Part shown: one piece after another, positions 1 through 64,000 of the stretch
Position numbering within the stretch: position 1 is the first letter of the stretch
How the letters are laid out: each line of letters begins with the position of its first letter
Origin: a virus
Taxonomy: Duplodnaviria; Heunggongvirae; Uroviricota; Caudoviricetes
Length of the DNA stretch: 64,000 nucleotides
Direction: 5' to 3' (one strand)
Virus record (IMG/VR): IMGVR_UViG_3300021979_000001
Span: 2,948-66,947 of that record
Program-made: the position numbers and the translations under genes
The notes under the pieces: model-generated
The model's database searches: none
What the model was told of the DNA's origin: nothing
What the model saw: only the letters and a program-made list of their open reading frames with translations

Positions 1-27
1 ATAATATAAATTATAAATTGCAATCAT
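1..27 (-). CDS. Gly-X repeat peptide minigene, 5' end only
   Basis: An ATG at 27 follows the conserved 20-nt spacer. The leader reads MIAIYNLYY and the gene runs off the left edge. Confidence 0.4.
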
Positions 28-47
28 AATTGGTAACAGTTTGTTCG

Positions 48-308
48 TTAATTATAATAACCATCCCCTTCCCCAAAACCATAACCGTGCCCATCCCCAA
101 TACCAGTGCCAATACCAGTGCCAATACCAATATCAATAATAAAACCATGACCATGACCATGACCAAAACCATAACCATGACCATCACTATGACCATCACT
201 ATGCCCATTCCCATGCCCCGAATCATCCGAAAAACCATGACCAAACCCATATGTCTCGTTATTGGTTATTAATGGTATTGAATAATATAAATTATAAGTT
301 GCAACCAT
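48..308 (-). CDS. Gly-X repeat peptide minigene
   Basis: AAAGG SD-like box; leader MVATYNLYYSIPLITNNETYG; 86 aa; GxGx core; tail GDGYYN. Confidence 0.65.
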   Translation of the reverse strand: MVATYNLYYSIPLITNNETYGFGHGFSDDSGHGNGHSDGHSDGHGYGFGHGHGHGFIIDIGIGTGIGTGIGDGHGYGFGEGDGYYN

Positions 309-328
309 AATTGGTAACCTTTTGTTCG

Positions 329-547
329 TTAATTATAATAACCATCTTCATCTACATGACCAGACCCAAAACTAGAGCCAAGACCATATCCATGACCATA
401 ACCATCGCCAGGACCATCACCATTCCCCGAGCCATGACCAGACCCAAAACTAGAGCCATAATCATTACCAAAACCACGACCAAACCCATATGTCTCGTTA
501 TTGGTTATTAATGGTATTGAATAATATAAATTATAAGTTGCGACCAT
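329..547 (-). CDS. Gly-X repeat peptide minigene
   Basis: Uses the internal ATG of track ORF 329..763; leader MVATYNLYYSIPLITNNETYG; 72 aa; tail EDGYYN. Confidence 0.65.
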   Translation of the reverse strand: MVATYNLYYSIPLITNNETYGFGRGFGNDYGSSFGSGHGSGNGDGPGDGYGHGYGLGSSFGSGHVDEDGYYN

Positions 548-575
548 AATTGGTAACCTTTTGTCCTTTTGTCCT

Positions 576-809
576 TTAATCATAACCGTGTCCATAGCCA
601 TGACCATTTCCATTCCCAATCCCATTCCCACTCCCAAGCCCATACCCAAAACCATAACCATCGCTATCCCCATAGCCTTCGCCATAACCATTCCCATGAT
701 TTGAGCCATAACCAGAACCAGAACCAGACACCGTTCCACAATCATACCCATATGTCTCGTCATTGGTTATTAATGGCATCAAATAATATAAATTATATAT
801 TGTAACCAT
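576..809 (-). CDS. Gly-X repeat peptide minigene
   Basis: Leader MVTIYNLYYLMPLITNDETYG; 77 aa; tail GHGYD. Confidence 0.65.
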   Translation of the reverse strand: MVTIYNLYYLMPLITNDETYGYDCGTVSGSGSGYGSNHGNGYGEGYGDSDGYGFGYGLGSGNGIGNGNGHGYGHGYD

Positions 810-829
810 AACGGGTAACCTTTCTTTCT

Positions 830-1006
830 TTAACCATAGCCATCCCCATAATCAAACCCACGATCATACTCATGACACGACCTGGCCCGTCCCAAAACTA
901 GAGCCATATTCATTACCATGACCCGAACCATAACCATCATTAGGTGACGCATATTTAATATAATTTAATTTTATTTTATTTTATTTTATTTTATGTATAT
1001 ATTCAT
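830..1006 (-). pseudogene. Decayed Gly-X minigene (MNIYIK leader)
   Basis: ATG AAT ATA TAC ATA AAA TAA. An (ATTTT)5 expansion inside the leader creates the stop, and a frameshift follows before the GY tail. Confidence 0.5.
968..992. repeat. (ATTTT)5 microsatellite
   Basis: Five perfect pentamer units where intact paralogs have one. The extra 20 nt breaks the reading frame. Confidence 0.8.
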
Positions 1007-1087
1007 GATATGTTGTTCGAGTAAAACCAGAATCACTTATATTATAACTCAACTATTACATTATTGGGTAAAATCGTCTCCATCGAT

Positions 1088-1315
1088 TTAACCAAAACCA
1101 TGACCATAACCAAAACCATTTCCGTAACCGTCACCAACCCCATCACCATAACCATCCCCATAACCATAACCGTCACCATCTCCCTGACTATCCCCATAAC
1201 TATTGCCATAACCAAAACCATAACCTTCGCCATCACCATCGCCAGGACCATCACCATACTCGTCGTCATTGGTTATTAATGGTATCGAATAATATAAATT
1301 ATAAATTGTAACCAT
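1088..1315 (-). CDS. Gly-X repeat peptide minigene
   Basis: Leader MVTIYNLYYSIPLITNDDEYG; 75 aa. Confidence 0.65.
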   Translation of the reverse strand: MVTIYNLYYSIPLITNDDEYGDGPGDGDGEGYGFGYGNSYGDSQGDGDGYGYGDGYGDGVGDGYGNGFGYGHGFG

Positions 1316-1335
1316 AACTGGTAACCTTTTGTTCT

Positions 1336-1557
1336 TTAATAATAACCATCCTCTGATCCACCCCCAAGCCCATCTCCATCACTATCCCCATCCCCATACC
1401 CATAGCCATCTCCATCCCCATAACCATGACCATCGCCATCCCCATAACCATAACCATCCCCAGACCCATAACCCAACACCGTTCCACAATCATGCCCATG
1501 CGTCTCGTCATTGGTTATTAATGGTATCGACGAATATAAAATATAAATTATAACCAT
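1336..1557 (-). CDS. Gly-X repeat peptide minigene
   Basis: Uses Met4 of the track ORF; leader MVIIYILYSSIPLITNDETHG; 73 aa. Confidence 0.6.
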   Translation of the reverse strand: MVIIYILYSSIPLITNDETHGHDCGTVLGYGSGDGYGYGDGDGHGYGDGDGYGYGDGDSDGDGLGGGSEDGYY

Positions 1558-1577
1558 AACTGGCAATCGTTTATCCT

Positions 1578-1847
1578 TTAATCATAACCCGCGCCATTCC
1601 CATGACCATTACCAATACCATGCCCACCGCCATAGCCACCACGCCCATTCCCTAAACCATGCCCATCACTATCCCCATAGCCAAACCCATTCCCATAATA
1701 TGAGACATAACCAGAACCAAAACCATTTCCAGAACCAGAACCATCACCATTCCCAATACCATCACCATTCCCCAAGCCATCACTATCATCATCGCCATCA
1801 TTGTATGAACTGGAATTGATATAATTTAATTTTATGGATATATTCAT
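1578..1847 (-). CDS. Gly-X repeat peptide minigene
   Basis: Leader MNISIKLNYINSSSYNDGDDD; 89 aa; tail GAGYD. Confidence 0.65.
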   Translation of the reverse strand: MNISIKLNYINSSSYNDGDDDSDGLGNGDGIGNGDGSGSGNGFGSGYVSYYGNGFGYGDSDGHGLGNGRGGYGGGHGIGNGHGNGAGYD

Positions 1848-1878
1848 AATTCACGCACCTGGTGAAAAATAAGTTGAA

Positions 1879-2190
<312 letters not shown>

Positions 2191-2220
2191 TAGATGTCGC
2201 TCCGGTAAAAATAAGTTAAA

Positions 2221-2442
2221 TCATTTATAACCATAACCATAACCATCGCCAGAACCATCTCCATTCCTCTCCCCAGAACCATCACCATGACCATCACCAT
2301 AACCAATACCAGAACCATTCCCATAGCCATGACTATAACCAGTCCCATGCACCGAACCATCCGCAAAACCATGACCAAACCCATATGTCTCGTCATTGGT
2401 TATTAATGGTATCGAATAATATAAAATATAAATTGTAACCAT
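2221..2442 (-). CDS. Gly-X repeat peptide minigene
   Basis: Uses Met10 of the track ORF; leader MVTIYILYYSIPLITNDETYG; 73 aa. Confidence 0.65.
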   Translation of the reverse strand: MVTIYILYYSIPLITNDETYGFGHGFADGSVHGTGYSHGYGNGSGIGYGDGHGDGSGERNGDGSGDGYGYGYK

Positions 2443-2622
2443 AACTGATAATCTTTCTTTTTTAATCATAACAATCCCAGCCCCAAAACCATGACCGGAA
2501 CTATCATTATAAACAATACCGGAACCAGAATCATAATCATAATCATAATCACAACCAGAGCCATCATAGCGTGACCAGGATTTGATATAATTTAATTTTA
2601 TTTTATAGAGATAATCAGGATA
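2443..2622 (-). pseudogene. Decayed Gly-X minigene lacking a start codon
   Basis: The leader remnant LYKIKLNYIKSWSRYDG has no ATG, and the frame reads through into the next gene. Confidence 0.4.
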
Positions 2623-2675
2623 TGTTGCTCCGGTAAAAACTGAATAAATTATATTATAATTTAATTATTGCTTTA

Positions 2676-2903
2676 TTAGTAAAACTCCGATCCAGAACCA
2701 TGGCCCTTTCCATATTTCTTACCATATCCAGAACCAGAACCATAATCATACCCACACCCTTCACCATCGGCAGAACCATCGCGATTGCCATCCCCAGTGC
2801 CATACTCATTCCCATTGCCATGTCCATAGCTATATCCATATCCATGAACGGTGTCATGATCAGATATATTGATGTAAAATGACTGGGTTATGGATGATTT
2901 CAT
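2676..2903 (-). CDS. Gly-X repeat peptide minigene
   Basis: ATG after a TTTTACAGGTATGACC box; leader MKSSITQSFYINISDHDTVHG; 75 aa; tail GSGSEFY. Confidence 0.65.
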   Translation of the reverse strand: MKSSITQSFYINISDHDTVHGYGYSYGHGNGNEYGTGDGNRDGSADGEGCGYDYGSGSGYGKKYGKGHGSGSEFY

Positions 2904-2959
2904 GAATGGGTCATACCTGTAAAATGAATTATTCATAATGTAATCCAATTGTTGCATCA

Positions 2960-3163
2960 TTAGCTATGATCACGGCCATAACCATGCCCATCCCCATAAC
3001 CATCACCATCAACATGACCACTCGCATAGCCACGACCATAACCAGAATCAAGACCATCACCATAACCGAAATCACGACCAGAACCAGAACCATTCCCATA
3101 GCCATATGTCTCGTGATTGGTTATTAATGGTATCACATAATATAACTCATATATTGTAACCAT
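2960..3163 (-). CDS. Gly-X repeat peptide minigene
   Basis: Leader MVTIYELYYVIPLITNHETYG; 67 aa; tail GRDHS. Confidence 0.65.
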   Translation of the reverse strand: MVTIYELYYVIPLITNHETYGYGNGSGSGRDFGYGDGLDSGYGRGYASGHVDGDGYGDGHGYGRDHS

Positions 3164-3183
3164 AACGGATGATCTTTCTTTTT

Positions 3184-3381
3184 TTAATTATAGTCCGCGC
3201 CATTCTCATGACCATCACCGCAACCATCACCATAAATATGACCATAACCATGACCATAACCATATCCATGACCATCACCATGACCGAAACCACGACCAGA
3301 ACCAGAACCATTCCCATAGCCATATGTCTCGTGATTGGTTATTAATGGTATCACATAATATAACTCATATATTGTAACCAT
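3184..3381 (-). CDS. Gly-X repeat peptide minigene
   Basis: Leader MVTIYELYYVIPLITNHETYG. Three additional in-frame ATGs at 3393, 3405 and 3417 come from a 12-nt tandem repeat. Confidence 0.6.
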   Translation of the reverse strand: MVTIYELYYVIPLITNHETYGYGNGSGSGRGFGHGDGHGYGYGHGYGHIYGDGCGDGHENGADYN

Positions 3382-3420
3382 ACCTGTAACCATACCTGTA
3401 ACCATACCTGTAACCATACC
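3373..3420. repeat. 12-nt tandem repeat x4 (tgtaaccatacc), each unit carrying a start codon
   Basis: Four perfect units. On the minus strand they read ATGGTTACAGGT x3 followed by ATGGTTACAATA. Confidence 0.85.
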
Positions 3421-3437
3421 TGGTAACCTTTTGTTCG

Positions 3438-3641
3438 TTAATCATAACCCGCGCCATAGCCATGACCATTTCCATTCCCAAGCCCATTACCACTCCCAAG
3501 CCCTTTTCCAAAACAATAACCATCACTATCCCCATAGCCATCCCCATGACCATTCCCATGATTTGAACCATTCCCATAGCCATATGTCTCGTGATTGGTT
3601 ATTAATTGTATCGAATAATATAATTTATAAATTGTAACCAT
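3438..3641 (-). CDS. Gly-X repeat peptide minigene
   Basis: Leader MVTIYKLYYSIQLITNHETYG; 67 aa; tail GAGYD. Confidence 0.65.
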   Translation of the reverse strand: MVTIYKLYYSIQLITNHETYGYGNGSNHGNGHGDGYGDSDGYCFGKGLGSGNGLGNGNGHGYGAGYD

Positions 3642-3661
3642 AACTGGTAACCTTTTGTTTT

Positions 3662-3754
3662 TTAATCATAATCCGCGCCATGACCATTTCCATGGCCTGA
3701 ATTCTCATAGATTGCCCAGGATTTGATATAATTTAATTTTATGGATATATTCAT
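3662..3754 (-). CDS. Short Gly-X minigene (30 aa)
   Basis: Hand-translated as MNISIKLNYIKSWAIYENSGHGNGHGADYD. It falls below the ORF-track cutoff. Confidence 0.4.
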   Translation of the reverse strand: MNISIKLNYIKSWAIYENSGHGNGHGADYD

Positions 3755-3810
3755 AATTCACGCACCGGTAAAAACTGAATCACTTATATTATAATTCAAT
3801 TATTGATTGA

Positions 3811-4068
3811 TTAGTAAAACTCCGATCCAGAACCATGACCCTTTCCATATTTCTTACCATATCCAGAACCAAAACCATGTCCATAACCACAACCCTTGTC
3901 GGAACCGGAACCATTGCCATCATCGTATCCATCCCCAAAACCAGAACCAAAACCATCGCCATGACCATAACCATTTCCAGAACCATAACTGGAACCATAA
4001 CCAGAACCATCAAGTCCATTTCCTGGAAGATCGGATTTGTGATAATGTAACGTTATGGATATATTCAT
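3811..4068 (-). CDS. Gly-X repeat peptide minigene
   Basis: Uses Met20 of the track ORF; leader MNISITLHYHKSDLPGNG; 85 aa; tail GSGSEFY. Confidence 0.6.
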   Translation of the reverse strand: MNISITLHYHKSDLPGNGLDGSGYGSSYGSGNGYGHGDGFGSGFGDGYDDGNGSGSDKGCGYGHGFGSGYGKKYGKGHGSGSEFY

Positions 4069-4127
4069 GGTATGCCACCCCCGGTAAAACAAAGTATTCA
4101 TATTATAATTCACGTATTGCATCATTA

Positions 4128-4280
4128 TTAAAAACCATGACCCTTGTCAGAACTATAACCACAGCCATTATAATATATGCCATCACCATAATCAGAACCC
4201 CTTCCCATTCCCGAACCATAATTAGAATCATGTTCGGTCAGATCAGGATTTAGTTGACTTAATTTTATGGATGTATTCAT
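4128..4280 (-). CDS. Gly-X repeat peptide minigene
   Basis: Uses Met17 of the track ORF; leader MNTSIKLSQLNPDLTEHD; 50 aa. Confidence 0.5.
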   Translation of the reverse strand: MNTSIKLSQLNPDLTEHDSNYGSGMGRGSDYGDGIYYNGCGYSSDKGHGF

Positions 4281-4336
4281 AATTATTATCACACCAGATA
4301 AAAAATAAATCACTATACTATAATTCAATTATTACA

Positions 4337-4564
4337 TCATTTGCTATGGCTCGAACCATGACCATCCCCATCCCCATACCCAGCACCAGCACCAGCACCA
4401 TCGTCATGACCACTACCATTGCCATAACCATCACCATCCCCAGAACCATAACCAAAACCATAACCATTACCATAATGATAAGCAGAACTATAAGCAGAAC
4501 CATCACCATAAACATTATAGGTTTGATCAGGTTCTTGGAAATAGGTTTCAATTGATGTATTCAT
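4337..4564 (-). CDS. Gly-X repeat peptide minigene
   Basis: Leader MNTSIETYFQEPDQTYNVYG; 75 aa; tail GSSHSK. Confidence 0.65.
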   Translation of the reverse strand: MNTSIETYFQEPDQTYNVYGDGSAYSSAYHYGNGYGFGYGSGDGDGYGNGSGHDDGAGAGAGYGDGDGHGSSHSK

Positions 4565-4606
4565 AAGTAGCACACCAGGTAAAAACGAATTATTTATATT
4601 ATAGCA

Positions 4607-4882
4607 TCATTTGCTATGGCTCGCACCATTACCAAAACCATAACATGCTCCATGACCACTACCATGACCACGACCATTGCCATAACCATGACCATTGCCA
4701 TAACCATAACCATGACCATAACCATCCCCACAACCAGAGCCATCCCTAGACCCATCCCCGTCGTCATCCCCATCCCCATCGCTATAACCCTCCCCATCGC
4801 CAGGACCAGAGCCATGACCAAAACCATAAATATTATCGGGTTGATCAGGTTCTTGGAAATAGGTTTCAATCGATGTATTCAT
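4607..4882 (-). CDS. Gly-X repeat peptide minigene
   Basis: Leader MNTSIETYFQEPDQPDNIYG; 91 aa; tail GASHSK. Confidence 0.65.
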   Translation of the reverse strand: MNTSIETYFQEPDQPDNIYGFGHGSGPGDGEGYSDGDGDDDGDGSRDGSGCGDGYGHGYGYGNGHGYGNGRGHGSGHGACYGFGNGASHSK

Positions 4883-4924
4883 AAGTAGCACACCAGGTAA
4901 AAACGAATTATTTATATTATAGCA

Positions 4925-5182
4925 TCATTTGCTATGGCTCGCACCATTACCATCACCATCCCCATCACCATTCCCTCTACCATACTCAATACCAAAACCA
5001 GTCCCAAAACCATGACCATTGCCATAACCATCACCATAACCATCCCCATTACCAGCCCCATCACCATAACCATAACCATAACCATAACCCTCCCCATCGC
5101 CATGACCAGAACCATGTCCATAACCATAAATATTATCGGGTTGATCAGGTTCTTGGAAATATGTTTCAATTGATGTATTCAT
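4925..5182 (-). CDS. Gly-X repeat peptide minigene
   Basis: Leader MNTSIETYFQEPDQPDNIYG; 85 aa; tail GASHSK. Confidence 0.65.
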   Translation of the reverse strand: MNTSIETYFQEPDQPDNIYGYGHGSGHGDGEGYGYGYGYGDGAGNGDGYGDGYGNGHGFGTGFGIEYGRGNGDGDGDGNGASHSK

Positions 5183-5234
5183 AGTAGCACACCAGGTAAA
5201 AATGAATTATTTGTATTATAATTCAAGTATTGCA

Positions 5235-5519
5235 TCATTTTCTAATACCACGATTGCTGCCATATCTTCTGCCATATCCAAACGTATTACTAACCCTAAA
5301 CCCATTACCATTGCCATAACCATCACCAAAACCATGACCATAACCATCTCCCTCCCCATCCCCATCGCCAGAACCATCGGCAGAACCATCGCGATTGCCA
5401 TCCCCATAGCCATCCCCAGAACCATCCCCAGAACCATCCCCAGAACCATCACCATACATAAAATCATCGTTCGTTAGATGGGAATTAACGCAATAATACA
5501 ATTCAATCGAAATATTCAT
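5235..5519 (-). CDS. Gly-X repeat peptide minigene
   Basis: Leader MNISIELYYCVNSHLTNDDFMYG; 94 aa. Confidence 0.65.
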   Translation of the reverse strand: MNISIELYYCVNSHLTNDDFMYGDGSGDGSGDGSGDGYGDGNRDGSADGSGDGDGEGDGYGHGFGDGYGNGNGFRVSNTFGYGRRYGSNRGIRK

Positions 5520-5622
5520 AATTAGCACACCGAGTAAAAATAAGTTAAATCATTTCCAACCACTACCACGACCATGACTAGTAGCCAGAGTTAGAGTCAA
5601 ATCCATATCCATATCCATATCA

Positions 5623-5844
5623 CTATCCATCCCCATCCCCAAACCCATGCGCGGAACCATCCCTATAATCATACCCATAATCATACCCATAATCATACCC
5701 ATACCCAAAACCATACCCATACCCCTCACCATCGGCAGAACCATCGCGATTGCCATCCCCAGAGCCATAGTCATAGTCGTATCCATGATAGGTTTCAGGA
5801 ACATATATATTGATGTAAAACGACTGGTTTATGTATGGTTTCAT
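5623..5844 (-). CDS. Gly-X repeat peptide minigene (truncated relative to paralogs)
   Basis: Leader MKPYINQSFYINIYVPETYHG; 73 aa. TAG TGA is followed by more GY-coding sequence at 5550-5622. Confidence 0.6.
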   Translation of the reverse strand: MKPYINQSFYINIYVPETYHGYDYDYGSGDGNRDGSADGEGYGYGFGYGYDYGYDYGYDYRDGSAHGFGDGDG

Positions 5845-5898
5845 TAATAGGTTACACCTGTAAAAAATAAATCACTATACTATAATTAATTTATTGCA

Positions 5899-6147
5899 TC
5901 ATTTGTTATGGCTCTCACCATTACCAAATCCATAACATGTTCCATTCCCACTACCACGACCACGACCATTGCTATAACCATTACCATTGCCATAGCCATC
6001 ACCAAAACCATGACCATAATCATCTCCCTCCCCATCCCCATCGCCAGAACCATCCCCATCGCCAGGACCAGAGTCATGACCATACATAAAATCATCGTTC
6101 GTTAGATGGGAATTAACACAATAATACAATTCAATCGAAGTATTCAT
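5899..6147 (-). CDS. Gly-X repeat peptide minigene
   Basis: Leader MNTSIELYYCVNSHLTNDDFMYG; 82 aa; tail GESHNK. Confidence 0.65.
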   Translation of the reverse strand: MNTSIELYYCVNSHLTNDDFMYGHDSGPGDGDGSGDGDGEGDDYGHGFGDGYGNGNGYSNGRGRGSGNGTCYGFGNGESHNK

Positions 6148-6177
6148 AATTCGCACACCGGGTAAAAATAAGTTAAA

Positions 6178-6417
6178 TTATCCACACCCATGACCACGAC
6201 CATGACTAGAGCCAGAGTCAGAGCCAAATCCAGAGCCATAGCTATGTCCAACACCAAATCCAAAACCAAACCCACCATGATAGTCAGAACCAGACCCATC
6301 CCCGGAACCATCCCCATCCCCATAACCATGACCATTCCCAGAGCCATATTCGTATCCATGATAGGTTTCAGGAGCATATATATTGATGTAAAATGACTGG
6401 TTTATGTATGGTTTCAT
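6178..6417 (-). CDS. Gly-X repeat peptide minigene
   Basis: Leader MKPYINQSFYINIYAPETYHG; 79 aa; tail GRGHGCG. Confidence 0.65.
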   Translation of the reverse strand: MKPYINQSFYINIYAPETYHGYEYGSGNGHGYGDGDGSGDGSGSDYHGGFGFGFGVGHSYGSGFGSDSGSSHGRGHGCG

Positions 6418-6471
6418 TAATAGGTCACATCTGTAAAAAATAAATCACTATACTATAATTCAATTATTGCA

Positions 6472-6780
6472 TCATTTGCTAATACCACGATTGCTGCCAT
6501 ATCCAAAACCTGCTCCATTACCACTACCATGACCACGGCCATTATCATAACCACGGCCATTACCATAACCATGACCAGAACCAATCCCATTACCATCTCC
6601 ATTGCCACCACCATAACCATGCGCAGAACCATCACCATAATCATACCCATACCCCGAACCATCGGCAGAACCATCGCGATTGCCATCCCCAGAGCCATCC
6701 CCAGAACCATCACCATACATAAAATCATCGTTCGTTAGATGGGAATTAACGCAATAATACGGTTCAATCGAAGTATTCAT
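6472..6780 (-). CDS. Gly-X repeat peptide minigene
   Basis: Leader MNTSIEPYYCVNSHLTNDDFMYG; 102 aa. Confidence 0.65.
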   Translation of the reverse strand: MNTSIEPYYCVNSHLTNDDFMYGDGSGDGSGDGNRDGSADGSGYGYDYGDGSAHGYGGGNGDGNGIGSGHGYGNGRGYDNGRGHGSGNGAGFGYGSNRGISK

Positions 6781-6810
6781 AATTAGCATACCGGGTAAAA
6801 ATAAGTTAAA

Positions 6811-7074
6811 TTATTCACACCCATGACCACGACCATAACCATAACCATAACTATCCTCAAACCCATTCCCATTCCCAAGCCCTCTCCCAAAACCATGACC
6901 TTCACCATTCCCCGAACCATACCCATTCCCAGAACCATCGCCATCGCCACCACTATGACCATCACCAGACCCATCCCCATAACCATGACCATCCCCAGAG
7001 CCATAGTCGTATCCATGATAGGTTTCAGGAATATATATATTGATGTAAAACGATTGGTTTATGTATGGTTTCAT
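6811..7074 (-). CDS. Gly-X repeat peptide minigene
   Basis: Leader MKPYINQSFYINIYIPETYHG; 87 aa; tail GRGHGCE. Confidence 0.65.
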   Translation of the reverse strand: MKPYINQSFYINIYIPETYHGYDYGSGDGHGYGDGSGDGHSGGDGDGSGNGYGSGNGEGHGFGRGLGNGNGFEDSYGYGYGRGHGCE

Positions 7075-7127
7075 TAATAGGTTACACCTGTAAAAAATAA
7101 ATCACTTACTATAATTAATTTATTGCA

Positions 7128-7382
7128 TCATTTGTTATGGCTCGCACCATTACCAAATCCATAACATGCTCCATTACCACTACCACGACCACGACCATTG
7201 CTATAACCATCACCATCACCATCGCCATCACCAAACCCATGACCATAACCATCCCCAGAGCCATCCCCATCGCCAAAACCATCACCATACCCGTCATCAT
7301 CACCATAACCATGACCTGATGTATAATAGATTTCATGATCAGATGGATTGATACCAAAATACTGACTTATGTATGGTTTCAT
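7128..7382 (-). CDS. Gly-X repeat peptide minigene
   Basis: Leader MKPYISQYFGINPSDHEIYYTSG; 84 aa; tail GASHNK. Confidence 0.65.
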   Translation of the reverse strand: MKPYISQYFGINPSDHEIYYTSGHGYGDDDGYGDGFGDGDGSGDGYGHGFGDGDGDGDGYSNGRGRGSGNGACYGFGNGASHNK

Positions 7383-7436
7383 TAATAGGTCACACATGTA
7401 AAAAATAAATCACTATACTATAATTCATTTATTGCA

Positions 7437-7691
7437 TCATTTGTTATGGCTCTCACCATTACCAAATCCATAACATGCTCCATTACCACTACCATGACTA
7501 CCACCAGAAACATAACCATAACCATGACCATAACCATCCCCACAACCAGAGCCATCCCTATCCCCATCCCCAAAACCATACCCATAACCATCACCATACC
7601 CGTCATCATCACCATAACCATGACCTGATGTATAATAGATTTCATGATCAGATGGATTGATACCAAAATACTGACTTATGTATGGTTTCAT
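7437..7691 (-). CDS. Gly-X repeat peptide minigene
   Basis: Leader MKPYISQYFGINPSDHEIYYTSG; 84 aa; tail GESHNK. Confidence 0.65.
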   Translation of the reverse strand: MKPYISQYFGINPSDHEIYYTSGHGYGDDDGYGDGYGYGFGDGDRDGSGCGDGYGHGYGYVSGGSHGSGNGACYGFGNGESHNK

Positions 7692-7763
7692 TAATAGGTC
7701 ACTCATGTAAAAAATAAATCACTCATAATATTATTCAATTGTTGCGTTATTAATGAAAAATCA

Positions 7764-7883
7764 TCAATGACCCTTTCTATCCGCATCACCATAACCATTG
7801 CCATAGTTTGAGTCAAAACCAGAAACATTTTCAGATATATCATGATCATGGTAGTGGTAATACAATTCAATCGATATGTTCAT
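7764..7883 (-). CDS. Short Gly-X minigene (39 aa)
   Basis: Hand-translated as MNISIELYYHYHDHDISENVSGFDSNYGNGYGDADRKGH. Confidence 0.4.
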   Translation of the reverse strand: MNISIELYYHYHDHDISENVSGFDSNYGNGYGDADRKGH

Positions 7884-7943
7884 AATAGGCCACTGCCAAT
7901 AATATAATAAAATAAACCATTACTATTTCAATTGGTGGAACCA

Positions 7944-8144
7944 CTAACCTTCGCGACCATGACCTCTGCCTCGGCCCCTTCCAGTTTCATAACCAGGCCC
8001 ATCCCCGGAGCCAAGACCATACTCAAATCCAAGCCAGTTACCATCACCATCGCCATAACCATTGCCCTGCTCGCCACCACTCACGAAATCCACGTTCGTT
8101 AGATGGGAATTAACGCAATAATACAATTCAATTGATGTATTCAT
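7944..8144 (-). CDS. Gly-X repeat peptide minigene
   Basis: Leader MNTSIELYYCVNSHLTNVDFVSG; 66 aa. Confidence 0.6.
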   Translation of the reverse strand: MNTSIELYYCVNSHLTNVDFVSGGEQGNGYGDGDGNWLGFEYGLGSGDGPGYETGRGRGRGHGREG

Positions 8145-8201
8145 AATTAACACACCAGGTAAAAAACAAAGTATTCATCTTATAATTCAATTATTGCCTC
8201 A

Positions 8202-8459
8202 TTAACCATACCCGGAGCCATTTACATACCCATCCCCATATCCCTCGCCAATCCCAAATCCACCCCCCGCACCATCCCCTTCCAAATAGCCGTTTCCATA
8301 ACCGTAACCATAGCCATCGTCATACCTAATAATACCTGAACCATTACCAGAACCATCACCATAACCAGCCTCATAACCATACGTAAAACCGAAACCGGAA
8401 TCATAATCATATTTGTGACAATCTGTTTCGTGATAATTTAATTTTATAGATGAACTCAT
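8202..8459 (-). CDS. Gly-X repeat peptide minigene
   Basis: Uses Met7 of the track ORF; leader MSSSIKLNYHETDCHKYDYDSG; 85 aa. Confidence 0.6.
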   Translation of the reverse strand: MSSSIKLNYHETDCHKYDYDSGFGFTYGYEAGYGDGSGNGSGIIRYDDGYGYGYGNGYLEGDGAGGGFGIGEGYGDGYVNGSGYG

Positions 8460-8520
8460 GATAGGACATACATGCAAAAATAAACCATTACTAATTCAAT
8501 TGTTGTGCTATTAACTACGA

Positions 8521-8763
8521 TCATGCACCCCCCTGACTATATCCATCGCCATACCCATAACCAAAAACTTTACCATCATTATCCCCATACCCATTACCAT
8601 AGCCAGAGCCATCCGCATCATCATCATCATCATTGGTAATATACCAAGCATTATTAATATTATATCCCGAACCATGACCATAACCAAAACCATCCCCTTC
8701 TATATAACCAGTTTTATTATTTTCAGATTCGATATAAAAAGATTGTTTTATCGATACTGGCAT
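8521..8763 (-). CDS. Gly-X repeat peptide minigene
   Basis: Uses Met6 of the track ORF; leader MPVSIKQSFYIESENNKTG; 80 aa. Confidence 0.55.
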   Translation of the reverse strand: MPVSIKQSFYIESENNKTGYIEGDGFGYGHGSGYNINNAWYITNDDDDDADGSGYGNGYGDNDGKVFGYGYGDGYSQGGA

Positions 8764-8813
8764 GCTAAATCCCATCAAGTAATAAAAAAGGTGTTACGTA
8801 ACTACGATTATAT

Positions 8814-8918
8814 TTAAAACACTGCGCCATCGCCATTACCATGACCATCACCGAGTGCATAATCGGGTTTATGATAATCTGTATTAATGTAAAACAACTG
8901 GTTTATGTATATGGTCAT
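8814..8918 (-). CDS. Short Gly-X minigene (34 aa)
   Basis: Hand-translated as MTIYINQLFYINTDYHKPDYALGDGHGNGDGAVF. Confidence 0.4.
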   Translation of the reverse strand: MTIYINQLFYINTDYHKPDYALGDGHGNGDGAVF

Positions 8919-8957
8919 GAATAGGCCACACCTGTGAAAATCAAACCACTAATATTA

Positions 8958-9248
8958 TTATGCACTTAAACCTTCCCCATAAATATTGCTATAACTATTG
9001 CCATTCCAGTTACCGGAACCATCGCCATAACCATCCCCATAACTATTGCAATTCCTGTTACCGTGACCATCTCCCTCACCATAACCATAACCATTCCCAA
9101 AATCATCTCCATCACTCTCCCCAGAGTCATCCCCATAACCGGAACAATAACCATTCACATATCCATAACCAAGACCATGACCATGACCATGATCGGTTTC
9201 ATGATCATCTGCATGTATGCAAAAATACTGATTTATGTATGGGGTCAT
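8958..9248 (-). CDS. Gly-X repeat peptide minigene
   Basis: Leader MTPYINQYFCIHADDHETDHG; 96 aa. Confidence 0.65.
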   Translation of the reverse strand: MTPYINQYFCIHADDHETDHGHGHGLGYGYVNGYCSGYGDDSGESDGDDFGNGYGYGEGDGHGNRNCNSYGDGYGDGSGNWNGNSYSNIYGEGLSA

Positions 9249-9299
9249 AATTGGTCACACCTATAAAAATAAACACTAAACGTTTTTTTGATGGTATCA

Positions 9300-9575
9300 T
9301 TAGTTATAATTACAGCCATCACTATCTCCATAACCAAAACCATAACCAAAACCATCACCATCACCATAACCATAACCATGACTAACACCAGAGCCAGAGC
9401 CATCCCCATCCCCATCTCCCTGCCCATCGCCATCGCCATCGCCCTGTCCATTACCATAACCATGACCAAAACCATTCCCATTCCCATAACCATGACCCGA
9501 GCCATTACCATGACCGGAACCGGTTTCATGATCATCTGCATGTATGCAAAAATACTGATTTATGGGTAGATTCAT
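9300..9575 (-). CDS. Gly-X repeat peptide minigene
   Basis: GGTG box; leader MNLPINQYFCIHADDHETGSG; 91 aa; tail DGCNYN. Confidence 0.65.
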   Translation of the reverse strand: MNLPINQYFCIHADDHETGSGHGNGSGHGYGNGNGFGHGYGNGQGDGDGDGQGDGDGDGSGSGVSHGYGYGDGDGFGYGFGYGDSDGCNYN

Positions 9576-9627
9576 GATCGGTCACACCTGTAAAAATAAA
9601 CACTAAACTTTTTTTTGATGGGTATCA

Positions 9628-9882
9628 TTAGTTATAATTACAGCCATCACCATCTCCATAACCAAAACCATCACCATAACCACCGCCATGACTAACGCCA
9701 GAGCCAGAGCCATCACCATCTTCATAACCAAAACCATAACCAAAACCATCACCATAACTATAACCATGATCCCCATCACCAAAACCATTCCCATAACCAT
9801 GACCCGAGCCATTACCATGACCGGAACCGGTTTCATGATCATCTGCATGTATGCAAAAATACTGATTTATGGGTAGATTCAT
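9628..9882 (-). CDS. Gly-X repeat peptide minigene
   Basis: Leader identical to 9300..9575; 84 aa; tail DGCNYN. Confidence 0.65.
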   Translation of the reverse strand: MNLPINQYFCIHADDHETGSGHGNGSGHGYGNGFGDGDHGYSYGDGFGYGFGYEDGDGSGSGVSHGGGYGDGFGYGDGDGCNYN

Positions 9883-9937
9883 GATCGGTCACGCCTGTAA
9901 AACGAATTATTAATATTGTAATTCAAGTGTTGCATCA

Positions 9938-10153
9938 TTAGTTATAATTACAGCCATAGCCAGCACCATTGCCATTGCCATTGCCATTGCCGTAACCGTC
10001 GCCAGCCCCATCGCCATGACTAACACCAGAGCCAGAGCCATCACCATCCCCATCTCCCTGCCCATCGCCATCACCCGAGCCATTACCATGACCGGAACCG
10101 GTTTCATGATCATCTGCATGTATGCAAAAATACTGATTTATGGGTAGATTCAT
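9938..10153 (-). CDS. Gly-X repeat peptide minigene
   Basis: Leader identical to 9300..9575; 71 aa; tail YGCNYN. Confidence 0.65.
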   Translation of the reverse strand: MNLPINQYFCIHADDHETGSGHGNGSGDGDGQGDGDGDGSGSGVSHGDGAGDGYGNGNGNGNGAGYGCNYN

Positions 10154-10202
10154 GATCGGTCACACCTGTAAAAATAAACCACTAAAATTTTTATTTACTG
10201 TA

Positions 10203-10457
10203 TCATTGGTTATGATCGCGACCATCCCCTTCCCCAAAACCATCCCCATCTCCATTCCCCAAGCCATTGCTTCGACCATAACCATCACCATGACCAGAAC
10301 CAGCATTAATCCCATAACCAGACCCACACCCGGAGCCATAACCCTCCCCGTAACCATAGCCATACGCATTACCATGACCATGACCATAACCGAAACCATA
10401 CTCGGTTTTATGATAATTTGTATTAATGCAAAACATTTGGTTTATATATGTGGTCAT
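10203..10457 (-). CDS. Gly-X repeat peptide minigene
   Basis: Uses Met20 of the track ORF; leader MTTYINQMFCINTNYHKTEYG; 84 aa; tail GRDHNQ. Confidence 0.6.
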   Translation of the reverse strand: MTTYINQMFCINTNYHKTEYGFGYGHGHGNAYGYGYGEGYGSGCGSGYGINAGSGHGDGYGRSNGLGNGDGDGFGEGDGRDHNQ

Positions 10458-10513
10458 GAATAGGTCACGCCTGTAAAACGAATTATTAATATTATAATTC
10501 AAGTGTTGCATCA

Positions 10514-10771
10514 TTAGTTATAATTACAGCCATAGCCAGCACCATTGCCATTGCCATTGCCGTAACCGTCGCCATCCCCATAGCCATTGCCAAAACCATA
10601 ACCATCCCCATAATCATACCCATAACCGGAGCCACTGCCAAATCCATAACCATCCCCATCATTATCCCCATAACCGGAGCCATTACCATGACCATACTCA
10701 TTATCATGACCATACGTGTTTTCATGATAATATGTATTGATGTAAAATGACTGGGTTATGGGTGGGTTCAT
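10514..10771 (-). CDS. Gly-X repeat peptide minigene
   Basis: Leader MNPPITQSFYINTYYHENTYG; 85 aa; tail YGCNYN. Confidence 0.65.
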   Translation of the reverse strand: MNPPITQSFYINTYYHENTYGHDNEYGHGNGSGYGDNDGDGYGFGSGSGYGYDYGDGYGFGNGYGDGDGYGNGNGNGAGYGCNYN

Positions 10772-10819
10772 GATCGGTCACGCCTGTAGAAATAAACCAC
10801 TAAATTTTTATTGACTGTA

Positions 10820-11086
10820 TCATTGGCTATGATCGCGACCATTCCCATAACCATTCCCAGAGCCATAATTATTTCCATTCCCAGAGCAAGAGCCATACCC
10901 AGAGCCATAATTATTCCCGTAACCATTACCATGCCCCGTAGCATAACCGAAACCATCGCTCGAACCATCTCCAAAACCATCCCCAGTGCCATACTCATTC
11001 CCATTGCCATGTCCATAGCCATATCCATGAACGGTGTCATGATCAGATGTATTGATGTAAAATGACTGGGTTATGGATGATTTCAT
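10820..11086 (-). CDS. Gly-X repeat peptide minigene
   Basis: Uses Met20 of the track ORF; leader MKSSITQSFYINTSDHDTVHG; 88 aa; tail GRDHSQ. Confidence 0.6.
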   Translation of the reverse strand: MKSSITQSFYINTSDHDTVHGYGYGHGNGNEYGTGDGFGDGSSDGFGYATGHGNGYGNNYGSGYGSCSGNGNNYGSGNGYGNGRDHSQ

Positions 11087-11142
11087 GAATGGGTCACACC
11101 TGTAAAATGAATTATTCATAATGTAATCCAATTGTTGCATCA

Positions 11143-11388
11143 TTAGCTATGATCACGGCCATAACCATGACCACTCTCATAGCCATAACCATCAACATGA
11201 CCACTCGCATAGCCACGACCATAACCAGAATCAAGACCATCACCATGACCATAACCACGACCAGAGCCAAGACCAGAGCCACGACCAGAGCCAAGACCAG
11301 AGCCAAGACCATAACCATTACCATGACCGGAACCGGTTTTATGTGTATCGGCATTGATGTAAAACGACTGGTCTATAGATTGATTCAT
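11143..11388 (-). CDS. Gly-X repeat peptide minigene
   Basis: Leader MNQSIDQSFYINADTHKTGSG; 81 aa; tail GRDHS. Confidence 0.65.
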   Translation of the reverse strand: MNQSIDQSFYINADTHKTGSGHGNGYGLGSGLGSGRGSGLGSGRGYGHGDGLDSGYGRGYASGHVDGYGYESGHGYGRDHS

Positions 11389-11446
11389 GAAACGGTCTTA
11401 CCTGTAAAAATGAAATCACTTATATTGTAATTCAATTGTTGCATTA

Positions 11447-11698
11447 TTAGCTATTATCATGACCATTCCCATTGCCATAACCATCCCCCGCACTATCCCC
11501 ATAGCTGCCGCCATAACCATAACCACGACCATTACCATAACCATAGCCGCCGCCATAACCATAACCATGATCGGTGCCAACACCATAACCAGAACCATAG
11601 CCATGCTCATTGCCATGACCATAATCAACGCCGGGTCCATTATCGATTTCATGATCATGTGTGTTGATGTAAAACGACTGGTGTATGGATTGGTTCAT
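11447..11698 (-). CDS. Gly-X repeat peptide minigene
   Basis: Leader MNQSIHQSFYINTHDHEIDNG; 83 aa; tail GHDNS. Confidence 0.65.
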   Translation of the reverse strand: MNQSIHQSFYINTHDHEIDNGPGVDYGHGNEHGYGSGYGVGTDHGYGYGGGYGYGNGRGYGYGGSYGDSAGDGYGNGNGHDNS

Positions 11699-11756
11699 GA
11701 AACGGTCTTACCTGTAAAAATGAAATCACTTATATTGTAATTCAATTGTTGCATTA

Positions 11757-12026
11757 TTAGCTATTATCATGACCATTCCCATTCCCATTCCCATTGCCAT
11801 CCCCATCCCCCGCCCCCGCACTATCCCCATAGCCGCCGCCATAACCATAACAATGCGCGTCCCCAAATCCAGAGCCAAGACCATAACCATAACCATGATT
11901 GGTGCCAACACCATAACCAGAACCATAGCCATGCTCATTGCCATGACCATAATCAACGCCGGGTCCATTATCGATTTCATGATCATGTGTGTTGATGTAA
12001 AACGACTGGTGTATGGATTGGTTCAT
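11757..12026 (-). CDS. Gly-X repeat peptide minigene
   Basis: About 150 nt of 5'UTR, leader and early core are identical to 11447..11698; 89 aa. Confidence 0.65.
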   Translation of the reverse strand: MNQSIHQSFYINTHDHEIDNGPGVDYGHGNEHGYGSGYGVGTNHGYGYGLGSGFGDAHCYGYGGGYGDSAGAGDGDGNGNGNGNGHDNS

Positions 12027-12084
12027 GAAACGGTCTTACCTGTAAAAACGAAACCACTTATGTCGTAATTCAATTGTTGCATTA

Positions 12085-12204
12085 TTAGCTATTATCATGA
12101 CCATTCCCATTGCCATGCCCATTACAATAACCAAAACAATATTCATTGTCATTTTGGTTTAGATTAGTATTGATGTAAAAAATGTTGGATTATGGTGTGT
12201 TCAC
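12085..12204 (-). pseudogene. Decayed Gly-X minigene
   Basis: GTG replaces the ATG and there is an in-frame TAA at codon 5 (GTG AAC ACA CCA TAA). The remainder reads SNIFYINTNLNQ...GHGNGNGHDNS. Confidence 0.5.
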
Positions 12205-12270
12205 AGTAATTCGTTCAATCATGTATAAAATAACTAAATTATGCCTATTATAACTTAAATTGTTGCATCA

Positions 12271-12513
12271 TTAACCATACCCCGATCCATTACTATGATC
12301 TGTCAGATAACCATCACCATCACCAAACGCGGAACCATCACCACTTCCATCGCCATGGCCGTAACCATGACCACGTGCAGACCCAAACCGATCACCTAGA
12401 CTATACTTTTTATCATCATTATACTCATTGCCAGCACCATAACCAAAACCATAACCAGAAAACTTTTCGGATTGATCATATTGGGTATAATTTAATTTTA
12501 TGGATGTATTCAT
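12271..12513 (-). CDS. Gly-X repeat peptide minigene
   Basis: Leader MNTSIKLNYTQYDQSEKFSG; 80 aa. Confidence 0.6.
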   Translation of the reverse strand: MNTSIKLNYTQYDQSEKFSGYGFGYGAGNEYNDDKKYSLGDRFGSARGHGYGHGDGSGDGSAFGDGDGYLTDHSNGSGYG

Positions 12514-12616
12514 GATATGTTCTAGTAAATAATGAACGAAAAAATTAATTTACATTTCAATGTCAGTATTATCCATCACCATCACATATTCATGACCTGG
12601 CCTGTTTGTTGTATCA

Positions 12617-12907
12617 TTAATTATGATCACTGCCATTCCCATTACCATAACCAAAACCATGACCATTCCCAAGCCCTCTCCCAAAACCATGACCTTCACC
12701 ATTCCCCGAACCATACCCATTCCCAATACCATCGCCATCGCCATCACTATGACCATCACCAGACCCATCGCCAAAACCATAACCATTACTATCGCCATAA
12801 CCCAAAACGCCCCTAATACCACCACCATGCTTAGATGTTAATCTTTTGTAATATACATGTTTGGAAAGATCAGATGTATGGTAATTTAATTTTATGGATA
12901 GTTTCAT
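12617..12907 (-). CDS. Gly-X repeat peptide minigene
   Basis: Leader MKLSIKLNYHTSDLSKH; 96 aa; tail GSDHN. Confidence 0.6.
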   Translation of the reverse strand: MKLSIKLNYHTSDLSKHVYYKRLTSKHGGGIRGVLGYGDSNGYGFGDGSGDGHSDGDGDGIGNGYGSGNGEGHGFGRGLGNGHGFGYGNGNGSDHN

Positions 12908-12969
12908 GATAGGACCATCCCTGGTAATAAAAAATCACTAATATTTCAATTGGCAGTATCAATTAATCA

Positions 12970-13185
12970 TTAACTACAGTCATGCCCTGGACTCTCACCA
13001 TAACCATAACCATTCCCAACACCATTGCCATCCCCATCACCATAACCAGAACCGAAACCGTCCCCCTCATTATAACCATTCCCATTACCAGAACCGAAAC
13101 CATCGCCATTAGCAAAAATAGAACCATAAAGATTTCTCTTTAGGTCCGCATTGTATAAATAAAACAAATTAATTGGTGTATTCAT
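12970..13185 (-). CDS. Gly-X repeat peptide minigene
   Basis: Leader MNTPINLFYLYNADLKRN; 71 aa. Confidence 0.6.
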   Translation of the reverse strand: MNTPINLFYLYNADLKRNLYGSIFANGDGFGSGNGNGYNEGDGFGSGYGDGDGNGVGNGYGYGESPGHDCS

Positions 13186-13243
13186 GATCTGCTTCCTAGG
13201 TAATAAAATTGCTCATTCATGTTATACTTCAATTAATGCATCA

Positions 13244-13465
13244 TTAGTCAAAAAAACTAACGGAACCATTCCCATAGCCATAACTAGAACCATTGTCCAA
13301 ACCCTCGTTATAATCTTTTCCAGAACTATAACCATTTCCATAATCATAACCAAACCCGGCCCCATAGCCAAAACACCTGTAACTGGTATCTGCACCGGAA
13401 CCGAAACCAGAATCATTTATGGATAGATCAGACTCTTGATGATTTAATTTTACGAATATAGTCAT
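13244..13465 (-). CDS. Gly-X repeat peptide minigene
   Basis: Leader MTIFVKLNHQESDLSINDSG; 73 aa. Confidence 0.55.
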   Translation of the reverse strand: MTIFVKLNHQESDLSINDSGFGSGADTSYRCFGYGAGFGYDYGNGYSSGKDYNEGLDNGSSYGYGNGSVSFFD

Positions 13466-13517
13466 TATATGCCATATAAGGTAATAAGTTTAATAAATCA
13501 TATTATAATTGGTTGCA

Positions 13518-13745
13518 TCAATCACCATGACCCTTACCATCTCCAAAACCATACCCGAAACTATAACCAAACACCGAACCAATACCCTCGCCAACACCAA
13601 TACGGAAATCATTACCATCCCCATTCCCATAACCAAAACCATAACTTTCCCCAGTATAATAACCCGAACTCGGTTCATTACCCAACCACCCATCGGGTGT
13701 TAGGTCGGTGTTATAACAATAATACATTTTTATTGGCGTATTCAT
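13518..13745 (-). CDS. Gly-X repeat peptide minigene
   Basis: Uses Met8 of the track ORF; leader MNTPIKMYYCYNTDLTPDG; 75 aa. Confidence 0.55.
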   Translation of the reverse strand: MNTPIKMYYCYNTDLTPDGWLGNEPSSGYYTGESYGFGYGNGDGNDFRIGVGEGIGSVFGYSFGYGFGDGKGHGD

Positions 13746-13812
13746 AATTATTTTACCGAGTGACAAAAATAAGTTAACTAAATTGCATTACAACTTAGTG
13801 GTATCATTAATA

Positions 13813-14043
13813 TTACGTATCCCCATAATCATAACCAAATCCAGAACCCTTACCATAACCATTTCCCTGCTCGCCACCATACCCCGCACCAACCCCAGAA
13901 CCGTAACTATCTCCATTATTATAACCAGCACTGGCCCCCATCCCATAACTCAAACCATTACCAAAACCCAAACCAGACCCATCCCAGGAGACATCTTTTT
14001 TTAGATAGGGTTCGTGATAACACCAGTCGATAGCGGTATTCAT
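13813..14043 (-). CDS. Gly-X repeat peptide minigene
   Basis: Uses Met4 of the track ORF; leader MNTAIDWCYHEPYLKKD; 76 aa. Confidence 0.55.
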   Translation of the reverse strand: MNTAIDWCYHEPYLKKDVSWDGSGLGFGNGLSYGMGASAGYNNGDSYGSGVGAGYGGEQGNGYGKGSGFGYDYGDT

Positions 14044-14091
14044 AATTATCATCTCGGTAAAAAATGAAAGTTCAAATCACATATATTTCAA

Positions 14092-14287
14092 TTATTCGGA
14101 ATTACACCCCAGAGTGCCATACCTAAACCCAAAACCAAAACCATATTCATTCTCACCACCATATCCCTGACCGGAACACGAGCCATAACTATGACCATGA
14201 CTATGACCGGAACTATCGGTATGATCCGGTTCATCACCTGTTTCATTAGTGTGGTCATCGACAAAACAATAACATGTTTATATTCAT
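14092..14287 (-). pseudogene. Frameshifted Gly-X minigene
   Basis: ATG AAT ATA AAC, then a 1-nt shift before CYCFVDDHTNETGDEPD...GY core. The length of 196 nt is not a multiple of 3. Confidence 0.45.
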
Positions 14288-14313
14288 GTTATAATAAGAG
14301 CCATTTGAATAAT

Positions 14314-14550
14314 TTACGATATACGTCCATGACCATGACCATTGCCCGCCCCAAAACCATAATTATAACCATGCTCATTACCGGCGCTATCCCCAGCACC
14401 ATCCCCCATGCCATAACCTGCATGATACTCATTCCCATGACCCAACCCCGGACTATGATCATCCCCATAATCATCCCCGGCACCGGAACCAGAATTATCA
14501 GTTTTTAGATCGGGGTTATCGCAGTAATGAAACATAATCGATGGTTTCAT
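14314..14550 (-). CDS. Gly-X repeat peptide minigene
   Basis: Uses Met15 of the track ORF; leader MKPSIMFHYCDNPDLKTDNSG; 78 aa. Confidence 0.6.
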   Translation of the reverse strand: MKPSIMFHYCDNPDLKTDNSGSGAGDDYGDDHSPGLGHGNEYHAGYGMGDGAGDSAGNEHGYNYGFGAGNGHGHGRIS

Positions 14551-14581
14551 AATTGTTTCACCAAGTAAAAAATAAGTTAAA

Positions 14582-14824
14582 TTATTCACCATCTACGTTG
14601 CCATGACCATTGCCCGTCCCAAAACCATAACTATAACCATACCCATCATCCACACCATACCAGGCACCATCACCATTGCCATAACCCACGTCATATTGAT
14701 TCCCATAACCTTTCCCCGGACTATAATCATCCCCAGGATCATACCCGGCACATGAACCAGAGCCAGAACCATCGGTTATTGGATCGGGTTCATAGCAATA
14801 ATTAAATGCAATCGGTAGATTCAT
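14582..14824 (-). CDS. Gly-X repeat peptide minigene
   Basis: Leader MNLPIAFNYCYEPDPITDGSG; 80 aa. Confidence 0.6.
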   Translation of the reverse strand: MNLPIAFNYCYEPDPITDGSGSGSCAGYDPGDDYSPGKGYGNQYDVGYGNGDGAWYGVDDGYGYSYGFGTGNGHGNVDGE

Positions 14825-14877
14825 AATTGGTTCACCAATGAGAAAAAATAAGTTAAATCATTCACATTATATTTCAA

Positions 14878-15183
14878 TTATTCATAATTACGCCCAGTGC
14901 CATGCCCATCCCCATACCCAAAACCATCACCATCACTAGACACATAACCATCACCATCAACATAACCAATACCATTGCCAGCCCCATCACCATCACCATC
15001 AACATAACCAATACCATTGCCAGCCCCATCACCCATGCCATAACCTTCGTCATAATCATTCCCATAACCCTGCCCCGGATTATGATAATCCCCAGAATCA
15101 TAACCGGCACCGGAAACGGAACCATCACCATCACTTACTAGATCGGGGTTATTGCAATAATTAAATGTAATTGATGGTTTCAT
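14878..15183 (-). CDS. Gly-X repeat peptide minigene
   Basis: Leader MKPSITFNYCNNPDLVSDGDG; 101 aa. Confidence 0.6.
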   Translation of the reverse strand: MKPSITFNYCNNPDLVSDGDGSVSGAGYDSGDYHNPGQGYGNDYDEGYGMGDGAGNGIGYVDGDGDGAGNGIGYVDGDGYVSSDGDGFGYGDGHGTGRNYE

Positions 15184-15243
15184 AATTATTTCACTAAATG
15201 GTTAAACCACGTCAAATCGCACAGTTAGATTACAGGTATTGCA

Positions 15244-15444
15244 TCATTCACCCCTATTCCCATCACCACGACCATAACCCTCACCAGAAACAAAACCTTT
15301 ACCTGAACCATTCCCAAATCCATACACATTACCATAAGATATACCAAAACCATCCTCGGTGCCATGATCAGAGCCATGACCAAAACCATAAACATTGTTG
15401 GGTATATCATGGTTTTGGAAATATGATTCAATCGATATATTCAT
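15244..15444 (-). CDS. Gly-X repeat peptide minigene
   Basis: Uses Met6 of the track ORF; leader MNISIESYFQNHDIPNNVYG; 66 aa. Confidence 0.6.
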   Translation of the reverse strand: MNISIESYFQNHDIPNNVYGFGHGSDHGTEDGFGISYGNVYGFGNGSGKGFVSGEGYGRGDGNRGE

Positions 15445-15512
15445 AATTAAATCATTCATTTATTACATCATCAACTGTTACCAGGTCCATTGTCATACCC
15501 GCTTATCGGCAT

Positions 15513-15770
15513 CTATTCAGGTTCACCACTTGATCCATCCCAGTTTCCACGACTCGAACCATTACCAAATCCAAAAGCCGAACAATAACCATTTTTGTGA
15601 ATAAAAATATGTTCATACGTTTTGCCATCACCATAACCATAACCATAACCAGAACCATATCCATAACCATTACCAAATCCAAAAACCGAACCATTATCTG
15701 AAACAATTTCCGAAACAATTTCATTTGGGCTGCTATCATCGCAATATAATAAATTTATCAGTTCATACAT
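15513..15770 (-). CDS. Gly-X repeat peptide minigene (divergent)
   Basis: Leader MYELINLLYCDDSSPNE; 85 aa. Confidence 0.5.
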   Translation of the reverse strand: MYELINLLYCDDSSPNEIVSEIVSDNGSVFGFGNGYGYGSGYGYGYGDGKTYEHIFIHKNGYCSAFGFGNGSSRGNWDGSSGEPE

Positions 15771-15772
15771 AA

Positions 15773-15930
15773 TTAATACTGACCATCCATCGAACCCTCA
15801 CCAAACCCATGACCATATCCATAAATGTCACCAACATCATCACATTCGCCGCCCCATTTGTATGACAGTAGTTCGTTAGGACGTCATAATTAAAATAATA
15901 AAACCCGATTAATATATTAATGATACGGAC
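15773..15930 (-). pseudogene. Possible decayed Gly-X minigene
   Basis: A tail frame WGGECDDVGDIYGYGHGFGEGSMDGQY follows a stop. The leader-like INILIGFYYFNYD is in another frame and there is no ATG. Confidence 0.3.
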
Positions 15931-15989
15931 ACCCCAAGTGATAAAAAATGATTTAAATCACTACAACTATAATTCAACTGTTAAGTTCG

Positions 15990-16238
15990 TTAATCCGATC
16001 CATGACCGAAACCAGCACCATATCCAGTCCCAAAACCATCCCCATCACTAGAGCCATGACCATGACCATGACCATCTTTATAGTCTTGACCAGACCCGAC
16101 ACCATTGCCATCCCCATCACCTAGACCATAACCTTTGCCATCCCCTTTACCATAGCCTTCACCATCGCCATCATCATAACTGATTTCCTTTTGATCGGCG
16201 GTATTTATGTAAAAAGATAGGATTACGTATGTGTTCAT
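15990..16238 (-). CDS. Gly-X repeat peptide minigene
   Basis: Leader MNTYVILSFYINTADQKE; 82 aa. Confidence 0.55.
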   Translation of the reverse strand: MNTYVILSFYINTADQKEISYDDGDGEGYGKGDGKGYGLGDGDGNGVGSGQDYKDGHGHGHGSSDGDGFGTGYGAGFGHGSD

Positions 16239-16290
16239 AATATGTCACTCCAAACACAACAATAATAATTCAAAATACACATATTATATT

Positions 16291-16530
16291 TCAATAAGCA
16301 CCGTCACCATAACCATGCCCCCAATGCCCAGTCATATTTGTATCCCCAATATCAAACCCATTCCCATTCCCATTCCCTTTTCCAAAACCAAAACCATAAC
16401 CATCACTATCCCCATTATGATGGACATAACTAAGACTATAACCTTTCCAATTGTCATACCCATCATACCCATCACTATCATCATATTCACAGATATGGAC
16501 ATAATAATACAATATTATGTTAATGTGCAT
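16291..16530 (-). CDS. Gly-X repeat peptide minigene (divergent)
   Basis: Uses Met6 of the track ORF; leader MHINIILYYYVHICEYDDSDG; 79 aa. Confidence 0.5.
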   Translation of the reverse strand: MHINIILYYYVHICEYDDSDGYDGYDNWKGYSLSYVHHNGDSDGYGFGFGKGNGNGNGFDIGDTNMTGHWGHGYGDGAY

Positions 16531-16578
16531 TACGAGTTCCCACATGTAAATAACATAATCAAACAGTTAATATAATAT

Positions 16579-16839
16579 CTATTTCATGGTCATATAAAAA
16601 TGATCTGTTTCATTACCATCATTGGCACCAGCCCCATGTCCAACACCGTTACTATCACCTAAATCATCACCCGAAGCAGAATCATCCCCCATACCAGAAT
16701 TATTTGTATGTCCAGAACCACTTCCTCTACCATATCCAAACACATGTCCTTTTTTATGTCCATGCGCAAACCCACGACCATAGTGATACCAATTACTATA
16801 TACATCGACACAATAAATTACTTTTATGGGCAATTTCAT
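16579..16839 (-). CDS. Gly-X repeat peptide minigene (divergent)
   Basis: Uses Met4 of the track ORF; leader MKLPIKVIYCVDVYSNW; 86 aa. Confidence 0.5.
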   Translation of the reverse strand: MKLPIKVIYCVDVYSNWYHYGRGFAHGHKKGHVFGYGRGSGSGHTNNSGMGDDSASGDDLGDSNGVGHGAGANDGNETDHFYMTMK

Positions 16840-16901
16840 TATTAACATCCAATCAATTAAATAGATAAACCGTAATAATTATAATTATTTCTTACACTAA
16901 T

Positions 16902-17180
16902 TCACCATGATTTTCTGACCCATTTATGCGAGCCGTAACCAATATTATAACTTGACCCATATCCATTTCCCTGTCCATCAGCATAACCATAACCATGCCC
17001 TGCCCCTGAAAGATAACTAACCCCTAACGTTGGGCTTGTATCCCCAACATATGCAGAGCCATCCCCCTGCCCGTCACCTTTAACAGAACCATCCTCATAC
17101 TCCGAACCAGTTCTAGTCCCGGAAAAGTTGTTATAAAGATCGGCATTTCGGTAAAAACACGATTTTATGGTGGGTTTCAT
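16902..17180 (-). CDS. Gly-X repeat peptide minigene (divergent)
   Basis: Uses Met4 of the track ORF; leader MKPTIKSCFYRNADLYNN; 92 aa. Confidence 0.5.
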   Translation of the reverse strand: MKPTIKSCFYRNADLYNNFSGTRTGSEYEDGSVKGDGQGDGSAYVGDTSPTLGVSYLSGAGHGYGYADGQGNGYGSSYNIGYGSHKWVRKSW

Positions 17181-17238
17181 ACTTATCACACTTGCAAAAA
17201 GTTGGATTAGTCATAAAATAAACACAATGGTGGCTGCA

Positions 17239-17484
17239 TTACCCGAAACTATCACCGAAATAAAAACCGTAAGCGTGACCACATCCAAGACCCTCACAAT
17301 TACCAGATTTAGCATTTAATCCATAATCCTGACCATGACCGTAAACGGCCCAATATCGAATTACGTAACTTATTTCATAATGAGAACCACTTCCCTGCCC
17401 CTCGCCATAACCACCCCCATTACGAATTAAAGAACCATTACCCGAACGTTTTATGTAATATAAATCTATTGGTATATTTGCCAT
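17239..17484 (-). CDS. Gly-X repeat peptide minigene (divergent)
   Basis: Leader MANIPIDLYYIKRSGNG; 81 aa. Confidence 0.5.
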   Translation of the reverse strand: MANIPIDLYYIKRSGNGSLIRNGGGYGEGQGSGSHYEISYVIRYWAVYGHGQDYGLNAKSGNCEGLGCGHAYGFYFGDSFG

Positions 17485-17533
17485 TTGACTTCGCCAAGTA
17501 AAAATGGATATATGGAGATAATCATTTCATTGT

Positions 17534-17728
17534 TCACTCTGCCATAGCACCATGCCCATAGCCATAACCACCATCAAACACGTTCCCATACCCATTACTA
17601 TCCCCATCCTCATACCCATCGCTAGAGTCAGACCCGTATCCATACCCGGTTCCATCACTATTGCCATATCGATAGCTATTATTATGTTGATCAACTGTGT
17701 AATATAGTAGTGTTATAGGTAGTTTCAT
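17534..17728 (-). CDS. Gly-X repeat peptide minigene
   Basis: Leader MKLPITLLYYTVDQHNN; 64 aa. Confidence 0.55.
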   Translation of the reverse strand: MKLPITLLYYTVDQHNNSYRYGNSDGTGYGYGSDSSDGYEDGDSNGYGNVFDGGYGYGHGAMAE

Positions 17729-17826
17729 TGTTTTATTACCAAGTTGGGTTCAACCGAAATAATACTGGTAAGTATATCAATCATACTCATATATCATTTA
17801 ATAATATAAGGGATAATGTAGTTTGG

Positions 17827-18213
17827 TTAGTCCTGTCCTAACGCATCTGACGAAAACGGATGTGAATTATCCATATGCTGACTGCATAACCATTCAATTC
17901 CAGTAATGGAGTAAACACCATTAACTGCGGGCGCGCCGCAATAATGACATTTTTTGTGTGCCATTTCGGACGTTCCGTCGTGTTTAGCACGTTTTTTACT
18001 GAACTTGGACTTTGTAAAATGCCCCGCTTTCATCTGGGTAACGGATTTACCCATTGCTCGGTAATTTGCCCCATTAATTCCTGTTGTTTTGGTTTGGTGT
18101 TTTGCTTTACACCCTTTACAACAATACTGCGCCCATCCTCGATTGCGATCTGCAATTCTTGCTTCAAAATCAGTTTTACACCATAAGCAAGAAAATGTTC
18201 CAGTGGCCGCCAT
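17827..18213 (-). CDS. Cys-rich zinc-ribbon-like small protein embedded in the array
   Basis: GGAG SD 9 nt upstream of the ATG. Contains CLWC, CCKGC and CHYC...C..H motifs; 128 aa and basic. Confidence 0.6.
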   Translation of the reverse strand: MAATGTFSCLWCKTDFEARIADRNRGWAQYCCKGCKAKHQTKTTGINGANYRAMGKSVTQMKAGHFTKSKFSKKRAKHDGTSEMAHKKCHYCGAPAVNGVYSITGIEWLCSQHMDNSHPFSSDALGQD

Positions 18214-18348
18214 AGGTCAAATCTCCATAATGGGGGGTAAAAATCATAAACAATTGTAGTATTTTTGGTTATATAAAGCAAAGATTAAAATTATTGTTTT
18301 TTGATGATTGGAATGGCATATAACACGGTGTCATCAATAACTTATTTC

Positions 18349-18594
18349 TCAATCAACCAAGTTTGCAATACCAAAACCATAACCGTTACTATCGCCTTCG
18401 GTATTACCTGGACCATCCCCATAACCTTCCCCATTACTTACACTATTACTAAATCCAAAACCATGCCCTGAACCATTACCAAAACTACGACCACAACCAC
18501 CCCCGTATTCTGATATAGCAATATCACCTACGGAATCATCATCACCTGGATAAAAATCGACGATATGATATGATAGTATGACAGTTTTCATCAT
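18349..18594 (-). CDS. Gly-X repeat peptide minigene (first in transcription order, divergent)
   Basis: Leader MMKTVILSYHIVDFYPGDDD; 81 aa. Confidence 0.5.
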   Translation of the reverse strand: MMKTVILSYHIVDFYPGDDDSVGDIAISEYGGGCGRSFGNGSGHGFGFSNSVSNGEGYGDGPGNTEGDSNGYGFGIANLVD

Positions 18595-18661
18595 TTTTTT
18601 TTCGTTAATAACGACCTGGCGTTGACCTGATAGTAAAGATTACATCGTTTTTAAGGGCCTA

Positions 18662-19147
18662 TTACCGATTATTTGAGGTATACGTCATGGTTTTCAAATT
18701 CAATGTAAATTTATTTCCAGTGTGTTGACTGAATTTTAGGTTGAATTTTTGCAATTGACTAAATTCACGCATGAAAGCATATGCATCTTTCCGGCGATGA
18801 AATCCAATTGAATGATCGATGGAACTATTGATATTTAACGGGTTGTCGGTGGACCATCCTGGATTATATGTTTTTTTATCACTAAACCATCGAAGTTGTT
18901 CATATACTGGTTCAACATTTTCTAATAACCAGAAGAAAACGTTAGTGTTTAAAAACGTATATTTTCCATTTAACGTTGAATCAACCGTAAATATTCTATC
19001 AAAATCGATAGATCGGGTATATTTATTTGGTTGATCGGTGGATTTTGTGTCGTCCCAGTATGGAATTGATATAAGATAATTAACATCAAATAGTTCGTTT
19101 CCCCAAATGTCATTCATTAACGAATAATACCCGTGATATAAATTCAT
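18662..19147 (-). CDS. hypothetical protein
   Basis: 161-aa ORF with no recognised motif. It starts just downstream of the terminator at 19169-19201. Confidence 0.55.
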   Translation of the reverse strand: MNLYHGYYSLMNDIWGNELFDVNYLISIPYWDDTKSTDQPNKYTRSIDFDRIFTVDSTLNGKYTFLNTNVFFWLLENVEPVYEQLRWFSDKKTYNPGWSTDNPLNINSSIDHSIGFHRRKDAYAFMREFSQLQKFNLKFSQHTGNKFTLNLKTMTYTSNNR

Positions 19148-19168
19148 TTTTATTTCCTAATTTGGTAT

Positions 19169-19201
19169 AAAAAAACAGCACCGTCCTAACGAACAGTGCT
19201 G
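19169..19201 (-). terminator. Rho-independent terminator
   Basis: On the minus strand: CAGCACTGTTC-GTTA-GGACGGTGCTG (11-bp stem including G-U pairs) followed by T7. Confidence 0.6.
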
Positions 19202-19268
19202 CTAGAACAATCTGATGATTGTTGATATAAATTCCGGTCACTCTAACCGCAACAATGCGGATCGAACC

Positions 19269-19664
19269 TTACGAGGATTGTGCGTGTGGTGTCATGTCCA
19301 GCAAGCTGGCAATTGCCACATCGGTGCAAATGGTCAAAGAGTATTCTTCGACGATCACCTTATACGGTGCCGGATGTGAGATTTTGCTGTCATTTGATGT
19401 GCCATATAGTGCCACGCCTTCATACCACGAGGCTTCTTGCACACTTGGCTTGAAATACCACAGCCGTTGTGCATTCTTTATCACAACACCGGTATGATCG
19501 GCGGAGACAACCAGACCGAAATTCAATCCTTCATTTCGGGTGCGAACAAGGCAGTATTTGCCAATTGCAAAATCGGTGACTGGACTGCCGGTAGTTACGT
19601 TGTTCTGCTTGATATAATCAGGAACATCGGTGTTTGGTCCGGCGGCGGCAACTGCTGTTGACAT
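19269..19664 (-). CDS. hypothetical protein
   Basis: 131-aa ORF with GC content visibly above its flanks. Confidence 0.55.
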   Translation of the reverse strand: MSTAVAAAGPNTDVPDYIKQNNVTTGSPVTDFAIGKYCLVRTRNEGLNFGLVVSADHTGVVIKNAQRLWYFKPSVQEASWYEGVALYGTSNDSKISHPAPYKVIVEEYSLTICTDVAIASLLDMTPHAQSS

Positions 19665-19976
19665 GCGTATAAATTCCTAATGAAATGTCTGTTAGTGCCT
19701 GTTCGGGCAAACTGCTATACAGACCGACCAAAAAGTAAGGAAATATGGTTATGCTACACAGTAATACATCATCGTGGTGGTGATATATAACGTGACAAAT
19801 ACACTGACATTACCATTTTCCGGTGGTTAGAGGCGTTATTTGCCTCCGATGGGTCTCACCTTATTCTCGTTCATTTTTGCCGTCAACATAATTTTTTGAA
19901 GAAATCGCAATTTTACAAAAAAAAATCGGTATCCATATATTTCCCCCCGTGTTCGTGGATTATTCCGTATCGAAAA

Positions 19977-20882
19977 ATGATAAATAAAAATATGCAAGTT
20001 TCAGATTTTATGTCACAACAAGACCTTACCGAAATATTCACGCCCAACATCCGCAAAACCGCTGCGGGTGCGTTGGTTGGTGCCGGTCTGGCAGCATCGT
20101 CAATGATTGGGCTTGGGTATGGTCTATCAAATACAACGGACACCACAACAATCAATGAACCACTACCAATACCCAGGGGCAAACCCGAAATTAAATCAAC
20201 ACCAACCCCCAAAATCTCCTCACAGGCGCAGTCTAGCAATATTCCAGCACCTCGCATGCGACCATCTACCAAAGACCTCTCACCGGTTGAATTAAAGGCC
20301 CAGTTCATTGATAAAATGGTGCCTATGATTAAATCAGTGAACGATGGTATCGATGAAGTTAGAAATAAAGTTGAAGAAATTTCACATAAAAAGGTAAAAA
20401 ACAAATCTGATCTTGCATACATCAGTAAGTTGATGTCAGAATATAATGTTACCGATGGCGATATAACAACGTTGATTGCCAGGTTACAACCGATTCCGGT
20501 TAGCCTAGCATTGGCACAAAGTGCAGTAGAAAGCGGTTGGGGAACATCGCGATTATCACAAGATGGTAATGTTATGTTTGGTCAAAAGAAATGGACGGAT
20601 GACGAAAATACCATCAAGGCATCAGAAGATGGCACAAAATATGCGGCATTTGGTGATCCGAAAGATAGTATTGAAGCATATGCCAGAAATCTCAATTCGC
20701 ATCCCGCATATAAGCATTTACGTGCTGCCCGCTGGTGGCTTAAAACAGAAAAGGGTCGCAATGCAACAGGATTAGACCTTGCACCACACTTGACCAAGTA
20801 TTCCACAAAAGGCGATGAATACACTAAACAAATTGCCCGTGTTATTAGACAGAATGATTTAACCAAATGGGATAATTCGTGA
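19977..20882 (+). CDS. Membrane-anchored glucosaminidase-domain peptidoglycan hydrolase (Bax/FlgJ-like)
   Basis: N-terminal TM segment AAGALVGAGLAASSMIGLGYGL plus the motif LALAQSAVESGWGTSRL..GNVMFGQKKW. The track ORF starts at a TTG at 19896; the first ATG is at 19977. Confidence 0.65.
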   Translation: MINKNMQVSDFMSQQDLTEIFTPNIRKTAAGALVGAGLAASSMIGLGYGLSNTTDTTTINEPLPIPRGKPEIKSTPTPKISSQAQSSNIPAPRMRPSTKDLSPVELKAQFIDKMVPMIKSVNDGIDEVRNKVEEISHKKVKNKSDLAYISKLMSEYNVTDGDITTLIARLQPIPVSLALAQSAVESGWGTSRLSQDGNVMFGQKKWTDDENTIKASEDGTKYAAFGDPKDSIEAYARNLNSHPAYKHLRAARWWLKTEKGRNATGLDLAPHLTKYSTKGDEYTKQIARVIRQNDLTKWDNS

Positions 20883-21577
20883 CCAATATTGCGGTAATCA
20901 GTATGCCACGAACCGGATCATCTATCATTATGGTATTGCTAACTGGCGATAGGGTGAATCTTGGTGAAATAACCAATAAAGATCGTCTTACCCAACATTA
21001 CATTGGATGTAATAATACCAATATCAAAATACCGTTGACGGTAGATGATGTTTTTACTACGTTAAATCAACGACATATCAGTTATATTGCAAAATTTCAT
21101 TTATTACAAAACATCGAGTATGGATTTGATACAAAATTATTTGATGTTCGGGTATTTACGCATAGATTGGATGTTGTTCAATCATGTCTGTCCTTAATGA
21201 TAGCCAGAAAAACGGGTATATATTCATCTACTGATAAGCTATCGGTATTGCCATTTGCAGTTGACATTAAAAAGTTTACTACCGAACTTAATGCACGAAT
21301 GCAGTTTCTACGTCATTTCGTTGATACCAATCTTGATGATATTGATTTTGTTATATCATATGAAAATGATTTGTCTGAATTAAAGCAATATTTTGGTTAT
21401 AGCGATGGTCCAGGACAACTTGTGGAAAATTACCCGGATAAAAATGAAATTATCACAAACTATAACGAATTGATTAATATTGCCGCCCCGTATTCGGGCG
21501 AAATAGACGAAATCAATGATATTATCATGGAAAAGAAAAAGGCCACCTTATTAAATGACCTTTTATCGATAATATGA
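20879..21577 (+). CDS. NodH/Stf0-like carbohydrate sulfotransferase
   Basis: 5'-PSB-like loop VISMPRTGSS and 3'-PB-like motif HRLDVVQSCLSLMIARKTGIY. GTG start overlaps the upstream stop. Confidence 0.55.
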   Translation: MTNIAVISMPRTGSSIIMVLLTGDRVNLGEITNKDRLTQHYIGCNNTNIKIPLTVDDVFTTLNQRHISYIAKFHLLQNIEYGFDTKLFDVRVFTHRLDVVQSCLSLMIARKTGIYSSTDKLSVLPFAVDIKKFTTELNARMQFLRHFVDTNLDDIDFVISYENDLSELKQYFGYSDGPGQLVENYPDKNEIITNYNELINIAAPYSGEIDEINDIIMEKKKATLLNDLLSII

Positions 21578-21578
21578 C

Positions 21579-22667
21579 TTACTTGAACTGATCACCAAAC
21601 GGATCAAAATCTTTTCCGCATGTTTTGGCACATACTTTTAATTTACCTGCGGCACAACTTGGTTTTGACCATGTGCTTTCGATGTAATTGAACATTGGCC
21701 CGGCTAAAATCTTTTCAACTGAAACCATGATACCATTGATTGCATCTTTGCCACCAACATGCTCGATTATTTTCCAAAGAGGCGATGATTTTGGTTCCAA
21801 ATACCATACATAAAGCTGGTTGGCGGTCCAACAGCATGGAAATACCAAACCTTCTGCCGATATATATATTGACCCTTCGGTATCAGTTTTGCAGGTGATC
21901 GGGGTATTATCCAAATAATTTTGCAAGCTACCATGCTTCGCAATTAATGATTGTTCCTGTTGCAAAGCATTGTTTTGGTATTGCGGATCAATTGGTTTTT
22001 CCAGGACGTGTTTTACGGTCCCATCCTTACCCATAACATCTTGCGAATCTTTGCCTTTTAGTTGGTTATTTGAGAAGAACCGCCCGGTTTTTTTAACCTG
22101 GAAGTGAATAAAACCCATTTCTGCGGCAAGGGTGCGGGCATCGTCCACCTGGTGTTCATTGTGTTTGAAAACAATATAATCCCAAATTGCGCGGCCACCA
22201 GATTGAATAAATGATTCCACATTACGCATAATAACATCGAACCGGCATCCTTGACGATACAGATGATTTGTATCATCAAGACCATCAATACCAAACCGAA
22301 CACTGTCACCTTTTTTTGATAACAGTTTACCGAGTTCTCCCCACCATTCGGGATTTTTCGCGCTACCATTGGTATTCATACCAAGGGTAATATTTGGGTT
22401 CATTTCTCGGAAATATTTCATTACGTCCAAGGTATCTTGGGCTGCAATTGGGTCGCCAAAATTACCACACATGTAAATTCGATTAAGACTTAGTAAAAAT
22501 TCCTTTGTGAAGATTTTTTTACAATCATCTAACGTCAATTCGGTAATCGGCAGGGATGGGTTTACCCATGTTCCAAGGACATTTCGTCCACATTGCGGGC
22601 ATGATGCATTGCATCTGGATGTGATTTCCAAATGCACAGTTTTAATACGAGAATATTCAAATGCCAT
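21579..22667 (-). CDS. Radical SAM enzyme with SPASM/twitch-like C-terminal Cys cluster (copy 1)
   Basis: CNASCPQC (CX3CX2C) at residues 19-26. Also CKTDTEGSIYISAEGLVFPC (CX13GX4C) and CAAGKLKVCAKTC. Confidence 0.85.
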   Translation of the reverse strand: MAFEYSRIKTVHLEITSRCNASCPQCGRNVLGTWVNPSLPITELTLDDCKKIFTKEFLLSLNRIYMCGNFGDPIAAQDTLDVMKYFREMNPNITLGMNTNGSAKNPEWWGELGKLLSKKGDSVRFGIDGLDDTNHLYRQGCRFDVIMRNVESFIQSGGRAIWDYIVFKHNEHQVDDARTLAAEMGFIHFQVKKTGRFFSNNQLKGKDSQDVMGKDGTVKHVLEKPIDPQYQNNALQQEQSLIAKHGSLQNYLDNTPITCKTDTEGSIYISAEGLVFPCCWTANQLYVWYLEPKSSPLWKIIEHVGGKDAINGIMVSVEKILAGPMFNYIESTWSKPSCAAGKLKVCAKTCGKDFDPFGDQFK

Positions 22668-22672
22668 GATTT

Positions 22673-22939
22673 TTAATCCCAGGTAAGATAAAACAGAATT
22701 GCGCTATCTATATCATTAAAAAGCCAAAATTGCGGATTGAATTGCTTCGTTATTATATTATTGTCATTGCACCATTTTGTAATTTCATTTTGCACCAAGT
22801 ATGCTTTATCAAAGTCGATTTTAACAACCGTGTTAAATGAAACGTTGCGTAGTATATCACACAAATGGTCATTCACAATATTACCCCCGATAGGACCGTA
22901 AGTATGTGAAAAGTGATCAATCGACATTATTTTATTCAT
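22673..22939 (-). CDS. hypothetical small protein (88 aa) immediately upstream of the rSAM gene
   Basis: ORF with a 4-nt overlap to the upstream gene and a 5-nt gap to the rSAM gene. Confidence 0.5.
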   Translation of the reverse strand: MNKIMSIDHFSHTYGPIGGNIVNDHLCDILRNVSFNTVVKIDFDKAYLVQNEITKWCNDNNIITKQFNPQFWLFNDIDSAILFYLTWD

Positions 22940-23637
22940 TTTATACCAATCATCATAAAACGGGTATAATTGGCGGTGCTAATATATTTGTCTCCTTCGA
23001 ACATAACATTTGTCATTGGGGCCATTGCTTTAAACTCGCCAATACTGTTCACACAATTGATGTGATCGCGTCCACCAAATAGGTTATTTGATTGGATAAC
23101 GCATAGCGTTCCAGACGGAATCATGTTCCACCAGGTAGCAACATCAATATGTTCGCATGATGTATTAACGATCACATCGGGACGTTCATGTAATGTTACA
23201 ACAGACCCATCAGATCGTTTCGTATCATATTTATGTCCCGTATAATCAATATTGAACATATCACCGGTTGATGCCTTGAACCGCCATCCATTTACAACAT
23301 ATGGTATTTTATTTACCGCTTCTGCAATAACGGCGCATTCGGGATCGATGTCAAAACTTCGAATAACTCCTATATCAAGATTTGATCTGAACAGCATTGC
23401 GGGTAGTGTTCCCAGCCATCCCCCCAGAATGAACATAGTGGTCATTTTGGGATTGATTTTTGTTAGTTCCGCAACCAGCCATTTTTTTGATTGGAGTTGC
23501 CCCCATGACAATGCATCGTCCCAATACGCATCTGGATATTGGGATATAGCTTTGCGTAAATTAGATAAAAACTGGTCATCTGTGATATATTCCAGCTTAT
23601 GTAAAATATCATGCGATTGTATCATAAACGTGGTCAC
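22936..23637 (-). CDS. Putative class I SAM-dependent methyltransferase-like protein
   Basis: Gly-rich loop MFILGGWLGTL followed by an acidic strand IRSFDIDPE. The match is weak. Confidence 0.35.
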   Translation of the reverse strand: MTTFMIQSHDILHKLEYITDDQFLSNLRKAISQYPDAYWDDALSWGQLQSKKWLVAELTKINPKMTTMFILGGWLGTLPAMLFRSNLDIGVIRSFDIDPECAVIAEAVNKIPYVVNGWRFKASTGDMFNIDYTGHKYDTKRSDGSVVTLHERPDVIVNTSCEHIDVATWWNMIPSGTLCVIQSNNLFGGRDHINCVNSIGEFKAMAPMTNVMFEGDKYISTANYTRFMMIGIK

Positions 23638-24349
23638 TCTTTTTAAATTGTTCAGTTAGCCAGTTCCAATCATTGATTTTCGCCAACTCGGGTTGATTAT
23701 CGCAATATTTGATACCATATTGTTCGCCCGCTTTTGCACCAGCTATTGAGAACTGACCATATTCACGATCAGTGCCCATCGTTTTCCACGTGGATAATCG
23801 TTGTTCGGTTTCAAAATCCTTTTGGTTTTTTATCGTTTTGCTTGACAACTTAACACATTCACGAAATGCGCTTTTCCAGGTCTCAAATGGTGATGTATTA
23901 TATCGTGTTTCAGAAACCAGTTCATTAACTATATGATATGATGTGGTTACAGATGTCGTCATGTCAATACTAGTGGTATCCACATCTATCAAATGTCTGG
24001 TAGAAAATAGCTTGATTGCACCATATCCATAAACCAAATCATTGACTGCATTTTTACACCGATACACATGGACTCCATTTGGGTCTGGTTCAAATGATGG
24101 GATAAATTCAAATTTATCATAGACCCAATTATCTGCATCAACGGTGAAGAAAAAATCAGTAGTTGATTGCTGCGCACATGCCATATGGGCGGCATGAATG
24201 CCGGTCACACCATGAACACGATCTGCCCATGGTGCAACATCTAACAATCTTGCATAATTCTGTTCGCTATTTGGTTCATTGTAACTTAAAAAGAATATGT
24301 CATACATTGATAAAAATCTTCGTTTTTGTTTATACGTGTCATACGTCAT
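23609..24349 (-). CDS. GT-A-like putative glycosyltransferase, paralog 1
   Basis: Motifs YDIFFLSYNEPN, HGVTGI and FFFTVDADN (DxD-like), shared with 24568..25470 and 25467..26123. Confidence 0.4.
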   Translation of the reverse strand: MTYDTYKQKRRFLSMYDIFFLSYNEPNSEQNYARLLDVAPWADRVHGVTGIHAAHMACAQQSTTDFFFTVDADNWVYDKFEFIPSFEPDPNGVHVYRCKNAVNDLVYGYGAIKLFSTRHLIDVDTTSIDMTTSVTTSYHIVNELVSETRYNTSPFETWKSAFRECVKLSSKTIKNQKDFETEQRLSTWKTMGTDREYGQFSIAGAKAGEQYGIKYCDNQPELAKINDWNWLTEQFKKSDHVYDTIA

Positions 24350-24578
24350 CCCAAGTCACCAGTTCAATATATTGTGCTGGGCCAACCTCACTGGGCAATC
24401 CCCCATATTCATTAACGTAATGACGTATGATCGCTTTGTAAAATCCTTGGCTATCATGATGTGCTTCACGTGTGAAGACGTATAATTCATTATTGCCATA
24501 TTTGTAATGGGCCATCGCAAGACTAGACTCGGTTTGTAACTTCAATAAATCCATGGCATCAAACATATTATAATACAA
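24339..24578 (-). CDS. hypothetical small protein (79 aa)
   Basis: ORF that overlaps both neighbouring genes, suggesting translational coupling. Confidence 0.45.
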   Translation of the reverse strand: MYYNMFDAMDLLKLQTESSLAMAHYKYGNNELYVFTREAHHDSQGFYKAIIRHYVNEYGGLPSEVGPAQYIELVTWDDV

Positions 24579-25470
24579 CCTTATCCATATTAGGGAACAT
24601 CAAACCTGATCGAACCGGGTTAATGTATGTCATCTTTACCCACCGACTAGCATCAGGTCCAAGCATTGGTAAATGAAGTCCCAAATGATGTTCTAATAGT
24701 TTGCCATATTTTTCTGCATTCGTCCAGGCACACTCATTTTTATGGGTAATCCATTCTGAATCAAACCAGTCGTAATTATTGATATTAGATATGGATTTAT
24801 GTAATACCCAAGTATCATAAAGACCTAATCTTGCACCATATATTGCCTCTCGACCATGCGTCACATCACTACCAACACACAACCACATCATTAACCGGGA
24901 AAGATTTGATTTGGCAATACGATCAATATCCCACTTGTTATCATCGGGTTTGATGCCATTAGGTAAACTCAATTTTACGCCTTCTCGATACCCCGCACGA
25001 AAGGCTTGATATGCCGATTGGTTACACATTACTGTTGACCCCAATTGATCAATTTGCATATAACGCAATGACCAACAAAAATCAGTTGTGTCGCGACCAA
25101 CGGTTGCATTTTCATGTGTTTTCATATTGACAATATTAACCGGCCAGCATTTGATTCCACCGTTCCCATATGCCAACCCATTGATGATATTTGTTGCTTT
25201 AAACGAATAAACCACATCTTCTAAATTAGTATCATCAAATTCATATTCGAAAATATTTGGATTGATTTCGTTGTCACCATCAATTGTTACAAATCTGGGC
25301 GTTTTGCTCAATCGTGCCGCCCGTTTATGGGCTTTATCAAAACCTTTAACCCCATGAATTCGATGAACCTGCGGGAAATAACCTTCAATTTTCTCATAAA
25401 AGGAATCTGCATATGGTTCATCGTAACTAATGTAAAAAATATCCAGGTCAGATAATCGATAGGTTGTCAT
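24568..25470 (-). CDS. GT-A-like putative glycosyltransferase, paralog 2
   Basis: Motifs LDIFYISYDEP, HGVKGF, FVTIDGDN, YGNGGIKCW and YREGVKL. Confidence 0.4.
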   Translation of the reverse strand: MTTYRLSDLDIFYISYDEPYADSFYEKIEGYFPQVHRIHGVKGFDKAHKRAARLSKTPRFVTIDGDNEINPNIFEYEFDDTNLEDVVYSFKATNIINGLAYGNGGIKCWPVNIVNMKTHENATVGRDTTDFCWSLRYMQIDQLGSTVMCNQSAYQAFRAGYREGVKLSLPNGIKPDDNKWDIDRIAKSNLSRLMMWLCVGSDVTHGREAIYGARLGLYDTWVLHKSISNINNYDWFDSEWITHKNECAWTNAEKYGKLLEHHLGLHLPMLGPDASRWVKMTYINPVRSGLMFPNMDKVVL

Positions 25471-26123
25471 TTTATATCCTCAAATTTTAATTTTAGCCAA
25501 GCAAAGTCGTTGATTTTTTTCAACGCGGTTATGTTGTGTTTATTGCGTAATCCATACTGTTCTCCGGCAACTGCGCCTTTGACTACCATATTCGCCCCAT
25601 ACCCGGTTCCAGGATGTTTCCATTGTTCAAGGCGATTAGCATTTTCATAATCATCGGAAACTGCAAGTTTTACGCATTCACGAAATGCTGCTCGCCAACA
25701 ATCGAAATCTGATGAATTATAATGTGTGATTGACTTGACTTCGGGGATAATTTTTAGTTCAAAAGAAGTGGTCATGTCTAATGGTTGATCTGACATATTA
25801 AGAACAATTTCTTTTGGAAATAGTTTTATACCACCCCAGCCATATTCTAACCCGTTAACTGGGTTTCGTGCATACCAAAGATGCACATATTTGCGATCCC
25901 ATGCGGAAAGTTTGATGGTGAAATCAAAATCAATAATTTCTGAATCCGCATCAATAACAAAAAAATTTCTGGTTTTGGATAGCTTGGCGCACTCATAATG
26001 TGCATTATGAATTCCGGTTATTCCAGACACATGCGACGAATGCGGTGCATGTCGAACAAGTTTTTTCCAATGTTGTTGTGCCATTGGTTCATTATAACTT
26101 AAGAAAAAAACGTCATACATCAT
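25467..26123 (-). CDS. GT-A-like putative glycosyltransferase, paralog 3
   Basis: Motifs YDVFFLSYNEP, SGITGI, FFVIDADS, YGWGGIKLF and FRECVKL. Confidence 0.4.
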   Translation of the reverse strand: MMYDVFFLSYNEPMAQQHWKKLVRHAPHSSHVSGITGIHNAHYECAKLSKTRNFFVIDADSEIIDFDFTIKLSAWDRKYVHLWYARNPVNGLEYGWGGIKLFPKEIVLNMSDQPLDMTTSFELKIIPEVKSITHYNSSDFDCWRAAFRECVKLAVSDDYENANRLEQWKHPGTGYGANMVVKGAVAGEQYGLRNKHNITALKKINDFAWLKLKFEDIK

Positions 26124-26218
26124 TTAACTTTCGGCTTTATTCCAATGACCATTATAATACCGAAATCGATAGTCAAAATCCATATATTTAAAAAAACTCA
26201 CAAAATGCTATTTTTATG

Positions 26219-26247
26219 TTGACGAAATTTTTTTAGCGTTTAATATA
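26219..26247 (+). promoter_or_regulatory. Sigma70-like promoter candidate for the NYN gene
   Basis: TTGACG, a 16-17 nt spacer, then TAATAT/AATATA, about 50 nt upstream of the ATG at 26298. Confidence 0.4.
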
Positions 26248-26297
26248 CACGTTATCGACAGGGGAAACGGTTTCCCTTAAAAAAAATTCTTTGATGA

Positions 26298-26870
26298 ATG
26301 GAAAAACAAATGTCTAATGCAAATCTTTTTGGTTCTAAACCCAGTGATCGCGTTGCTGTGTTTTTCGACGGGGCGAACCTGTTTGCCAGCACTCGGGCCT
26401 TGGACGTTCACTTGGATTATTCCAAGCTGACCGAAGCCCTGGGCACGGGATGCAACATGATGCGGATGTATTACTACACCGCCCTGCCGGATGGTGATGC
26501 TCAATGCGCGGTTCGTCCGCTTGTGGATTGGCTCGACTATAACGGCTATACCATGGTCACGAAGCCAACCAAGGAATTCACCGACTCCGCAACTGGTTTG
26601 CGGAAAATCAAAGGTAACATGGACATCGAAATTGCAATTGATGTGATGGAAATGGCACCGCACCTTGACCATGTGATCCTGTTTTCCGGTGATGGCGATT
26701 TCCGGCGTCTGGTTGAGGCGGTTCAACGCAAAGGGGTGCGCGTTACTGTTGTATCGACCGTCAAATCGAACCCATCGATGATTGCGGATGAACTTCGTCG
26801 CCAGGCCGACAAATTCGTCGAACTTGCGGACATCATGTCGTATGTCGTGCGGGATGTGCGGGAGAAATAA
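26298..26870 (+). CDS. NYN/LabA-like (DUF88) domain protein
   Basis: VAVFFDGANLF...NMDIEIAIDVM...VILFSGDGDFRRLVEAVQRKGVRVTVVS. GC content is well above the flanks. Confidence 0.75.
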   Translation: MEKQMSNANLFGSKPSDRVAVFFDGANLFASTRALDVHLDYSKLTEALGTGCNMMRMYYYTALPDGDAQCAVRPLVDWLDYNGYTMVTKPTKEFTDSATGLRKIKGNMDIEIAIDVMEMAPHLDHVILFSGDGDFRRLVEAVQRKGVRVTVVSTVKSNPSMIADELRRQADKFVELADIMSYVVRDVREK

Positions 26871-26908
26871 TTCCATCATACCAGCACGGTTAGTTATTAA
26901 TCAAAAAA

Positions 26909-26934
26909 GCGGTCCTTTATGGGCCGCTTTTTTT
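26909..26934 (+). terminator. Rho-independent terminator
   Basis: GCGGTCC-TTTAT-GGGCCGC followed by T7, with an A6 run upstream. Confidence 0.7.
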
Positions 26935-27048
26935 GTAAATAAACTCAATTACCATTGGGTTATAATTACGCGATGGATTGCTGATTTAAAAATAGACTTT
27001 TAAAGTAATCATCAAGTATTATAACTCAAATTATTGAGTTATTTTGTT

Positions 27049-27771
27049 ATGAATACTTTATCGATAAATGAACTAAGAAATGATTTAAAAGAATCAACAA
27101 ATAATATGTCCTGGACCGTAAGTAATATTATCACCGATGATGGTCTTTTACTACCACCAACGTCCGATTCTAAAGAAATATCGAAGTTATTAGAGCGACA
27201 AGCGGAAATACATTTGAGCAAGATTGCGGATAAGTATGGGTATGTTTTTGAAACAAGTAGTAGACAAAATACATACCCGGACGGAACATTAACAAAATAT
27301 GATGCTGGCAGAATACTCCATAGAATAGCAATAGATGCAAAAAGCACGTTTGAAAAACCATCCATGAATTTGACACTTGGTAGCTACACATCATTTTTAT
27401 TGAACGACAATAAAAGCATTACATATCCATATTCGACATATGATGACCATTGGGTTATGATTTTTACATATCGTCGAACAGAGGATGGTTCTTATGATTC
27501 AGTCAGATGGTATTTAACTGAAAAAGCCCGCATCACCGGGTTGGTGGCGGGTAGCGGCAACACAAAAAATATAGGGAGTGTTCGTTTCAGAAAAGTAGAT
27601 GATTTAACATCAATTAATGGGCCATTTGCCCGTTTCAAAAACATGAAAGGGGCTTCTGATCACTATTGGCGCAACTATGATCGTTTGCGCAAAGAAATCA
27701 AAAGCCCTGGCGATTTGATAATGCACCCGGAATTTGTTCAATTCACAAATCTGGAACGTAGTAATTGTTGA
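27049..27771 (+). CDS. EcoRV-family type II restriction endonuclease (PD-(D/E)XK)
   Basis: Matches EcoRV as I recall it along its length: KIADKYGY, QNTYPDGTL, IAIDAKST, LTLGSYTSF, ITYPYSTYDDHWVMIFTYRR, AGSGNTKNIGSV, HYWRNYDR. Confidence 0.75.
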   Translation: MNTLSINELRNDLKESTNNMSWTVSNIITDDGLLLPPTSDSKEISKLLERQAEIHLSKIADKYGYVFETSSRQNTYPDGTLTKYDAGRILHRIAIDAKSTFEKPSMNLTLGSYTSFLLNDNKSITYPYSTYDDHWVMIFTYRRTEDGSYDSVRWYLTEKARITGLVAGSGNTKNIGSVRFRKVDDLTSINGPFARFKNMKGASDHYWRNYDRLRKEIKSPGDLIMHPEFVQFTNLERSNC

Positions 27772-28828
27772 TTTTGTGTTGTAAAGCTGGAATTTTTGAT
27801 GATATTCCTTCGGTGGAAAGAATAATCAATCGATCTGCGGTCACGTAACTTTCGCACTTTGCATTGGTAAATGTCCCTAATTCGTTCCCATATCCGATTA
27901 GGATACCGCAATTAAGATTTAAAATATTGTTTGCGGTTTGTTTCCAGTCAATAACCGTGCGGTTAATGGCAACAGAGATCACACTATCTCCTTTGGCCGT
28001 GAATAAATCTTCTATGATTTCTTCGGTTCCAGGCGCGACCATCGCCCGAACCGCCATTGCTGGATAACTGCGCATGGGACGAATAACCGATGTTGCACCG
28101 GCAGCAATGATACGTTTTCGATTATGATCTGATACGCATTCAGCGATGATGGGAACGGATGGGTTTTGTTCACGAACGTGGTATACCGTGGAGAACGTGA
28201 TTGAGTCATCATCATTGCTGCCACTAGGTGCGATAACAAAGATCGCACGGCATTTGGTCAAACCGACTTGTTCGGACATGCCAGGACTGTTGATGTTTCC
28301 ATGATTGAAAATTGTTCGATTGTCAAAATCGCACAGGTTGGTCGTCCATTGGTCAGTGAGGATATTAATTGCGATTTTATTATATTCTGGAATATCACGA
28401 ATTTCCCGGATGAATTCCTGAAAATATTTTACCGCATTTGGTCCATTCGGTGACCCGATAACTAAAATGTGATCGTTCAATTTCCAGTTCCATTTCCCGG
28501 TTTTTATTGCATTTGATCGAAATTCGCGCATATCTTGATAAATGTCAATCATTCTAGCAAAAATTGCCAATGCTGGAATAAACAATACCATAACGCTTAT
28601 TATTCGACCGATAGGGGTTGATGCGGACAAATCCCCATATCCAATTGTAGTGATACTGGTTGAAGCCAACCATAACGCATCACCGATGGTCATATTTTCA
28701 TATATGACCATCGTTGGAACAAATATCCCGATACATAGTAATAAAATTGCACCTAATTCAAAGAACTCGCGTTTTGTCGTCTTGTTTCGAATTAGTTGAC
28801 GATTGCGCCAAAAAAACAAAAAGTGCAT
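27743..28828 (-). CDS. 2TM potassium channel with C-terminal RCK/TrkA-N-like domain
   Basis: Selectivity filter TSITTIGYGD lies between two TM helices. It is followed by ILVIGSPNGPNAVKYFQEF, which looks Rossmann-like. Confidence 0.8.
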   Translation of the reverse strand: MHFLFFWRNRQLIRNKTTKREFFELGAILLLCIGIFVPTMVIYENMTIGDALWLASTSITTIGYGDLSASTPIGRIISVMVLFIPALAIFARMIDIYQDMREFRSNAIKTGKWNWKLNDHILVIGSPNGPNAVKYFQEFIREIRDIPEYNKIAINILTDQWTTNLCDFDNRTIFNHGNINSPGMSEQVGLTKCRAIFVIAPSGSNDDDSITFSTVYHVREQNPSVPIIAECVSDHNRKRIIAAGATSVIRPMRSYPAMAVRAMVAPGTEEIIEDLFTAKGDSVISVAINRTVIDWKQTANNILNLNCGILIGYGNELGTFTNAKCESYVTADRLIILSTEGISSKIPALQHKINNYYVPDL

Positions 28829-28855
28829 ATCATTCTCAATCGGGGTAAATGATGA

Positions 28856-29215
28856 TCACGCGGTTTTGGTAGCTTTGTCCTTTGCGGACTGCTCTTTCCG
28901 ATGACGGTTCATGATCAAATGATCTGCCAACATACGGGCCTGGGTCCGTTCTTCCATCATGGTGCGAGCAAGCGATGATACCCGCTTCAAATCTCGCTGT
29001 GACAGAACTACATGTGCAATCATGTCATTCCGGGCACATGTCGCAATACAGTTTTTAAGCCACCGACTTTTTTCTGAAATTTGACGATATTTTAACCGCC
29101 AAATAACAATAAAATCATGGTATGATTTTTTATCGGTAATGATCGTTTTGATGTTAAAATCAACAACATTGATTTCGGGTTCGTTTACTTTAATCTGTTG
29201 CTGCATTTTCGTCAC
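28856..29215 (-). CDS. hypothetical protein
   Basis: 119-aa ORF with a basic C-terminus. Confidence 0.5.
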   Translation of the reverse strand: MTKMQQQIKVNEPEINVVDFNIKTIITDKKSYHDFIVIWRLKYRQISEKSRWLKNCIATCARNDMIAHVVLSQRDLKRVSSLARTMMEERTQARMLADHLIMNRHRKEQSAKDKATKTA

Positions 29216-29684
29216 CTTCTTGGCTAAGTTTGATGATTTCTTTTAGACGCCGTTCAACTTCGGAGTGTATCATCACGTTGATTTTATGCGGAAGTTTCGT
29301 TTCTACTGTTTTTGTTACGACATCCATTAATTGTTGCTCAAAGTCACACAACAACGCTGCAACTTTAAATTGCACCGACGCAATTAAATCATGGTCTGTG
29401 ATGAATGTTTCACATGCGGTTTCGATTGTGCGTTGCAATCGAGTCATAAATTGTGAATTTGCAGGTATGGATACACTGCTATGGTCTGCCAATATATCAC
29501 CAAAATGAGATTCAAATATATTTTTGGCAATACTTTCCACGCGGGGCTTTAATTGACTATCCGTCAATATTGACATGTGCTGCGACACCGCAGTCTTAAT
29601 TACTTTTTCGGTGATTGCAATCTCACAATCTGGGTTTTGTTCCAGAATTTGTTGCAATTGATCCGATCCTAAATAAATTTTCAT
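29190..29684 (-). CDS. hypothetical protein
   Basis: ORF 29190..29699; the first ATG is at 29684. Confidence 0.5.
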   Translation of the reverse strand: MKIYLGSDQLQQILEQNPDCEIAITEKVIKTAVSQHMSILTDSQLKPRVESIAKNIFESHFGDILADHSSVSIPANSQFMTRLQRTIETACETFITDHDLIASVQFKVAALLCDFEQQLMDVVTKTVETKLPHKINVMIHSEVERRLKEIIKLSQEGDENAATD

Positions 29685-29717
29685 AACAACAATCACCAAC
29701 TATATTACATAAGATAT

Positions 29718-29778
29718 AAAAACAATAGCACGATATTTTATCATACACAAGCATGAATATTATCGTGCTATTGTTTTT
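29718..29778. terminator. 18-bp perfect inverted repeat, possibly a bidirectional terminator or operator
   Basis: AAAAACAATAGCACGATA, 25 nt, TATCGTGCTATTGTTTTT, located between two minus-strand genes. Confidence 0.5.
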
Positions 29779-29784
29779 ATTTAA

Positions 29785-30141
29785 TTATTTCACGATTTGG
29801 TAATCGATGGTATTAGCCTCGGCAAGACTAATCCAAAAACGTTGTTTGATGATATGTTCCAATGGGGATGACATAACTCGGAATGTCACGGAATCATATT
29901 TTGGTAGATTATTCCGAATATAGATTCGATCAATCGTCAACGCGGTTTCTTGTGGTATAACCACATTCATGAAGGACGGGGTTTTCCTGTTTTCATAATA
30001 ATCATCCAGGATGTCCTCATATTTTGTTCCTGCAATTTTCGCGGAAAATTTCGCATTTCGGCTATCGACAAAATTAATTGAGCATGATAGCGGTTTAAGT
30101 AATAGTAACGTTGTGCGCAAAGGTGGGATGAATAGTTTCAT
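29785..30141 (-). CDS. hypothetical protein
   Basis: ORF 29785..30177; the internal ATG giving MKLFIPPL is preferred. Confidence 0.45.
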   Translation of the reverse strand: MKLFIPPLRTTLLLLKPLSCSINFVDSRNAKFSAKIAGTKYEDILDDYYENRKTPSFMNVVIPQETALTIDRIYIRNNLPKYDSVTFRVMSSPLEHIIKQRFWISLAEANTIDYQIVK

Positions 30142-30571
30142 ATGCCATCTCCATTGGTTTAAACAAGGATACACCAATCATCAACGATAATAGTGTAATA
30201 ATCGCCAAAATAAGGAATACAACAAAAATCAGACTGGAATTATCCCCGTGTGTTGCAAAATTTTCTTTCATAAACCCAAGGGAATACATAATAACTTCAT
30301 ATAAGAAGAACAGGCATAGCGCCCCAATAGCATATCGAACTGCCTGCAAAATCATCGGAGATAATGCGAGATTAACAATCAATATCCACTGAATTGCGGA
30401 ACCTAGTTGTGAGTCAATCATGTTCTCTATTGGAATATTCTGTTCTTTTGCTACATCAGTTAAAATTTGATTTATCTGATTAGACAATGTATCCGCATGT
30501 GCGATATTTGTTATTGCAAAAACACAAGCGGCAATTAGCAGAACCGACCCTATCGTATTTTTGAATGTCAT
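30095..30571 (-). CDS. Secreted or membrane protein with multiple TM segments
   Basis: Signal-like MTFKNTIGSVLLIAACVFAITNIAHA plus about 3 hydrophobic helices. Confidence 0.55.
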   Translation of the reverse strand: MTFKNTIGSVLLIAACVFAITNIAHADTLSNQINQILTDVAKEQNIPIENMIDSQLGSAIQWILIVNLALSPMILQAVRYAIGALCLFFLYEVIMYSLGFMKENFATHGDNSSLIFVVFLILAIITLLSLMIGVSLFKPMEMAYETIHPTFAHNVTIT

Positions 30572-30576
30572 TTCAC

Positions 30577-31209
30577 TTACGCCCAATACATAGCTGAAAT
30601 AGGGCGCAATTCATTTACACCTTCATCAGTCATCAATCCAATCTTTGTCATCCACCAACGAATGGCACCTGGAACGGCGGGTAACGTATTTGCTAAAAAG
30701 TCAGGGTCATTATAATCAAATATGACCGGTTTGTAATTTTTATCCGTTCGTGAAAGATTATAATAGGAAAACCCATGATCATGAACCCGACAAAACGAGT
30801 TGAAGTTATCATATTGTTTTGTGGTATTATCATATACCAGCATAGTATAATCTAGATCATTCGCATATCTAGTCCATTCTTTTTTTTCATTAGGATCGCT
30901 ATAAAATAAAATGTAGTCATCCCCAAAGACGTTCGATTCATCGCAAATGTAGTGAAATAAATCATCTCCGCTTTGTATTGTTCCTTTAAAGAAAATATGT
31001 TGATTATGTTGTTTCCTTATTTTTAAATGTTCTTCTTTGGTTATTTTGAACTCATGTTTGTAATATTTTATTTTGTTACAGACTTCGGAATGTAAATCAT
31101 AATAGTCGCTGTCTGATGCTACACAATCAGGAAAATTCAAATCCGCCAATCCCTTGAACTTAGTTACAGGCATTCCCCATCCTTGCACCACATGTAATCT
31201 ACTGCCCAT
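30577..31209 (-). CDS. hypothetical protein
   Basis: 210-aa ORF. Confidence 0.5.
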   Translation of the reverse strand: MGSRLHVVQGWGMPVTKFKGLADLNFPDCVASDSDYYDLHSEVCNKIKYYKHEFKITKEEHLKIRKQHNQHIFFKGTIQSGDDLFHYICDESNVFGDDYILFYSDPNEKKEWTRYANDLDYTMLVYDNTTKQYDNFNSFCRVHDHGFSYYNLSRTDKNYKPVIFDYNDPDFLANTLPAVPGAIRWWMTKIGLMTDEGVNELRPISAMYWA

Positions 31210-31235
31210 GATACTACTCCGTTATATATTGCTAT

Positions 31236-31273
31236 AAAAACACCCACCACATACATTATAATATGGTGGATGT
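31236..31273 (-). terminator. Rho-independent terminator after the SPFH gene
   Basis: On the minus strand: ACATCCACCAT..ATGTGGTGGGTGT followed by TTTTTAT. Confidence 0.5.
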
Positions 31274-31289
31274 TTAATTCCAATGATTT

Positions 31290-32687
31290 TTATTCGCCGG
31301 TGAATGGTTTCGACGAGTGACGGGTTGTCAGCTTATCGAGTGCCCCAAGGCTGGTTACAATGTCCAACGACGTTGGTGCCGCAACGGATGAACCACCACC
31401 ATAATAAATATCCGGCATCGACACTGTAATGTCTTTTAGATTTGGATAAATAATTTGGGCGGTATCGCGTGCCAATTCTGCCATATAAATATCTTTGGCA
31501 TCTTGTAACGCCTTGTATTTGGCACGGGCAACGTCGGCTTCGGCCAGGCCAGTTTCACGAATAGATTCTGCCTTGAATTTTGCGGCCTGGGCCGTCGCAT
31601 TTTGAATATCTTTATCCGCAACTGCCATTTCAAGTTCCTTCTGTTTTTTCAGAAGGGCAATTTGCTTTTCCTTGTTTTGTCGAACTTTTTCCAGTTCCGC
31701 AGTTTGCCGTTCCACTTCCACCTGCTGAACAGCCCGGATAATAGCCAATTCTTTTTCTTTTTGTGCTTTTTGCACATCCCGCGCCTTCTCAATTTCCATA
31801 TTGAGAGCGATGGTTTTTGCTTCGGTGCGAGCGGTATCTTGTTCCTGCAACGAAGTGATACGTTTTGCGACCAACAGCTTTTTATCCCGCAGCAACGTTG
31901 TCAACTGGGGATCGGGTTCGGGACGACCGATAGTAACCTGCCGAACTGAAATCCCATACAGTTCAAGCGGGTTTGAAATCCGCAATTCGGCCCCGGCAGC
32001 ATTTGTGGTGATCACGTTTTTCCAAACTAGTTGGTTTCGGCTTTCCAACTTGTTTGCATCGGAATTCTCCGAATTAACGGCAGCAAAGTCGGTTTGCTGG
32101 ACTTCAACTTGTTTCCGTGTGGTTTGATACAAACCATAGGTTAACTGATTTTCAAGTTTTACCTTGAAATCGTTTAGGCCCCCTTGGAAAAATTCTTCCC
32201 CGGTATATTGCGTCCCTGTGACCACCGTGACGTTCTTGGCATTTTTAACCATCAAAGAATCAATGAGGTTGTCTTTGCCACGAAACTCCGAATGCATCAG
32301 AAGAATTTTCTGAACATCAGATGACAATTTAAACCGGAAGGTGGCCGGAATATCTGCAATATAAGTATCAGCAAATTGCACTGATACTGGGTCAAGCTGC
32401 CGCGTTGACGACGCTTCTTCACTGGCATCTTGATTGCCGAATGATATGACCACTGCTTGTGGATATTCGTAGATGGTAGTAAAGAATGGGATTTTAGCAT
32501 GAACCCCAGGCTCGGTATATACGATCAACCGGCCCAAAAGGGTATCTTGCAGGACATAAGTGATGCCTGCTGCGGTGGTGAAAAATGATGAAAACCCGAT
32601 GATTAAGGCAAAAATGGCAAAAATGCCGCCAATAATCCACCGTTTGATAGATTGTAAAATCATGTCATGTTCTTCTGTTTGGTCCAT
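31290..32687 (-). CDS. SPFH/band-7 (prohibitin/flotillin-like) membrane protein
   Basis: N-terminal TM segment, PGVHAKIPFFTTIYEYP, and a long charged coiled-coil region. Confidence 0.6.
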   Translation of the reverse strand: MDQTEEHDMILQSIKRWIIGGIFAIFALIIGFSSFFTTAAGITYVLQDTLLGRLIVYTEPGVHAKIPFFTTIYEYPQAVVISFGNQDASEEASSTRQLDPVSVQFADTYIADIPATFRFKLSSDVQKILLMHSEFRGKDNLIDSLMVKNAKNVTVVTGTQYTGEEFFQGGLNDFKVKLENQLTYGLYQTTRKQVEVQQTDFAAVNSENSDANKLESRNQLVWKNVITTNAAGAELRISNPLELYGISVRQVTIGRPEPDPQLTTLLRDKKLLVAKRITSLQEQDTARTEAKTIALNMEIEKARDVQKAQKEKELAIIRAVQQVEVERQTAELEKVRQNKEKQIALLKKQKELEMAVADKDIQNATAQAAKFKAESIRETGLAEADVARAKYKALQDAKDIYMAELARDTAQIIYPNLKDITVSMPDIYYGGGSSVAAPTSLDIVTSLGALDKLTTRHSSKPFTGE

Positions 32688-32765
32688 CGCTCGATCTTCC
32701 TTATTTAATTATAAAAATCATGTCTGCTTGCGTATATCAAGTAACATACTAACTGTAAACAAAAA

Positions 32766-33560
32766 TTATCGTTCGTCATTAATAATTTTTGTCGCTTGAT
32801 TTTTCAAGGTGGTTCCGTCTTCGGCCAAGTTACCAAGTTTCTCGGTAGAACACGGATTGGTCAGGATATTCAGCAAACTGCCAGCACCGGCCCAGTTAAC
32901 CAGATCACTAACTGCACCATTGATGTAGTTTGAAATTTTATTGGTTATATCATTTATTTTATTGGAAATTTCAGATAGCGCATCCCCAATTGATTGTCCG
33001 AGTTCTGAAATAACTTCGGAAAATTTATTTGCAACGGTTGCCAGCATAGCTACGATTGCGGCCAGACCTTGCGCAACTGCATTTGCAACCTGTTCCAAAA
33101 TATTTTCAATAAATTCGCCGATATGCGCCAGGGTTGATGTGATTTTACTGGCAATATCATTTAAATCATCTAAAAACTCATTAAATGCCGAACATGGATC
33201 AAAACCACTTGTCGTTGCCGATTTCACCGAAGCATGGCTATTCATAATCGATAAATTCTTTGGTAATTCTGAAAAAACATTTACTTGTTGCATTTCCGCC
33301 GCATTAATAGATGATTGTATATTGGACACATCTAATTCAACCCCTTCGGCAATTGCAATATCTTCTGGTGTTGCTAATGGATCATTTTTAACCGCACTGA
33401 TCGCATCAGTAAGGCCACCACCTGTGGTGGGCAGCAATCTGTTAAAACTATATGTTAACGATTTCATTTGGTTTACGGGTGAAAATGCGGTTCCTGATTG
33501 AATATCAGAAAATACCCCAGCAATATCGGTTGTTGTTGGAACAAAATCGACAATACTCAT
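32766..33560 (-). CDS. hypothetical protein
   Basis: 264-aa ORF, predicted helical and rich in A, I and N. Confidence 0.5.
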   Translation of the reverse strand: MSIVDFVPTTTDIAGVFSDIQSGTAFSPVNQMKSLTYSFNRLLPTTGGGLTDAISAVKNDPLATPEDIAIAEGVELDVSNIQSSINAAEMQQVNVFSELPKNLSIMNSHASVKSATTSGFDPCSAFNEFLDDLNDIASKITSTLAHIGEFIENILEQVANAVAQGLAAIVAMLATVANKFSEVISELGQSIGDALSEISNKINDITNKISNYINGAVSDLVNWAGAGSLLNILTNPCSTEKLGNLAEDGTTLKNQATKIINDER

Positions 33561-33570
33561 AAAAAATCCT

Positions 33571-33840
33571 TTAACTACGATTTACGTTTGGTGATCCCGT
33601 TAAAATTACCGCACCACATGCACAAACTGCCGCCACGTGGGCTGTTTCTTGTCCTTCGACACTTACATTGGGATGCACCGCAATAATTTGATTAATGCCG
33701 TGATAGGGAATCGGACATGAGACCAGATCACCGACACGGGCAGTTGAAATACCATTTGTGGTATGTTTGACCGCGCCGGTGATAATGGTTGCGCCATGGT
33801 CGCTGGTATCCCCTATGCGTGATACCGAAAACCCTGCCAT
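33571..33840 (-). CDS. PAAR-domain protein (spike tip)
   Basis: MAGFSVSRIGDTSDHGATIITGAVKHTTNGISTARVGDLVSCPIPYHG. Uses the internal ATG of track ORF 33571..33972. Confidence 0.6.
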   Translation of the reverse strand: MAGFSVSRIGDTSDHGATIITGAVKHTTNGISTARVGDLVSCPIPYHGINQIIAVHPNVSVEGQETAHVAAVCACGAVILTGSPNVNRS

Positions 33841-33844
33841 TTTT

Positions 33845-34150
33845 TTATGCCAGGCGCAGACTTGATGTCTGCTCCGAATAAAAATGGGACATATTGGTAT
33901 TTGCCTGCACTGGCATAATTGCAATACCTGTTTTGTTAATTTCAATAGATGATGATGGGTCACATCCCACAAGAACAGGCTCTAACTGAATGCTTTGCTG
34001 GTTATCGATGATGACGCGAACGAGCGAAAACGGTTTCTGCAATGTAATGGAATCAGTCGAGGTTTTTAATAACCGCCCAATGATTTCTTCACCAGAAGTC
34101 AGTTTTGCGATTACTGTTGAATTTATTTCGGGTTTCTTTTCGATAAGCAT
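33845..34150 (-). CDS. hypothetical protein
   Basis: 101-aa ORF ending 4 nt before the PAAR start. Confidence 0.5.
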   Translation of the reverse strand: MLIEKKPEINSTVIAKLTSGEEIIGRLLKTSTDSITLQKPFSLVRVIIDNQQSIQLEPVLVGCDPSSSIEINKTGIAIMPVQANTNMSHFYSEQTSSLRLA

Positions 34151-34213
34151 GGGTTGTCCTTAAAATTTGATTGAACCCCGACTATATCCCATCAATAGAG
34201 AAAGAACCAAAAT

Positions 34214-34438
34214 TTATTTTGGTTGTTGATAATAAAATCGCAACACACGCCCGTTGAGAACCAAAACTTTCTTTTTTATCAGAACCTTCACATCGCGGTT
34301 TTGATTGCCACCATAGTTGTTTACATTACAAAACCCCAAGCCAACCAGACGCATAATCGCCCCACGTCGATACTTGCCAACACTGGTATGAACTATCTTA
34401 AATAAGTTATGGGGTTCATCAGGGTATGATTTGCACAT
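34214..34438 (-). CDS. hypothetical small protein
   Basis: 74-aa ORF only. Confidence 0.3.
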   Translation of the reverse strand: MCKSYPDEPHNLFKIVHTSVGKYRRGAIMRLVGLGFCNVNNYGGNQNRDVKVLIKKKVLVLNGRVLRFYYQQPK

Positions 34439-34440
34439 CG

Positions 34441-34878
34441 CTATAACACCAACCGCGCCATAACGGATTCAGGCTTGCTTTCAAACCAAATACGATAATA
34501 CGTCCGGTTCGTTTTGTGTTGCGCGACTTCTTTACATAAAAATTTATACTGACATAGATTGTGCAATTTAGTGTTTAATTCATTCATCGTATATGTATCG
34601 TGGTTTTCATTAATCGTTACCGAATGACACAACCAACGTGGTTTTATGTAGTTTTTATTGATCACCGCAAAGATCATAGAACATAACAAATATCCGGTGA
34701 AATAACCTACCGTCATTACAAACCAGATTATATCAATATAATCTAAAAACCATACGATTCCAGTCATTCCTGCAAAAAGACCAATACTGATTACACTCAA
34801 TTCAGGAATAATCCGCTGGATTTTAATTACATCTATAATCAAAACATAACTCCTTATTGCGCCATTGATAAAAATCAA
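34441..34878 (-). CDS. 2-TM membrane protein, paralog family member 5
   Basis: Two N-terminal TM helices, PRWLCH, and C-terminal YRIWFESKPESVMARL. Confidence 0.5.
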   Translation of the reverse strand: MIFINGAIRSYVLIIDVIKIQRIIPELSVISIGLFAGMTGIVWFLDYIDIIWFVMTVGYFTGYLLCSMIFAVINKNYIKPRWLCHSVTINENHDTYTMNELNTKLHNLCQYKFLCKEVAQHKTNRTYYRIWFESKPESVMARLVL

Positions 34879-35371
34879 TGGGTTGTGGTAATTGATGATC
34901 GCATATTAGCGAACATAGTAAAGCATCCTCGTATTTCATAAAAATCACATTAATGTGTTTATAATACAGCATAATTATCTCACGGGTATTACTGTCTATT
35001 TCGCATATGTGTTCCCAGCGTGCCATAACTCGATATTTAGATGAATATTCTAGTTGACAAATTCTAGAAATCAATTGATGTGTTTCATTATAATTAACGT
35101 TGCCAATATTAATCAAATATGCAGTGCGTGGTAACCAATGTTTATGGTATTTTGTATTATGAACTTTGCGTAAAATCAATATTTGCACATAGAATAATGA
35201 ACACAAGGAAATGAATAATATTAATGCCCCGGTTGATATATCCGGGCTTTCTGGTAAAATTGAAATTGACAAATATACACATGCAACCACGCCATATATT
35301 ATATACATGGCGGCGAAAAATAACCCACTACGATTTGGGAAATATATTTCTTGAAACTGTTGTATCGTCAT
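34823..35371 (-). CDS. 2-TM membrane protein, paralog family member 4
   Basis: QQFQEIYFP, two TM helices, KHWLPRTAY, and FMKYEDALLCSL. Confidence 0.55.
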   Translation of the reverse strand: MTIQQFQEIYFPNRSGLFFAAMYIIYGVVACVYLSISILPESPDISTGALILFISLCSLFYVQILILRKVHNTKYHKHWLPRTAYLINIGNVNYNETHQLISRICQLEYSSKYRVMARWEHICEIDSNTREIIMLYYKHINVIFMKYEDALLCSLICDHQLPQPIDFYQWRNKELCFDYRCN

Positions 35372-35373
35372 TA

Positions 35374-35946
35374 TTATGCAGTCATATCCAGTATAGTTAA
35401 ATGCCGTTGGTTATGTTTAATTTTACGTATATCCCCATTCCACGTCAATGCGCATAATGTCGCGTCATTAATCGACGCAAAAAGAACGATGCTTTTACCA
35501 TCTAATGTCGTCAACACCGAATGCATAAAATGACTTCGATAGCAATAATTCATCGTTGAATTGGCAGCAAGCCAATCTTGACCTTCGGGTGTCAATATTG
35601 GCAATTCCGATATTACCGCATATATGTTCCAGGGCATCCATTGTCGGTATGATAACTGGGTATCCTCCATGGCACTACGGATGGTGATAAACGTAAATGC
35701 GAACACCACGAACCAAACAATACCAGCAAAAATGTTGCTTAATAATATCACTATGTCAATTGTTGCCATACTGATTGCAAACGTGGCGAAATACACGTTG
35801 GGAATCAAAATCTGTAGCCATATAATCAGGGTAGATTTCATGTTTATGTTTTCCACAAATGGTATTTTGCTGGGTTTTAGGGTTTTGGGTGGGGGGATCA
35901 AAAACTGGTTATATTGTTCGATGCCGGATGTATTTTGCGTTCCCAT
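35374..35946 (-). CDS. 2-TM membrane protein, paralog family member 3
   Basis: EQYNQFLIP, two TM helices, RQWMPWNIY, and LFASINDATLCALTWNG. Confidence 0.55.
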   Translation of the reverse strand: MGTQNTSGIEQYNQFLIPPPKTLKPSKIPFVENINMKSTLIIWLQILIPNVYFATFAISMATIDIVILLSNIFAGIVWFVVFAFTFITIRSAMEDTQLSYRQWMPWNIYAVISELPILTPEGQDWLAANSTMNYCYRSHFMHSVLTTLDGKSIVLFASINDATLCALTWNGDIRKIKHNQRHLTILDMTA

Positions 35947-36443
35947 TCAAACTCGAAACCAATTATAACGATGTTTTTGCGTTTTTTATATGTTGCTATT
36001 TGGCCGAATCTTAACGCAAATATGGTAGCATCATTATGGTTTGCAAACTGAACATGAAAATCTTCCCCATTAGCCATCCCTAATTTATAGTTATCAAGGC
36101 ATTCGGCATCACACCATTCATTAATTTCTTTTCTTAATAGATGATTTGGCAAATTAAACACTGCCTCGTAAACGTAATGAGGCAACCAGTTCTTTAACTT
36201 GGTTGATTTGTGTTCAACATTGATCAAAACCCAGATATATGAAAAAATAACGATCAATAGTGAAATGATATTAATCACCAATGAAATCAAGATTGATTTA
36301 TCATTGATGTTGTTATTGTTTTTAAACAACAGATTGCATATTAGTAGACAGTCACCTACCATCAAAAAATAATACAAATATGAAAATTTATTGAATGGAA
36401 AAAATGCCTGGAACCATTGTTTCGTTGTCATGATATTTTTCAC
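35898..36443 (-). CDS. 2-TM membrane protein, paralog family member 2
   Basis: KQWFQAFFP, two TM helices, KNWLPHYVY, and QFANHNDATIFALRFG. Confidence 0.55.
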   Translation of the reverse strand: MKNIMTTKQWFQAFFPFNKFSYLYYFLMVGDCLLICNLLFKNNNNINDKSILISLVINIISLLIVIFSYIWVLINVEHKSTKLKNWLPHYVYEAVFNLPNHLLRKEINEWCDAECLDNYKLGMANGEDFHVQFANHNDATIFALRFGQIATYKKRKNIVIIGFEFEWERKIHPASNNITSF

Positions 36444-36470
36444 TCCGATGAAATTATTACGGGGGTTATA

Positions 36471-36965
36471 TCAACTAAACTGGTATATAATATTATAGTC
36501 AACAATATCTTTTCGCGTAACGGTTTCCATATGGTCGCCGAACGCAGAAGCATATCGGGTAGCATCGTTTGAACTACCAATCATAAAATGCACCTCATAC
36601 CAGTAATCGGAGTCAAAATCATTTAAACTGTTTTTAATCATATTAGCGGTAAACGTTCCATTGCAGAATTCTTCGCACCATTCGAAACGTTGGATCAATG
36701 TGCCATAAATCGTGTCACGGTCACCCCGCAATATCACTTTGAACACATAGAACCGGTGCGGGAGCCAGTGCATCATGCTCTTTCCAAAATTGTCATATTT
36801 TCGGGTTTGGTAGGAAAGAAAGAACATGATTGGCATGAACAACCATACTAAGGTTGTGGTAACGGAGATAATATATCCACCGGCACAAAACAATAAAAGA
36901 TCGGTTACTACCACATTCATTGTTGGGTATGATAACGATAACATTTCACGTAATTTCATGTCCAA
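36471..36965 (-). CDS. 2-TM membrane protein, paralog family member 1
   Basis: Two TM helices, MHWLPHRFY, and IGSSNDATRYASAFG. Confidence 0.55.
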   Translation of the reverse strand: MDMKLREMLSLSYPTMNVVVTDLLLFCAGGYIISVTTTLVWLFMPIMFFLSYQTRKYDNFGKSMMHWLPHRFYVFKVILRGDRDTIYGTLIQRFEWCEEFCNGTFTANMIKNSLNDFDSDYWYEVHFMIGSSNDATRYASAFGDHMETVTRKDIVDYNIIYQFS

Positions 36966-37163
36966 CCCCCAAGTGTATTAAGATACGTGTTATATCACAT
37001 ATCACAGTTTTTTTGATAATTATAGAGAAAAAACCGTTATTCTGAAAAAAATCGACAACGATAATGATAAATAAATATAAGAACAGTGCCCAAGTGGCAC
37101 ATTTTCCGAGAAATCGGAAAGAAGATAAATAAACATACACACCCACTATGTGAGGAAAAAAAT

Positions 37164-37520
37164 ATGGTAGAAAAAGTTAACGGGCACTTTGTCCCAGGTG
37201 AAACACTGTCCAGCGACAATGAATTTTTCGAAATTCGCACTTCGGTTAATATTCTGGTGCATTCCGGTTCGACTGGTAGTGATACAACACAGAAAGCACT
37301 TGATAAACTCGTTGAAGTGATTTCGCTTCGTGGTCAGCCAGTTATTGCTGGTTCCCCTTATCTTGATAGCGAAGACAGCAAATATGTGTTTAAGTTTACA
37401 ACTGAACATGCTGGTTCGTGGGATGCGACACCGACATTGCTTGAAAGCATTGTTGAACATGCTGGTTCACACGGCTTTGCTGCAAACAACACAACTGTTT
37501 CATCTTCTGACCTGATCTAA
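37164..37520 (+). CDS. hypothetical protein
   Basis: GAGGA SD 7 nt upstream of the ATG and a strong terminator downstream; 118 aa. Confidence 0.6.
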   Translation: MVEKVNGHFVPGETLSSDNEFFEIRTSVNILVHSGSTGSDTTQKALDKLVEVISLRGQPVIAGSPYLDSEDSKYVFKFTTEHAGSWDATPTLLESIVEHAGSHGFAANNTTVSSSDLI

Positions 37521-37554
37521 TATTATCTGTTTCAGTGTCAATAAACTAAGTTTA

Positions 37555-37588
37555 AAGTGGTCCGACATAATAGTTGGACCACTTTTTT
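37555..37588 (+). terminator. Rho-independent terminator
   Basis: AAGTGGTCCGAC-ATAATA-GTTGGACCACTT followed by T6. Confidence 0.75.
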
Positions 37589-37632
37589 GTATTTGCATAA
37601 ATAATTAATATTGGTAAACGAGGACAACCATA

Positions 37633-37794
37633 ATGGAATTAGCCGAATTGTTTTTTGAATCCGCATCTAGTCAAAAGACGGTCTGGAAAAAACGTGGTGA
37701 AACTTTAACCAAATCAGTAAAAAAACAGGATAGTGATACTATTGATATTACATCATATGTGAAATTTGATTTACAGGATAACAATAATGAGTAA
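37633..37794 (+). CDS. hypothetical small protein (53 aa)
   Basis: GAGGA SD 8 nt upstream. Hand-translated as MELAELFFESASSQKTVWKKRGE. Its end overlaps the next gene's start. Confidence 0.4.
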   Translation: MELAELFFESASSQKTVWKKRGETLTKSVKKQDSDTIDITSYVKFDLQDNNNE

Positions 37795-38713
37795 AGATTA
37801 TACAAAAGATGAAAATTTTATTAAAACGTTATCAAATATTGTAAATGGCGATGCCGATAAAATTCAAGATGTATTGTCTAAAATGTCAGTTAATAGTCTT
37901 ATGGAACTGATTGATTCAGTGATAGTTAATGATCCAAAATCGGCGCGAGAACTATATCTTGATGCCACAAACAATCTTAAAACCGAAAGTATTAATGTTA
38001 TGCGTAGCAAAAAGCCGATTACTCAAAATAACTCACACAAAAAAACGTCAAAACGTAGCATGAATGAAAGTATTTTAGGCATGTCTAGCATGCCAAATCT
38101 TGATCGTTTGCGCAAATTGTCCGGTATGCGTGAAAGTGATTATGAAACTGATTTAGATGGTGACGTTGGTAATGATTTCGATAGTGACACTATTGATGCC
38201 ACTCCGATCCCAATGTCGGATAATAAACCATCTTTGCCGCCTGTTGATGATTATGAAAATACTGATTTTGATGATATGTTCCCGGTTGAAGAACCAAGTG
38301 CATTTGTGGATACCAGCAATGTCATTAGCGACGTTGAACAACTGATGGATCAACTTGAACAGAAAATTACATCAATTCCAGTTGGTGATTATAAAGCGGT
38401 CGTATCTAGATTGCGAGACATTCTTAATACTGCGGTTAATGTTGGTCGTGATAATCTTGTCGAAAATCGTAAATCACTCAAAGATGCCATGCACGAAAAT
38501 GATGACTCAATGTCAATTGGTAAAACGCGAACGGACGCGGTTAAATCTCTCCAAACGCGCATGGGTGATAAACCAGGTGATCGCCAGAAGGCAGAAAAAG
38601 CATTTGATAAACTGCGCAAAGATGGTGGTATAAGCATGAAAAATGGTGAATTTTCCATGAAAACCATGGGCGATGATGAATTTGACGCAGAAACATATAT
38701 TAACGATAAATAA
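37787..38713 (+). CDS. hypothetical acidic protein
   Basis: ORF 37766..38713; the first ATG gives MSKDYTKDE. Confidence 0.55.
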   Translation: MSKDYTKDENFIKTLSNIVNGDADKIQDVLSKMSVNSLMELIDSVIVNDPKSARELYLDATNNLKTESINVMRSKKPITQNNSHKKTSKRSMNESILGMSSMPNLDRLRKLSGMRESDYETDLDGDVGNDFDSDTIDATPIPMSDNKPSLPPVDDYENTDFDDMFPVEEPSAFVDTSNVISDVEQLMDQLEQKITSIPVGDYKAVVSRLRDILNTAVNVGRDNLVENRKSLKDAMHENDDSMSIGKTRTDAVKSLQTRMGDKPGDRQKAEKAFDKLRKDGGISMKNGEFSMKTMGDDEFDAETYINDK

Positions 38714-38744
38714 ATAAATAAAAAGAATACAATCGAATAAACTT

Positions 38745-38776
38745 AGTGGTGGCCGTTTTGGTCACCACTTTTTTTT
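38745..38776 (+). terminator. Rho-independent terminator
   Basis: AGTGGTGGCC-GTTTT-GGTCACCACT followed by T8. Confidence 0.75.
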
Positions 38777-38860
38777 GTTCTAATATGATTTCATTGATGA
38801 TTTAACCGGCAACTAATCCTGTTGCCCATCTGAATTACTGGGGGACAGACAATAAGTGAC

Positions 38861-39154
38861 TTACCCCGTATAAACACGTTCGCCCGTCTTAAAGTTGGTG
38901 TAGAATGGTTTCGTATTGTCGGCAATCAAGGATTTAACCTGATCCGCACAAAAATCACCAATTGGACGATTTGCAACTGACACCTTACGTAACCCTACCG
39001 CGAACACATCTATAATTGTGCCATCACTAAGGATTTCTACGTTATAACAACGTTCCTTGGATACATGCCCCATCTCACTATAAACCACCGCAAAACCACC
39101 AGTGGCATAAAATTTCGGGCGATATTCGGTGACGATGATATTTGGCGTCTTCAT
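38861..39154 (-). CDS. hypothetical protein
   Basis: ORF 38861..39226; the internal ATG giving MKTPNIIVTEY is preferred. Confidence 0.45.
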   Translation of the reverse strand: MKTPNIIVTEYRPKFYATGGFAVVYSEMGHVSKERCYNVEILSDGTIIDVFAVGLRKVSVANRPIGDFCADQVKSLIADNTKPFYTNFKTGERVYTG

Positions 39155-39405
39155 AATGTTACCCTTTCGTAAATCAGCATTTGTAATATACACCCACAAT
39201 ATAAAATAGTCAACCAAAATATACATAAAAATATATAAACTAACAAAACATAACGCTAAAATAAAAGGTCAAGTAAACATATACACCCTGGTCGCGTATA
39301 TAACTGATATGTGGGGATCAACCATAAAGATATTGCTTTTTATGTGCGGTATGATGGATGATTGTCATTCGATCATAAATAAGTAAACCGTGTAATATTG
39401 GTATT

Positions 39406-39636
39406 ATGACAATGAGATATTTTGAAATCGCTAGTGGTATACGCATTGCGGTATCTAAAGATGAACAAAATTTAATCGATATGGCGTCGAATGGCCCAGT
39501 TCGGGAAGATGATCTTGATGCGCATCAAGTGGAATTGGCACATCGCCTTACATCCCGCGATATTTTGGTTCGTGATGAAACGGACAATGCAACGACATTT
39601 AAACTCAATTCAATGGATGACGTTTGGAGATTTTGA
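39406..39636 (+). CDS. hypothetical protein
   Basis: 76-aa ORF whose stop lies 1 nt before the next ATG. Confidence 0.5.
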   Translation: MTMRYFEIASGIRIAVSKDEQNLIDMASNGPVREDDLDAHQVELAHRLTSRDILVRDETDNATTFKLNSMDDVWRF

Positions 39637-39637
39637 C

Positions 39638-40240
39638 ATGAACGACAATGAAATGGAACGATTCTTGCGGATCATCAATGGGGATATGTCGGTAAATACA
39701 TCCGAGGCAAAACCCACCAACCCCATTGGTGAAAATGATCCCGCATATATGCGTAATGATATGGTGCGTCTCATGTCTGGTCTTCGCGATGGTGTCCAGG
39801 AATTAAAGCAAGACGCGAAAACGGATCGCACCTTGCGCGAAGCCATCATCACGAAGCAAACAGATGCCGGTGTAAAAATTGGCGAATATGAAATCATTGT
39901 GCATGATGACGATGGACAAAAAAGTTTTGATGTCATGGAAAATGACACGTATTCGCTTATTGCGGCAGAAATGTCATTGTATGAAAGTGCCCATGCGATT
40001 GTTCGATTATTGAATTCTGGATTTTCAAAAAACTCGTCCAAAATAAACGAAATTGTATCACTTGATGAACAATATGGCCGGGGCCTGGCAGATGCCGTTA
40101 TTTGTCGGCATCGAGCAAAAAAGTTAAATGAAACCGGCCAATATGACCGAGCGGAAATTATGGAAATCCGATATGACTCCGCCAAAGTCCGGGCTTTAAC
40201 TGCACAAAATACTTTAGCACGATTAATCGAACGCATGTAA
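39638..40240 (+). CDS. hypothetical protein
   Basis: ATG at 39638 gives MNDNEMERFL. The longer track ORF 39491.. overlaps the upstream gene. Confidence 0.5.
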   Translation: MNDNEMERFLRIINGDMSVNTSEAKPTNPIGENDPAYMRNDMVRLMSGLRDGVQELKQDAKTDRTLREAIITKQTDAGVKIGEYEIIVHDDDGQKSFDVMENDTYSLIAAEMSLYESAHAIVRLLNSGFSKNSSKINEIVSLDEQYGRGLADAVICRHRAKKLNETGQYDRAEIMEIRYDSAKVRALTAQNTLARLIERM

Positions 40241-40296
40241 ACACATTTTTTTTCACATCAGTAAAGTAGTTGTATAAATATAGTTAACTAAAACTG

Positions 40297-40575
40297 ATGG
40301 GGCTTGAAATGACACATGCACTGGATATGCTGAATAAGCTACTAGAAACACGTTTTGACATCTGCATTGATTATGATGTAGACGAGTTTTATTTACGTGA
40401 AATGCGGAATCATTATCAAGACAAACGCGAAAAATTGCTATACGAAATTGGCGAACCCGCAATTCTTGATGAAGATTACGCTAAAGCATCTATTGTCGTT
40501 GAAGCCATTAGAGTATACTTACGTGAAATTGCACCGACACGTCGAAACAAAAGACGTTCTCGTAAAAGGAAATAA
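40297..40575 (+). CDS. hypothetical protein with basic tail
   Basis: 92-aa ORF ending RRNKRRSRKRK. Confidence 0.5.
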   Translation: MGLEMTHALDMLNKLLETRFDICIDYDVDEFYLREMRNHYQDKREKLLYEIGEPAILDEDYAKASIVVEAIRVYLREIAPTRRNKRRSRKRK

Positions 40576-40576
40576 T

Positions 40577-41503
40577 ATGTCTAAAAAAATCAAAGAAAGT
40601 GTTCGCTTCTTGATCGAAAGCGATCTTGATAGAGCCGAAGTTGTATTGGCCGCACAAGCGATGACCGATAAATTGCAAGATATGGCCGAAGACTTGGCGA
40701 AGATTGAAGCCAATGATTTGATGCCGATTCTGGACCCAATAAAGGAACAGTTCGGACCAGATGTTGCAACACGGTTCAATGATATTTCAACACAAAAACT
40801 GCGTGATGTAATTGAAATTCTTAAATCAGCAAAAGATTCCATATCAACGGAAATCATGCGAATGGAAGGGTCTATTGATGGCGATCCATTAAATGACATG
40901 AGTTTTGATGATACTGATACTGACAATACCGACAATACCGACAATATGACCGATATGGATGATACTGAAACCGGTGAGTTACCCGACGTTGATGATACCA
41001 GCGGAGAACCGGCACTAGATGGTGAACAGTCTGATGACATCAATGATCTTTTAAATGACATCAATGATGAATTGGATGACAATAATAATTCAGCAGGGCG
41101 GGCAAGAAAAGAAAGCATCGCATCTGGTGCAAACGCATTAATGGAATCAAAAAATCCAGATCGTTTGATTTACAATACCTTTTGCAAAAATATCGGAAAA
41201 GGGCGTTCAACTATTCAGATTATTGAAAGTGTTTCGCGTTATTTTGGTATTGATTCACGAGATGTTGTGCAAATTGTCAAAGAAGAAACAGAAAACAAAA
41301 AAAATGAAGATGGTAGCAACAAACAAAAATTAACATATGAAGATTGGATTTCCCAAGTAAATAAAATTGCAAAGACCAGATATGGGGTTGTCCCAGAAAA
41401 AGGTGAATACGGAATTTCAATGCTAAAATCGTATAATCATTTGATGTCGCCAACAGAATATGTTGACTGGTGGAATAATTTCGAAGACCTTGACCAACTT
41501 TGA
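40577..41503 (+). CDS. hypothetical acidic protein
   Basis: AAGGA SD before the ATG giving MSKKIKESV; contains a D/T/N-rich acidic middle region. Confidence 0.55.
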   Translation: MSKKIKESVRFLIESDLDRAEVVLAAQAMTDKLQDMAEDLAKIEANDLMPILDPIKEQFGPDVATRFNDISTQKLRDVIEILKSAKDSISTEIMRMEGSIDGDPLNDMSFDDTDTDNTDNTDNMTDMDDTETGELPDVDDTSGEPALDGEQSDDINDLLNDINDELDDNNNSAGRARKESIASGANALMESKNPDRLIYNTFCKNIGKGRSTIQIIESVSRYFGIDSRDVVQIVKEETENKKNEDGSNKQKLTYEDWISQVNKIAKTRYGVVPEKGEYGISMLKSYNHLMSPTEYVDWWNNFEDLDQL

Positions 41504-41511
41504 TTTTGGGA

Positions 41512-41538
41512 AATGGGTGGGTTAACAACCCACCCATT
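41512..41538 (+). terminator. Hairpin, a possible terminator with a weak U-tract
   Basis: AATGGGTGGGTT-AAC-AACCCACCCATT, a 12-bp perfect stem. Confidence 0.4.
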
Positions 41539-41547
41539 ATTAATAAT

Positions 41548-41922
41548 ATGAAGTTAACCGATTTATTTGAAGATGATACTCACGATGTGACTGAAAATAT
41601 TATGAATGACCTAATGGATATTTTAACGCCATTGGTTGCACATGATATACCATACATCACAATACAACAGATCATTGATAAAATTGATGATTTAGATAGT
41701 GGCGTTGTCGTTGATCGCAATTTAGTCATGACACTGCTTGATCCTAATTATATCAAACTGATTAAAAAAATAGAAGGGGACAAAATTTATTTGACAACCC
41801 CGATGCCTGCGGCCCGATCTGTATCTGACAAGGATAAGGACAAGGAAACAAAAAAAATGAAGAAAACCGCAAAATCACAGGCGCAAAAATCAATAAAAAA
41901 CAGCGGTCCAGGTAAGCTATAA
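41548..41922 (+). CDS. hypothetical protein
   Basis: ATG gives MKLTDLFEDD; Lys-rich tail. Confidence 0.5.
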   Translation: MKLTDLFEDDTHDVTENIMNDLMDILTPLVAHDIPYITIQQIIDKIDDLDSGVVVDRNLVMTLLDPNYIKLIKKIEGDKIYLTTPMPAARSVSDKDKDKETKKMKKTAKSQAQKSIKNSGPGKL

Positions 41923-42016
41923 TTTTTTCGTGCAAACACACAGTTTAATTTAGGTCTACGTCACCCCCCTATGTTAAATTAATATGGTAAACAAAAATTA
42001 ATTGTGTGGATTGCTC

Positions 42017-42700
42017 ATGTTTCTTAATTATAAGTTTAACTACCCATCTTTGCAAAGAGTTACCCACGCCAGCGGCGAACGGTATTATGTATGTCCATTG
42101 ACCGGTAGTCCATTGACCTCGGTTACAACCATCCTGTCAGCTACCGACGAAAATAAAGAGGCACTTGCTAACTGGCGAAAATTTGTTGGTGATGCAAAAG
42201 CAGATCGGGTCATCACCGAAGCCAGGAATAAGGGTAGTTTGATGCACGAAGACCTTGAACTGTTCGTGCAAGGGAAGCCAAGATCAACCGGCACAAACCT
42301 GATTCACAAAATGGCACGCAATATGGCAAACGGCATCATCAATGATTGTCTTTGTGATGTTGATGAAGTATGGGGATTAGAAGTCCCGTTATATTATCCA
42401 CAACTATATGCAGGGACAACCGATTTGGTTGGTGTTTATAAAGGCAAAGACGCCATTATGGATTACAAAACAACCAAGAAAATGAAGACAAAAAGCCAAA
42501 TCACTAATTATTTTTGCCAGGGTGTGGCTTATGCTATTGCACACAATCTTCATTTTGAAACGAATATATCAACTGTTGCTATCTTCATGGTTGATTCCAA
42601 TAACTTCGCAACAACATTCGAGATTACTGGTAGTGAGTTTGAACATTATGCAGAAATTTTTCTTAAAAAGCTAAATCAGTTTGGTGTTCTGGTAGACTAA
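42017..42700 (+). CDS. PD-(D/E)XK (RecB/Cas4-like) exonuclease
   Basis: GTTDLVG...IMDYKTTKK (D...D-x-K) and QGVAY (QxxxY). Confidence 0.5.
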   Translation: MFLNYKFNYPSLQRVTHASGERYYVCPLTGSPLTSVTTILSATDENKEALANWRKFVGDAKADRVITEARNKGSLMHEDLELFVQGKPRSTGTNLIHKMARNMANGIINDCLCDVDEVWGLEVPLYYPQLYAGTTDLVGVYKGKDAIMDYKTTKKMKTKSQITNYFCQGVAYAIAHNLHFETNISTVAIFMVDSNNFATTFEITGSEFEHYAEIFLKKLNQFGVLVD

Positions 42701-42732
42701 ATAAACAGTAACAATAACAATCGGTTGATCAT

Positions 42733-43434
42733 ATGGCAGAAATAATCATTAGTAAAATTCAGTTGAGGAAAGGATCAGAGTTAGATTTACCTGGTGCCCC
42801 GACTAATATCGATCCAATTGAATTTTCAGATGGCCTTGATGTGGCAGAACTCGCCTTCACGTCAGATAGTGGGAGATTGTTCATTGGGCATGATCCCGAA
42901 CAAGGACAACCTAATTTTGAACGCAATGTTTTTCCTTATCAAAACATTGAAGTATTGACGGAAAACAGTCAACAAACCTTACAAAATATGGTCAATGTGT
43001 TTAATCGCAAAACAACACAGGATTCATTTTATGTCACCGATTTAAGTATTAGTTCTGATCCAGAAAATGGATATATTAATGTTGCATATAATGGTGCCAT
43101 CACGATTTTTGAGGATGCAGATCGGGTATCTGTTATGATAGAATATTTTATCACTACGATGTCTGGCCTACCATTCCGTCATGGTAAATTATCAATCATG
43201 CATGATGGTTCAACCAATGAACCACAAATTCACGATGATTATAATGATTTTCGATCAATGGATGGTGATATTGATGATGGTGTTTTATATGCAGATGAAA
43301 TTTATGGTCATTCCTTTAGATTTCGATCACAATATGATACCAATAGTTCAACGCCGTATGTTACTTTTGAATACCTGAATAATTCGGGCGAACCTCTCAA
43401 AATGGCATATCGTATAACTCATGTAATTTTATAA
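42733..43434 (+). CDS. hypothetical protein, possibly structural
   Basis: N-terminal IQLRKGSELDLPG...AELAFTSDSGRLFIGH resembles the QLRRG...GE...D...IGDG motif of phage fibre and hyaluronidase N-termini. The match is weak. Confidence 0.45.
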   Translation: MAEIIISKIQLRKGSELDLPGAPTNIDPIEFSDGLDVAELAFTSDSGRLFIGHDPEQGQPNFERNVFPYQNIEVLTENSQQTLQNMVNVFNRKTTQDSFYVTDLSISSDPENGYINVAYNGAITIFEDADRVSVMIEYFITTMSGLPFRHGKLSIMHDGSTNEPQIHDDYNDFRSMDGDIDDGVLYADEIYGHSFRFRSQYDTNSSTPYVTFEYLNNSGEPLKMAYRITHVIL

Positions 43435-43456
43435 CTCTTTAGTCTATAGGTGTTCT

Positions 43457-43900
43457 ATGAATCCCTTTTTACTCTCGTCCGCTGCACGCCTGGCGGACTG
43501 GAAACAATTTCGTATTGCCTTATCAAATTTCCCAGAAAATGAACAGCTTGAAAAAGTTGCTGCATATTGGTCTGATGCCCCTTTACTGGTGATAGCATGT
43601 GACCCTGAAACACCCGAAAATTGGTTGACGCCATGGGAAATGATTTCCCAAAATGAATGGTGTCGCAAATCGATTGCAATTGGAATGGAATTCACTTTGC
43701 GCCTTGCTGGGTGGGATTCTAGCCGTATGCAATTGAAAATGATACGAGATTACGAAGTATCCGATTTCTTACTTGTTTTAGAAATTGACGGTAAAGTATG
43801 GTTAAACTATAATTACGGCAACGTGTCGCAAATACCATCATCACATTTTGATGAAGTTACAAAAATTCAGTTTGAAAAGAGAAAATATGTGAAATTGTAA
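43457..43900 (+). CDS. hypothetical protein
   Basis: AGGTG SD; 147-aa ORF. Confidence 0.5.
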   Translation: MNPFLLSSAARLADWKQFRIALSNFPENEQLEKVAAYWSDAPLLVIACDPETPENWLTPWEMISQNEWCRKSIAIGMEFTLRLAGWDSSRMQLKMIRDYEVSDFLLVLEIDGKVWLNYNYGNVSQIPSSHFDEVTKIQFEKRKYVKL

Positions 43901-43954
43901 AGCTAAATAACTGTCCCAAATAATAGAAATAGAATGGTAATTAAGGATATATCT

Positions 43955-45673
43955 ATGCAAGTTAAGAAACGAAATGGTTCAATGGAGCCAGTAAATCTCG
44001 ATAAAATTGTTAAATCCATTGAAGCGGTAGCAACGGGCCTGGACGGGGTTGATGTTTTCCGAATCGCGCAGAAAACCGTTGGTGGACTAGTTCATGGTGT
44101 TACCACACGTGAACTCGATATGTTTTCAATTCGAAACGCGGCTGGGTTGATTATCGAAGACCCCGTATATTCCAAAGTCGCGGCCAGAATCATGCATAAC
44201 GTCATTTCCAAAGAAGTATCAGGACAAGATATTCAATCTTTTTCACAATCAATCAGTCTTGGTTACGAAATGGGGTTGATTGATGAACAAACATATAATC
44301 TGGTTATGAATAATAAACGCAAGTTAAATGCGTCTATTAAAACCGAACGTAGTGATTTATTTGAATTTCACGGAATCATCACTGTTTATGATAGATACCT
44401 GTTGAAGCATCGTGATTTGATGGCTGGCTCTGGGACGGATCGTCGTCGGGCAGTAATTGAAACCCCGCAATATTTCTTCATGCGTGTCGCTTGTGGTTTG
44501 GCGAATGATGCGAAAGAAGCAGTTGAACTGTATAATCTGGTATCATCGCTTGAATATATGACATCAACACCGACATTGTTTAATTCCGGGACATCACATA
44601 CGCAAATGTCGTCCTGCTATCTGCTTGATAGCCCGAACGATGATTTGCAGGATATTTATAAACGATATTCGGATATTGCCTCCCTATCAAAATTTGCGGG
44701 TGGCATTGGTGTGTCTGCTAGTCGCATTCGGTCTAAAGGTTCCCCCATTAAGGGCACAAACGGTCGTTCAAACGGTATCATTCCATGGTTACACACCCTG
44801 TCTGGATCAGTTGGGGCAGTCAACCAGGGCGGCAAGCGCAAAGGTGCTGCATGTGTTTATCTTGAACCACACCATGCTGATGTAATGCAGTTTTTGGAAT
44901 TGCGTGACCAGACGGGTGAAAAAGAACGTCGTGCCTATAACCTTAACATTGCAAATTGGGTATCTGATTTGTTTATGTCACGCGTCAAGAATGATGAAAT
45001 TTGGTCATTGTTTGATCCGGCTGATGTTCCAGAACTGGTTGATCTTTATGGTGATGAATATACCAAACGGTATCTTGAACTTGAAGAACAGGGAAAATTT
45101 GTTGAACAGATTAGCGCACGAAAAATTTATGCGCGAATGATGCGCACCCTGGCAGAAACCGGTAATGGTTGGATGTGCTTTAAAGATACATCCAATAATC
45201 GCGGGAATCAGGTGGGCGAGGGACGCTCGATCAAGCTGTCAAACCTTTGTTTTGCCCCAGATACCATCATTCATGCAAAACTGGGTGATAAGGTAATGGA
45301 CATTGAAATCAAGGCATTAAGTGATTATTTCAGCGTTGGTATTCCGGTTCAGGTTTGGTCGTTCAACGAAGAAACACACGAAATGGAATGGAAAAATGTG
45401 GTGAATGCCGGATTGACCAATCCTGATGCGGAATTGATGGAAATCGAAACACCATCCGGTAAAATAATTCGTTGCACGGAAGATCACCCCATGCTGACTG
45501 AACGCGGGTGGGTTAATGCTGGCGATCTAACCGAAGACGACTCTCTTGTTGAAGTTGATACCACGCAAGAAGTGCATAAATTCGAACATTGGAATAAAGA
45601 TAAACACATGGTAACCGAAATTATCATGGATCATCTTTATTCCAAAAATAAAAAAACCAGCGTCATTATGTAA
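43955..45673 (+). CDS. nrdA: Ribonucleotide reductase class Ia alpha subunit, N-terminal fragment fused to an N-intein
   Basis: GGGIGVSASRIRSKGSPIKGTNGRSNG, then ...KLSNL followed by CFAPDT (intein block A) and TEDH (block B). A stop lies at 45671-45673. The alternative start is at 43934. Confidence 0.85.
   Translation: MQVKKRNGSMEPVNLDKIVKSIEAVATGLDGVDVFRIAQKTVGGLVHGVTTRELDMFSIRNAAGLIIEDPVYSKVAARIMHNVISKEVSGQDIQSFSQSISLGYEMGLIDEQTYNLVMNNKRKLNASIKTERSDLFEFHGIITVYDRYLLKHRDLMAGSGTDRRRAVIETPQYFFMRVACGLANDAKEAVELYNLVSSLEYMTSTPTLFNSGTSHTQMSSCYLLDSPNDDLQDIYKRYSDIASLSKFAGGIGVSASRIRSKGSPIKGTNGRSNGIIPWLHTLSGSVGAVNQGGKRKGAACVYLEPHHADVMQFLELRDQTGEKERRAYNLNIANWVSDLFMSRVKNDEIWSLFDPADVPELVDLYGDEYTKRYLELEEQGKFVEQISARKIYARMMRTLAETGNGWMCFKDTSNNRGNQVGEGRSIKLSNLCFAPDTIIHAKLGDKVMDIEIKALSDYFSVGIPVQVWSFNEETHEMEWKNVVNAGLTNPDAELMEIETPSGKIIRCTEDHPMLTERGWVNAGDLTEDDSLVEVDTTQEVHKFEHWNKDKHMVTEIIMDHLYSKNKKTSVIM
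45248..45670 (+). other. Split intein, N-terminal half (IntN, 141 aa including about 40 aa of tail)
   Basis: It begins at the Cys codon directly after SNL. The extein motif SNLCTEI is interrupted at this point. Confidence 0.75.
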
Positions 45674-45817
45674 GTATTGTGGTAAAAATCCGGTAGGTCG
45701 TAATAAAACATCATATCGAAAATGTTGCGACCTGCCGGAATTTAAATGAAATATACAACTATGAAGTTAAATGTGCAAATGATGTTTCATTTGAACATAT
45801 ATGAAAGGCTAAAATAA

Positions 45818-45919
45818 ATGGCATTAAAAATTCGTCGCACCGGAGAAAGAAGTCCGGTATATGATTTGCATGTTGCAGATAATCACACGTTCGTAGCGGA
45901 TGGTCATATTGTCCATAAT
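45818..45919 (+). other. Split intein, C-terminal half (IntC, 34 aa)
   Basis: MALKIRRTGERSPVYDLHVADNHTFVADGHIVHN followed by the +1 Cys (CTEILEV). It resembles DnaE-type IntC in length and in its VYD..V...H.F.A..G.I..N pattern. Confidence 0.75.
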
Positions 45920-47092
45920 TGCACCGAAATTTTAGAAGTCACATCATCTGGTGACAAGTTAAAAATGAGTCGTGAACAGATTGCGGCCTTAACCAAAGAT
46001 GACATGATTAAGGACAATATCCGTGTTGTTGGCTTTGACCATAAGACTGATCAATTTGAAGTCATTAAGGGAATGGAAACTGCGGTTTGTAATCTTGGCT
46101 CGATTAACCTGTCTCGTGGTTATGTCAAGGCTGGCAAACTCGACAAAGTAAAGTTGCGAAAGAATGTTGCAATTGCGGTTAAATATCTTGATCGCGTTAT
46201 TGATCGTAATTTTTATCCAATCCCGGAAGCAGAATCATCGAATGATCGGTGGCGTCCAATTGGACTTGGATTGATGGGTCTGGCGGATTTCTTCTTTCAG
46301 ATTGGATTACCATTTGGCAGTGATGAAGCAATTAAATTGTCTGGTGAGATTCAGGAAGAAATTTATTATCAGGCATTGGTGACATCTAACGAATTGGCAA
46401 AAGAACATGGCCCACATCGTGATTTCGATTTAACACGGGCGGCCAAAGGAGAATTACAATTCGATTTGGCGGGCGTAGAAGTGGCCGACAAAGAGCGTTG
46501 GGATGATCTTAAGGCATCCATCATGGAACACGGCTTACGCAACTCCTTGGTCATTGCAATCGCTCCCACGGCCACTATTAGTCATATCGTTGGGGCCGAA
46601 GAATGCATTGAACCAATCAAGTTTAATTTGATGAAACGCGAAACCTTGTCCGGTGAATTTATTTCGATCAATAAGTATTTGGTTCGTGATCTGAAAAAAC
46701 TTGGGCTATGGGATGAACGCATGCGATCATTGCTAACACGAGAAAATGGTTCGGTCCAAAACTTGCCGGTTCCTGATGAAATCAAAGAACTCTATAAAAC
46801 AGTTTGGGAAATATCACAGAAAGACATCATCGCCCATGCTGTTGCTCGTGGTGCCTTTATTGATCAAAGCCAGTCTCTCAATCTGTTCCTGGACTTGACC
46901 AAACATGCACCGGATAAGCGCATCGGTGTTGTATCAAAACTTTATATGCATGCATGGGAAATGGGTTGCAAAACAACTTATTATTTGCGCACACGATCAG
47001 GAAGTCAGATTGAAAAGGTGACGATTAACAGTCAGTCATCTGCCCCTGCGGCGGCACCGGAAAATCCAGATATTTGTGAAAGCTGCACCTAA
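45818..47092 (+). CDS. nrdA: C-intein fused to the ribonucleotide reductase class Ia alpha subunit, C-terminal fragment
   Basis: Has its own GAAAGG SD and ATG. CTEILEV completes SNLCTEI, and the C-terminal CESC tail is present. Confidence 0.85.
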   Translation: MALKIRRTGERSPVYDLHVADNHTFVADGHIVHNCTEILEVTSSGDKLKMSREQIAALTKDDMIKDNIRVVGFDHKTDQFEVIKGMETAVCNLGSINLSRGYVKAGKLDKVKLRKNVAIAVKYLDRVIDRNFYPIPEAESSNDRWRPIGLGLMGLADFFFQIGLPFGSDEAIKLSGEIQEEIYYQALVTSNELAKEHGPHRDFDLTRAAKGELQFDLAGVEVADKERWDDLKASIMEHGLRNSLVIAIAPTATISHIVGAEECIEPIKFNLMKRETLSGEFISINKYLVRDLKKLGLWDERMRSLLTRENGSVQNLPVPDEIKELYKTVWEISQKDIIAHAVARGAFIDQSQSLNLFLDLTKHAPDKRIGVVSKLYMHAWEMGCKTTYYLRTRSGSQIEKVTINSQSSAPAAAPENPDICESCT

Positions 47093-47099
47093 TCACGAA

Positions 47100-47134
47100 A
47101 AAGGTGGTCGCCATTGTGCGACCACCTTTGTTTT
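47100..47134 (+). terminator. Rho-independent terminator
   Basis: AAAGGTGGTCGC-CATTGT-GCGACCACCTTT followed by GTTTT. Confidence 0.75.
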
Positions 47135-47147
47135 ATTGGAAAAAAGA

Positions 47148-47768
47148 ATGAATGATTTCACCGAATTTGATGAAAATTATGTAAATAATTTATCACAGCC
47201 GAAACCAGCATTATTTCATATTTTAGGTAAGTATGATACGTATCAAGAATATCGTATTAAAGCAAACGACTATAAATATATCAATATCGAAGCCCCATAT
47301 CGGCAGTATTTTGACAATTTGAACCAATTAAACCATTATTGGAAATTCAGTGGTTCCGAAGATATATCATATCAGCGATCTATTATATTAGTTGGAGAAA
47401 ATCAATTATTTGAGTCATTCATGGACATTTGTGCCGAGTTTGAAATTAGATATTTGGTTATTCTTCAACAAACTATATGTGGGACTACGTTCACATGCCT
47501 TGATGAAGATTTTCAAATCATAAATCCAAAAAACACAATATTGCTCAATCAATTAATAACTGCGCATAACTCATGGTTATTTGCGTATTCTATGAGTTGT
47601 AATTTCATTCATCGGTTATATTTTGCAGGCATATTTGACATAGTTTCGAGAGAAAAAATATACCAGGCATTGCCACATGATCAGACCATTGAATGTGATG
47701 ATATATGCGAAAACATGAAACAAAAACGATATTCTGAAATTCTACAACCATGGTTTACCACAGTATAA
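47148..47768 (+). CDS. hypothetical protein
   Basis: ATG after the terminator gives MNDFTEFDEN. The longer track ORF spans the terminator. Confidence 0.5.
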   Translation: MNDFTEFDENYVNNLSQPKPALFHILGKYDTYQEYRIKANDYKYINIEAPYRQYFDNLNQLNHYWKFSGSEDISYQRSIILVGENQLFESFMDICAEFEIRYLVILQQTICGTTFTCLDEDFQIINPKNTILLNQLITAHNSWLFAYSMSCNFIHRLYFAGIFDIVSREKIYQALPHDQTIECDDICENMKQKRYSEILQPWFTTV

Positions 47769-47805
47769 ATGATAAATAAATGAAATATATTGGATTATTT
47801 ATACT

Positions 47806-49500
47806 ATGTCAGATATTAGAAAATTTATTAATATTGTAAGCGGAAAACCGATTTTATCGGAAAGTAAAGCATCTTTACTACTCACTGAATCATCGGTTTA
47901 TAGCACTATGCTTAATCCGTTATTGTCATATATTGAAAAAAATCCCGATAACGTAAATACGACAGCCGATGCGATTAAGAGAACATTCAATACTGAATTG
48001 AAATGGGCCAAAACATATCTTAAGAAAAATGATCGTGTTATTTGGTTTATGCGACTCGTTCGATATGTTATTGCACAAAAATCATTCCCAGCAGATGTTG
48101 CATCGGCATTTAGTAGTTCCGATGACAAAATACCACTTCAATTAAATAACATTAAAACAAACCTAGTTCACTATTATGGTTTAAATATTAATCAAATCAA
48201 TACGTATCCATTAAGTAAAGAAAGCCCACAAGAATTATTTGGTATCTTTGCAGACTTTGAAGAAGAATGGAAAGAAATGGCTGATCGTTTTATTCCATTT
48301 GATGCTATTACAGATATAAAAATATTATTTGATGCTGGCGATGGTTATTACTGGGTTGATCTTAATCGGGCATCATGTCGTTTAGAAGCCGATTCTATGG
48401 GTCATTGTGGTAATACCGGGGGAAATTATTCTGATCGAATTTACAGTTTGCGTAAAATCCATAATTTTAATGGAGAAAAGTTTTGGGAACCATTCTTAAC
48501 ATTCATTGTGGATGATAAGGGATTTCTTGGTGAAATGAAAGGCCGGGGTAACGACAAACCAGCGGACCGGTATCATCCATATATTATTAAATTACTTGAA
48601 AAGCCTTATATTAAAGGAATCAAGGGTGGTGGATATTTGCCACAAAATAATTTTTCGTTAGATGATTTAACTGAATCCGAAACTGAACGTCTGTATGCAG
48701 TCAAACCAACCCTGGCACCATTTGATATACAATACGAACGTAATGGAATGACACCAGAATTGGCAAAGTTAATCAGCTATAAATTTGATAACGAAATTGA
48801 ATGGTCCGAAGATTACCAATATATAATTTTATACTCATATAATGATATTGCTGATTTAATCGAAAATGTTGGAAATTCAACCGCGAAATACATTATGAAT
48901 GTCATTGACGGTGATGAAATCGTTGAATATTTAGCAGGTGATGATGAAATAAAAACTTTTGTTGACGACTTACCGAATATTGTCATTTCGCAAATAAAGG
49001 AACACACCTTTAATGAATATCCTGAAACATGTCAAGATGAATATAATTGCGATGAAGCCGATGATTTATCAGTATCAGAATGTGTTGAAATTTTATCAAA
49101 TGAAATGGATGACATGTATCACGCCATTAGATCAGCGGTTGAAATGGGTCATCGATATGGCACAGAAAATGAAATGATGGATAATTTGAAAAAGGCTGTT
49201 TTAAATCCAACAATTGAAATGTATGATGATATTGATTTTAGGATTATACTTGATACTGATCAATTTTGGGATAACCCTTGTTATATCGCTGCTCCTATAG
49301 AAAATATATTCACCGAAATGAAAAATGATCCAGATATAATTGATGAACTAATCAACAATACCCACGATGATGAAATACTCAAAGTTAATGTTTCGGAGCC
49401 TCATTATGGATATAATGAGTATGATTTGGATGCCGCGATTGCGGAATTCTATGAGGTGTCGGACATTTCTGATCCAGCACTTGAAAAAAATGCGGCATAA
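47806..49500 (+). CDS. hypothetical protein (564 aa)
   Basis: Long ORF with no recognised motif. Confidence 0.6.
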   Translation: MSDIRKFINIVSGKPILSESKASLLLTESSVYSTMLNPLLSYIEKNPDNVNTTADAIKRTFNTELKWAKTYLKKNDRVIWFMRLVRYVIAQKSFPADVASAFSSSDDKIPLQLNNIKTNLVHYYGLNINQINTYPLSKESPQELFGIFADFEEEWKEMADRFIPFDAITDIKILFDAGDGYYWVDLNRASCRLEADSMGHCGNTGGNYSDRIYSLRKIHNFNGEKFWEPFLTFIVDDKGFLGEMKGRGNDKPADRYHPYIIKLLEKPYIKGIKGGGYLPQNNFSLDDLTESETERLYAVKPTLAPFDIQYERNGMTPELAKLISYKFDNEIEWSEDYQYIILYSYNDIADLIENVGNSTAKYIMNVIDGDEIVEYLAGDDEIKTFVDDLPNIVISQIKEHTFNEYPETCQDEYNCDEADDLSVSECVEILSNEMDDMYHAIRSAVEMGHRYGTENEMMDNLKKAVLNPTIEMYDDIDFRIILDTDQFWDNPCYIAAPIENIFTEMKNDPDIIDELINNTHDDEILKVNVSEPHYGYNEYDLDAAIAEFYEVSDISDPALEKNAA

Positions 49501-50180
49501 TGGATCGTATAAAGCTAAGTAGTAAAGCAAAGAAATATTATGGGTATCAGCGGTGCAAATCACGTCCGCTGACCCATGATGAAACAGAAACATTTGCTTA
49601 TGATTTCCACAAGGGGATTTACGATCAAATCGCCAAGTATATCCCAAATGGTGGTGCCATGATGGATTTCGGATGTGGAATCGGCATTATTAATATTTTT
49701 TGTGCGAAATCATTTGCAACGCTTTATCTCGTTGATGGAACGGTTGATACGGCATCTCTTGATAACACATTTTATGGGTTTCATGGTGCGGGATATGATT
49801 TACACGATGATTACGACCCGGTTCCTGATCGAAAAGTCAATGTTTTCAGTAATTATTGTTTTTATAATGATTTAACTGTTAGTAAAGATACTATTGCACC
49901 ATATCTACCAAACACCAATATTATATGCATGACCCCAGATAATTTGAATATGCCCGATTACAGCCTTGATTTGGTGCAAAGTCATATGTCATGGGGATGG
50001 CATTACCCATTTGACCAATATCGGTCTGCTATCACAAATAAAATCAAACCTGGTGGGACGTTGATTATTGATATTCGTGATAACACATTGCAACCCGGAG
50101 ATTTACAGGATTTTCGTGTGATCGACAAATTGGCTAACCGTGAACAAAACAGCCGAAAGTATATTTTAGAAAAATGTTAA
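49500..50180 (+). CDS. Class I SAM-dependent methyltransferase
   Basis: Motif I GGAMMDFGCGIGI; TAATG overlap with the upstream gene. Confidence 0.55.
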   Translation: MDRIKLSSKAKKYYGYQRCKSRPLTHDETETFAYDFHKGIYDQIAKYIPNGGAMMDFGCGIGIINIFCAKSFATLYLVDGTVDTASLDNTFYGFHGAGYDLHDDYDPVPDRKVNVFSNYCFYNDLTVSKDTIAPYLPNTNIICMTPDNLNMPDYSLDLVQSHMSWGWHYPFDQYRSAITNKIKPGGTLIIDIRDNTLQPGDLQDFRVIDKLANREQNSRKYILEKC

Positions 50181-50860
50181 TCCTTGAACAAATCATGATG
50201 GCGGTTCGTAACGCAACTGTTTTTATTGATCCATTTCCACATATGGTTATTGATAACTTGGTAACATATGAAACATATAAACAATTGTTACCGTTATATC
50301 CGATGCATAAAGACTATGTATCTGCAAAAGAAATGCTGGGGGGAGAAGAAACAATTTGGCGTGATTATATCGCCGCGTTAAATACAGTTGAGTTTCATCA
50401 ATTATGTTTGCAGAAATTTGGATCACATATTGTTTTAACTCGTGATAACACTGGTTTGCGAAAAGTTGATGACAAAACACCTTATGTAACTGAAAGCTAT
50501 ACCATTATTCGTTATCCGAGTGAAGAATGGGTATTAAAGCCGCATATTGATAGTGAATATGCCAGGATTAGTTCTGTTCATATGTTTAAAGATTTTTCGG
50601 ATACTGGAACCGGTGGAGAATACTGCACATTGGTAAGAAATTCAGATGCGTTACGTGTTGTGTCTGATAACAATGTTATTGATTATGCGGAACCAGATGG
50701 TTTTACCATCGCAAAAAAGGTTCCGTATTCACCAAATGCGGCGGTAATCATGTTTAAAACATCAACACAGTGGCACGGGATAATGCCGAGTTCATATGCC
50801 AAACGTCGAACAGTTAATTTCAGTCTAGAAACACAAAACTCGGGTATTCGTAAAAAATAG
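50174..50860 (+). CDS. 2OG-Fe(II) dioxygenase
   Basis: FPHMVIDN N-terminus, HxD in KPHIDSE, distal His in TQWHGIMP, and Arg in RRTVNFS. Confidence 0.55.
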   Translation: MLILEQIMMAVRNATVFIDPFPHMVIDNLVTYETYKQLLPLYPMHKDYVSAKEMLGGEETIWRDYIAALNTVEFHQLCLQKFGSHIVLTRDNTGLRKVDDKTPYVTESYTIIRYPSEEWVLKPHIDSEYARISSVHMFKDFSDTGTGGEYCTLVRNSDALRVVSDNNVIDYAEPDGFTIAKKVPYSPNAAVIMFKTSTQWHGIMPSSYAKRRTVNFSLETQNSGIRKK

Positions 50861-50878
50861 CCCGACAATCCGGGCTAT
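50857..50878. terminator. Hairpin between convergent genes
   Basis: ATAGCCCG-ACAATC-CGGGCTAT flanked by A and T runs. Confidence 0.55.
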
Positions 50879-50880
50879 TT

Positions 50881-51966
50881 TTACATTTCGCGATGTAACG
50901 TTATTTTATGTTGTCCAAGAGGACGTTTTGCTTTTGCCGTTTTCCCACACGTTGTCGCGCATTTAACCATTTTTCCACATTTCCCGGTGCCAAATGATTG
51001 AGAAAAGCTAGACACAATATGTTTGGTATAAAAATCATGTGCCAGGACATCACTAACTGAATGAATATCTAGCCTGTTCCAATCGGGATCATCCGCAAAC
51101 ATAATGTGATCGATTTGTCGCCAAGTATGGCTTGTTTTGTTGAACTCGGTGTTACGGATAAAACAGCACGGCCATAATCTCGATTCGAAATCAATGAAAT
51201 ACATTCCTTCTGACCCGAAATAGCAATCTATCGGTTCGTCTTCAATATCTCGATTGGCGTCAAACATAGTTCTAATAGGACTCGAACTGGAATTATTATT
51301 GCCTTGATGATTTTTCATCTTAATCGCCGCAATATCATCATACGTCCAGTTATTTTGGGAAATCGTGCTGCGATCATTTCGTGCAACAAATCGCCAAAAC
51401 CCCATATCCTTGCTTTTTTGGCAAGCATCATCAATTTGATGATTATTCCATGGGAACACCAAAAATTGCCAAGTGGCCTTTCCCCCGGCATCGATGAATG
51501 ATTTGGCATTCTCCATAATAGCATCGAACCGGGTATTTTGGCGATACATGTGGTTGGTGTCAGACAGACCATCTATTGAAAACTTAATTTCGTGTTTATG
51601 GAACCGGGACAAAATGGATGCGGTTTCGGTCCAATATTCGGGAAGTCTGATAGCGCCATTGGTGTGTATAACAATATGATCAATGTTGGATTGCATGCTG
51701 GCAATACCCAGCAATTCGTTGAATTGTGGATGCATGAACGGTTCGTCTATCGAACCACAAAATTCTAGCTTTGATATGGATGCAAAACCCGGATCGGCTA
51801 ACAATTTCCGAAACGTGTCTGGTTTGATCATCGTCTTATCAGGAATAGTAGACCGTTTTTGATTGAAGTTGTGTGGGTCAGTTCGGTTGCATCCAGGACA
51901 TAACGCATTACACATACTGCTAATTTCTAGCTGCAATGTGGTTGGGTCTAATAGGTAGTGTTGCAC
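50881..51966 (-). CDS. Radical SAM enzyme with SPASM/twitch-like C-terminal Cys cluster (copy 2, paralog of 21579..22667)
   Basis: CNALCPGC. Shares blocks with copy 1 (FSIDGLSDTNHMYRQNTRFDAIMENAKSFIDAGGKATW). Also WPCCF and CGKMVKCATTCGK. Confidence 0.85.
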   Translation of the reverse strand: MQHYLLDPTTLQLEISSMCNALCPGCNRTDPHNFNQKRSTIPDKTMIKPDTFRKLLADPGFASISKLEFCGSIDEPFMHPQFNELLGIASMQSNIDHIVIHTNGAIRLPEYWTETASILSRFHKHEIKFSIDGLSDTNHMYRQNTRFDAIMENAKSFIDAGGKATWQFLVFPWNNHQIDDACQKSKDMGFWRFVARNDRSTISQNNWTYDDIAAIKMKNHQGNNNSSSSPIRTMFDANRDIEDEPIDCYFGSEGMYFIDFESRLWPCCFIRNTEFNKTSHTWRQIDHIMFADDPDWNRLDIHSVSDVLAHDFYTKHIVSSFSQSFGTGKCGKMVKCATTCGKTAKAKRPLGQHKITLHREM

Positions 51967-52128
51967 GTATTCAGCACCTTTGTTTTTTAGATCATACCAT
52001 ATGTCCGACGTAAATCGGTATATATCTTTTTATGAATTTGGTTAACGAAAATATTGCATTGCGACAGGGTATTGTGGCATATTTAGCCCTATCAAATGGA
52101 AACACACCAAATATAGTTTAAGGGAACA

Positions 52129-52590
52129 ATGATAAACGATAAAAATAATAAAACATTCGGTATCTATTCCAAAGTAGTTTATACCGATGCAGATAATCAA
52201 CGCATTGCTGATTATATTAAAAAGCACAATTTTCCCAATCCGGTTGCGACCAATGATATACATACAACATTGGTTTACTCTCGCAAACCGTTTCAGTGGA
52301 AACCAAATCTTGGCAATAGTGATAACACACCAATTGCCACCGCTTCAACATACCAGCTTGAAGTTTTTGAATCGGATACTGGAAATTATTTAGTTGCTCT
52401 TGTTCATAGTGAATACTTGGTAAAACGCTGGGTAGAAGCTATTGATAATGGGGCAACTTGGGACTATCCCGAATATCGCCCACATATTACGCTTGCAACG
52501 GATATTGGCGATTTTGATATTTCGGATATTCCTGATCCGGTGTTTGATCTGCAAATCGTAAAAGAAGTTGTAGAACAACTAAAAGACTAA
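52129..52590 (+). CDS. 2H phosphoesterase superfamily protein (LigT/Acb1-like)
   Basis: Two HxT motifs, DIHTTLVYS (His45) and RPHITLATD (His119); 153 aa. Confidence 0.6.
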   Translation: MINDKNNKTFGIYSKVVYTDADNQRIADYIKKHNFPNPVATNDIHTTLVYSRKPFQWKPNLGNSDNTPIATASTYQLEVFESDTGNYLVALVHSEYLVKRWVEAIDNGATWDYPEYRPHITLATDIGDFDISDIPDPVFDLQIVKEVVEQLKD

Positions 52591-52613
52591 CCTAATTTTT
52601 TGGAGAATTTTTT

Positions 52614-53624
52614 ATGTCATTATTAGACCCTGGCTTCGACCTTACCCTGCGACCAATGAAATACCCGAAATTTTTTGATGCATTTCGTGATGCACAGAAT
52701 AATAACTGGTCCGTTCAGGAAATTTCATTTGCAACGGATTTCACCGACCTTCAAGAAAAACTTACCCCTGCTGAACGGCATGTAGTTTCCCGGTTGGTTG
52801 CATTTTTTGCTACTGGCGATAATATCGTTGCAAACAACGCCGCATTGACCTTGTATCGCCATGTCAATTCACCCGAAGCCAGATTATATTATTCCCGGCA
52901 GATTTTCGAAGAATCGTTGCATGTCGAATTTTACCTTACCCTATTGGACAATTATATCCCCGATCCCGAAGAACGGGCGGAAATGTTCCGGGCAATTGAA
53001 ACCATCCCATCTGTTAAGAAAAAAGCAGATTTTGCAATGAAATGGATGGATCAAATGGATTCAATTGATCGGTTGGAAACAAATGATCAAAAAAAGACAT
53101 TTTTGATGAATTTGTTGGCATTTGCCACCTGCATTGAAGGACTATTTTTCTTTGCGGCATTTGCGTATGTATATTATCTTCGAGATCGTGGTTTGTTACA
53201 TGGCTTGGCATCGGGGACCAACTGGGTGTTTCGCGATGAATCATGGCATATGCGATTTGCATTCGATGTTATTGACGTAGTTCGCAAAGAAAACCCGGAA
53301 TTGTGGGATGACGATCTTGAAACCCGCATTTATGAAATGCTGGATGAAGCAATCGATTGTGAAATGCAATTTGCCGACGATGTTTTGACCATGGGTGTGA
53401 TTGGCCTTTCAAAAGATGATATGCGCGAATATCTGCAATATACTGCCGATAATCATTTGCGTCGTTTGAACATGAAACCATGCTATGACTCTAAATGTCC
53501 ATTTGATTTCATGCTAAAACAAGACGTGCAAGCATTAACCAGCTTTTTCGAACGCACAGTATCAGAATATTCTGTAGGTATTGGCGGAAATGTTGATTTT
53601 GATGATGATGACGTTGATTTTTAA
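52614..53624 (+). CDS. nrdB: Ribonucleotide reductase class Ia beta subunit
   Basis: GGAGA SD; ferritin-like EESLHVEFY, ATCIEGLFFFAAFAY, RDESWHMRF; acidic C-terminal tail. Confidence 0.9.
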   Translation: MSLLDPGFDLTLRPMKYPKFFDAFRDAQNNNWSVQEISFATDFTDLQEKLTPAERHVVSRLVAFFATGDNIVANNAALTLYRHVNSPEARLYYSRQIFEESLHVEFYLTLLDNYIPDPEERAEMFRAIETIPSVKKKADFAMKWMDQMDSIDRLETNDQKKTFLMNLLAFATCIEGLFFFAAFAYVYYLRDRGLLHGLASGTNWVFRDESWHMRFAFDVIDVVRKENPELWDDDLETRIYEMLDEAIDCEMQFADDVLTMGVIGLSKDDMREYLQYTADNHLRRLNMKPCYDSKCPFDFMLKQDVQALTSFFERTVSEYSVGIGGNVDFDDDDVDF

Positions 53625-53637
53625 CTGATGTTTTTTA

Positions 53638-53672
53638 TAGGGGGCAAAAATACTTGCCCCCTAATTTCTTTT
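53638..53672 (+). terminator. Rho-independent terminator
   Basis: TAGGGGGCAA-AAATAC-TTGCCCCCTA followed by a T-rich tract. Confidence 0.65.
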
Positions 53673-53708
53673 ATAAATAATCTCGGAAACAATTTTTCGG
53701 GATTGATT

Positions 53709-54212
53709 ATGACTAATGAGTCACACAGTAAATGGGAACTGGCGTATAAATACGGCAATCGAAGTTGGTTCAATACTAATACCGAAGAATTTATCAAGAT
53801 CACCGGTGCGGGTAACAATCATGCGTTAATGGTTTTTAATAACCCAGAACTGTTCGATGTTTCAGTCGAAGATATAGCACATCTCACGAAGGTCCGTGAT
53901 CGTGATCCATATATAATGTCATTGGTGTGTAATATGGGATGGATCAGAATTGCGGGCCAGGATCGGAATAATCCACAACGTTATATGATCTTTGAAGGCA
54001 ACAATATGGATGATATACATCTTATTGTGCGTCGTTTTTACTCTGATATGGCCCGCAGTTTAGAAAATGTCACGGTTAAAATCAGAACGGGAATCAACAG
54101 TGGGATGGAATATCCGTTCCGTGGTGTTTCTTCGGTCACCGATTTTGTGCGAAATAAAACATTACCAGAACCAAAATCACTGGATTCAAGTGGTAGTTTC
54201 AAAATCAAGTGA
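53709..54212 (+). CDS. hypothetical protein
   Basis: ATG after the terminator gives MTNESHSKWE. Confidence 0.5.
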   Translation: MTNESHSKWELAYKYGNRSWFNTNTEEFIKITGAGNNHALMVFNNPELFDVSVEDIAHLTKVRDRDPYIMSLVCNMGWIRIAGQDRNNPQRYMIFEGNNMDDIHLIVRRFYSDMARSLENVTVKIRTGINSGMEYPFRGVSSVTDFVRNKTLPEPKSLDSSGSFKIK

Positions 54213-54229
54213 TTATCACACGCGGTATT

Positions 54230-54523
54230 TTAATACAAAATGTTGGTGTCCCATAAACGACCTGGTTCCCCGGCATTTAAACCGAGTGCCCGAAGATCGC
54301 TCCGCTGAACAAACAATCGCATACCCGGTTTATAATGATATTGCCAATCATCTGTTACTCGCCACGGGTCTAGCCCGAACTCGTCTCCACCCACATATAT
54401 GTAGATGATGCAGTTAATCAGATGTTGTTCAGCAAATTCTGGTGTTACTTCCTGCCGATGTAACGTATCCGCTACATATTGCGCACGATTATCGCTGGGT
54501 GCATGATATTCATGTTGAATCAA
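54230..54523 (-). CDS. hypothetical protein
   Basis: 97-aa ORF. Confidence 0.45.
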   Translation of the reverse strand: MIQHEYHAPSDNRAQYVADTLHRQEVTPEFAEQHLINCIIYIYVGGDEFGLDPWRVTDDWQYHYKPGMRLFVQRSDLRALGLNAGEPGRLWDTNILY

Positions 54524-54817
54524 ATTTGCCTCCTATGCGTTCATTACTTGTATCATTGATTTCATTTTTCGCAATAAAAAAATAGCTGTTTTAATCCTCG
54601 TTAAATGCCCCCACAACGTCGTTGATTATTTTAGCTACCGCCCATGCTAAAATACTATAGATACTCTGTGTGTGCCAAAAATACCCCACTACGTTGATGT
54701 TTTATTCTGCTGATGCGTTGTGAACAATAACATATTATATTTGAAATACAGTATACATCAATTTTAACGTTTGACTTTCTTTTATAGTATGGATATTTTA
54801 TTACCATATCTATACAA

Positions 54818-55234
54818 ATGAGGAAAGAAATGTCTGATAACAGAATAAGCATTGGGTATGCGGCAGAAATTACAACACATATTGGAAATTGTCGCACTAT
54901 CGAATGGGAAGAATGGGAAGAAAAGCTGTCTGAATACGGGCTTTCCATCAACTATGATGGGACCATAGTATATTCTGTCCTTTTATGTGAAATTTTATAT
55001 GAGTTTAACGCGGAATTTAATGTCGGGACGCCAGAACAACGTCAACAGTTTATCGATGATGTTGCAAAAACAGGGTTAAAAATTACCCAGGATACAGCAT
55101 GTTCGTATGTTTCATGCTGGTATGATGGAACTGATCCCTATATGTCAGATTTATCATTGGATACTTTTCGTGAAAAGAAACAATGCCCATTCATATGTAA
55201 TGGGTTAGCTACAATATCGGAGACAAACAAATGA
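54818..55234 (+). CDS. hypothetical protein
   Basis: GAGGA SD; 138-aa ORF. Confidence 0.55.
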   Translation: MRKEMSDNRISIGYAAEITTHIGNCRTIEWEEWEEKLSEYGLSINYDGTIVYSVLLCEILYEFNAEFNVGTPEQRQQFIDDVAKTGLKITQDTACSYVSCWYDGTDPYMSDLSLDTFREKKQCPFICNGLATISETNK

Positions 55235-55677
55235 CAATTCTTGATCGAATCAAGACTGAATCTCTTGCTGCGAGGAAAAGCGGCGATAAAGTTAAAGCAA
55301 AAATATTGGTTACCCTTATTGGGGAAGCCAACACGAAAGAAAAGAACCTTCAACCGGCACGTGCAATTTCTGATGCCGAAGTGGTTGCCTTGATCAATAC
55401 CATGATCAAAAATAACGACATCACGATTGATGCACTATCCAGCCATGATAACAATGAAAAGGCCATCGACGACCTTGCGACATTAAACCGTGAAAAGGAA
55501 ATTTTGGATTCGTTCCGTCCCAAACAAATGACGGATGACGAATTGGGTAAGGCCATTTACCAATACACCCAGACGGGTGCTGCTGACATGAAATCAATCA
55601 TGGAACGGTTGAAAGCCGATTTTCCCGGTTGTTATGATGGGAAATCTGCTGCACGTATCGCAAAATCCCTCGTGTAA
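55231..55677 (+). CDS. GatB/YqeY-domain protein
   Basis: MTILDRIKTESLAARKSGDKVKAKILVTLIGE...SDAEVVALINTMIKN pattern; ATGA overlap with the upstream gene. Confidence 0.55.
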   Translation: MTILDRIKTESLAARKSGDKVKAKILVTLIGEANTKEKNLQPARAISDAEVVALINTMIKNNDITIDALSSHDNNEKAIDDLATLNREKEILDSFRPKQMTDDELGKAIYQYTQTGAADMKSIMERLKADFPGCYDGKSAARIAKSLV

Positions 55678-55703
55678 AGAGACCCCCTCTTTACACAAAC
55701 TTG

Positions 55704-55731
55704 CCCCGGTTTTAAACAACCGGGGTTTTTT
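55704..55731. terminator. Terminator between convergent genes
   Basis: CCCCGGTT-TTAAAC-AACCGGGG followed by T6. Confidence 0.7.
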
Positions 55732-55915
55732 ATGTCTTATATAATCGCGTTTGATAGTGGTCCTGCTCTGCCATACGAAGCATCACATCTTGAATGTCGT
55801 CCTCGTTATTATATGTGATTTCTACCCCATCATCATATATCGCATCAATATGAGTGATAATATCGTGTATGTTCGTATGTTGATTGATGTTTGTAATAAC
55901 CCCGTCTCTAATCAT
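55730..55915 (-). CDS. hypothetical small protein
   Basis: 61-aa ORF only. Confidence 0.35.
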   Translation of the reverse strand: MIRDGVITNINQHTNIHDIITHIDAIYDDGVEITYNNEDDIQDVMLRMAEQDHYQTRLYKT

Positions 55916-56089
55916 TGAAAATCCTTGTGTTTATGCATTTGGGTCGTGGTTCTTATAGGGTATTTAGACAATGAAAATCCGATTTTATATAAAAAATGTG
56001 CATTTTTATTAAAAAAGTGATTGACGTTATCCAAATAACTGCTAATCTTCATTTTATCGGAACAAAGGAACGTAGAAAGGACTAAAGAA

Positions 56090-56875
56090 GTGAACCGTCC
56101 AACCAAGACATTTATGGCTTTTATGATGGTGGCAACACTGTCCGCGTGTGCCGATGTCAATAAAGTTGATCGGGGAGATTTTGGTTCTTTTGAACGTTCG
56201 CTGAACCATAAAAGTTATGGTTATCAATTGATTGATGATCCGACTGGTTCAGCACCAACTGCACAAGTAGAGCGGTTTGAAGTTCGCGATGGTGATTGTG
56301 CGAATGATTTCACGTGGAGTGATTGCGCAACCCATCGCGAACGGTCCGAGGTTAAACAACCGCCGAAAATGCGGCGGTTATCCGAAGGAACACACCAGTG
56401 GTATAGCTGGTATATATACGTCCCGAAAGGGACACCTTCGATCAATCCGGGAAATAACTGCATGGCGCAGTTTCACAACTCGGGTTCAAATGAAACAGCG
56501 TTTATGTTTCAACATGGTTTAGGTGGGTATTACTTCGACAACCATTTATTCCGCGATGCCAACTATGTTGTTTTGGTCCCAAAAGGTCAATTCGATGGAA
56601 AATGGCATCATATTGAAGTCGAAGTTTTTTGGTCGCGAAACGGCCAGAAAGGTTTTGTTAATGTGTGGGCCAATGGCGACCAAAAAGTCGCGTGGAAGGG
56701 GGTAACCCTTCGGGCTGGGGATGCATACTTTAAGTATGGTATTTATCGGTCGCACCTTGATCGCTTTGACAAGGTGTATCCCGGTAAAAAACATCCAACA
56801 CAAATTGCCATGTATGCCGGGGTGCGTGCCGGTGAAACGCGGGCTGATGTTCAAATACCCGCTTCCAACTTCTGA
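56090..56875 (+). CDS. Lipoprotein with polysaccharide-lyase-like (ConA-like jelly-roll) domain
   Basis: AAGGA SD and GTG start. Lipobox in MAFMMVATLSAC. RERSEV, WYSWYIYVP, GKWHHIEVEVFWS and YFKYGIYRS. GC content is above the flanks. Confidence 0.5.
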   Translation: MNRPTKTFMAFMMVATLSACADVNKVDRGDFGSFERSLNHKSYGYQLIDDPTGSAPTAQVERFEVRDGDCANDFTWSDCATHRERSEVKQPPKMRRLSEGTHQWYSWYIYVPKGTPSINPGNNCMAQFHNSGSNETAFMFQHGLGGYYFDNHLFRDANYVVLVPKGQFDGKWHHIEVEVFWSRNGQKGFVNVWANGDQKVAWKGVTLRAGDAYFKYGIYRSHLDRFDKVYPGKKHPTQIAMYAGVRAGETRADVQIPASNF

Positions 56876-56887
56876 AAGGACGTTCTT

Positions 56888-57343
56888 ATGAACGAAGATT
56901 CCAACAACATTATTACCGTAACAAACAACATCGTGACCGCCTACCTTGCGAACAACAGCATCGACTACGCTGACCTGCCTGACTTTATCATCAACGTGTC
57001 AAACGCGGTCCGGGGCGTTGAAGAAAGCGCGTCGGTCTCTGGCAACATTACCATCAACGACACCCCGGCCCCGGCCCCAACTGAAAAGCCGAAACCTGCG
57101 GTTTCAATCAAGAAATCCATTGGCGACGATTTCATCATCTGTCTGGAAGACGGGAAGAAATTGAAAATGCTGAAACGCCACCTTCGGACCACCTACAACA
57201 TGACCCCGGACGAATACCGGGCCAAATGGGGCCTGCCCGCAGATTACCCGATGGTTTGCCCGAACTACGCCCAACAGCGCTCCGAACTGGCCCGCCAAAA
57301 TGGCCTTGGTCGCAAAGCTGGCTCCAAAAAGGCGGACGCCTAA
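56888..57343 (+). CDS. mucR: Ros/MucR family transcriptional regulator (variant metal site)
   Basis: ICLEDGKKLKMLKRHLRTTYNMTPDEYRAKWGLPADYPMVCPNYAQQRSELARQNGLG. Confidence 0.8.
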   Translation: MNEDSNNIITVTNNIVTAYLANNSIDYADLPDFIINVSNAVRGVEESASVSGNITINDTPAPAPTEKPKPAVSIKKSIGDDFIICLEDGKKLKMLKRHLRTTYNMTPDEYRAKWGLPADYPMVCPNYAQQRSELARQNGLGRKAGSKKADA

Positions 57344-58641
57344 CGCCGGATAACAATCGGCTTATTGGATGCCTTCTTCTTTTTTTCACCTCGATCTGAT
57401 GGGGCGTAAATCCCATAATCCCCATCAGGATCGAACCCAGACCCAAAGGAGCCGGTTAATGGCTTCGAAACACTCGCAATATTCGCCGCAGCGGTCGCCC
57501 CCGCTGTGGCGTTTTCTTTTATAGACCCAGAACCATCATTGATTAAACCAAATAATTTTTTTATGGCATTCGCATTTTCACTGCTACTATATGCAATAAC
57601 ATTAGAAATTGACAGTTTGGTTTTTGCCATTAAAATACGCAATTCACGCATTTGTTTGTCAGATGGTTTATCAATAATATTCCATTCAACTTTCATCGCC
57701 ACATCCTGGATGAAATACCTCAATTCTCGATCAGATTTTCCCAAATATTCCAAATCACGTTTAATAATAGTCCCATACGTATTCCATGATGGTAAAATAG
57801 TTGACGTGATACCATTTTTATATGCATTAAACATGCGGTTTATTTTAGTTATATATTCATTACGGTTTAGTGTAGGGTCCGACGACAATATAACTAAGTT
57901 TGCAAATTTGTTAATATATGATAATATTTCTTTTCCGCGTCTTTCATATTCAGCATTCCCCAATGCTCGAAATTCAACAACGCCATTTTCTCGCATGTTA
58001 ATTGATGTTAATGTCGGAATTGTGTTAATAACGTCTTCACCAAATTTTCTCATATCTTTAATTACAGCATTAACCCCACGTTCACCTGAAAATACGTCAT
58101 CTTTTGGTGAAAATTCTAATGATCTGTTCAGCCTTGGTAAAAGTTGGTCCACATACTGGTTTCCAACCCGGTCAAATTGTTTAAGGGTATATGTTTCATC
58201 ATAAAACAAAGCCATTTTCAGCAAGTCATAATCTGATTTTGATTTTCCCCTGATCGCAATATTAACGTGTAATCCAGTGGTATAATTGGTTATCCACTTG
58301 GCCGATTGAATAAGATCAAACACTTTTTGCATCGTCGAAAGACCATCATTAAACGAAAAGGGTGGAGAAACAATTTCGACGCCATGTTCATCATTCCCCA
58401 TAACCGATATATCTGGTTCAATCATCCAAACATTAGTTGGTTTATTTTTAACCTTATTATTATTAATAACGATTTTATCAGATGTGATTGTTTTTAGTTT
58501 TTTTGCAACATCATTAAATGCATCCGCCATCGTTAGACCATTTACCAAAATCTCAAACTCAAAACCAATAGTCAATAAATCCGATGATATGTAATCCGCC
58601 TTGTTTATTTTAAGTTCGGTGATAATATCATGATACCGCAT
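57340..58641 (-). CDS. Amidoligase-like (glutamine-synthetase-fold) protein
   Basis: TIGFEFEILV, MIEPDISV..GVEIVSPPF and TTGLHVNIA resemble the Amidoligase_2 family blocks. Confidence 0.45.
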   Translation of the reverse strand: MRYHDIITELKINKADYISSDLLTIGFEFEILVNGLTMADAFNDVAKKLKTITSDKIVINNNKVKNKPTNVWMIEPDISVMGNDEHGVEIVSPPFSFNDGLSTMQKVFDLIQSAKWITNYTTGLHVNIAIRGKSKSDYDLLKMALFYDETYTLKQFDRVGNQYVDQLLPRLNRSLEFSPKDDVFSGERGVNAVIKDMRKFGEDVINTIPTLTSINMRENGVVEFRALGNAEYERRGKEILSYINKFANLVILSSDPTLNRNEYITKINRMFNAYKNGITSTILPSWNTYGTIIKRDLEYLGKSDRELRYFIQDVAMKVEWNIIDKPSDKQMRELRILMAKTKLSISNVIAYSSSENANAIKKLFGLINDGSGSIKENATAGATAAANIASVSKPLTGSFGSGFDPDGDYGIYAPSDRGEKKKKASNKPIVIRR

Positions 58642-59388
58642 TCATTTATTCTTTCGGTTGGATATTGCATATGATGCTGCTGCCCCAGCGGCAACTGCGG
58701 CAAGTCCAGACAAAAAACTGGTTTTCAATTTGCTGTTTTTCTTTAGCATAGGTTCCTGGCATCCTTCGCCAGTTTCAGGATTGCACACATCATCCAGTTC
58801 AAGGTCATGTTGTCTTGCAATACGGTTCAGATATGGCAATAATTCAGACCTTGGCGCACGAACACGCAATAACTGCAACAATCGGGTCATGGCTAATTGC
58901 CGGTCAGTTTTCCCCAAATCAGGCCAATCCATCACCAATCTACGAATAGCCCGAAATGATCCGTTCTTAATTTTAAAGGTATAGTCCATTCGGGTGAATA
59001 ATCGTTTGGTAACATCGGACCTGGATTGGTTTAGTGATCCTGCCCGCATCCATCGATACAGATTGTCATAATCAATCACAATGTTATCGCGATATTTGTT
59101 ACTTTCTGCTTCATGTTTAAGCACCACATCCGGGGCATATATTGAATGCAAAATGGAATATAGATCGGTTCCATTAACCCGCCATCTATCAAAATTATCG
59201 AATTGTATTGTTTTTCTAAGATATGGACGTGCCCAGCTTTCCGTTTCATCTTCTGCCAATAAAATACGAATGGCACAAACATAAAGATACAATAATTCCA
59301 CCATATCTTCGGCTGATTTTCTCGTCAACGCGTTTTTTGACGGAAATAAATTGCTTTCTGATAAATTTCCAATAAAATCATATGTCAT
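58642..59388 (-). CDS. hypothetical protein with C-terminal TM segment
   Basis: 248-aa ORF ending LSGLAAVAAGAAASYAI. Confidence 0.5.
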   Translation of the reverse strand: MTYDFIGNLSESNLFPSKNALTRKSAEDMVELLYLYVCAIRILLAEDETESWARPYLRKTIQFDNFDRWRVNGTDLYSILHSIYAPDVVLKHEAESNKYRDNIVIDYDNLYRWMRAGSLNQSRSDVTKRLFTRMDYTFKIKNGSFRAIRRLVMDWPDLGKTDRQLAMTRLLQLLRVRAPRSELLPYLNRIARQHDLELDDVCNPETGEGCQEPMLKKNSKLKTSFLSGLAAVAAGAAASYAISNRKNK

Positions 59389-59411
59389 TATGTTGTGCCA
59401 TCAATAAATTA

Positions 59412-60575
59412 TTATTTCATATTCGCGATAATTGCTGCCAGGACTTTTGATAATCTACCCGAACCAAGTTCACTAATTCGTTTTGAAAAATCTTCCAGAT
59501 TTCCATTGGTTTCATTATATATCTGATTGATTTCATCCCGATACCGGTCAACCCCCAATGATCGTAATGTTTTATCCAGTTTTGATCTATCAATTGTCGA
59601 GCGACTAATACCCGATGCGTAATCATGGCGTTTTAATTTTTCAGATTTTTTAAAGTTTGGTTCTTCTCGGCCATAACTATTACGTCCTGCATTATTGCCA
59701 TTATCAGGAGAATCATTATAATCGTCTTCATTATCATAATTATTTTCCTGGCGGTTCATCAAGATTGTTCGGGCCAGGGCGATCCAAATATTTTCCAATT
59801 CAGAATCAGATAATGGCCTATTTTCGTAAAGCATATTAAATGTTTCTGTGATCGTATCCTTACCCCGAATATTATTCTCAACCAGATACGTTGCGATATT
59901 GATTGCCATTTTTGCTTCTTTAATAGTCATTCTGGACAATTCTGGAATTTTATTAAGGACAACAGGGTTCTTTTTTAATGCTTTCAAAAATGTAATAACA
60001 CGTGCTTTCTCATTACCACCATAATCATTTGCATGATTAATGAGTTCTTTTACAGCACTAAACACTTGTCCTTTATTAACATTATCTGATTTAATTGAGG
60101 ATACGATAGATTTCATCACATCCGTTTGATATTTATTAACGGTTTGGCTGACTTTACTTTGTGGCAATTTTGGATCAGAGACCTTTGCTTGCGGTGTTTT
60201 TTGTCCACGGTTATCCATTGCTGCCTGGGAATTATCAGTAGTAGTGCCTTGGGAATTATCTGATGATGCTGATTGATTATTGTCTTTAGATGTTGCAGAC
60301 ATATCAGATGTGCGTTGTGGATTAATGTTGTATTTTTTTAAAAATTGTGCAACTGAATTTTGATCTTGTTGTAGACCCTGTGCGCCAATAAATTTATTAT
60401 ATTCTTGACTTAGTTTACCGGCCATTTTACGAATCTCTAACCGACCGTCTGCTTTTTTGCTTCCTAATGCACCCAGGGCGGCATCACGGGTAATCGCCCC
60501 GGCACGACCAAGACGCGTTTTAAGCATGTCACCCAACCCGGCTTCAAGAATGATCTTTTCCATTTCTGGCGTCAT
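59412..60575 (-). CDS. hypothetical protein
   Basis: 387-aa ORF. Confidence 0.55.
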   Translation of the reverse strand: MTPEMEKIILEAGLGDMLKTRLGRAGAITRDAALGALGSKKADGRLEIRKMAGKLSQEYNKFIGAQGLQQDQNSVAQFLKKYNINPQRTSDMSATSKDNNQSASSDNSQGTTTDNSQAAMDNRGQKTPQAKVSDPKLPQSKVSQTVNKYQTDVMKSIVSSIKSDNVNKGQVFSAVKELINHANDYGGNEKARVITFLKALKKNPVVLNKIPELSRMTIKEAKMAINIATYLVENNIRGKDTITETFNMLYENRPLSDSELENIWIALARTILMNRQENNYDNEDDYNDSPDNGNNAGRNSYGREEPNFKKSEKLKRHDYASGISRSTIDRSKLDKTLRSLGVDRYRDEINQIYNETNGNLEDFSKRISELGSGRLSKVLAAIIANMK

Positions 60576-60576
60576 A

Positions 60577-60843
60577 TTAATTATCCTCTTTGTTTCTTTT
60601 TGTTTCTTGTATTTTTTTTAATTTACGACCAAATTTATCAGCATCATTGCTTTTGATCGCATGAAACAACCGACGGGTTAAATCTACCGATTCTTCTTCG
60701 GTATAACTTTCTTCGATCAGACGCACCAAATTTGCGACACTGCCAATTACTTGACTAGCACGACTTTCAATGAACAAATCACGGTCCCGTATAGGTGCAT
60801 AATCAGTTAATTCGGATAATATGCTTTTGAATTTTTTATCCAT
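60577..60843 (-). CDS. hypothetical protein
   Basis: 88-aa ORF, tightly packed with its neighbours. Confidence 0.5.
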   Translation of the reverse strand: MDKKFKSILSELTDYAPIRDRDLFIESRASQVIGSVANLVRLIEESYTEEESVDLTRRLFHAIKSNDADKFGRKLKKIQETKRNKEDN

Positions 60844-60844
60844 G

Positions 60845-61144
60845 TTATTCGCGGCCCCGTTTATGACGTTCTATAATTGTTTCTATCATTCCGGCAGCAA
60901 GTGACATCCCAGATTCAACACCAAAGGCGTAATCTCCTTCACTATTTTCATAGTGGGACTTCAATCGAAACACCAAATCGTCAAGATCAATAATAATTTT
61001 TTCAAATGCATCATCACTTTGTTCAATGTCTTCACAAATGTCATCGTCAATATATTCTTCACCAAACACGATATTATTATATCCTTCATTAAGTTTTATG
61101 ATTTCCGACATGTAATCTGATAAATTATCCACTACGCGCACCAA
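60845..61144 (-). CDS. hypothetical acidic protein
   Basis: 99-aa ORF. Confidence 0.5.
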   Translation of the reverse strand: MVRVVDNLSDYMSEIIKLNEGYNNIVFGEEYIDDDICEDIEQSDDAFEKIIIDLDDLVFRLKSHYENSEGDYAFGVESGMSLAAGMIETIIERHKRGRE

Positions 61145-61205
61145 TTAATTTCCACTATTTATTTAGTATTTTCAAATTGATGCTACGATAACTTTTATGT
61201 TTCCC

Positions 61206-61243
61206 AAAAAGCAAGTGCCAGATAATTATTAATTACCTGGCAC
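61206..61243 (-). terminator. Terminator candidate after the helicase gene
   Basis: On the minus strand: GTGCCAG, a 15-nt loop, CTGGCAC, then TTGCTTTTT. Confidence 0.4.
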
Positions 61244-61251
61244 CAGTTTCA

Positions 61252-62637
61252 TTATTTATTATTTGATCGATTGATCAATGCCATAATACTGTCTCTGGGT
61301 GAATTGATCTGCGGTGATGCAACTGCATTAGTAGTTGTCGTGTTACTTTTTTGTAGTGATGAAGTAGGTGTAGTGGATTTTCCACTAAAGCTATTAAGCA
61401 TGGTATCGGGATCATCTGTTATCCGCATCGAATTAACATCATATGCCAGACGTATTTTTTGACCAACCGCAGCGGCAGAACGGGTTTTAAGAAACTGCAA
61501 TTCATATTTTCCAGTTTCGCGCATGGCAGTCGTGGTATAAATACCAAACACGTTATCAGCGGTGTTAATTTTTGAGATGCCGCCCGCAATATGTGAATGG
61601 TCAAATTCCTGCGCTTCAACCGAATTACGGTTCAACTGCGATGCTGTTGCACACAAAACATCATATTCACCAACCAGCGCCCGCAATTCTTCTGATACAT
61701 ATTTGTCTTTAACAAACAAGTCAGATGGATTGATTTTATTACTATTCGGGTGAAGCAAATCAAGATAGTCAACAACAATCGCATCCGGGCGAAACCCCAT
61801 TTCGATTTCAAATTGTTTTAGATATGCCCGCAAATCATTTGCATTGGTCCCTGCTTCTGGGAGTTTTTTAATAAAAATTTTACCATATTTTGCCGCAGTG
61901 GTTTTAATTTGAATCGATGCTTGGTTAATGTTACCCATCACTTGCTTAGTTGACGTGTTTGTTACCATCGCATCCATACGTATAGATACAAGCGTTTCAG
62001 CAAGTTCCAGGGTGAAATAAACAACTGTTTTTCCCTGGGTCGCCCAGTTTAGCGCAATGTTTTGTAAGAATAGTGATTTCCCGGAACCAGAACCCCCCGC
62101 AAAAACGTTTAATGCACCTTTAGTGAAACCACCATACAGCTTATCATCAAGCGCCTGCCATCCGGTTGATACAAAATTGGATTTATCACGTAGCGTTTCC
62201 AATCGTCCTTGTGGATCATCAAAGTAATCGGTGCCAAGATCAGTCGTAATGCTAATCGTCATTGCATCTTTAATGCGTCTTTCTACTTCGGACCCTTGGC
62301 CCGCCCGCAATAAATCAACACCATCAAGGATGATGTTTTCTAGGGCACGATACCGACAAAATTGTTCAATTGTATCCAGATACCATTGTGAATGCTGTTC
62401 AGAAACAACACTCGCATTTGTCAGAACTACATTAGTAGTTGCAGCAACCTGTTCCACCGTAGGAAGGGAGCGATATTTCTCACTGAACCCAAGAATGTAT
62501 TTAACTGCGGGGCGCAATCTGTCATCAAAGTATTCAGGTTGAATTATATTTTGACTCATAGTAAAGGCAGCAGAATCAGACAACATATATCCAATGAGAA
62601 GACGCTGAACGTCTTCTCCGTATTCTTTTAAATCCAT
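61252..62637 (-). CDS. DnaB-family replicative helicase (T4 gp41-like)
   Basis: Walker A GGSGSGKSLF, Walker B IVVDYLDLL, and a DnaB-like N-terminal domain. Confidence 0.85.
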   Translation of the reverse strand: MDLKEYGEDVQRLLIGYMLSDSAAFTMSQNIIQPEYFDDRLRPAVKYILGFSEKYRSLPTVEQVAATTNVVLTNASVVSEQHSQWYLDTIEQFCRYRALENIILDGVDLLRAGQGSEVERRIKDAMTISITTDLGTDYFDDPQGRLETLRDKSNFVSTGWQALDDKLYGGFTKGALNVFAGGSGSGKSLFLQNIALNWATQGKTVVYFTLELAETLVSIRMDAMVTNTSTKQVMGNINQASIQIKTTAAKYGKIFIKKLPEAGTNANDLRAYLKQFEIEMGFRPDAIVVDYLDLLHPNSNKINPSDLFVKDKYVSEELRALVGEYDVLCATASQLNRNSVEAQEFDHSHIAGGISKINTADNVFGIYTTTAMRETGKYELQFLKTRSAAAVGQKIRLAYDVNSMRITDDPDTMLNSFSGKSTTPTSSLQKSNTTTTNAVASPQINSPRDSIMALINRSNNK

Positions 62638-62659
62638 TTTTATAAATTCCTAAAAATAA

Positions 62660-63721
62660 TTAAATTAATGCTTTTTGTTTTACTTTAATCATTGCTTCAT
62701 TATTAGTTGCAGTTTCAATAATTGACCGCAACGTATAGATACGCCCATATCGTTTTACTGCATCATCCACATCTTTTACATCAGAATCCCACCAACCCGT
62801 GCTACGAAGCCGGGGGAATGATACCATCCATTTATATTGTAATGCGGTATCAATCATGCGCTGTCCTTGGGTATCGCGATCAGATACCAAAATTGGAATT
62901 TTACCAGATTGATTGATCCAGGCAGCTTGTTTTTCATTCAGTTTTGCACCAAGAGTAGATATACCATCTATCGCGATGGCATCAAAAATACCTTCCACAA
63001 TAATGACATATTTTCTTGATGCGGTTAAAACCCGACTATTAAACAAAATATCCGAAGGAATATTAGACCAGTATTTGGGACGAATTTTTTCATCACATGA
63101 TCGGGCAGACCAACCAACCAGCATACCTTCATGGTATATCGGAATTATTATACGACGGTTCATCTTGTGTTTTTGATCCGGGGACCAAAAATAGGTAGAC
63201 CCATTTAGAACCGTATCCCCACGATTGATTAAATATTCTGCAACCGCAAGAAAATCTGGATCAGAACAACCAGTCGTGGCGAGTTTTTCTATACTTTTTG
63301 CTTTTGGTGGCAATGATACCCTCTTGAATGAGGGTGTGAAATCAACATTGAAATGGCTCTGCACCTCGACTGAACTGCGTTCAATCATTCTCCGAACCGT
63401 TAGCATATGATGTGATAATCGTTTTACTTCCAATGATGAAATGCCAATTTCAACCATAAAATCCCGTAGATTTCGCGAAATTGTTTCACCTGGAACCCAG
63501 GACGTTTTGAACCCGCAATTGAAGCAATAAATACCAACACCACGAAAGTTTTTCTTGATACCACATCTCATTCTGGTATCACAACTTTCGCCACGGGAAA
63601 CACACATAGGGCAATTAATGTTCACAAAACTAGTCCCGGAACGCTTTCGTTTCCCAGGAATAGCAGCAACAATCGCTGCCCAAAGAAGATCATCCCCGGA
63701 TAATTGATCAATATATGACAT
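62660..63721 (-). CDS. DNA primase (zinc finger + TOPRIM, T4 gp61-like)
   Basis: CPMCVSRGES...CFNCGF zinc motif and IIVEGIFDAIAI..VSDRD TOPRIM. GAAGG SD before the ATG at 63721. Confidence 0.8.
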   Translation of the reverse strand: MSYIDQLSGDDLLWAAIVAAIPGKRKRSGTSFVNINCPMCVSRGESCDTRMRCGIKKNFRGVGIYCFNCGFKTSWVPGETISRNLRDFMVEIGISSLEVKRLSHHMLTVRRMIERSSVEVQSHFNVDFTPSFKRVSLPPKAKSIEKLATTGCSDPDFLAVAEYLINRGDTVLNGSTYFWSPDQKHKMNRRIIIPIYHEGMLVGWSARSCDEKIRPKYWSNIPSDILFNSRVLTASRKYVIIVEGIFDAIAIDGISTLGAKLNEKQAAWINQSGKIPILVSDRDTQGQRMIDTALQYKWMVSFPRLRSTGWWDSDVKDVDDAVKRYGRIYTLRSIIETATNNEAMIKVKQKALI

Positions 63722-63775
63722 TAAAAACCTTCGGTCTTGATTATGACTAATAATACCCAATCCGATAGATTAAAG

Positions 63776-64000
63776 TCAATTTTTAAAAAGAATCTTTGTT
63801 ACTGTCCCTGATGCCGCAACATAAACAAATCTCACCCACCGCAATTGAGCGGTGAACGTTTTTGAAATGGTATCAACTTGATTGTAGACAACAAAAGTTT
63901 CAATTGGAAACCACTCAATATCAGTTGTTGATGGTTGATCTTCTATCGATCCTTCGATAATTACACTACCAGTGAAATCATCAAAATAAAATGCAACCGT
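63776..64000 (-). CDS. hypothetical protein, 3' end only
   Basis: Hand-translated open frame ...EWFPIETFVVYNQVDTISKTFTAQLRWVRFVYVAASGTVTKILFKN ending in a stop. Its start lies beyond the right edge. Confidence 0.4.
   Translation of the reverse strand, partial: TVAFYFDDFTGSVIIEGSIEDQPSTTDIEWFPIETFVVYNQVDTISKTFTAQLRWVRFVYVAASGTVTKILFKN

Follow-up and report, generated by a model that had tools for sequence, protein, structure and literature searches.

Five consecutive small genes on the minus strand of a phage genome of approximately 457 kb were described in an earlier note on this DNA as tandem paralogs of a membrane protein with two transmembrane (TM) helices, for which superinfection exclusion, immunity or receptor masking was proposed. 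Two questions are raised by this locus: whether the five genes, hereafter called E to A in the order in which they are read, form one protein family, and what such a family would do in the infected cell. The whole stretch of DNA that was analysed, 64,000 nucleotides in length, is referred to as the window.

Gene layout and flanking regions

The five consecutive minus-strand ORFs lie where they had been placed earlier, and with their likely start codons they encode 133–190 amino acids (Table 1) rather than 145–190. Gene boundaries were read from the sequence and agree with independent gene calls on the public contigs which carry the array genes (L001 and L002), both 100 % identical to the window. 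Identical products were called there for E (162 aa) and A (133 aa), and the products of D, B and C (190 aa) are labelled P0002, P0003 and P0004, respectively. Shine-Dalgarno sequences are present for E, D and A, and for gene C the long start is favoured because the N-terminal motif is conserved.

Table 1 Features of the array and its flanks, in window coordinates
Feature	Position	Strand	Description
Gene E	36471-36959	-	162 aa; first in the leftward unit; ATG 7 nt after GGGGG
Gene D	35898-36431	-	177 aa; ATG after GGAG; family hub
Gene C	35374-35946	-	190 aa; 49 nt at its start shared with the 3' end of D
Gene B	34823-35371	-	182 aa; start 2 nt past the C stop codon
Gene A	34441-34842	-	133 aa; TTG 7 nt after AAGGAG
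74-aa ORF	34214-34438	-	start 2 nt past the A stop codon; without TM helix
Second 14-mer copy, GGTTCTTTCTCTAT	34195-34208	-	in the 63-nt gap from the 74-aa ORF to the conserved 101-aa gene
Divergent intergenic region	36960-37163		204 nt; E leftward, 118-aa gene (37164-37520) rightward

Overlaps of about 50 nt had been noted for several of the genes. This is accurate for D and C (49 nt), whereas E and D are separated by 39 nt and C and B by 2 nt. The overlap of B with A is 20 nt from the start supported by a Shine-Dalgarno sequence and 56 nt for the maximal ORF, and the junction between A and the 74-aa ORF is again 2 nt. The array genes appear to be co-transcribed and translationally coupled. 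The 74-aa ORF, which is a gene call on the public contigs too, had no family matches in the databases scanned, PADLOC and NCBIfam among them; it probably closes the transcription unit of the array and does not belong to the two-TM family. The gene for a PAAR tail-tip protein and other conserved genes come after the array on the same strand.

The E-side intergenic region contains a sigma-70-like -35/-10 pair (TATAAT) at 37048-37019 on the minus strand; the sigma-70 promoter scan found 26 such sites against 21.8 expected by shuffling, which is not above expectation. The 14-mer GGTTTTTTCTCTAT lies within the same 204 nt at 37035-37022, minus strand. The next transcription unit (the 101-aa gene, the PAAR gene and onward) may start at its second copy (Table 1), which is no more than suggestive, as the pattern was derived post hoc from the two copies, its sole matches in the 64-kb window.

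Similarity among the genes of the array

Judged by their amino acid sequences, B, C, D and E are true paralogs whose similarity is beyond chance. Pairwise alignment, which had been suggested as a check, gave significant similarity of D to each of the other three and none for gene A. In BLASTP comparisons the E-values were 4e-8 for D and C, 1.6e-7 for D and E, and 5.5e-5 for D and B. In a phmmer search of the 552 stop-to-stop ORFs in the window with D as the query, the top non-self matches were C (6e-6), E (1.3e-4) and B (9e-4). Profiles built with one member left out ranked the omitted member first among the non-members each time, at 0.019 for B, 0.009 for C, 1e-8 for D and 9e-5 for E.

The four proteins share one layout: the N-terminal motif Q-x-h-h-P, spanning 10 residues, is followed by a hairpin of hydrophobic helices, then by the juxtamembrane motif W-L/M-P-x3-Y and finally by a soluble domain of 100–115 aa with a conserved H and a (N/E)DA helix cap. 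Gene E has a compressed TM hairpin (approximately residues 16–50), followed by HWLPHRFY and a soluble domain with SSNDATRYAS. The protein from gene D begins with KQWFQAFFP and continues with two TM helices and NWLPHYVY; it also carries FANHNDATIFAL. Gene C has an N-terminal EQYNQFLIP, a Pro/Lys-rich insert, two TM helices, QWMPWNIY and FASINDATLCAL. In B the corresponding elements are QQFQEIYFP at the N-terminus, two TM helices, HWLPRTAY and FMKYEDALLCSL.

The juxtamembrane motif described earlier, written as [HNQ]W[LM]P...Y, is present only in B–E, four of the 552 window ORFs, with 0.02 expected after residue shuffling. The C-terminal motif is also real in B–E, but each of the gaps originally given for it was one residue too long; the corrected form is [FI]...[NE]DA[TL]..[AS][LS]. 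Nor does this motif form the end of the proteins, as had been stated, since 20–40 further residues come after it. Strong divergence of the duplicates was borne out, the mean identity among B–E being 20–24 %, without DNA-level repeats or outside relatives. Because the key motifs have been kept despite this low identity, long-term purifying selection has probably acted on B–E. Relative synonymous codon usage correlated with that of reference genes at r = 0.79, whereas out-of-frame controls gave 0.71–0.78; the measure does not discriminate, and therefore no claim of foreign origin is made.

The architecture that all five genes were thought to share applies to B–E, whereas gene A has only the two-TM layout and partial motifs. 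Against the B–E profile A scored 5.5 bits, a value reached by 6 of 500 shuffles, and ranked 33rd of the 552 window ORFs. It had no phmmer match to any of B–E, and its hhalign alignment to the WLPH motif was confined to RWLCHSV, at a probability of 0.65 %. Remnants of the motifs occur in the correct order, namely QRIIP, two hydrophobic helices, RWLCH and FESKPESVMARL (F..K.ES....L), but the P and Y of WLP...Y and the H and NDA residues are absent, and the protein ends just past the helix which bears the DA motif in B–E, so that its soluble domain is truncated. Gene A is a probable degenerate or truncated fifth copy on this sequence comparison, or else an unrelated two-TM protein.

Decay could be taken further, with some or all copies, A in particular, making no functional protein. 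In addition to the state of gene A, the non-conserved C-terminal tails of D and B, which extend into the next gene, are in keeping with this. However, all five ORFs (133–190 aa) are intact in DNA of 32–40 % G+C, in which stop codons are frequent, E, D and A have their Shine-Dalgarno sequences, and the motifs retained in B–E imply purifying selection. It is extremely unlikely that some or all of the copies are non-functional duplicates.

Predicted topology and fold

Hydropathy analysis gave two hydrophobic helices per protein, in agreement with the two TM helices ascribed to each earlier. Lysine and arginine residues are concentrated at the N-terminus and after the second TM helix, and the inter-helix loop of 0–10 residues has no such cluster. 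The topology predicted from hydropathy and the positive-inside rule only is N-in/C-in, by which the soluble domain would be cytoplasmic and 0–10 residues would extend into the periplasm. Receptor masking, one of the roles first proposed, is disfavoured, as the predicted topology exposes almost nothing to the periplasm.

Class II holins, such as S21 of phage 21, are likewise encoded by phages and have two TM helices in an N-in/C-in arrangement, and the small size of the array proteins and the basic stretch after their second TM helix would suit class II-like holins or antiholins with a part in lysis timing. However, class II holins are 70–100 aa long, end in a short charged tail and are encoded beside the endolysin gene, whereas the array proteins have a conserved globular domain of approximately 100 aa and are encoded in five copies. 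The array is also some 14 kb from the sole peptidoglycan hydrolase candidate detected, a Bax/glucosaminidase-like gene encoded on the opposite strand (19896-20882, plus), and no holin family in Pfam, PHROGs or NCBIfam was matched. A holin role, very unlikely on these grounds, was rejected.

The predicted topology also bears on whether the proteins could confer self-immunity to the 53 small Gly-X repeat peptides of the phage itself (window 48-17728), in the manner of microcin or class II bacteriocin immunity. Immunity to membrane-active peptides is usually conferred by small polytopic membrane proteins, and the window holds both this very extensive tandem array, made up of small leader-plus-(Gly-X)n genes, and a radical-SAM/SPASM-like enzyme at 21579-22667. 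However, secretion and toxicity of the Gly-X proteins are assumed in this reading, 17 kb containing many unrelated genes separate the two arrays, and the databases scanned gave no homology to known immunity families. With the minimal periplasmic exposure predicted for the two-TM proteins, self-immunity is highly improbable.

The AlphaFold model of full-length D, with helices at residues 18–40 and 48–79, was poor (pLDDT 48.9). The soluble domain of E was modelled with a pLDDT of 69.6 and a pTM of 0.61 in the order beta-alpha-beta-beta-alpha-beta. This moderate-confidence result, from one of five models based on a 5-sequence alignment, the other four having pLDDT values of 48–53, suggests that the soluble domain may adopt a small, generic ferredoxin-like fold. 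Foldseek comparison of the E domain model with BFVD and the PDB gave no match at E ≤ 1e-3; ACT-like and PII-like regulatory domains were among the fold matches, none of them at that threshold. Ferredoxin-like folds are usually dimerising modules or modules which bind ligands or partners. If the model is correct, membrane proteins with a cytoplasmic ferredoxin-like or ACT-like domain, for example the C-terminal domain of MgtC, may be among the closest known systems.

Membrane-anchored proteins with a small alpha/beta domain predicted to face the cytoplasm could also be membrane scaffolds or regulatory subunits, which would hold factors of the phage or the host at the membrane or regulate them and have no conflict function. 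Candidate partners are the phage's own K+ channel, its SPFH/Band-7 protein, and phage DNA or replication proteins (cf. phi29 p16.7). The same minus-strand cluster contains the SPFH/Band-7 gene (31290-32687) and an Ion_trans_2+RCK K+ channel gene (27743-28828), and the ACT-like and PII-like domains among the fold matches may point in the same direction. Four genes (the 74-aa ORF, the 101-aa gene, the PAAR gene and a 264-aa gene) lie between the SPFH gene and the array. Against this reading, related phages retain the SPFH gene (approximately 51 % identity) without the array, five strongly diverged copies would be unusual for a stoichiometric partner, and Pfam gave no match either to NfeD or to another family of known SPFH partners. 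An NfeD-like role was rejected on the first and last of these points and on the four genes that separate the SPFH gene from the array, and a scaffolding or regulatory function in general is considered unlikely.

Relatives, genomic setting and possible role

Relatives of the array proteins were sought in several collections. In a word-indexed search of 5.8e9 clusters the B–E profile returned self matches only, and gene A likewise found only itself in the word-indexed cluster search. An exhaustive HMMER profile search of 1.84e9 (1.84 billion) protein representatives returned only the four query genes. Nothing significant was found in Pfam, PHROGs, NCBIfam or PADLOC, with the full proteins or with the soluble domains alone, or in a profile search of PDB sequences; the single PADLOC match was a stray one of gene E to REase_II (E-value 0.019, 11 bits). 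Sub-threshold stray matches to Tmpp129, PGG, ExcA and pannexin covered TM segments. Two leads were discarded: DUF7832 was matched by gene E only, with 15–16 bits against a cutoff of 27, the other paralogs having no match, and phrog_36412 was a weak match, again of E only and not common to the other paralogs. Comparison of window positions 30000-40000 with 50,697 phage records by megablast gave no match, and nothing specific was found in the literature on tandem membrane paralogs of jumbo phages. At the level of sequence, B–E are an orphan family with no relatives outside their own genome in the databases searched.

Profile searches of six-frame translations of 58 loci detected members only on contigs identical to the window. 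At approximately 25 related viral loci, nrdA-nrdB-glutaredoxin directly precedes the homologue of the 101-aa gene, and the two-TM array is absent. Because relatives carry nrdA-nrdB-glutaredoxin at the same position, the array is probably a lineage-specific insertion. With the neighbouring 315-aa gene as the query, no viral loci were returned. Head-to-tail paralogs without outside relatives at synteny breakpoints, the so-called genomic accordion, are common in jumbo phages and giant viruses, and lineage-specific tandem multigene families are usually linked to host interaction. The array shares the accordion pattern, a term which describes a pattern and not a mechanism. The public contigs, all identical to the window, show no expansion or contraction polymorphism.

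The reading preferred here, with a probability of roughly 0.35, is that of a lineage-specific, tandemly duplicated and diverged inner-membrane family, comprising four members and the look-alike A, with an accessory and perhaps conflict-related role. Such a family would lie outside the core gene set and would supply binding modules tethered to the host inner membrane and active on its cytoplasmic side during infection; the diverged copies might each have their own partner. A conflict function would be the most plausible task, the DNA entry or the ejection-protein conduits of competing phages being blocked as by P22 SieA or T4 Imm; alternatively, a membrane-associated host factor could be neutralised.

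[quoted passage not shown] The array proteins, with their predicted topology, resemble SieA in that they are of similar size, would be located in the membrane and have diverged rapidly around a motif on the cytoplasmic side. They differ in the number of TM helices, of which SieA is predicted to have three, or four in some types, instead of two, and in copy number, SieA being encoded by one gene of temperate phages instead of by a set of tandem copies. No sequence similarity to SieA was detectable in Pfam, PHROGs or the large protein searches. T4 Imm, which is small and comes from a large lytic phage, also has two predicted TM helices and blocks DNA entry at the inner membrane. It is approximately 83 aa long, has no globular soluble domain and is encoded by a single gene, whereas the array adds a soluble domain and multiple copies. 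Neither Pfam nor PHROGs gave a match to Imm or Imm-type models at E ≤ 1, apart from stray TM matches.

By analogy with these proteins, an inner-membrane role in superinfection exclusion or of an immunity type, as proposed in the earlier note, is possible. The exclusion proteins that are known are encoded by single genes and not by five-copy arrays, which counts against exclusion. That the array is a membrane battery of four to five specificity variants of one tethered, cytoplasmic ferredoxin-like module, each directed against the entry machinery of a different competitor phage or a different host membrane-associated defence, or conferring Gly-X self-immunity, and would represent a new conflict family or mechanism, is quite unlikely.

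As it stands, the main outcome of the analysis is a clearly delimited orphan protein family, and of its conserved motifs Q-x-h-h-P, WLP...Y and H...(N/E)DA are possible guides for mutagenesis. The array would mark a hypervariable insertion point in the otherwise conserved nrd-PAAR neighbourhood of related large phages. If an exclusion or counter-defence role is true, it would be a new orphan case of membrane-level conflict genes diversified by tandem duplication in very large phages, and, in the case of exclusion, an unusual multi-copy, multi-specificity exclusion set.

Four paralogous genes and a fifth look-alike

The predicted proteins of genes B, C, D and E, members of an array of five consecutive minus-strand genes at 34441-36965, are true paralogs as judged from sequence similarity. 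The family centres on D, with BLASTP E-values of 4e-8 to C, 1.6e-7 to E and 5.5e-5 to B, and when D was compared with every one of the 552 stop-to-stop ORFs in the window, its top three non-self matches were C, E and B (6e-6, 1.3e-4 and 9e-4). In leave-one-out tests with three-sequence profiles the omitted B, C, D or E was always the best non-member match. The motif [HNQ]W[LM]P...Y was restricted to these four among the window ORFs (0.02 expected in shuffled sets), and its combination with a downstream [NE]DA[TL] again selected exactly B-E. The strong divergence described in the earlier note is borne out, with mean identities of about 20 % in the N-terminus and hairpin and about 24 % in the juxtamembrane and soluble part, and with no DNA-level repeat left between the array copies. 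Because the conserved motifs survive at 20-24 % identity, they argue for a function under purifying selection. That the array consists of decaying copies is given hardly any credence.

The earlier note had counted five paralogs, of which B-E stand, whereas gene A is not significantly related. It scored 5.5 bits against the B-E profile, a value equalled by 6 of 500 shuffles, ranked 33rd of the 552 window ORFs and had an hhalign probability of 0.65%; phmmer gave no match between gene A and B-E. Gene A has the B-E layout and weak forms of all three motifs (QRIIP, RWLCH and FESKPESVMARL), and its soluble part, of only 72 amino acids, stops right after the helix equivalent to the DA-motif helix of B-E. 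It is probably a degenerate family copy, with membership unproven.

In sequence terms the B-E family is an orphan. Its profile, run against 5.8 billion protein clusters in a word-indexed search, retrieved E, D and B alone; against 1.84 billion representatives, searched exhaustively with HMMER, it retrieved E, D, B and C alone. Gene A, in a word-indexed search of its own, matched nothing but itself. Neither the full proteins nor the soluble domains alone had significant matches in Pfam, PHROGs, NCBIfam, PADLOC or PDB sequences, and membership tests against Imm, SieA, holins, NfeD and the PADLOC models were negative.

Membrane topology and predicted fold

Two hydrophobic stretches, each 18-27 residues long, are present in every protein, in line with the two transmembrane helices noted earlier; in E the hairpin is tighter, with roughly 33 hydrophobic residues interrupted by GG/TTT. 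Between the helices lie 0-10 residues, few if any of them basic, and K/R residues are concentrated in the first 10-39 residues and immediately beyond the second helix, e.g. RKVHNTKYHKHW in B. Since K/R thus flank the hairpin on both sides, the positive-inside rule predicts an N-in/C-in topology with a cytoplasmic soluble domain.

Modelled at full length with AlphaFold, D gave a poor result (pLDDT 48.9), in which a helical hairpin (residues 18-40 and 48-79) was nevertheless visible. For the soluble domain of E, five models were built from a five-sequence alignment; the top one had pLDDT 69.6 and pTM 0.61, the other four pLDDT 48-53. The top model has a beta-alpha-beta-beta-alpha-beta topology, in which WLPH directly precedes strand 1, strand 3 carries the conserved H and helix 2 is capped by NDA. 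The ferredoxin-like fold class is a tentative candidate for this domain.

Genomic setting

Gene starts were assigned from sequence (table below), and the resulting product lengths of E, D, C, B and A were matched by independent gene calls on public contigs. Overlaps of about 50 nt, reported earlier for several genes, hold for D/C (49 nt), whereas B/A overlap by just 20 nt and C and B do not overlap. A 74-aa ORF begins 2 nt beyond gene A. Such tight packing makes it likely that the array is co-transcribed as one unit.

Features of the two-transmembrane array and its surroundings (window positions)
Feature	Position	Strand	Remarks
Gene E	ATG at 36959	minus	after GGGGG; 162 aa
Gene D	ATG at 36431	minus	after GGAG; 177 aa
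Gene C	ATG at 35946	minus	190 aa
Gene B	ATG at 35371	minus	2 nt past C stop codon; 182 aa
Gene A	TTG at 34842	minus	7 nt after AAGGAG; 133 aa
101-aa gene, phrog_527	33571-34150 region	minus	conserved; downstream of array
PAAR protein		minus	downstream of array
264-aa DUF7217-like protein		minus	downstream of array
SPFH/Band-7 protein, phrog_11908	31290-32687	minus	465 aa; downstream of array
Potassium-channel-like protein	27743-28828	minus	Ion_trans_2 pore and RCK/TrkA_N domains; further downstream
Divergent intergenic region	36960-37163		204 nt
GGTTYTTTCTCTAT, two copies	34195-34208; 37022-37035	minus	intergenic
Gly-X array	48-17728	minus	53 tandem small ORFs
Glucosaminidase-like hydrolase	19896-20882	plus	Bax/FlgJ-type
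Radical-SAM protein	21579-22667	minus
NYN-domain protein	26673-26870	plus	small; converted from public locus L057
EcoRV-like endonuclease, PF09233	27049-27771	plus	converted from public locus L057
Ribonucleotide reductase alpha subunit	43934-47092	plus	two ORFs, 579 and 424 aa

Homologues of the 101-aa gene were found in 52 viral contigs. In all of the approximately 25 loci with enough upstream sequence (drawn from L005-L056, most only distantly related), nrdA-nrdB-glutaredoxin directly preceded this gene, and in none did a two-transmembrane array. In the window the nrd genes are on the opposite strand (43.9-47.1 kb) and the array occupies the junction instead; the array therefore sits on a synteny breakpoint, beside the divergent intergenic region. 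Downstream, PAAR follows the 101-aa gene also in the viral loci L003 and L005, and the SPFH/Band-7 protein has about 51 % identity to proteins of two other viral contigs (L003, 9926-11371; L004, 452-1755).

Just two copies of the 14-mer GGTTYTTTCTCTAT are present in the 64-kb window, one upstream of gene E and one upstream of the 101-aa gene. Although picked post hoc, it could act as a common promoter or operator element, and weakly hints at two similarly controlled transcription units, one from E to the 74-aa ORF and the other from the 101-aa gene onward.

The source of the window is a very large phage; the array genes are also found on a public contig of 457,165 bp. The window sequence recurs with 100 % identity in smaller contigs of JGI metagenome 3300021977 and run SRR7168050, and megablast of window positions 30000-40000 against 50,697 deposited phage genomes gave no match at the nucleotide level.

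The Gly-X array looks far more unusual than the two-transmembrane array. Its ORFs (64-144 aa, spaced by about 250-330 bp) combine a leader of some 20 aa, conserved in several variant forms, e.g. MNTSIELYYCVNSHLTNDDF, MKPYINQSFYINIY, MVTIYNLYYSIPLITNDETYG and MNLPINQYFCIHADDHE, with a (Gly-X)n body (X = Y, D, H, N, S or F; 20-36 % Gly). This array accounts for the extreme GC skew (-0.4 to -0.5) of the first 17.7 kb, the absence of longer ORFs (none exceeds 148 aa) and the 115 tandem-repeat rows of CCATAA/CCATCA-type units. Pfam gave just one sub-threshold low-complexity match (TrAA12), and the array may represent a very large multigene family, encoding either repeat proteins or peptide precursors. 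The radical-SAM gene, about 4 kb away, matches SPASM/twitch-type peptide and cofactor maturases only weakly, with scores under the cutoff; RiPP-like modification of the Gly-X peptides by its product is speculative. Self-immunity to these peptides is a very improbable role for the two-transmembrane proteins.

The two alpha-subunit ORFs and their Intein_splicing matches suggest an intein-containing or split nrdA. The EcoRV-like and NYN genes, called on a public contig, lie on the opposite strand inside a leftward cluster. The glucosaminidase-like peptidoglycan hydrolase, which matches NF007681 at E = 5.7e-29 but falls short of the cutoff of that model, is a candidate endolysin or virion hydrolase.

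Possible functions of the array

Of the roles considered in the earlier note (superinfection exclusion, immunity or receptor masking), receptor masking is disfavoured because the predicted topology exposes almost nothing to the periplasm. Lysis timing is quite improbable, since the structured domain is large, there are five copies and the sole hydrolase candidate lies far off. A role as scaffold or regulator of membrane proteins encoded by the phage itself, or of its DNA, is unlikely, too.

We tentatively propose, with a probability of roughly one in three (0.35), that the array encodes accessory membrane-tethered binding modules for phage-phage or phage-host conflict. The proteins would act like inner-membrane exclusion proteins, and would contact their partners within the membrane or at its cytoplasmic face. 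SieA of P22 offers a useful comparison in size, location, divergence and motif conservation, being an inner membrane protein of 162-164 aa whose sequence types are <30 % identical and share one conserved cytoplasmic motif (PMC10883804). Lineage-specific tandem families of small membrane proteins at variable spots in very large phages are an already familiar phenomenon.

Follow-up and report, generated by a model that had tools for sequence, protein, structure and literature searches.

How can an intact NrdA be made when its gene is broken into two open reading frames (ORFs) directly ahead of the active-site cysteine, and how did the break arise? This question is raised by a locus in the virus record IMGVR_UViG_3300021979_000001 (Caudoviricetes). 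The window, i.e. the whole stretch of DNA analysed, comprises 64,000 nucleotides (positions 2,948 to 66,947 of the record), and all coordinates below are window positions. Our reading, which we hold with a probability of about 0.8, is that a very large phage here has a fractured nrdA, whose halves would be joined by a naturally split intein and whose spacer carries the fossil of a deleted endonuclease gene.

The broken nrdA gene and its split intein

The anatomy given in the preliminary description was reproduced at every coordinate (Table 1). The motif SNLCTEI is interrupted after SNL, and the insertion begins with CFAPDT, contains TEDH as block B and runs for 141 aa to the stop at 45671; after a gap of 144 nt, a second ORF starts with its own ATG (45818), 9 nt behind the Shine-Dalgarno sequence GAAAGG (45803-45808). 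The N-extein ends with ...SIKLSNL at 45247 and matched the Pfam models ATP-cone, Ribonuc_red_lgN and Ribonuc_red_lgC. The codon of the first intein cysteine (Cys1) occupies 45248-45250. The +1 Cys codon (45920-45922) is followed by TEILEV, and this Cys doubles as the thiyl-radical residue in the motif NLC-TE. The two parts of the intein are thus encoded by different ORFs, the first closed by a genuine stop and the second opened by a translation start of its own, as in a naturally split intein.

Table 1. Positions of the features of the nrdA locus and of nrdB in the window.
Feature	Position	Strand	Basis
ORF-N, 579 aa: nrdA N-extein and N-intein	43934-45673	+	ORF reading
nrdA N-extein, 438 aa (ATP-cone, all-alpha domain, first half of barrel), end ...KLSNL	43934..45247	+	Pfam, NCBIfam NrdA models
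N-intein HINT core, ~105 aa: Cys1, block A CFAPDT, block B T77-E-D-H80, acidic last strand GDLTEDDSLVEV	45248..45562	+	TIGR01445, PDB 8UBS
36-aa non-HINT tail of the N-intein ORF (DTTQEVHKFEHWNKDKHMVTEIIMDHLYSKNKKTSVIM) and TAA stop (45671-45673)	45563..45673	+	clade comparison
Hairpin H1, 13-bp perfect outer stem and 8-bp inner stem, in tail-coding DNA	45589..45645	+	-22.1 kcal/mol, z = -6.2
Start-less fossil, N-terminal zinc finger of free-standing endonuclease: KKPASLCKYCGKNPVGRNKTSYRKCCDLPE	45651..45740	+	+1 frame relative to nrdA; 30 aa
Gap between the halves, 144 nt	45674-45817	+	sequence
Hairpin H2 (CCGGTAGGTCG/CGACCTGCCGG), 17-bp stem with G-U pairs, inside the fossil, no U-tract after it	45689..45739	+	-27.8 kcal/mol, z = -6.2
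Weak hairpin H3 (45768-45801), Shine-Dalgarno GAAAGG (45803-45808), spacer to ORF-C start	45768..45817	+	H3 z = -1.8 only
ORF-C, 424 aa: C-intein and nrdA C-extein	45818-47092	+	ORF reading
C-intein, 34 aa: MALKIRRTGERSPVYDLHVADNHTFVADGHIVHN	45818..45919	+	TIGR01443; basic first strand MALKIRRTGER, blocks F/G, terminal His-Asn
nrdA C-extein, 390 aa, from +1 Cys to ...CESCT	45920..47092	+	Pfam Ribonuc_red_lgC 8.6e-102
Terminator-like hairpin, 12 bp, 7 G-C pairs, then T-rich stretch GTTTTATTGG	47100..47129	+	directly 3' of ORF-C
nrdB, RNR small subunit, partner of spliced NrdA	52614..53624	+	Pfam Ribonuc_red_sm 1.9e-81

Both ORFs are in the same reading frame, and six in-frame stops (the TAA and five more) lie across the gap. 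A contiguous mini-intein with one nonsense mutation was ruled out by these six stops and by the homology of the first stop to that of the related locus L003. A contig of a second ENA assembly (L005) was identical across 7661 bp, the stop and gap included, so the split is no artefact of one assembly; since L005 may come from the same sample, this identity excludes an assembler artefact and is compatible with a population-level variant. On the + strand of the gap, neither a sigma-70-like promoter nor a terminator was called. The hairpin directly behind ORF-C is the sole strong + strand terminator-like site 3' of either half, in keeping with a single transcript that spans the two ORFs.

The identity of the intein was supported by curated models. 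The N-half scored 34.6 bits against the cut-off of 24.5 of NCBIfam intein_Nterm (TIGR01445), and the C-half 29.7 against 15.6 for intein_Cterm (TIGR01443); with both halves above their cut-offs, the match is not due to chance. The N-intein alone also exceeded the cut-off of Pfam Intein_splicing (38.7 versus 35.8). The 34-aa C-intein with blocks F and G and a terminal HN before the +1 Cys, as first described, was borne out by the sequence and by TIGR01443. All of the splicing residues are present: C1, T77 and H80 of block B (T-x-x-H), H33-N34 of the C-intein and C+1. Alignment to known split inteins had been proposed earlier; for NrdJ-1, the structure 8UBS was the best PDB match of the N-half (E=2e-15, ~50% identity over 82 residues, N-intein residues 21-102). 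The end of the N-intein core (GDLTEDDSLVEVD) is acidic and the start of the C-intein (MALKIRRTGER) is basic, a pattern that has been reported for NrdA-2 and NrdJ-1 (Dassa 2009, PMC2677866). A single-sequence AlphaFold2 model of the fused intein had a pLDDT of 35; the assembled halves probably adopt the HINT fold, as suggested by their homology to 8UBS. Together with the recurrence of the same-site split in relatives, these results favor the earlier proposal of a naturally split intein.

Removing the insert restores a colinear NrdA at a conserved site. In-silico splicing gave a protein of 828 aa (roughly 93 kDa; junction ...KLSNLCTEILEV / ...KLSNL-CTEILEVTSSGDK), which aligned without gaps across LSNL|CTEILEV with the 823-826-aa intein-less homologues P0005, P0006 and P0012. 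Its N-extein is 74-78% identical to intein-less NrdA proteins of 822-826 aa encoded on contigs of 400-640 kb, and the identical NrdA protein also occurs on a 457-kb contig; the host of the gene is a very large phage.

From this anatomy, the homology, the fossil described below and the arrangements in relatives, we infer the following course. Both halves are most likely co-transcribed and translated separately. Through its acidic end, the N-intein core would associate with the basic start of the C-intein to form one HINT domain. Trans-splicing would then proceed by an N-S acyl shift at Cys1, acyl transfer to the +1 Cys, cyclisation of the terminal Asn and an S-N shift. The predicted product is the 828-aa NrdA, in which the active-site loop N-L-C-T-E would be restored with the +1 Cys as the thiyl-radical cysteine.

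Relics of an endonuclease gene between the halves

The insertion in ORF-N had been regarded as a 141-aa N-intein. This length is right for the portion of the ORF, but the HINT core takes up only ~105 aa of it, and residues 106-141 form a non-HINT tail. Among the 150 best database relatives, 62 stop at the end of the HINT core (45562). The tail has no counterpart in NrdJ-1, in the Campylobacter phage CPt10 or in seven other split loci, where tails are 1-9 aa long, and was found only in the present clade (29-37 aa). Such a tail is unusual for this intein family. It is kept in L004 and L007 despite the loss of every endonuclease trace.

The closest relatives, L003 and L006, carry an intact endonuclease gene between the intein halves. 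The ORF (303 and 307 aa, respectively) overlaps both halves, and its 3' end in L003 overlaps the downstream half by 10 nt. A PDB profile search revealed a Bax1-like PD-(D/E)xK nuclease domain in it, and the matches to PHROG homing endonucleases were weak. Pfam gave no match for endonucleases of the L003/L006 type. Membership of the lost endonuclease in the Vsr-like family of Dassa 2009 found no support: Pfam gave no match, and the PDB profile matched the Bax1-type PD-(D/E)xK domain instead.

As stated in the preliminary description, no homing endonuclease ORF is found between the halves of the present locus; the + strand of the gap holds no ORF of at least 30 aa. The gap was also said to contain only hairpins. 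The hairpin named there is real and corresponds to H2 with its 17-bp stem, but the gap also carries what can be recognized as the fossil of an endonuclease gene. The fossil can be aligned with residues 3-34 of the inter-half ORF of L003 (303 aa), with 14 of 31 residues identical and CxxCG kept. When a profile of five endonucleases was compared with the full six-frame translation of the window (2318 pieces), the fossil came top at E=0.011 and the runner-up had E=6.2; the match is short (31 aa) with a window-wide significance of only E=0.011, and the expected position adds weight to it. Aligned globally at the DNA level, the gap and the endonuclease region of L003 gave a noisy, uninformative result, and the fossil was judged by protein-level and profile comparisons instead. 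For a 3' endonuclease fossil in 45746-45817, the same five-endonuclease profile returned non-significant collinear matches only. These results suggest that the gap is the relic of a deleted free-standing PD-(D/E)xK endonuclease gene; the endonuclease would be absent because it was deleted, leaving the fossil in the gap.

The stop codon and H1 also point to the endonuclease gene. The TAA stop of ORF-N falls inside the TGT|AAG codons of the relic, and the same is true for L003. The endonuclease once started in the 3' arm of H1, at a codon that now reads ATT (45639-45641). In L006, the start codons of the endonuclease are intact and lie within a hairpin (1810-1865) that has the same codon position as H1 and arms of different sequence; in L003, the hairpin at the position of H1 is weaker. 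Hairpins at the 5' ends or start codons of such endonuclease genes have been reported (Dassa 2009, PMC2677866), and H1 fits this pattern. Both the stop that closes the N-ORF and the hairpin in the tail DNA thus appear to derive from the 5' end of the former endonuclease gene. H1 still has a perfect 13-bp stem.

H2 folds with -27.8 kcal/mol on the + strand versus -20.4 on the - strand, a bias towards the sense strand, and the equivalent region of L003 does not fold. Its arm motif is not enriched within the window, and a repeated genomic element was rejected. The Rfam matches in the gap were sub-threshold, hairpin-like and attributable to chance, and a group I intron or other known RNA was also rejected for this spacer of only 144 nt.

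Other relatives show further arrangements. L004 has a spacer of 21 nt (22 nt between the annotated genes), with a mini-ORF of 19 codons in which the first residues of the endonuclease, MPTR, are preserved. The two ORFs of L007-9 share 8 nt. The lineages of L004 and L007-9 have lost the endonuclease independently. L010/P0030 has only a non-catalytic tail resembling the N-intein and a leader resembling the C-intein, and the splicing residues are gone. A DNA similarity search of 50,697 phage records gave no match, and no close relative was found with N-intein peptide patterns in IMG/VR or with a degenerate C-intein DNA pattern in IMG/VR and metagenomes; 80 further, more distant loci were found by a C-intein-profile scan of metagenomes.

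The history of the locus can be proposed in three steps. At first, a mini-intein would have occupied the site where inteins are commonest in RNR, and a free-standing endonuclease gene would have invaded it; the product of this gene probably had a zinc finger, a NUMOD3-like motif and a PD-(D/E)xK nuclease. From the 5' end of the gene, the N-ORF would have gained its 36-aa tail, its stop and the hairpin that covers the endonuclease start codon, and the C-ORF would owe its start to the gene's 3' end. Later, about 720 nt of the endonuclease gene would have been deleted here, leaving the 144-nt spacer with the start-less fossil.

It is conceivable, though doubtful, that the relics H1, H2 and the tail have been co-opted and are not neutral debris. 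The hairpins might then tune mRNA processing or the relative translation of the halves, the tail might modulate association or the timing of splicing, and the clade would document the whole path from an intein, through an invaded split intein and an endonuclease-free split intein, to a non-splicing, permanently split enzyme of the L010 type.

Constraint on the intein and alternatives to splicing

Compared with L003, pN was 0.21 for the N-intein core, 0.07 for the C-intein, 0.18-0.20 for the exteins and 0.45 for the tail. Synonymous sites are saturated in this comparison, so that dN/dS is not calculable and the pN values alone were compared. The C-intein is 91% identical to that of L003, and the tail shows 34% amino acid identity. 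The N-intein core and the C-intein therefore seem to be as constrained as the exteins, and the tail does not. This conservation of the intein suggests that it is active in trans-splicing.

An unlikely alternative is that the halves assemble non-covalently without splicing and that the intein fragments serve solely as tags for their association, a role that has been suggested for the tails of Aeh1 NrdA-a/NrdA-b. A split NrdA can indeed be functional without splicing (Crona 2011, PMC3045599), and L010/P0030 shows that such an Aeh1-like non-splicing state is present in this clade. However, Cys1, TEDH and HN are all kept at the present locus, and the same residues are gone in the non-splicing relatives. 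The intein is also conserved as much as the enzyme itself, and an unspliced complex would hold 175 extra residues in the active-site loop N-L-C-T-E.

In our view, it is very unlikely that the stop and gap inactivated nrdA and that the locus is a pseudogene with an intein in decay. A similar locus of the Campylobacter phage CPt10 has been called a pseudogene (PMC3653736), and the block B histidine is replaced in L004 (TEAQ). Against decay, both ORFs are full length, the RNR catalytic motifs are complete, ORF-C has its own Shine-Dalgarno sequence and ATG, nrdB is intact, and the split architecture is kept across lineages with saturated synonymous sites.

An assembly or sequencing artefact, or ribosomal bypass or readthrough of the gap giving a contiguous intein, can practically be dismissed: although the N-ORF ends with AUG-UAA, the C-ORF begins with AUG in the same frame and a strong hairpin after the stop superficially resembles the bypass of T4 gene 60, six in-frame stops lie in 144 nt, the second assembly is identical, the spacers of relatives (21 nt, -8 nt and 870 nt) have differing end codons and thus no conserved take-off/landing pairing, and known bypasses cover tens of bases (Dassa 2009, PMC2677866).

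Relation to known split genes and implications

Dassa et al. 2009 (PMC2677866) described fractured NrdA genes at exactly this insertion site, endonuclease overlaps, and gp41-7, which is without endonuclease. The insertion point of the present locus is the same as that of NrdA-1 to NrdA-7. Like them, it has NrdA as its host protein, a site directly N-terminal to the thiyl-radical Cys, adjacent halves on the same strand, an acidic N half and a basic C half, and a phage or metagenomic setting; NrdA-2 was compared by its published description. NrdA-1 to NrdA-7 differ by an intact GIY-YIG or Vsr-like endonuclease and N-parts of 88-105 aa, whereas the present locus has only an endonuclease fossil, apparently of a zinc finger and PD-(D/E)xK type, and a 36-aa tail on its N-ORF. 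The 5' hairpin and 3' overlap of the endonuclease gene in fractured genes are represented by H1 here, the overlap in L003 and the start-enclosing hairpin in L006.

With no free-standing endonuclease gene between its halves, the locus corresponds to the endonuclease-less variant gp41-7. The latter likewise has adjacent split-intein halves and no endonuclease gene, and it retains a hairpin that in sister loci stands ahead of the endonuclease, but its host gene is the gp41 helicase of T4-like cyanophages and a coding endonuclease fossil was not reported there (Dassa 2009, PMC2677866).

NrdJ-1 (PDB 8UBS/9OMB) is the closest solved structure and has the same block order. [quoted passage not shown] The +1 extein residue of NrdJ-1 is Ser. 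NrdJ-1 is known as a fast natural trans-splicing intein (PMC7090010).

The nrdA of the cultured Campylobacter phages CPt10 and vB_CcoM-IBB_35 has a split intein at the same site (MTNL|C...; ...VHN|CE) with a 40% identical N-intein. It differs by two intervening ORFs of 113 and 172 aa, neither of which has a nuclease signature, a 2-aa tail and a further intein downstream, and the locus is annotated as a pseudogene. In Aeh1 NrdA-a/NrdA-b (Friedrich 2007; Crona 2011, PMC3045599), a mobile endonuclease also divides nrdA close to the active site, and the tails come from the invading DNA. However, mobE is still present there, and the halves have no intein motifs, do not splice and assemble non-covalently through tails acting as interaction domains, whereas the present halves match intein models and retain the catalytic residues. 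The cyanobacterial DnaE split intein is a natural trans-splicing HINT domain of similar size (~100 + 35 aa), but its halves lie at distant loci (step IV of the gene-breaking model) in another host protein, and it is cellular rather than of phage origin.

The locus represents step III, endonuclease loss, of the gene-breaking model of Dassa et al. 2009, an endonuclease-less state already known from gp41-7. Compared with the preliminary description, the division into HINT core and tail, the fossil in the gap and the probable endonuclease origin of the stop and tail hairpin are new. The locus offers a well-documented natural case of endonuclease loss on the path from a contiguous intein through a split intein to a permanently broken gene, and goes beyond the single earlier example gp41-7 by the coding fossil and the former regulatory hairpin that the lost endonuclease appears to have left. 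With sister lineages that have an intact endonuclease and two other independent deletions, the order of events becomes reconstructable and testable. The NrdJ-1-like Cys+1 split intein pair is a candidate for an orthogonal protein-ligation tool. For the annotation of large phages, our results serve as a warning that a two-piece nrdA is probably functional and not a pseudogene.

Sequence of the split nrdA gene and its intein

In the window, nrdA is carried by two co-oriented ORFs that share a reading frame, ORF-N and ORF-C. The preliminary description, which had placed an apparent split intein in nrdA at 45248-45922, was borne out at these coordinates by the listed ORFs and by the raw sequence. 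From 45248, directly past SNL, ORF-N reads CFAPDTIIH...RCTEDHPMLTERGWVNAGDLTEDDSLVEV... as far as a TAA stop at 45671-45673. ORF-C begins 144 nt after ORF-N and 9 nt past a GAAAGG, with MALKIRRTGERSPVYDLHVADNHTFVADGHIVHN followed by CTEILEV.... A contiguous mini-intein with a single nonsense mutation was excluded, because the gap carries six in-frame stops.

Coordinates of features at the split nrdA locus and at related loci
Feature	Location	Strand	Details
ORF-N	43934-45673	+	579 aa; NrdA ATP-cone, all-alpha domain and first half of barrel (Pfam), up to ...SIKLSNL
Hairpin H1	45589-45645		in tail-coding DNA; perfect 13-bp stem and 8-bp inner stem; -22.1 kcal/mol, z = -6.2
Hairpin H2	45689-45739		inside endonuclease fossil; sense strand -27.8 vs -20.4 kcal/mol
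ORF-C	45818-47092	+	424 aa; remainder of barrel, C-terminal end CESCT
Terminator-like hairpin, strong	47100-47129		after ORF-C
nrdB	5.5 kb downstream of split nrdA		
Endonuclease between intein halves	L003 5688-6599; L006 1837-2760		also P0122-P0124
L004 mini-ORF	6795-6854		19 codons, MPTRRTLLPPGKHFEGTPP and stop; original endonuclease start (MPTR...) kept; ATGA overlap with IntC start
L010 nrdA	4001-6761		P0030 (also P0039, P0042, P0054, P0057, P0119); split 8 residues upstream of intein site, 121-nt gap
L001 nrdA	NC_027996.1 117773-121840		annotated as disrupted pseudogene

The N- and C-intein halves (IntN and IntC) exceeded the curated cut-offs of the NCBIfam models for the N-terminal (34.6 versus 24.5 bits) and C-terminal (29.7 versus 15.6 bits) splicing regions. 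With fused IntN and IntC as query, the closest solved structure was the NrdJ-1 split intein 8UBS (E=2e-15), followed by other mini-inteins. About half of the residues were identical to 8UBS over IntN positions 21-102. When 1.84 billion representative proteins were scanned exhaustively by HMMER with the 141-aa IntN as query, 1449 matched, and 62 of the best 150 terminate no more than 8 residues from the equivalent of IntN residue about 100-105. This result shows that natural N-halves are common in this intein family and that the HINT core comprises about 105 aa. The insertion is indeed 141 aa long, as first described, but its last 36 aa (DTTQEVHKFEHWNKDKHMVTEIIMDHLYSKNKKTSVIM) are an appendage.

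The splicing residues are complete: Cys1, block B Thr77 and His80, the terminal His-Asn of IntC and the +1 Cys. When the exteins (the flanking NrdA parts) were joined in silico, the resulting 828-aa NrdA aligned gap-free across LSNL/CTEILEV with intein-less NrdA of 823-826 aa (73-75% identity). This +1 Cys, the thiyl-radical cysteine of the N-L-C-x-E loop, marks the most frequent site of RNR inteins, which is also occupied in the fractured NrdA-1 to NrdA-7 loci (PMC2677866). At the sequence level, every feature of a naturally split intein is present.

Most close homologues of the ORF-N protein lack an intein; these NrdA proteins measure about 822 aa, share 76-78% identity with it and lie on contigs of 400-640 kb, so the window comes from a very large phage. 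The exact ORF-N protein occurs on 4 contigs (the longest 457 kb), and tblastn also matched 'uncultured phage' records of 636-642 kb. Elsewhere in the window, the minus strand at 48-18594 carries a tandem array of 47 or more small paralogues, each 67-107 aa long, with one gene per roughly 300 bp. Their products open with a roughly 20-aa leader (e.g. MNTSIELYY.., MVTIYNLYYSIPLITN.., MKPYINQSFYIN..) and continue in repeats of Gly-X dipeptides (G 29.5%, Y 11%, D 10%, S 8%, N 8%, H 5%), and the array accounts for hexamer repeats and for a GC skew between -0.4 and -0.5. The genes may code for precursor peptides, or for low-complexity or structural proteins of a very large phage, and a gene for a radical SAM enzyme (21579-22667) lies about 3 kb away. 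A potassium-channel-like protein with Ion_trans_2 pore and RCK/TrkA-N domains is encoded at 27743-28828 (minus strand), near an SPFH/Band 7 protein at 31290-32687.

An endonuclease remnant across the ORF-N stop

Comparison of related contigs showed nrdA split at the same site in several relatives. In two of them, L003 (ORF-N 73% identical to that of the window) and L006, an ORF of 303/307 aa lies between the halves and overlaps both. Its product has a CxxC...C..C zinc finger at the N-terminus, a NUMOD3-like basic stretch and, at the C-terminus, the nuclease motif ...PDF...E-I-K-G. PHROG homing-endonuclease matches were weak, no Pfam family was found, and in the PDB the family profile matched a Bax1-type PD-(D/E)xK nuclease domain (E=0.0018). 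This family, with 4 clusters in 5.8 billion proteins, is rare and may be an undescribed family of free-standing homing endonucleases.

In the +1 frame relative to nrdA, the window reads KKPASLCKYCGKNPVGRNKTSYRKCCDLPE across the ORF-N stop, which aligns with residues 3-34 of the L003 endonuclease. Of the window's 2318 stop-to-stop pieces, all compared with a profile of five endonucleases, this start-less one was the sole best match (E=0.011; runner-up E=6.2). The gap holds no endonuclease ORF, as the preliminary description stated, but it does not contain only hairpins. DNA alignment placed ATT at 45639-45641 opposite the L003 endonuclease ATG, and the ORF-N stop codon within the TGT/AAG (Cys-Lys) zinc-finger codons in window and L003 alike. 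The homologous stop and the aligned fossil indicate that the split is ancestral to both. The alignment also indicates that the stop codon was contributed by the invading element, and about 720 nt of endonuclease would have been deleted later in the window lineage.

The 3' arm of hairpin H1 contains the former endonuclease start. A hairpin in L006 starts at the same Trp-Asn codons, has different arm sequences and encloses intact endonuclease start codons; that of L003 at the equivalent place is weaker. Hairpins were described at endonuclease 5' ends in 15 of 16 fractured loci, and one is kept in the endonuclease-less gp41-7 (PMC2677866), just as H1 is here. Because H1 covers the former start, as in L006 and the published loci, the 36-aa tail is best read as ORF-N continuing through the former 5' leader of the endonuclease. 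The tail protein is poorly conserved relative to L003 (34% identity; pN 0.45, compared with 0.18-0.20 in the exteins, 0.21 in the IntN core and 0.07 in IntC, with synonymous sites saturated), and tails of the other split loci in the family have only 1-9 aa. H2, the hairpin reported first, has no equivalent in L003 and no U-tract. No sigma-70-like promoter and no terminator-like site were called on the + strand of the gap, and a strong terminator-like hairpin follows only ORF-C, which fits a putative single transcript for both halves.

Trans-splicing and its alternatives

Protein trans-splicing of the two NrdA halves is the best-supported reading of the sequence. The last strand of the IntN core (GDLTEDDSLVEVD) is acidic and the first strand of IntC (MALKIRRTGER) basic, a complementary charge pattern also described for NrdA-2 and NrdJ-1. 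These strands would pair to assemble the HINT domain, which would cut itself out and join the exteins. Both intein parts are under purifying selection equal to that on the enzyme, which argues that splicing is needed for NrdA function.

Non-covalent assembly of the halves is a weaker explanation. In L010-type relatives, the N-half ends in an IntN-like segment (YFEIELEDGRVISKLMTDSVMTSNGIKIVADLTEDDDIVE) that lacks both Cys1 and TxxH. The C-half, which carries IHLSNL, begins with a leader resembling IntC (MAKIKKLTRKTS, then IIHLSNLCTEILEV) that lacks His-Asn. These segments look like non-splicing, intein-derived association tails, an origin speculated for the Aeh1 NrdA-a/b tails (Crona et al. 2011, PMC3045599). 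Splicing appears abandoned there, the catalytic residues being gone too, whereas the window keeps all of them. Pseudogenisation of nrdA is likewise weaker. The nrdA of Campylobacter phage CPt10 (L001) has been discussed as a disrupted pseudogene (PMC3653736); it holds an intact split intein at the same site (MTNL/CLAGDT...; MIKITKKTEKIPVYDIEVKDNHNFFANGLCVHN/CE), 40% identical to the window IntN, and no nuclease signatures were found in the two ORFs between its halves. This nrdA is probably fractured but functional.

An artefactual split is weaker as well, since L005, an ENA contig from a separate assembly, shows no difference from the window along 7661 bp, stop and gap included. The end of ORF-N (AUG-UAA, 45668-45673), the in-frame AUG of ORF-C (45818-45820) and a strong hairpin right after the stop superficially resemble a translational bypass site. 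This resemblance was judged coincidental, in view of the six in-frame stops and of the lack of conservation in relatives.

In four related large-phage NrdA proteins of 953-958 aa (P0022, P0026, P0035, P0036), the same SNL/C site bears another mini-intein, contiguous and about 135 aa long (CVAPETMILTD...GILAGN/C). Distinct intein lineages have thus settled at this site within a single clade.

Loss of the endonuclease gene in the family

In L004, 21 nt separate the halves (22 nt by the annotated gene ends). The mini-ORF in this spacer is what is left of the endonuclease, and its ATGA overlap suggests that translational coupling is retained. The block B histidine of the L004 intein is substituted (TEAQ), and a second, large intein follows VNQ in the same NrdA. 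In L007-9, there is an 8-nt overlap between the two ORFs. The C-half of L007 (5661-8006) also bears a LAGLIDADG-containing intein, so split and contiguous inteins coexist in one nrdA. Comparison of these loci indicates that the endonuclease-less state originated on at least three occasions within the clade, with differing deletion end-points. Among 80 metagenome loci retrieved with IntC patterns, all seven split loci of the family (L013, L024, L026, L031, L053, L076, L079) have an ORF of 246-579 aa between the halves, so the endonuclease-less state is the minority.

Apart from the endonuclease, the window locus has every feature of the fractured genes of Dassa 2009. It corresponds exactly to step III of that model, 'loss of the endonuclease gene', of which gp41-7 was the sole example so far (PMC2677866). 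In conclusion, an endonuclease-less fractured gene was already known; what is added here is the fossil, the kept hairpin and a set of sister loci, which let the order of events be set out.
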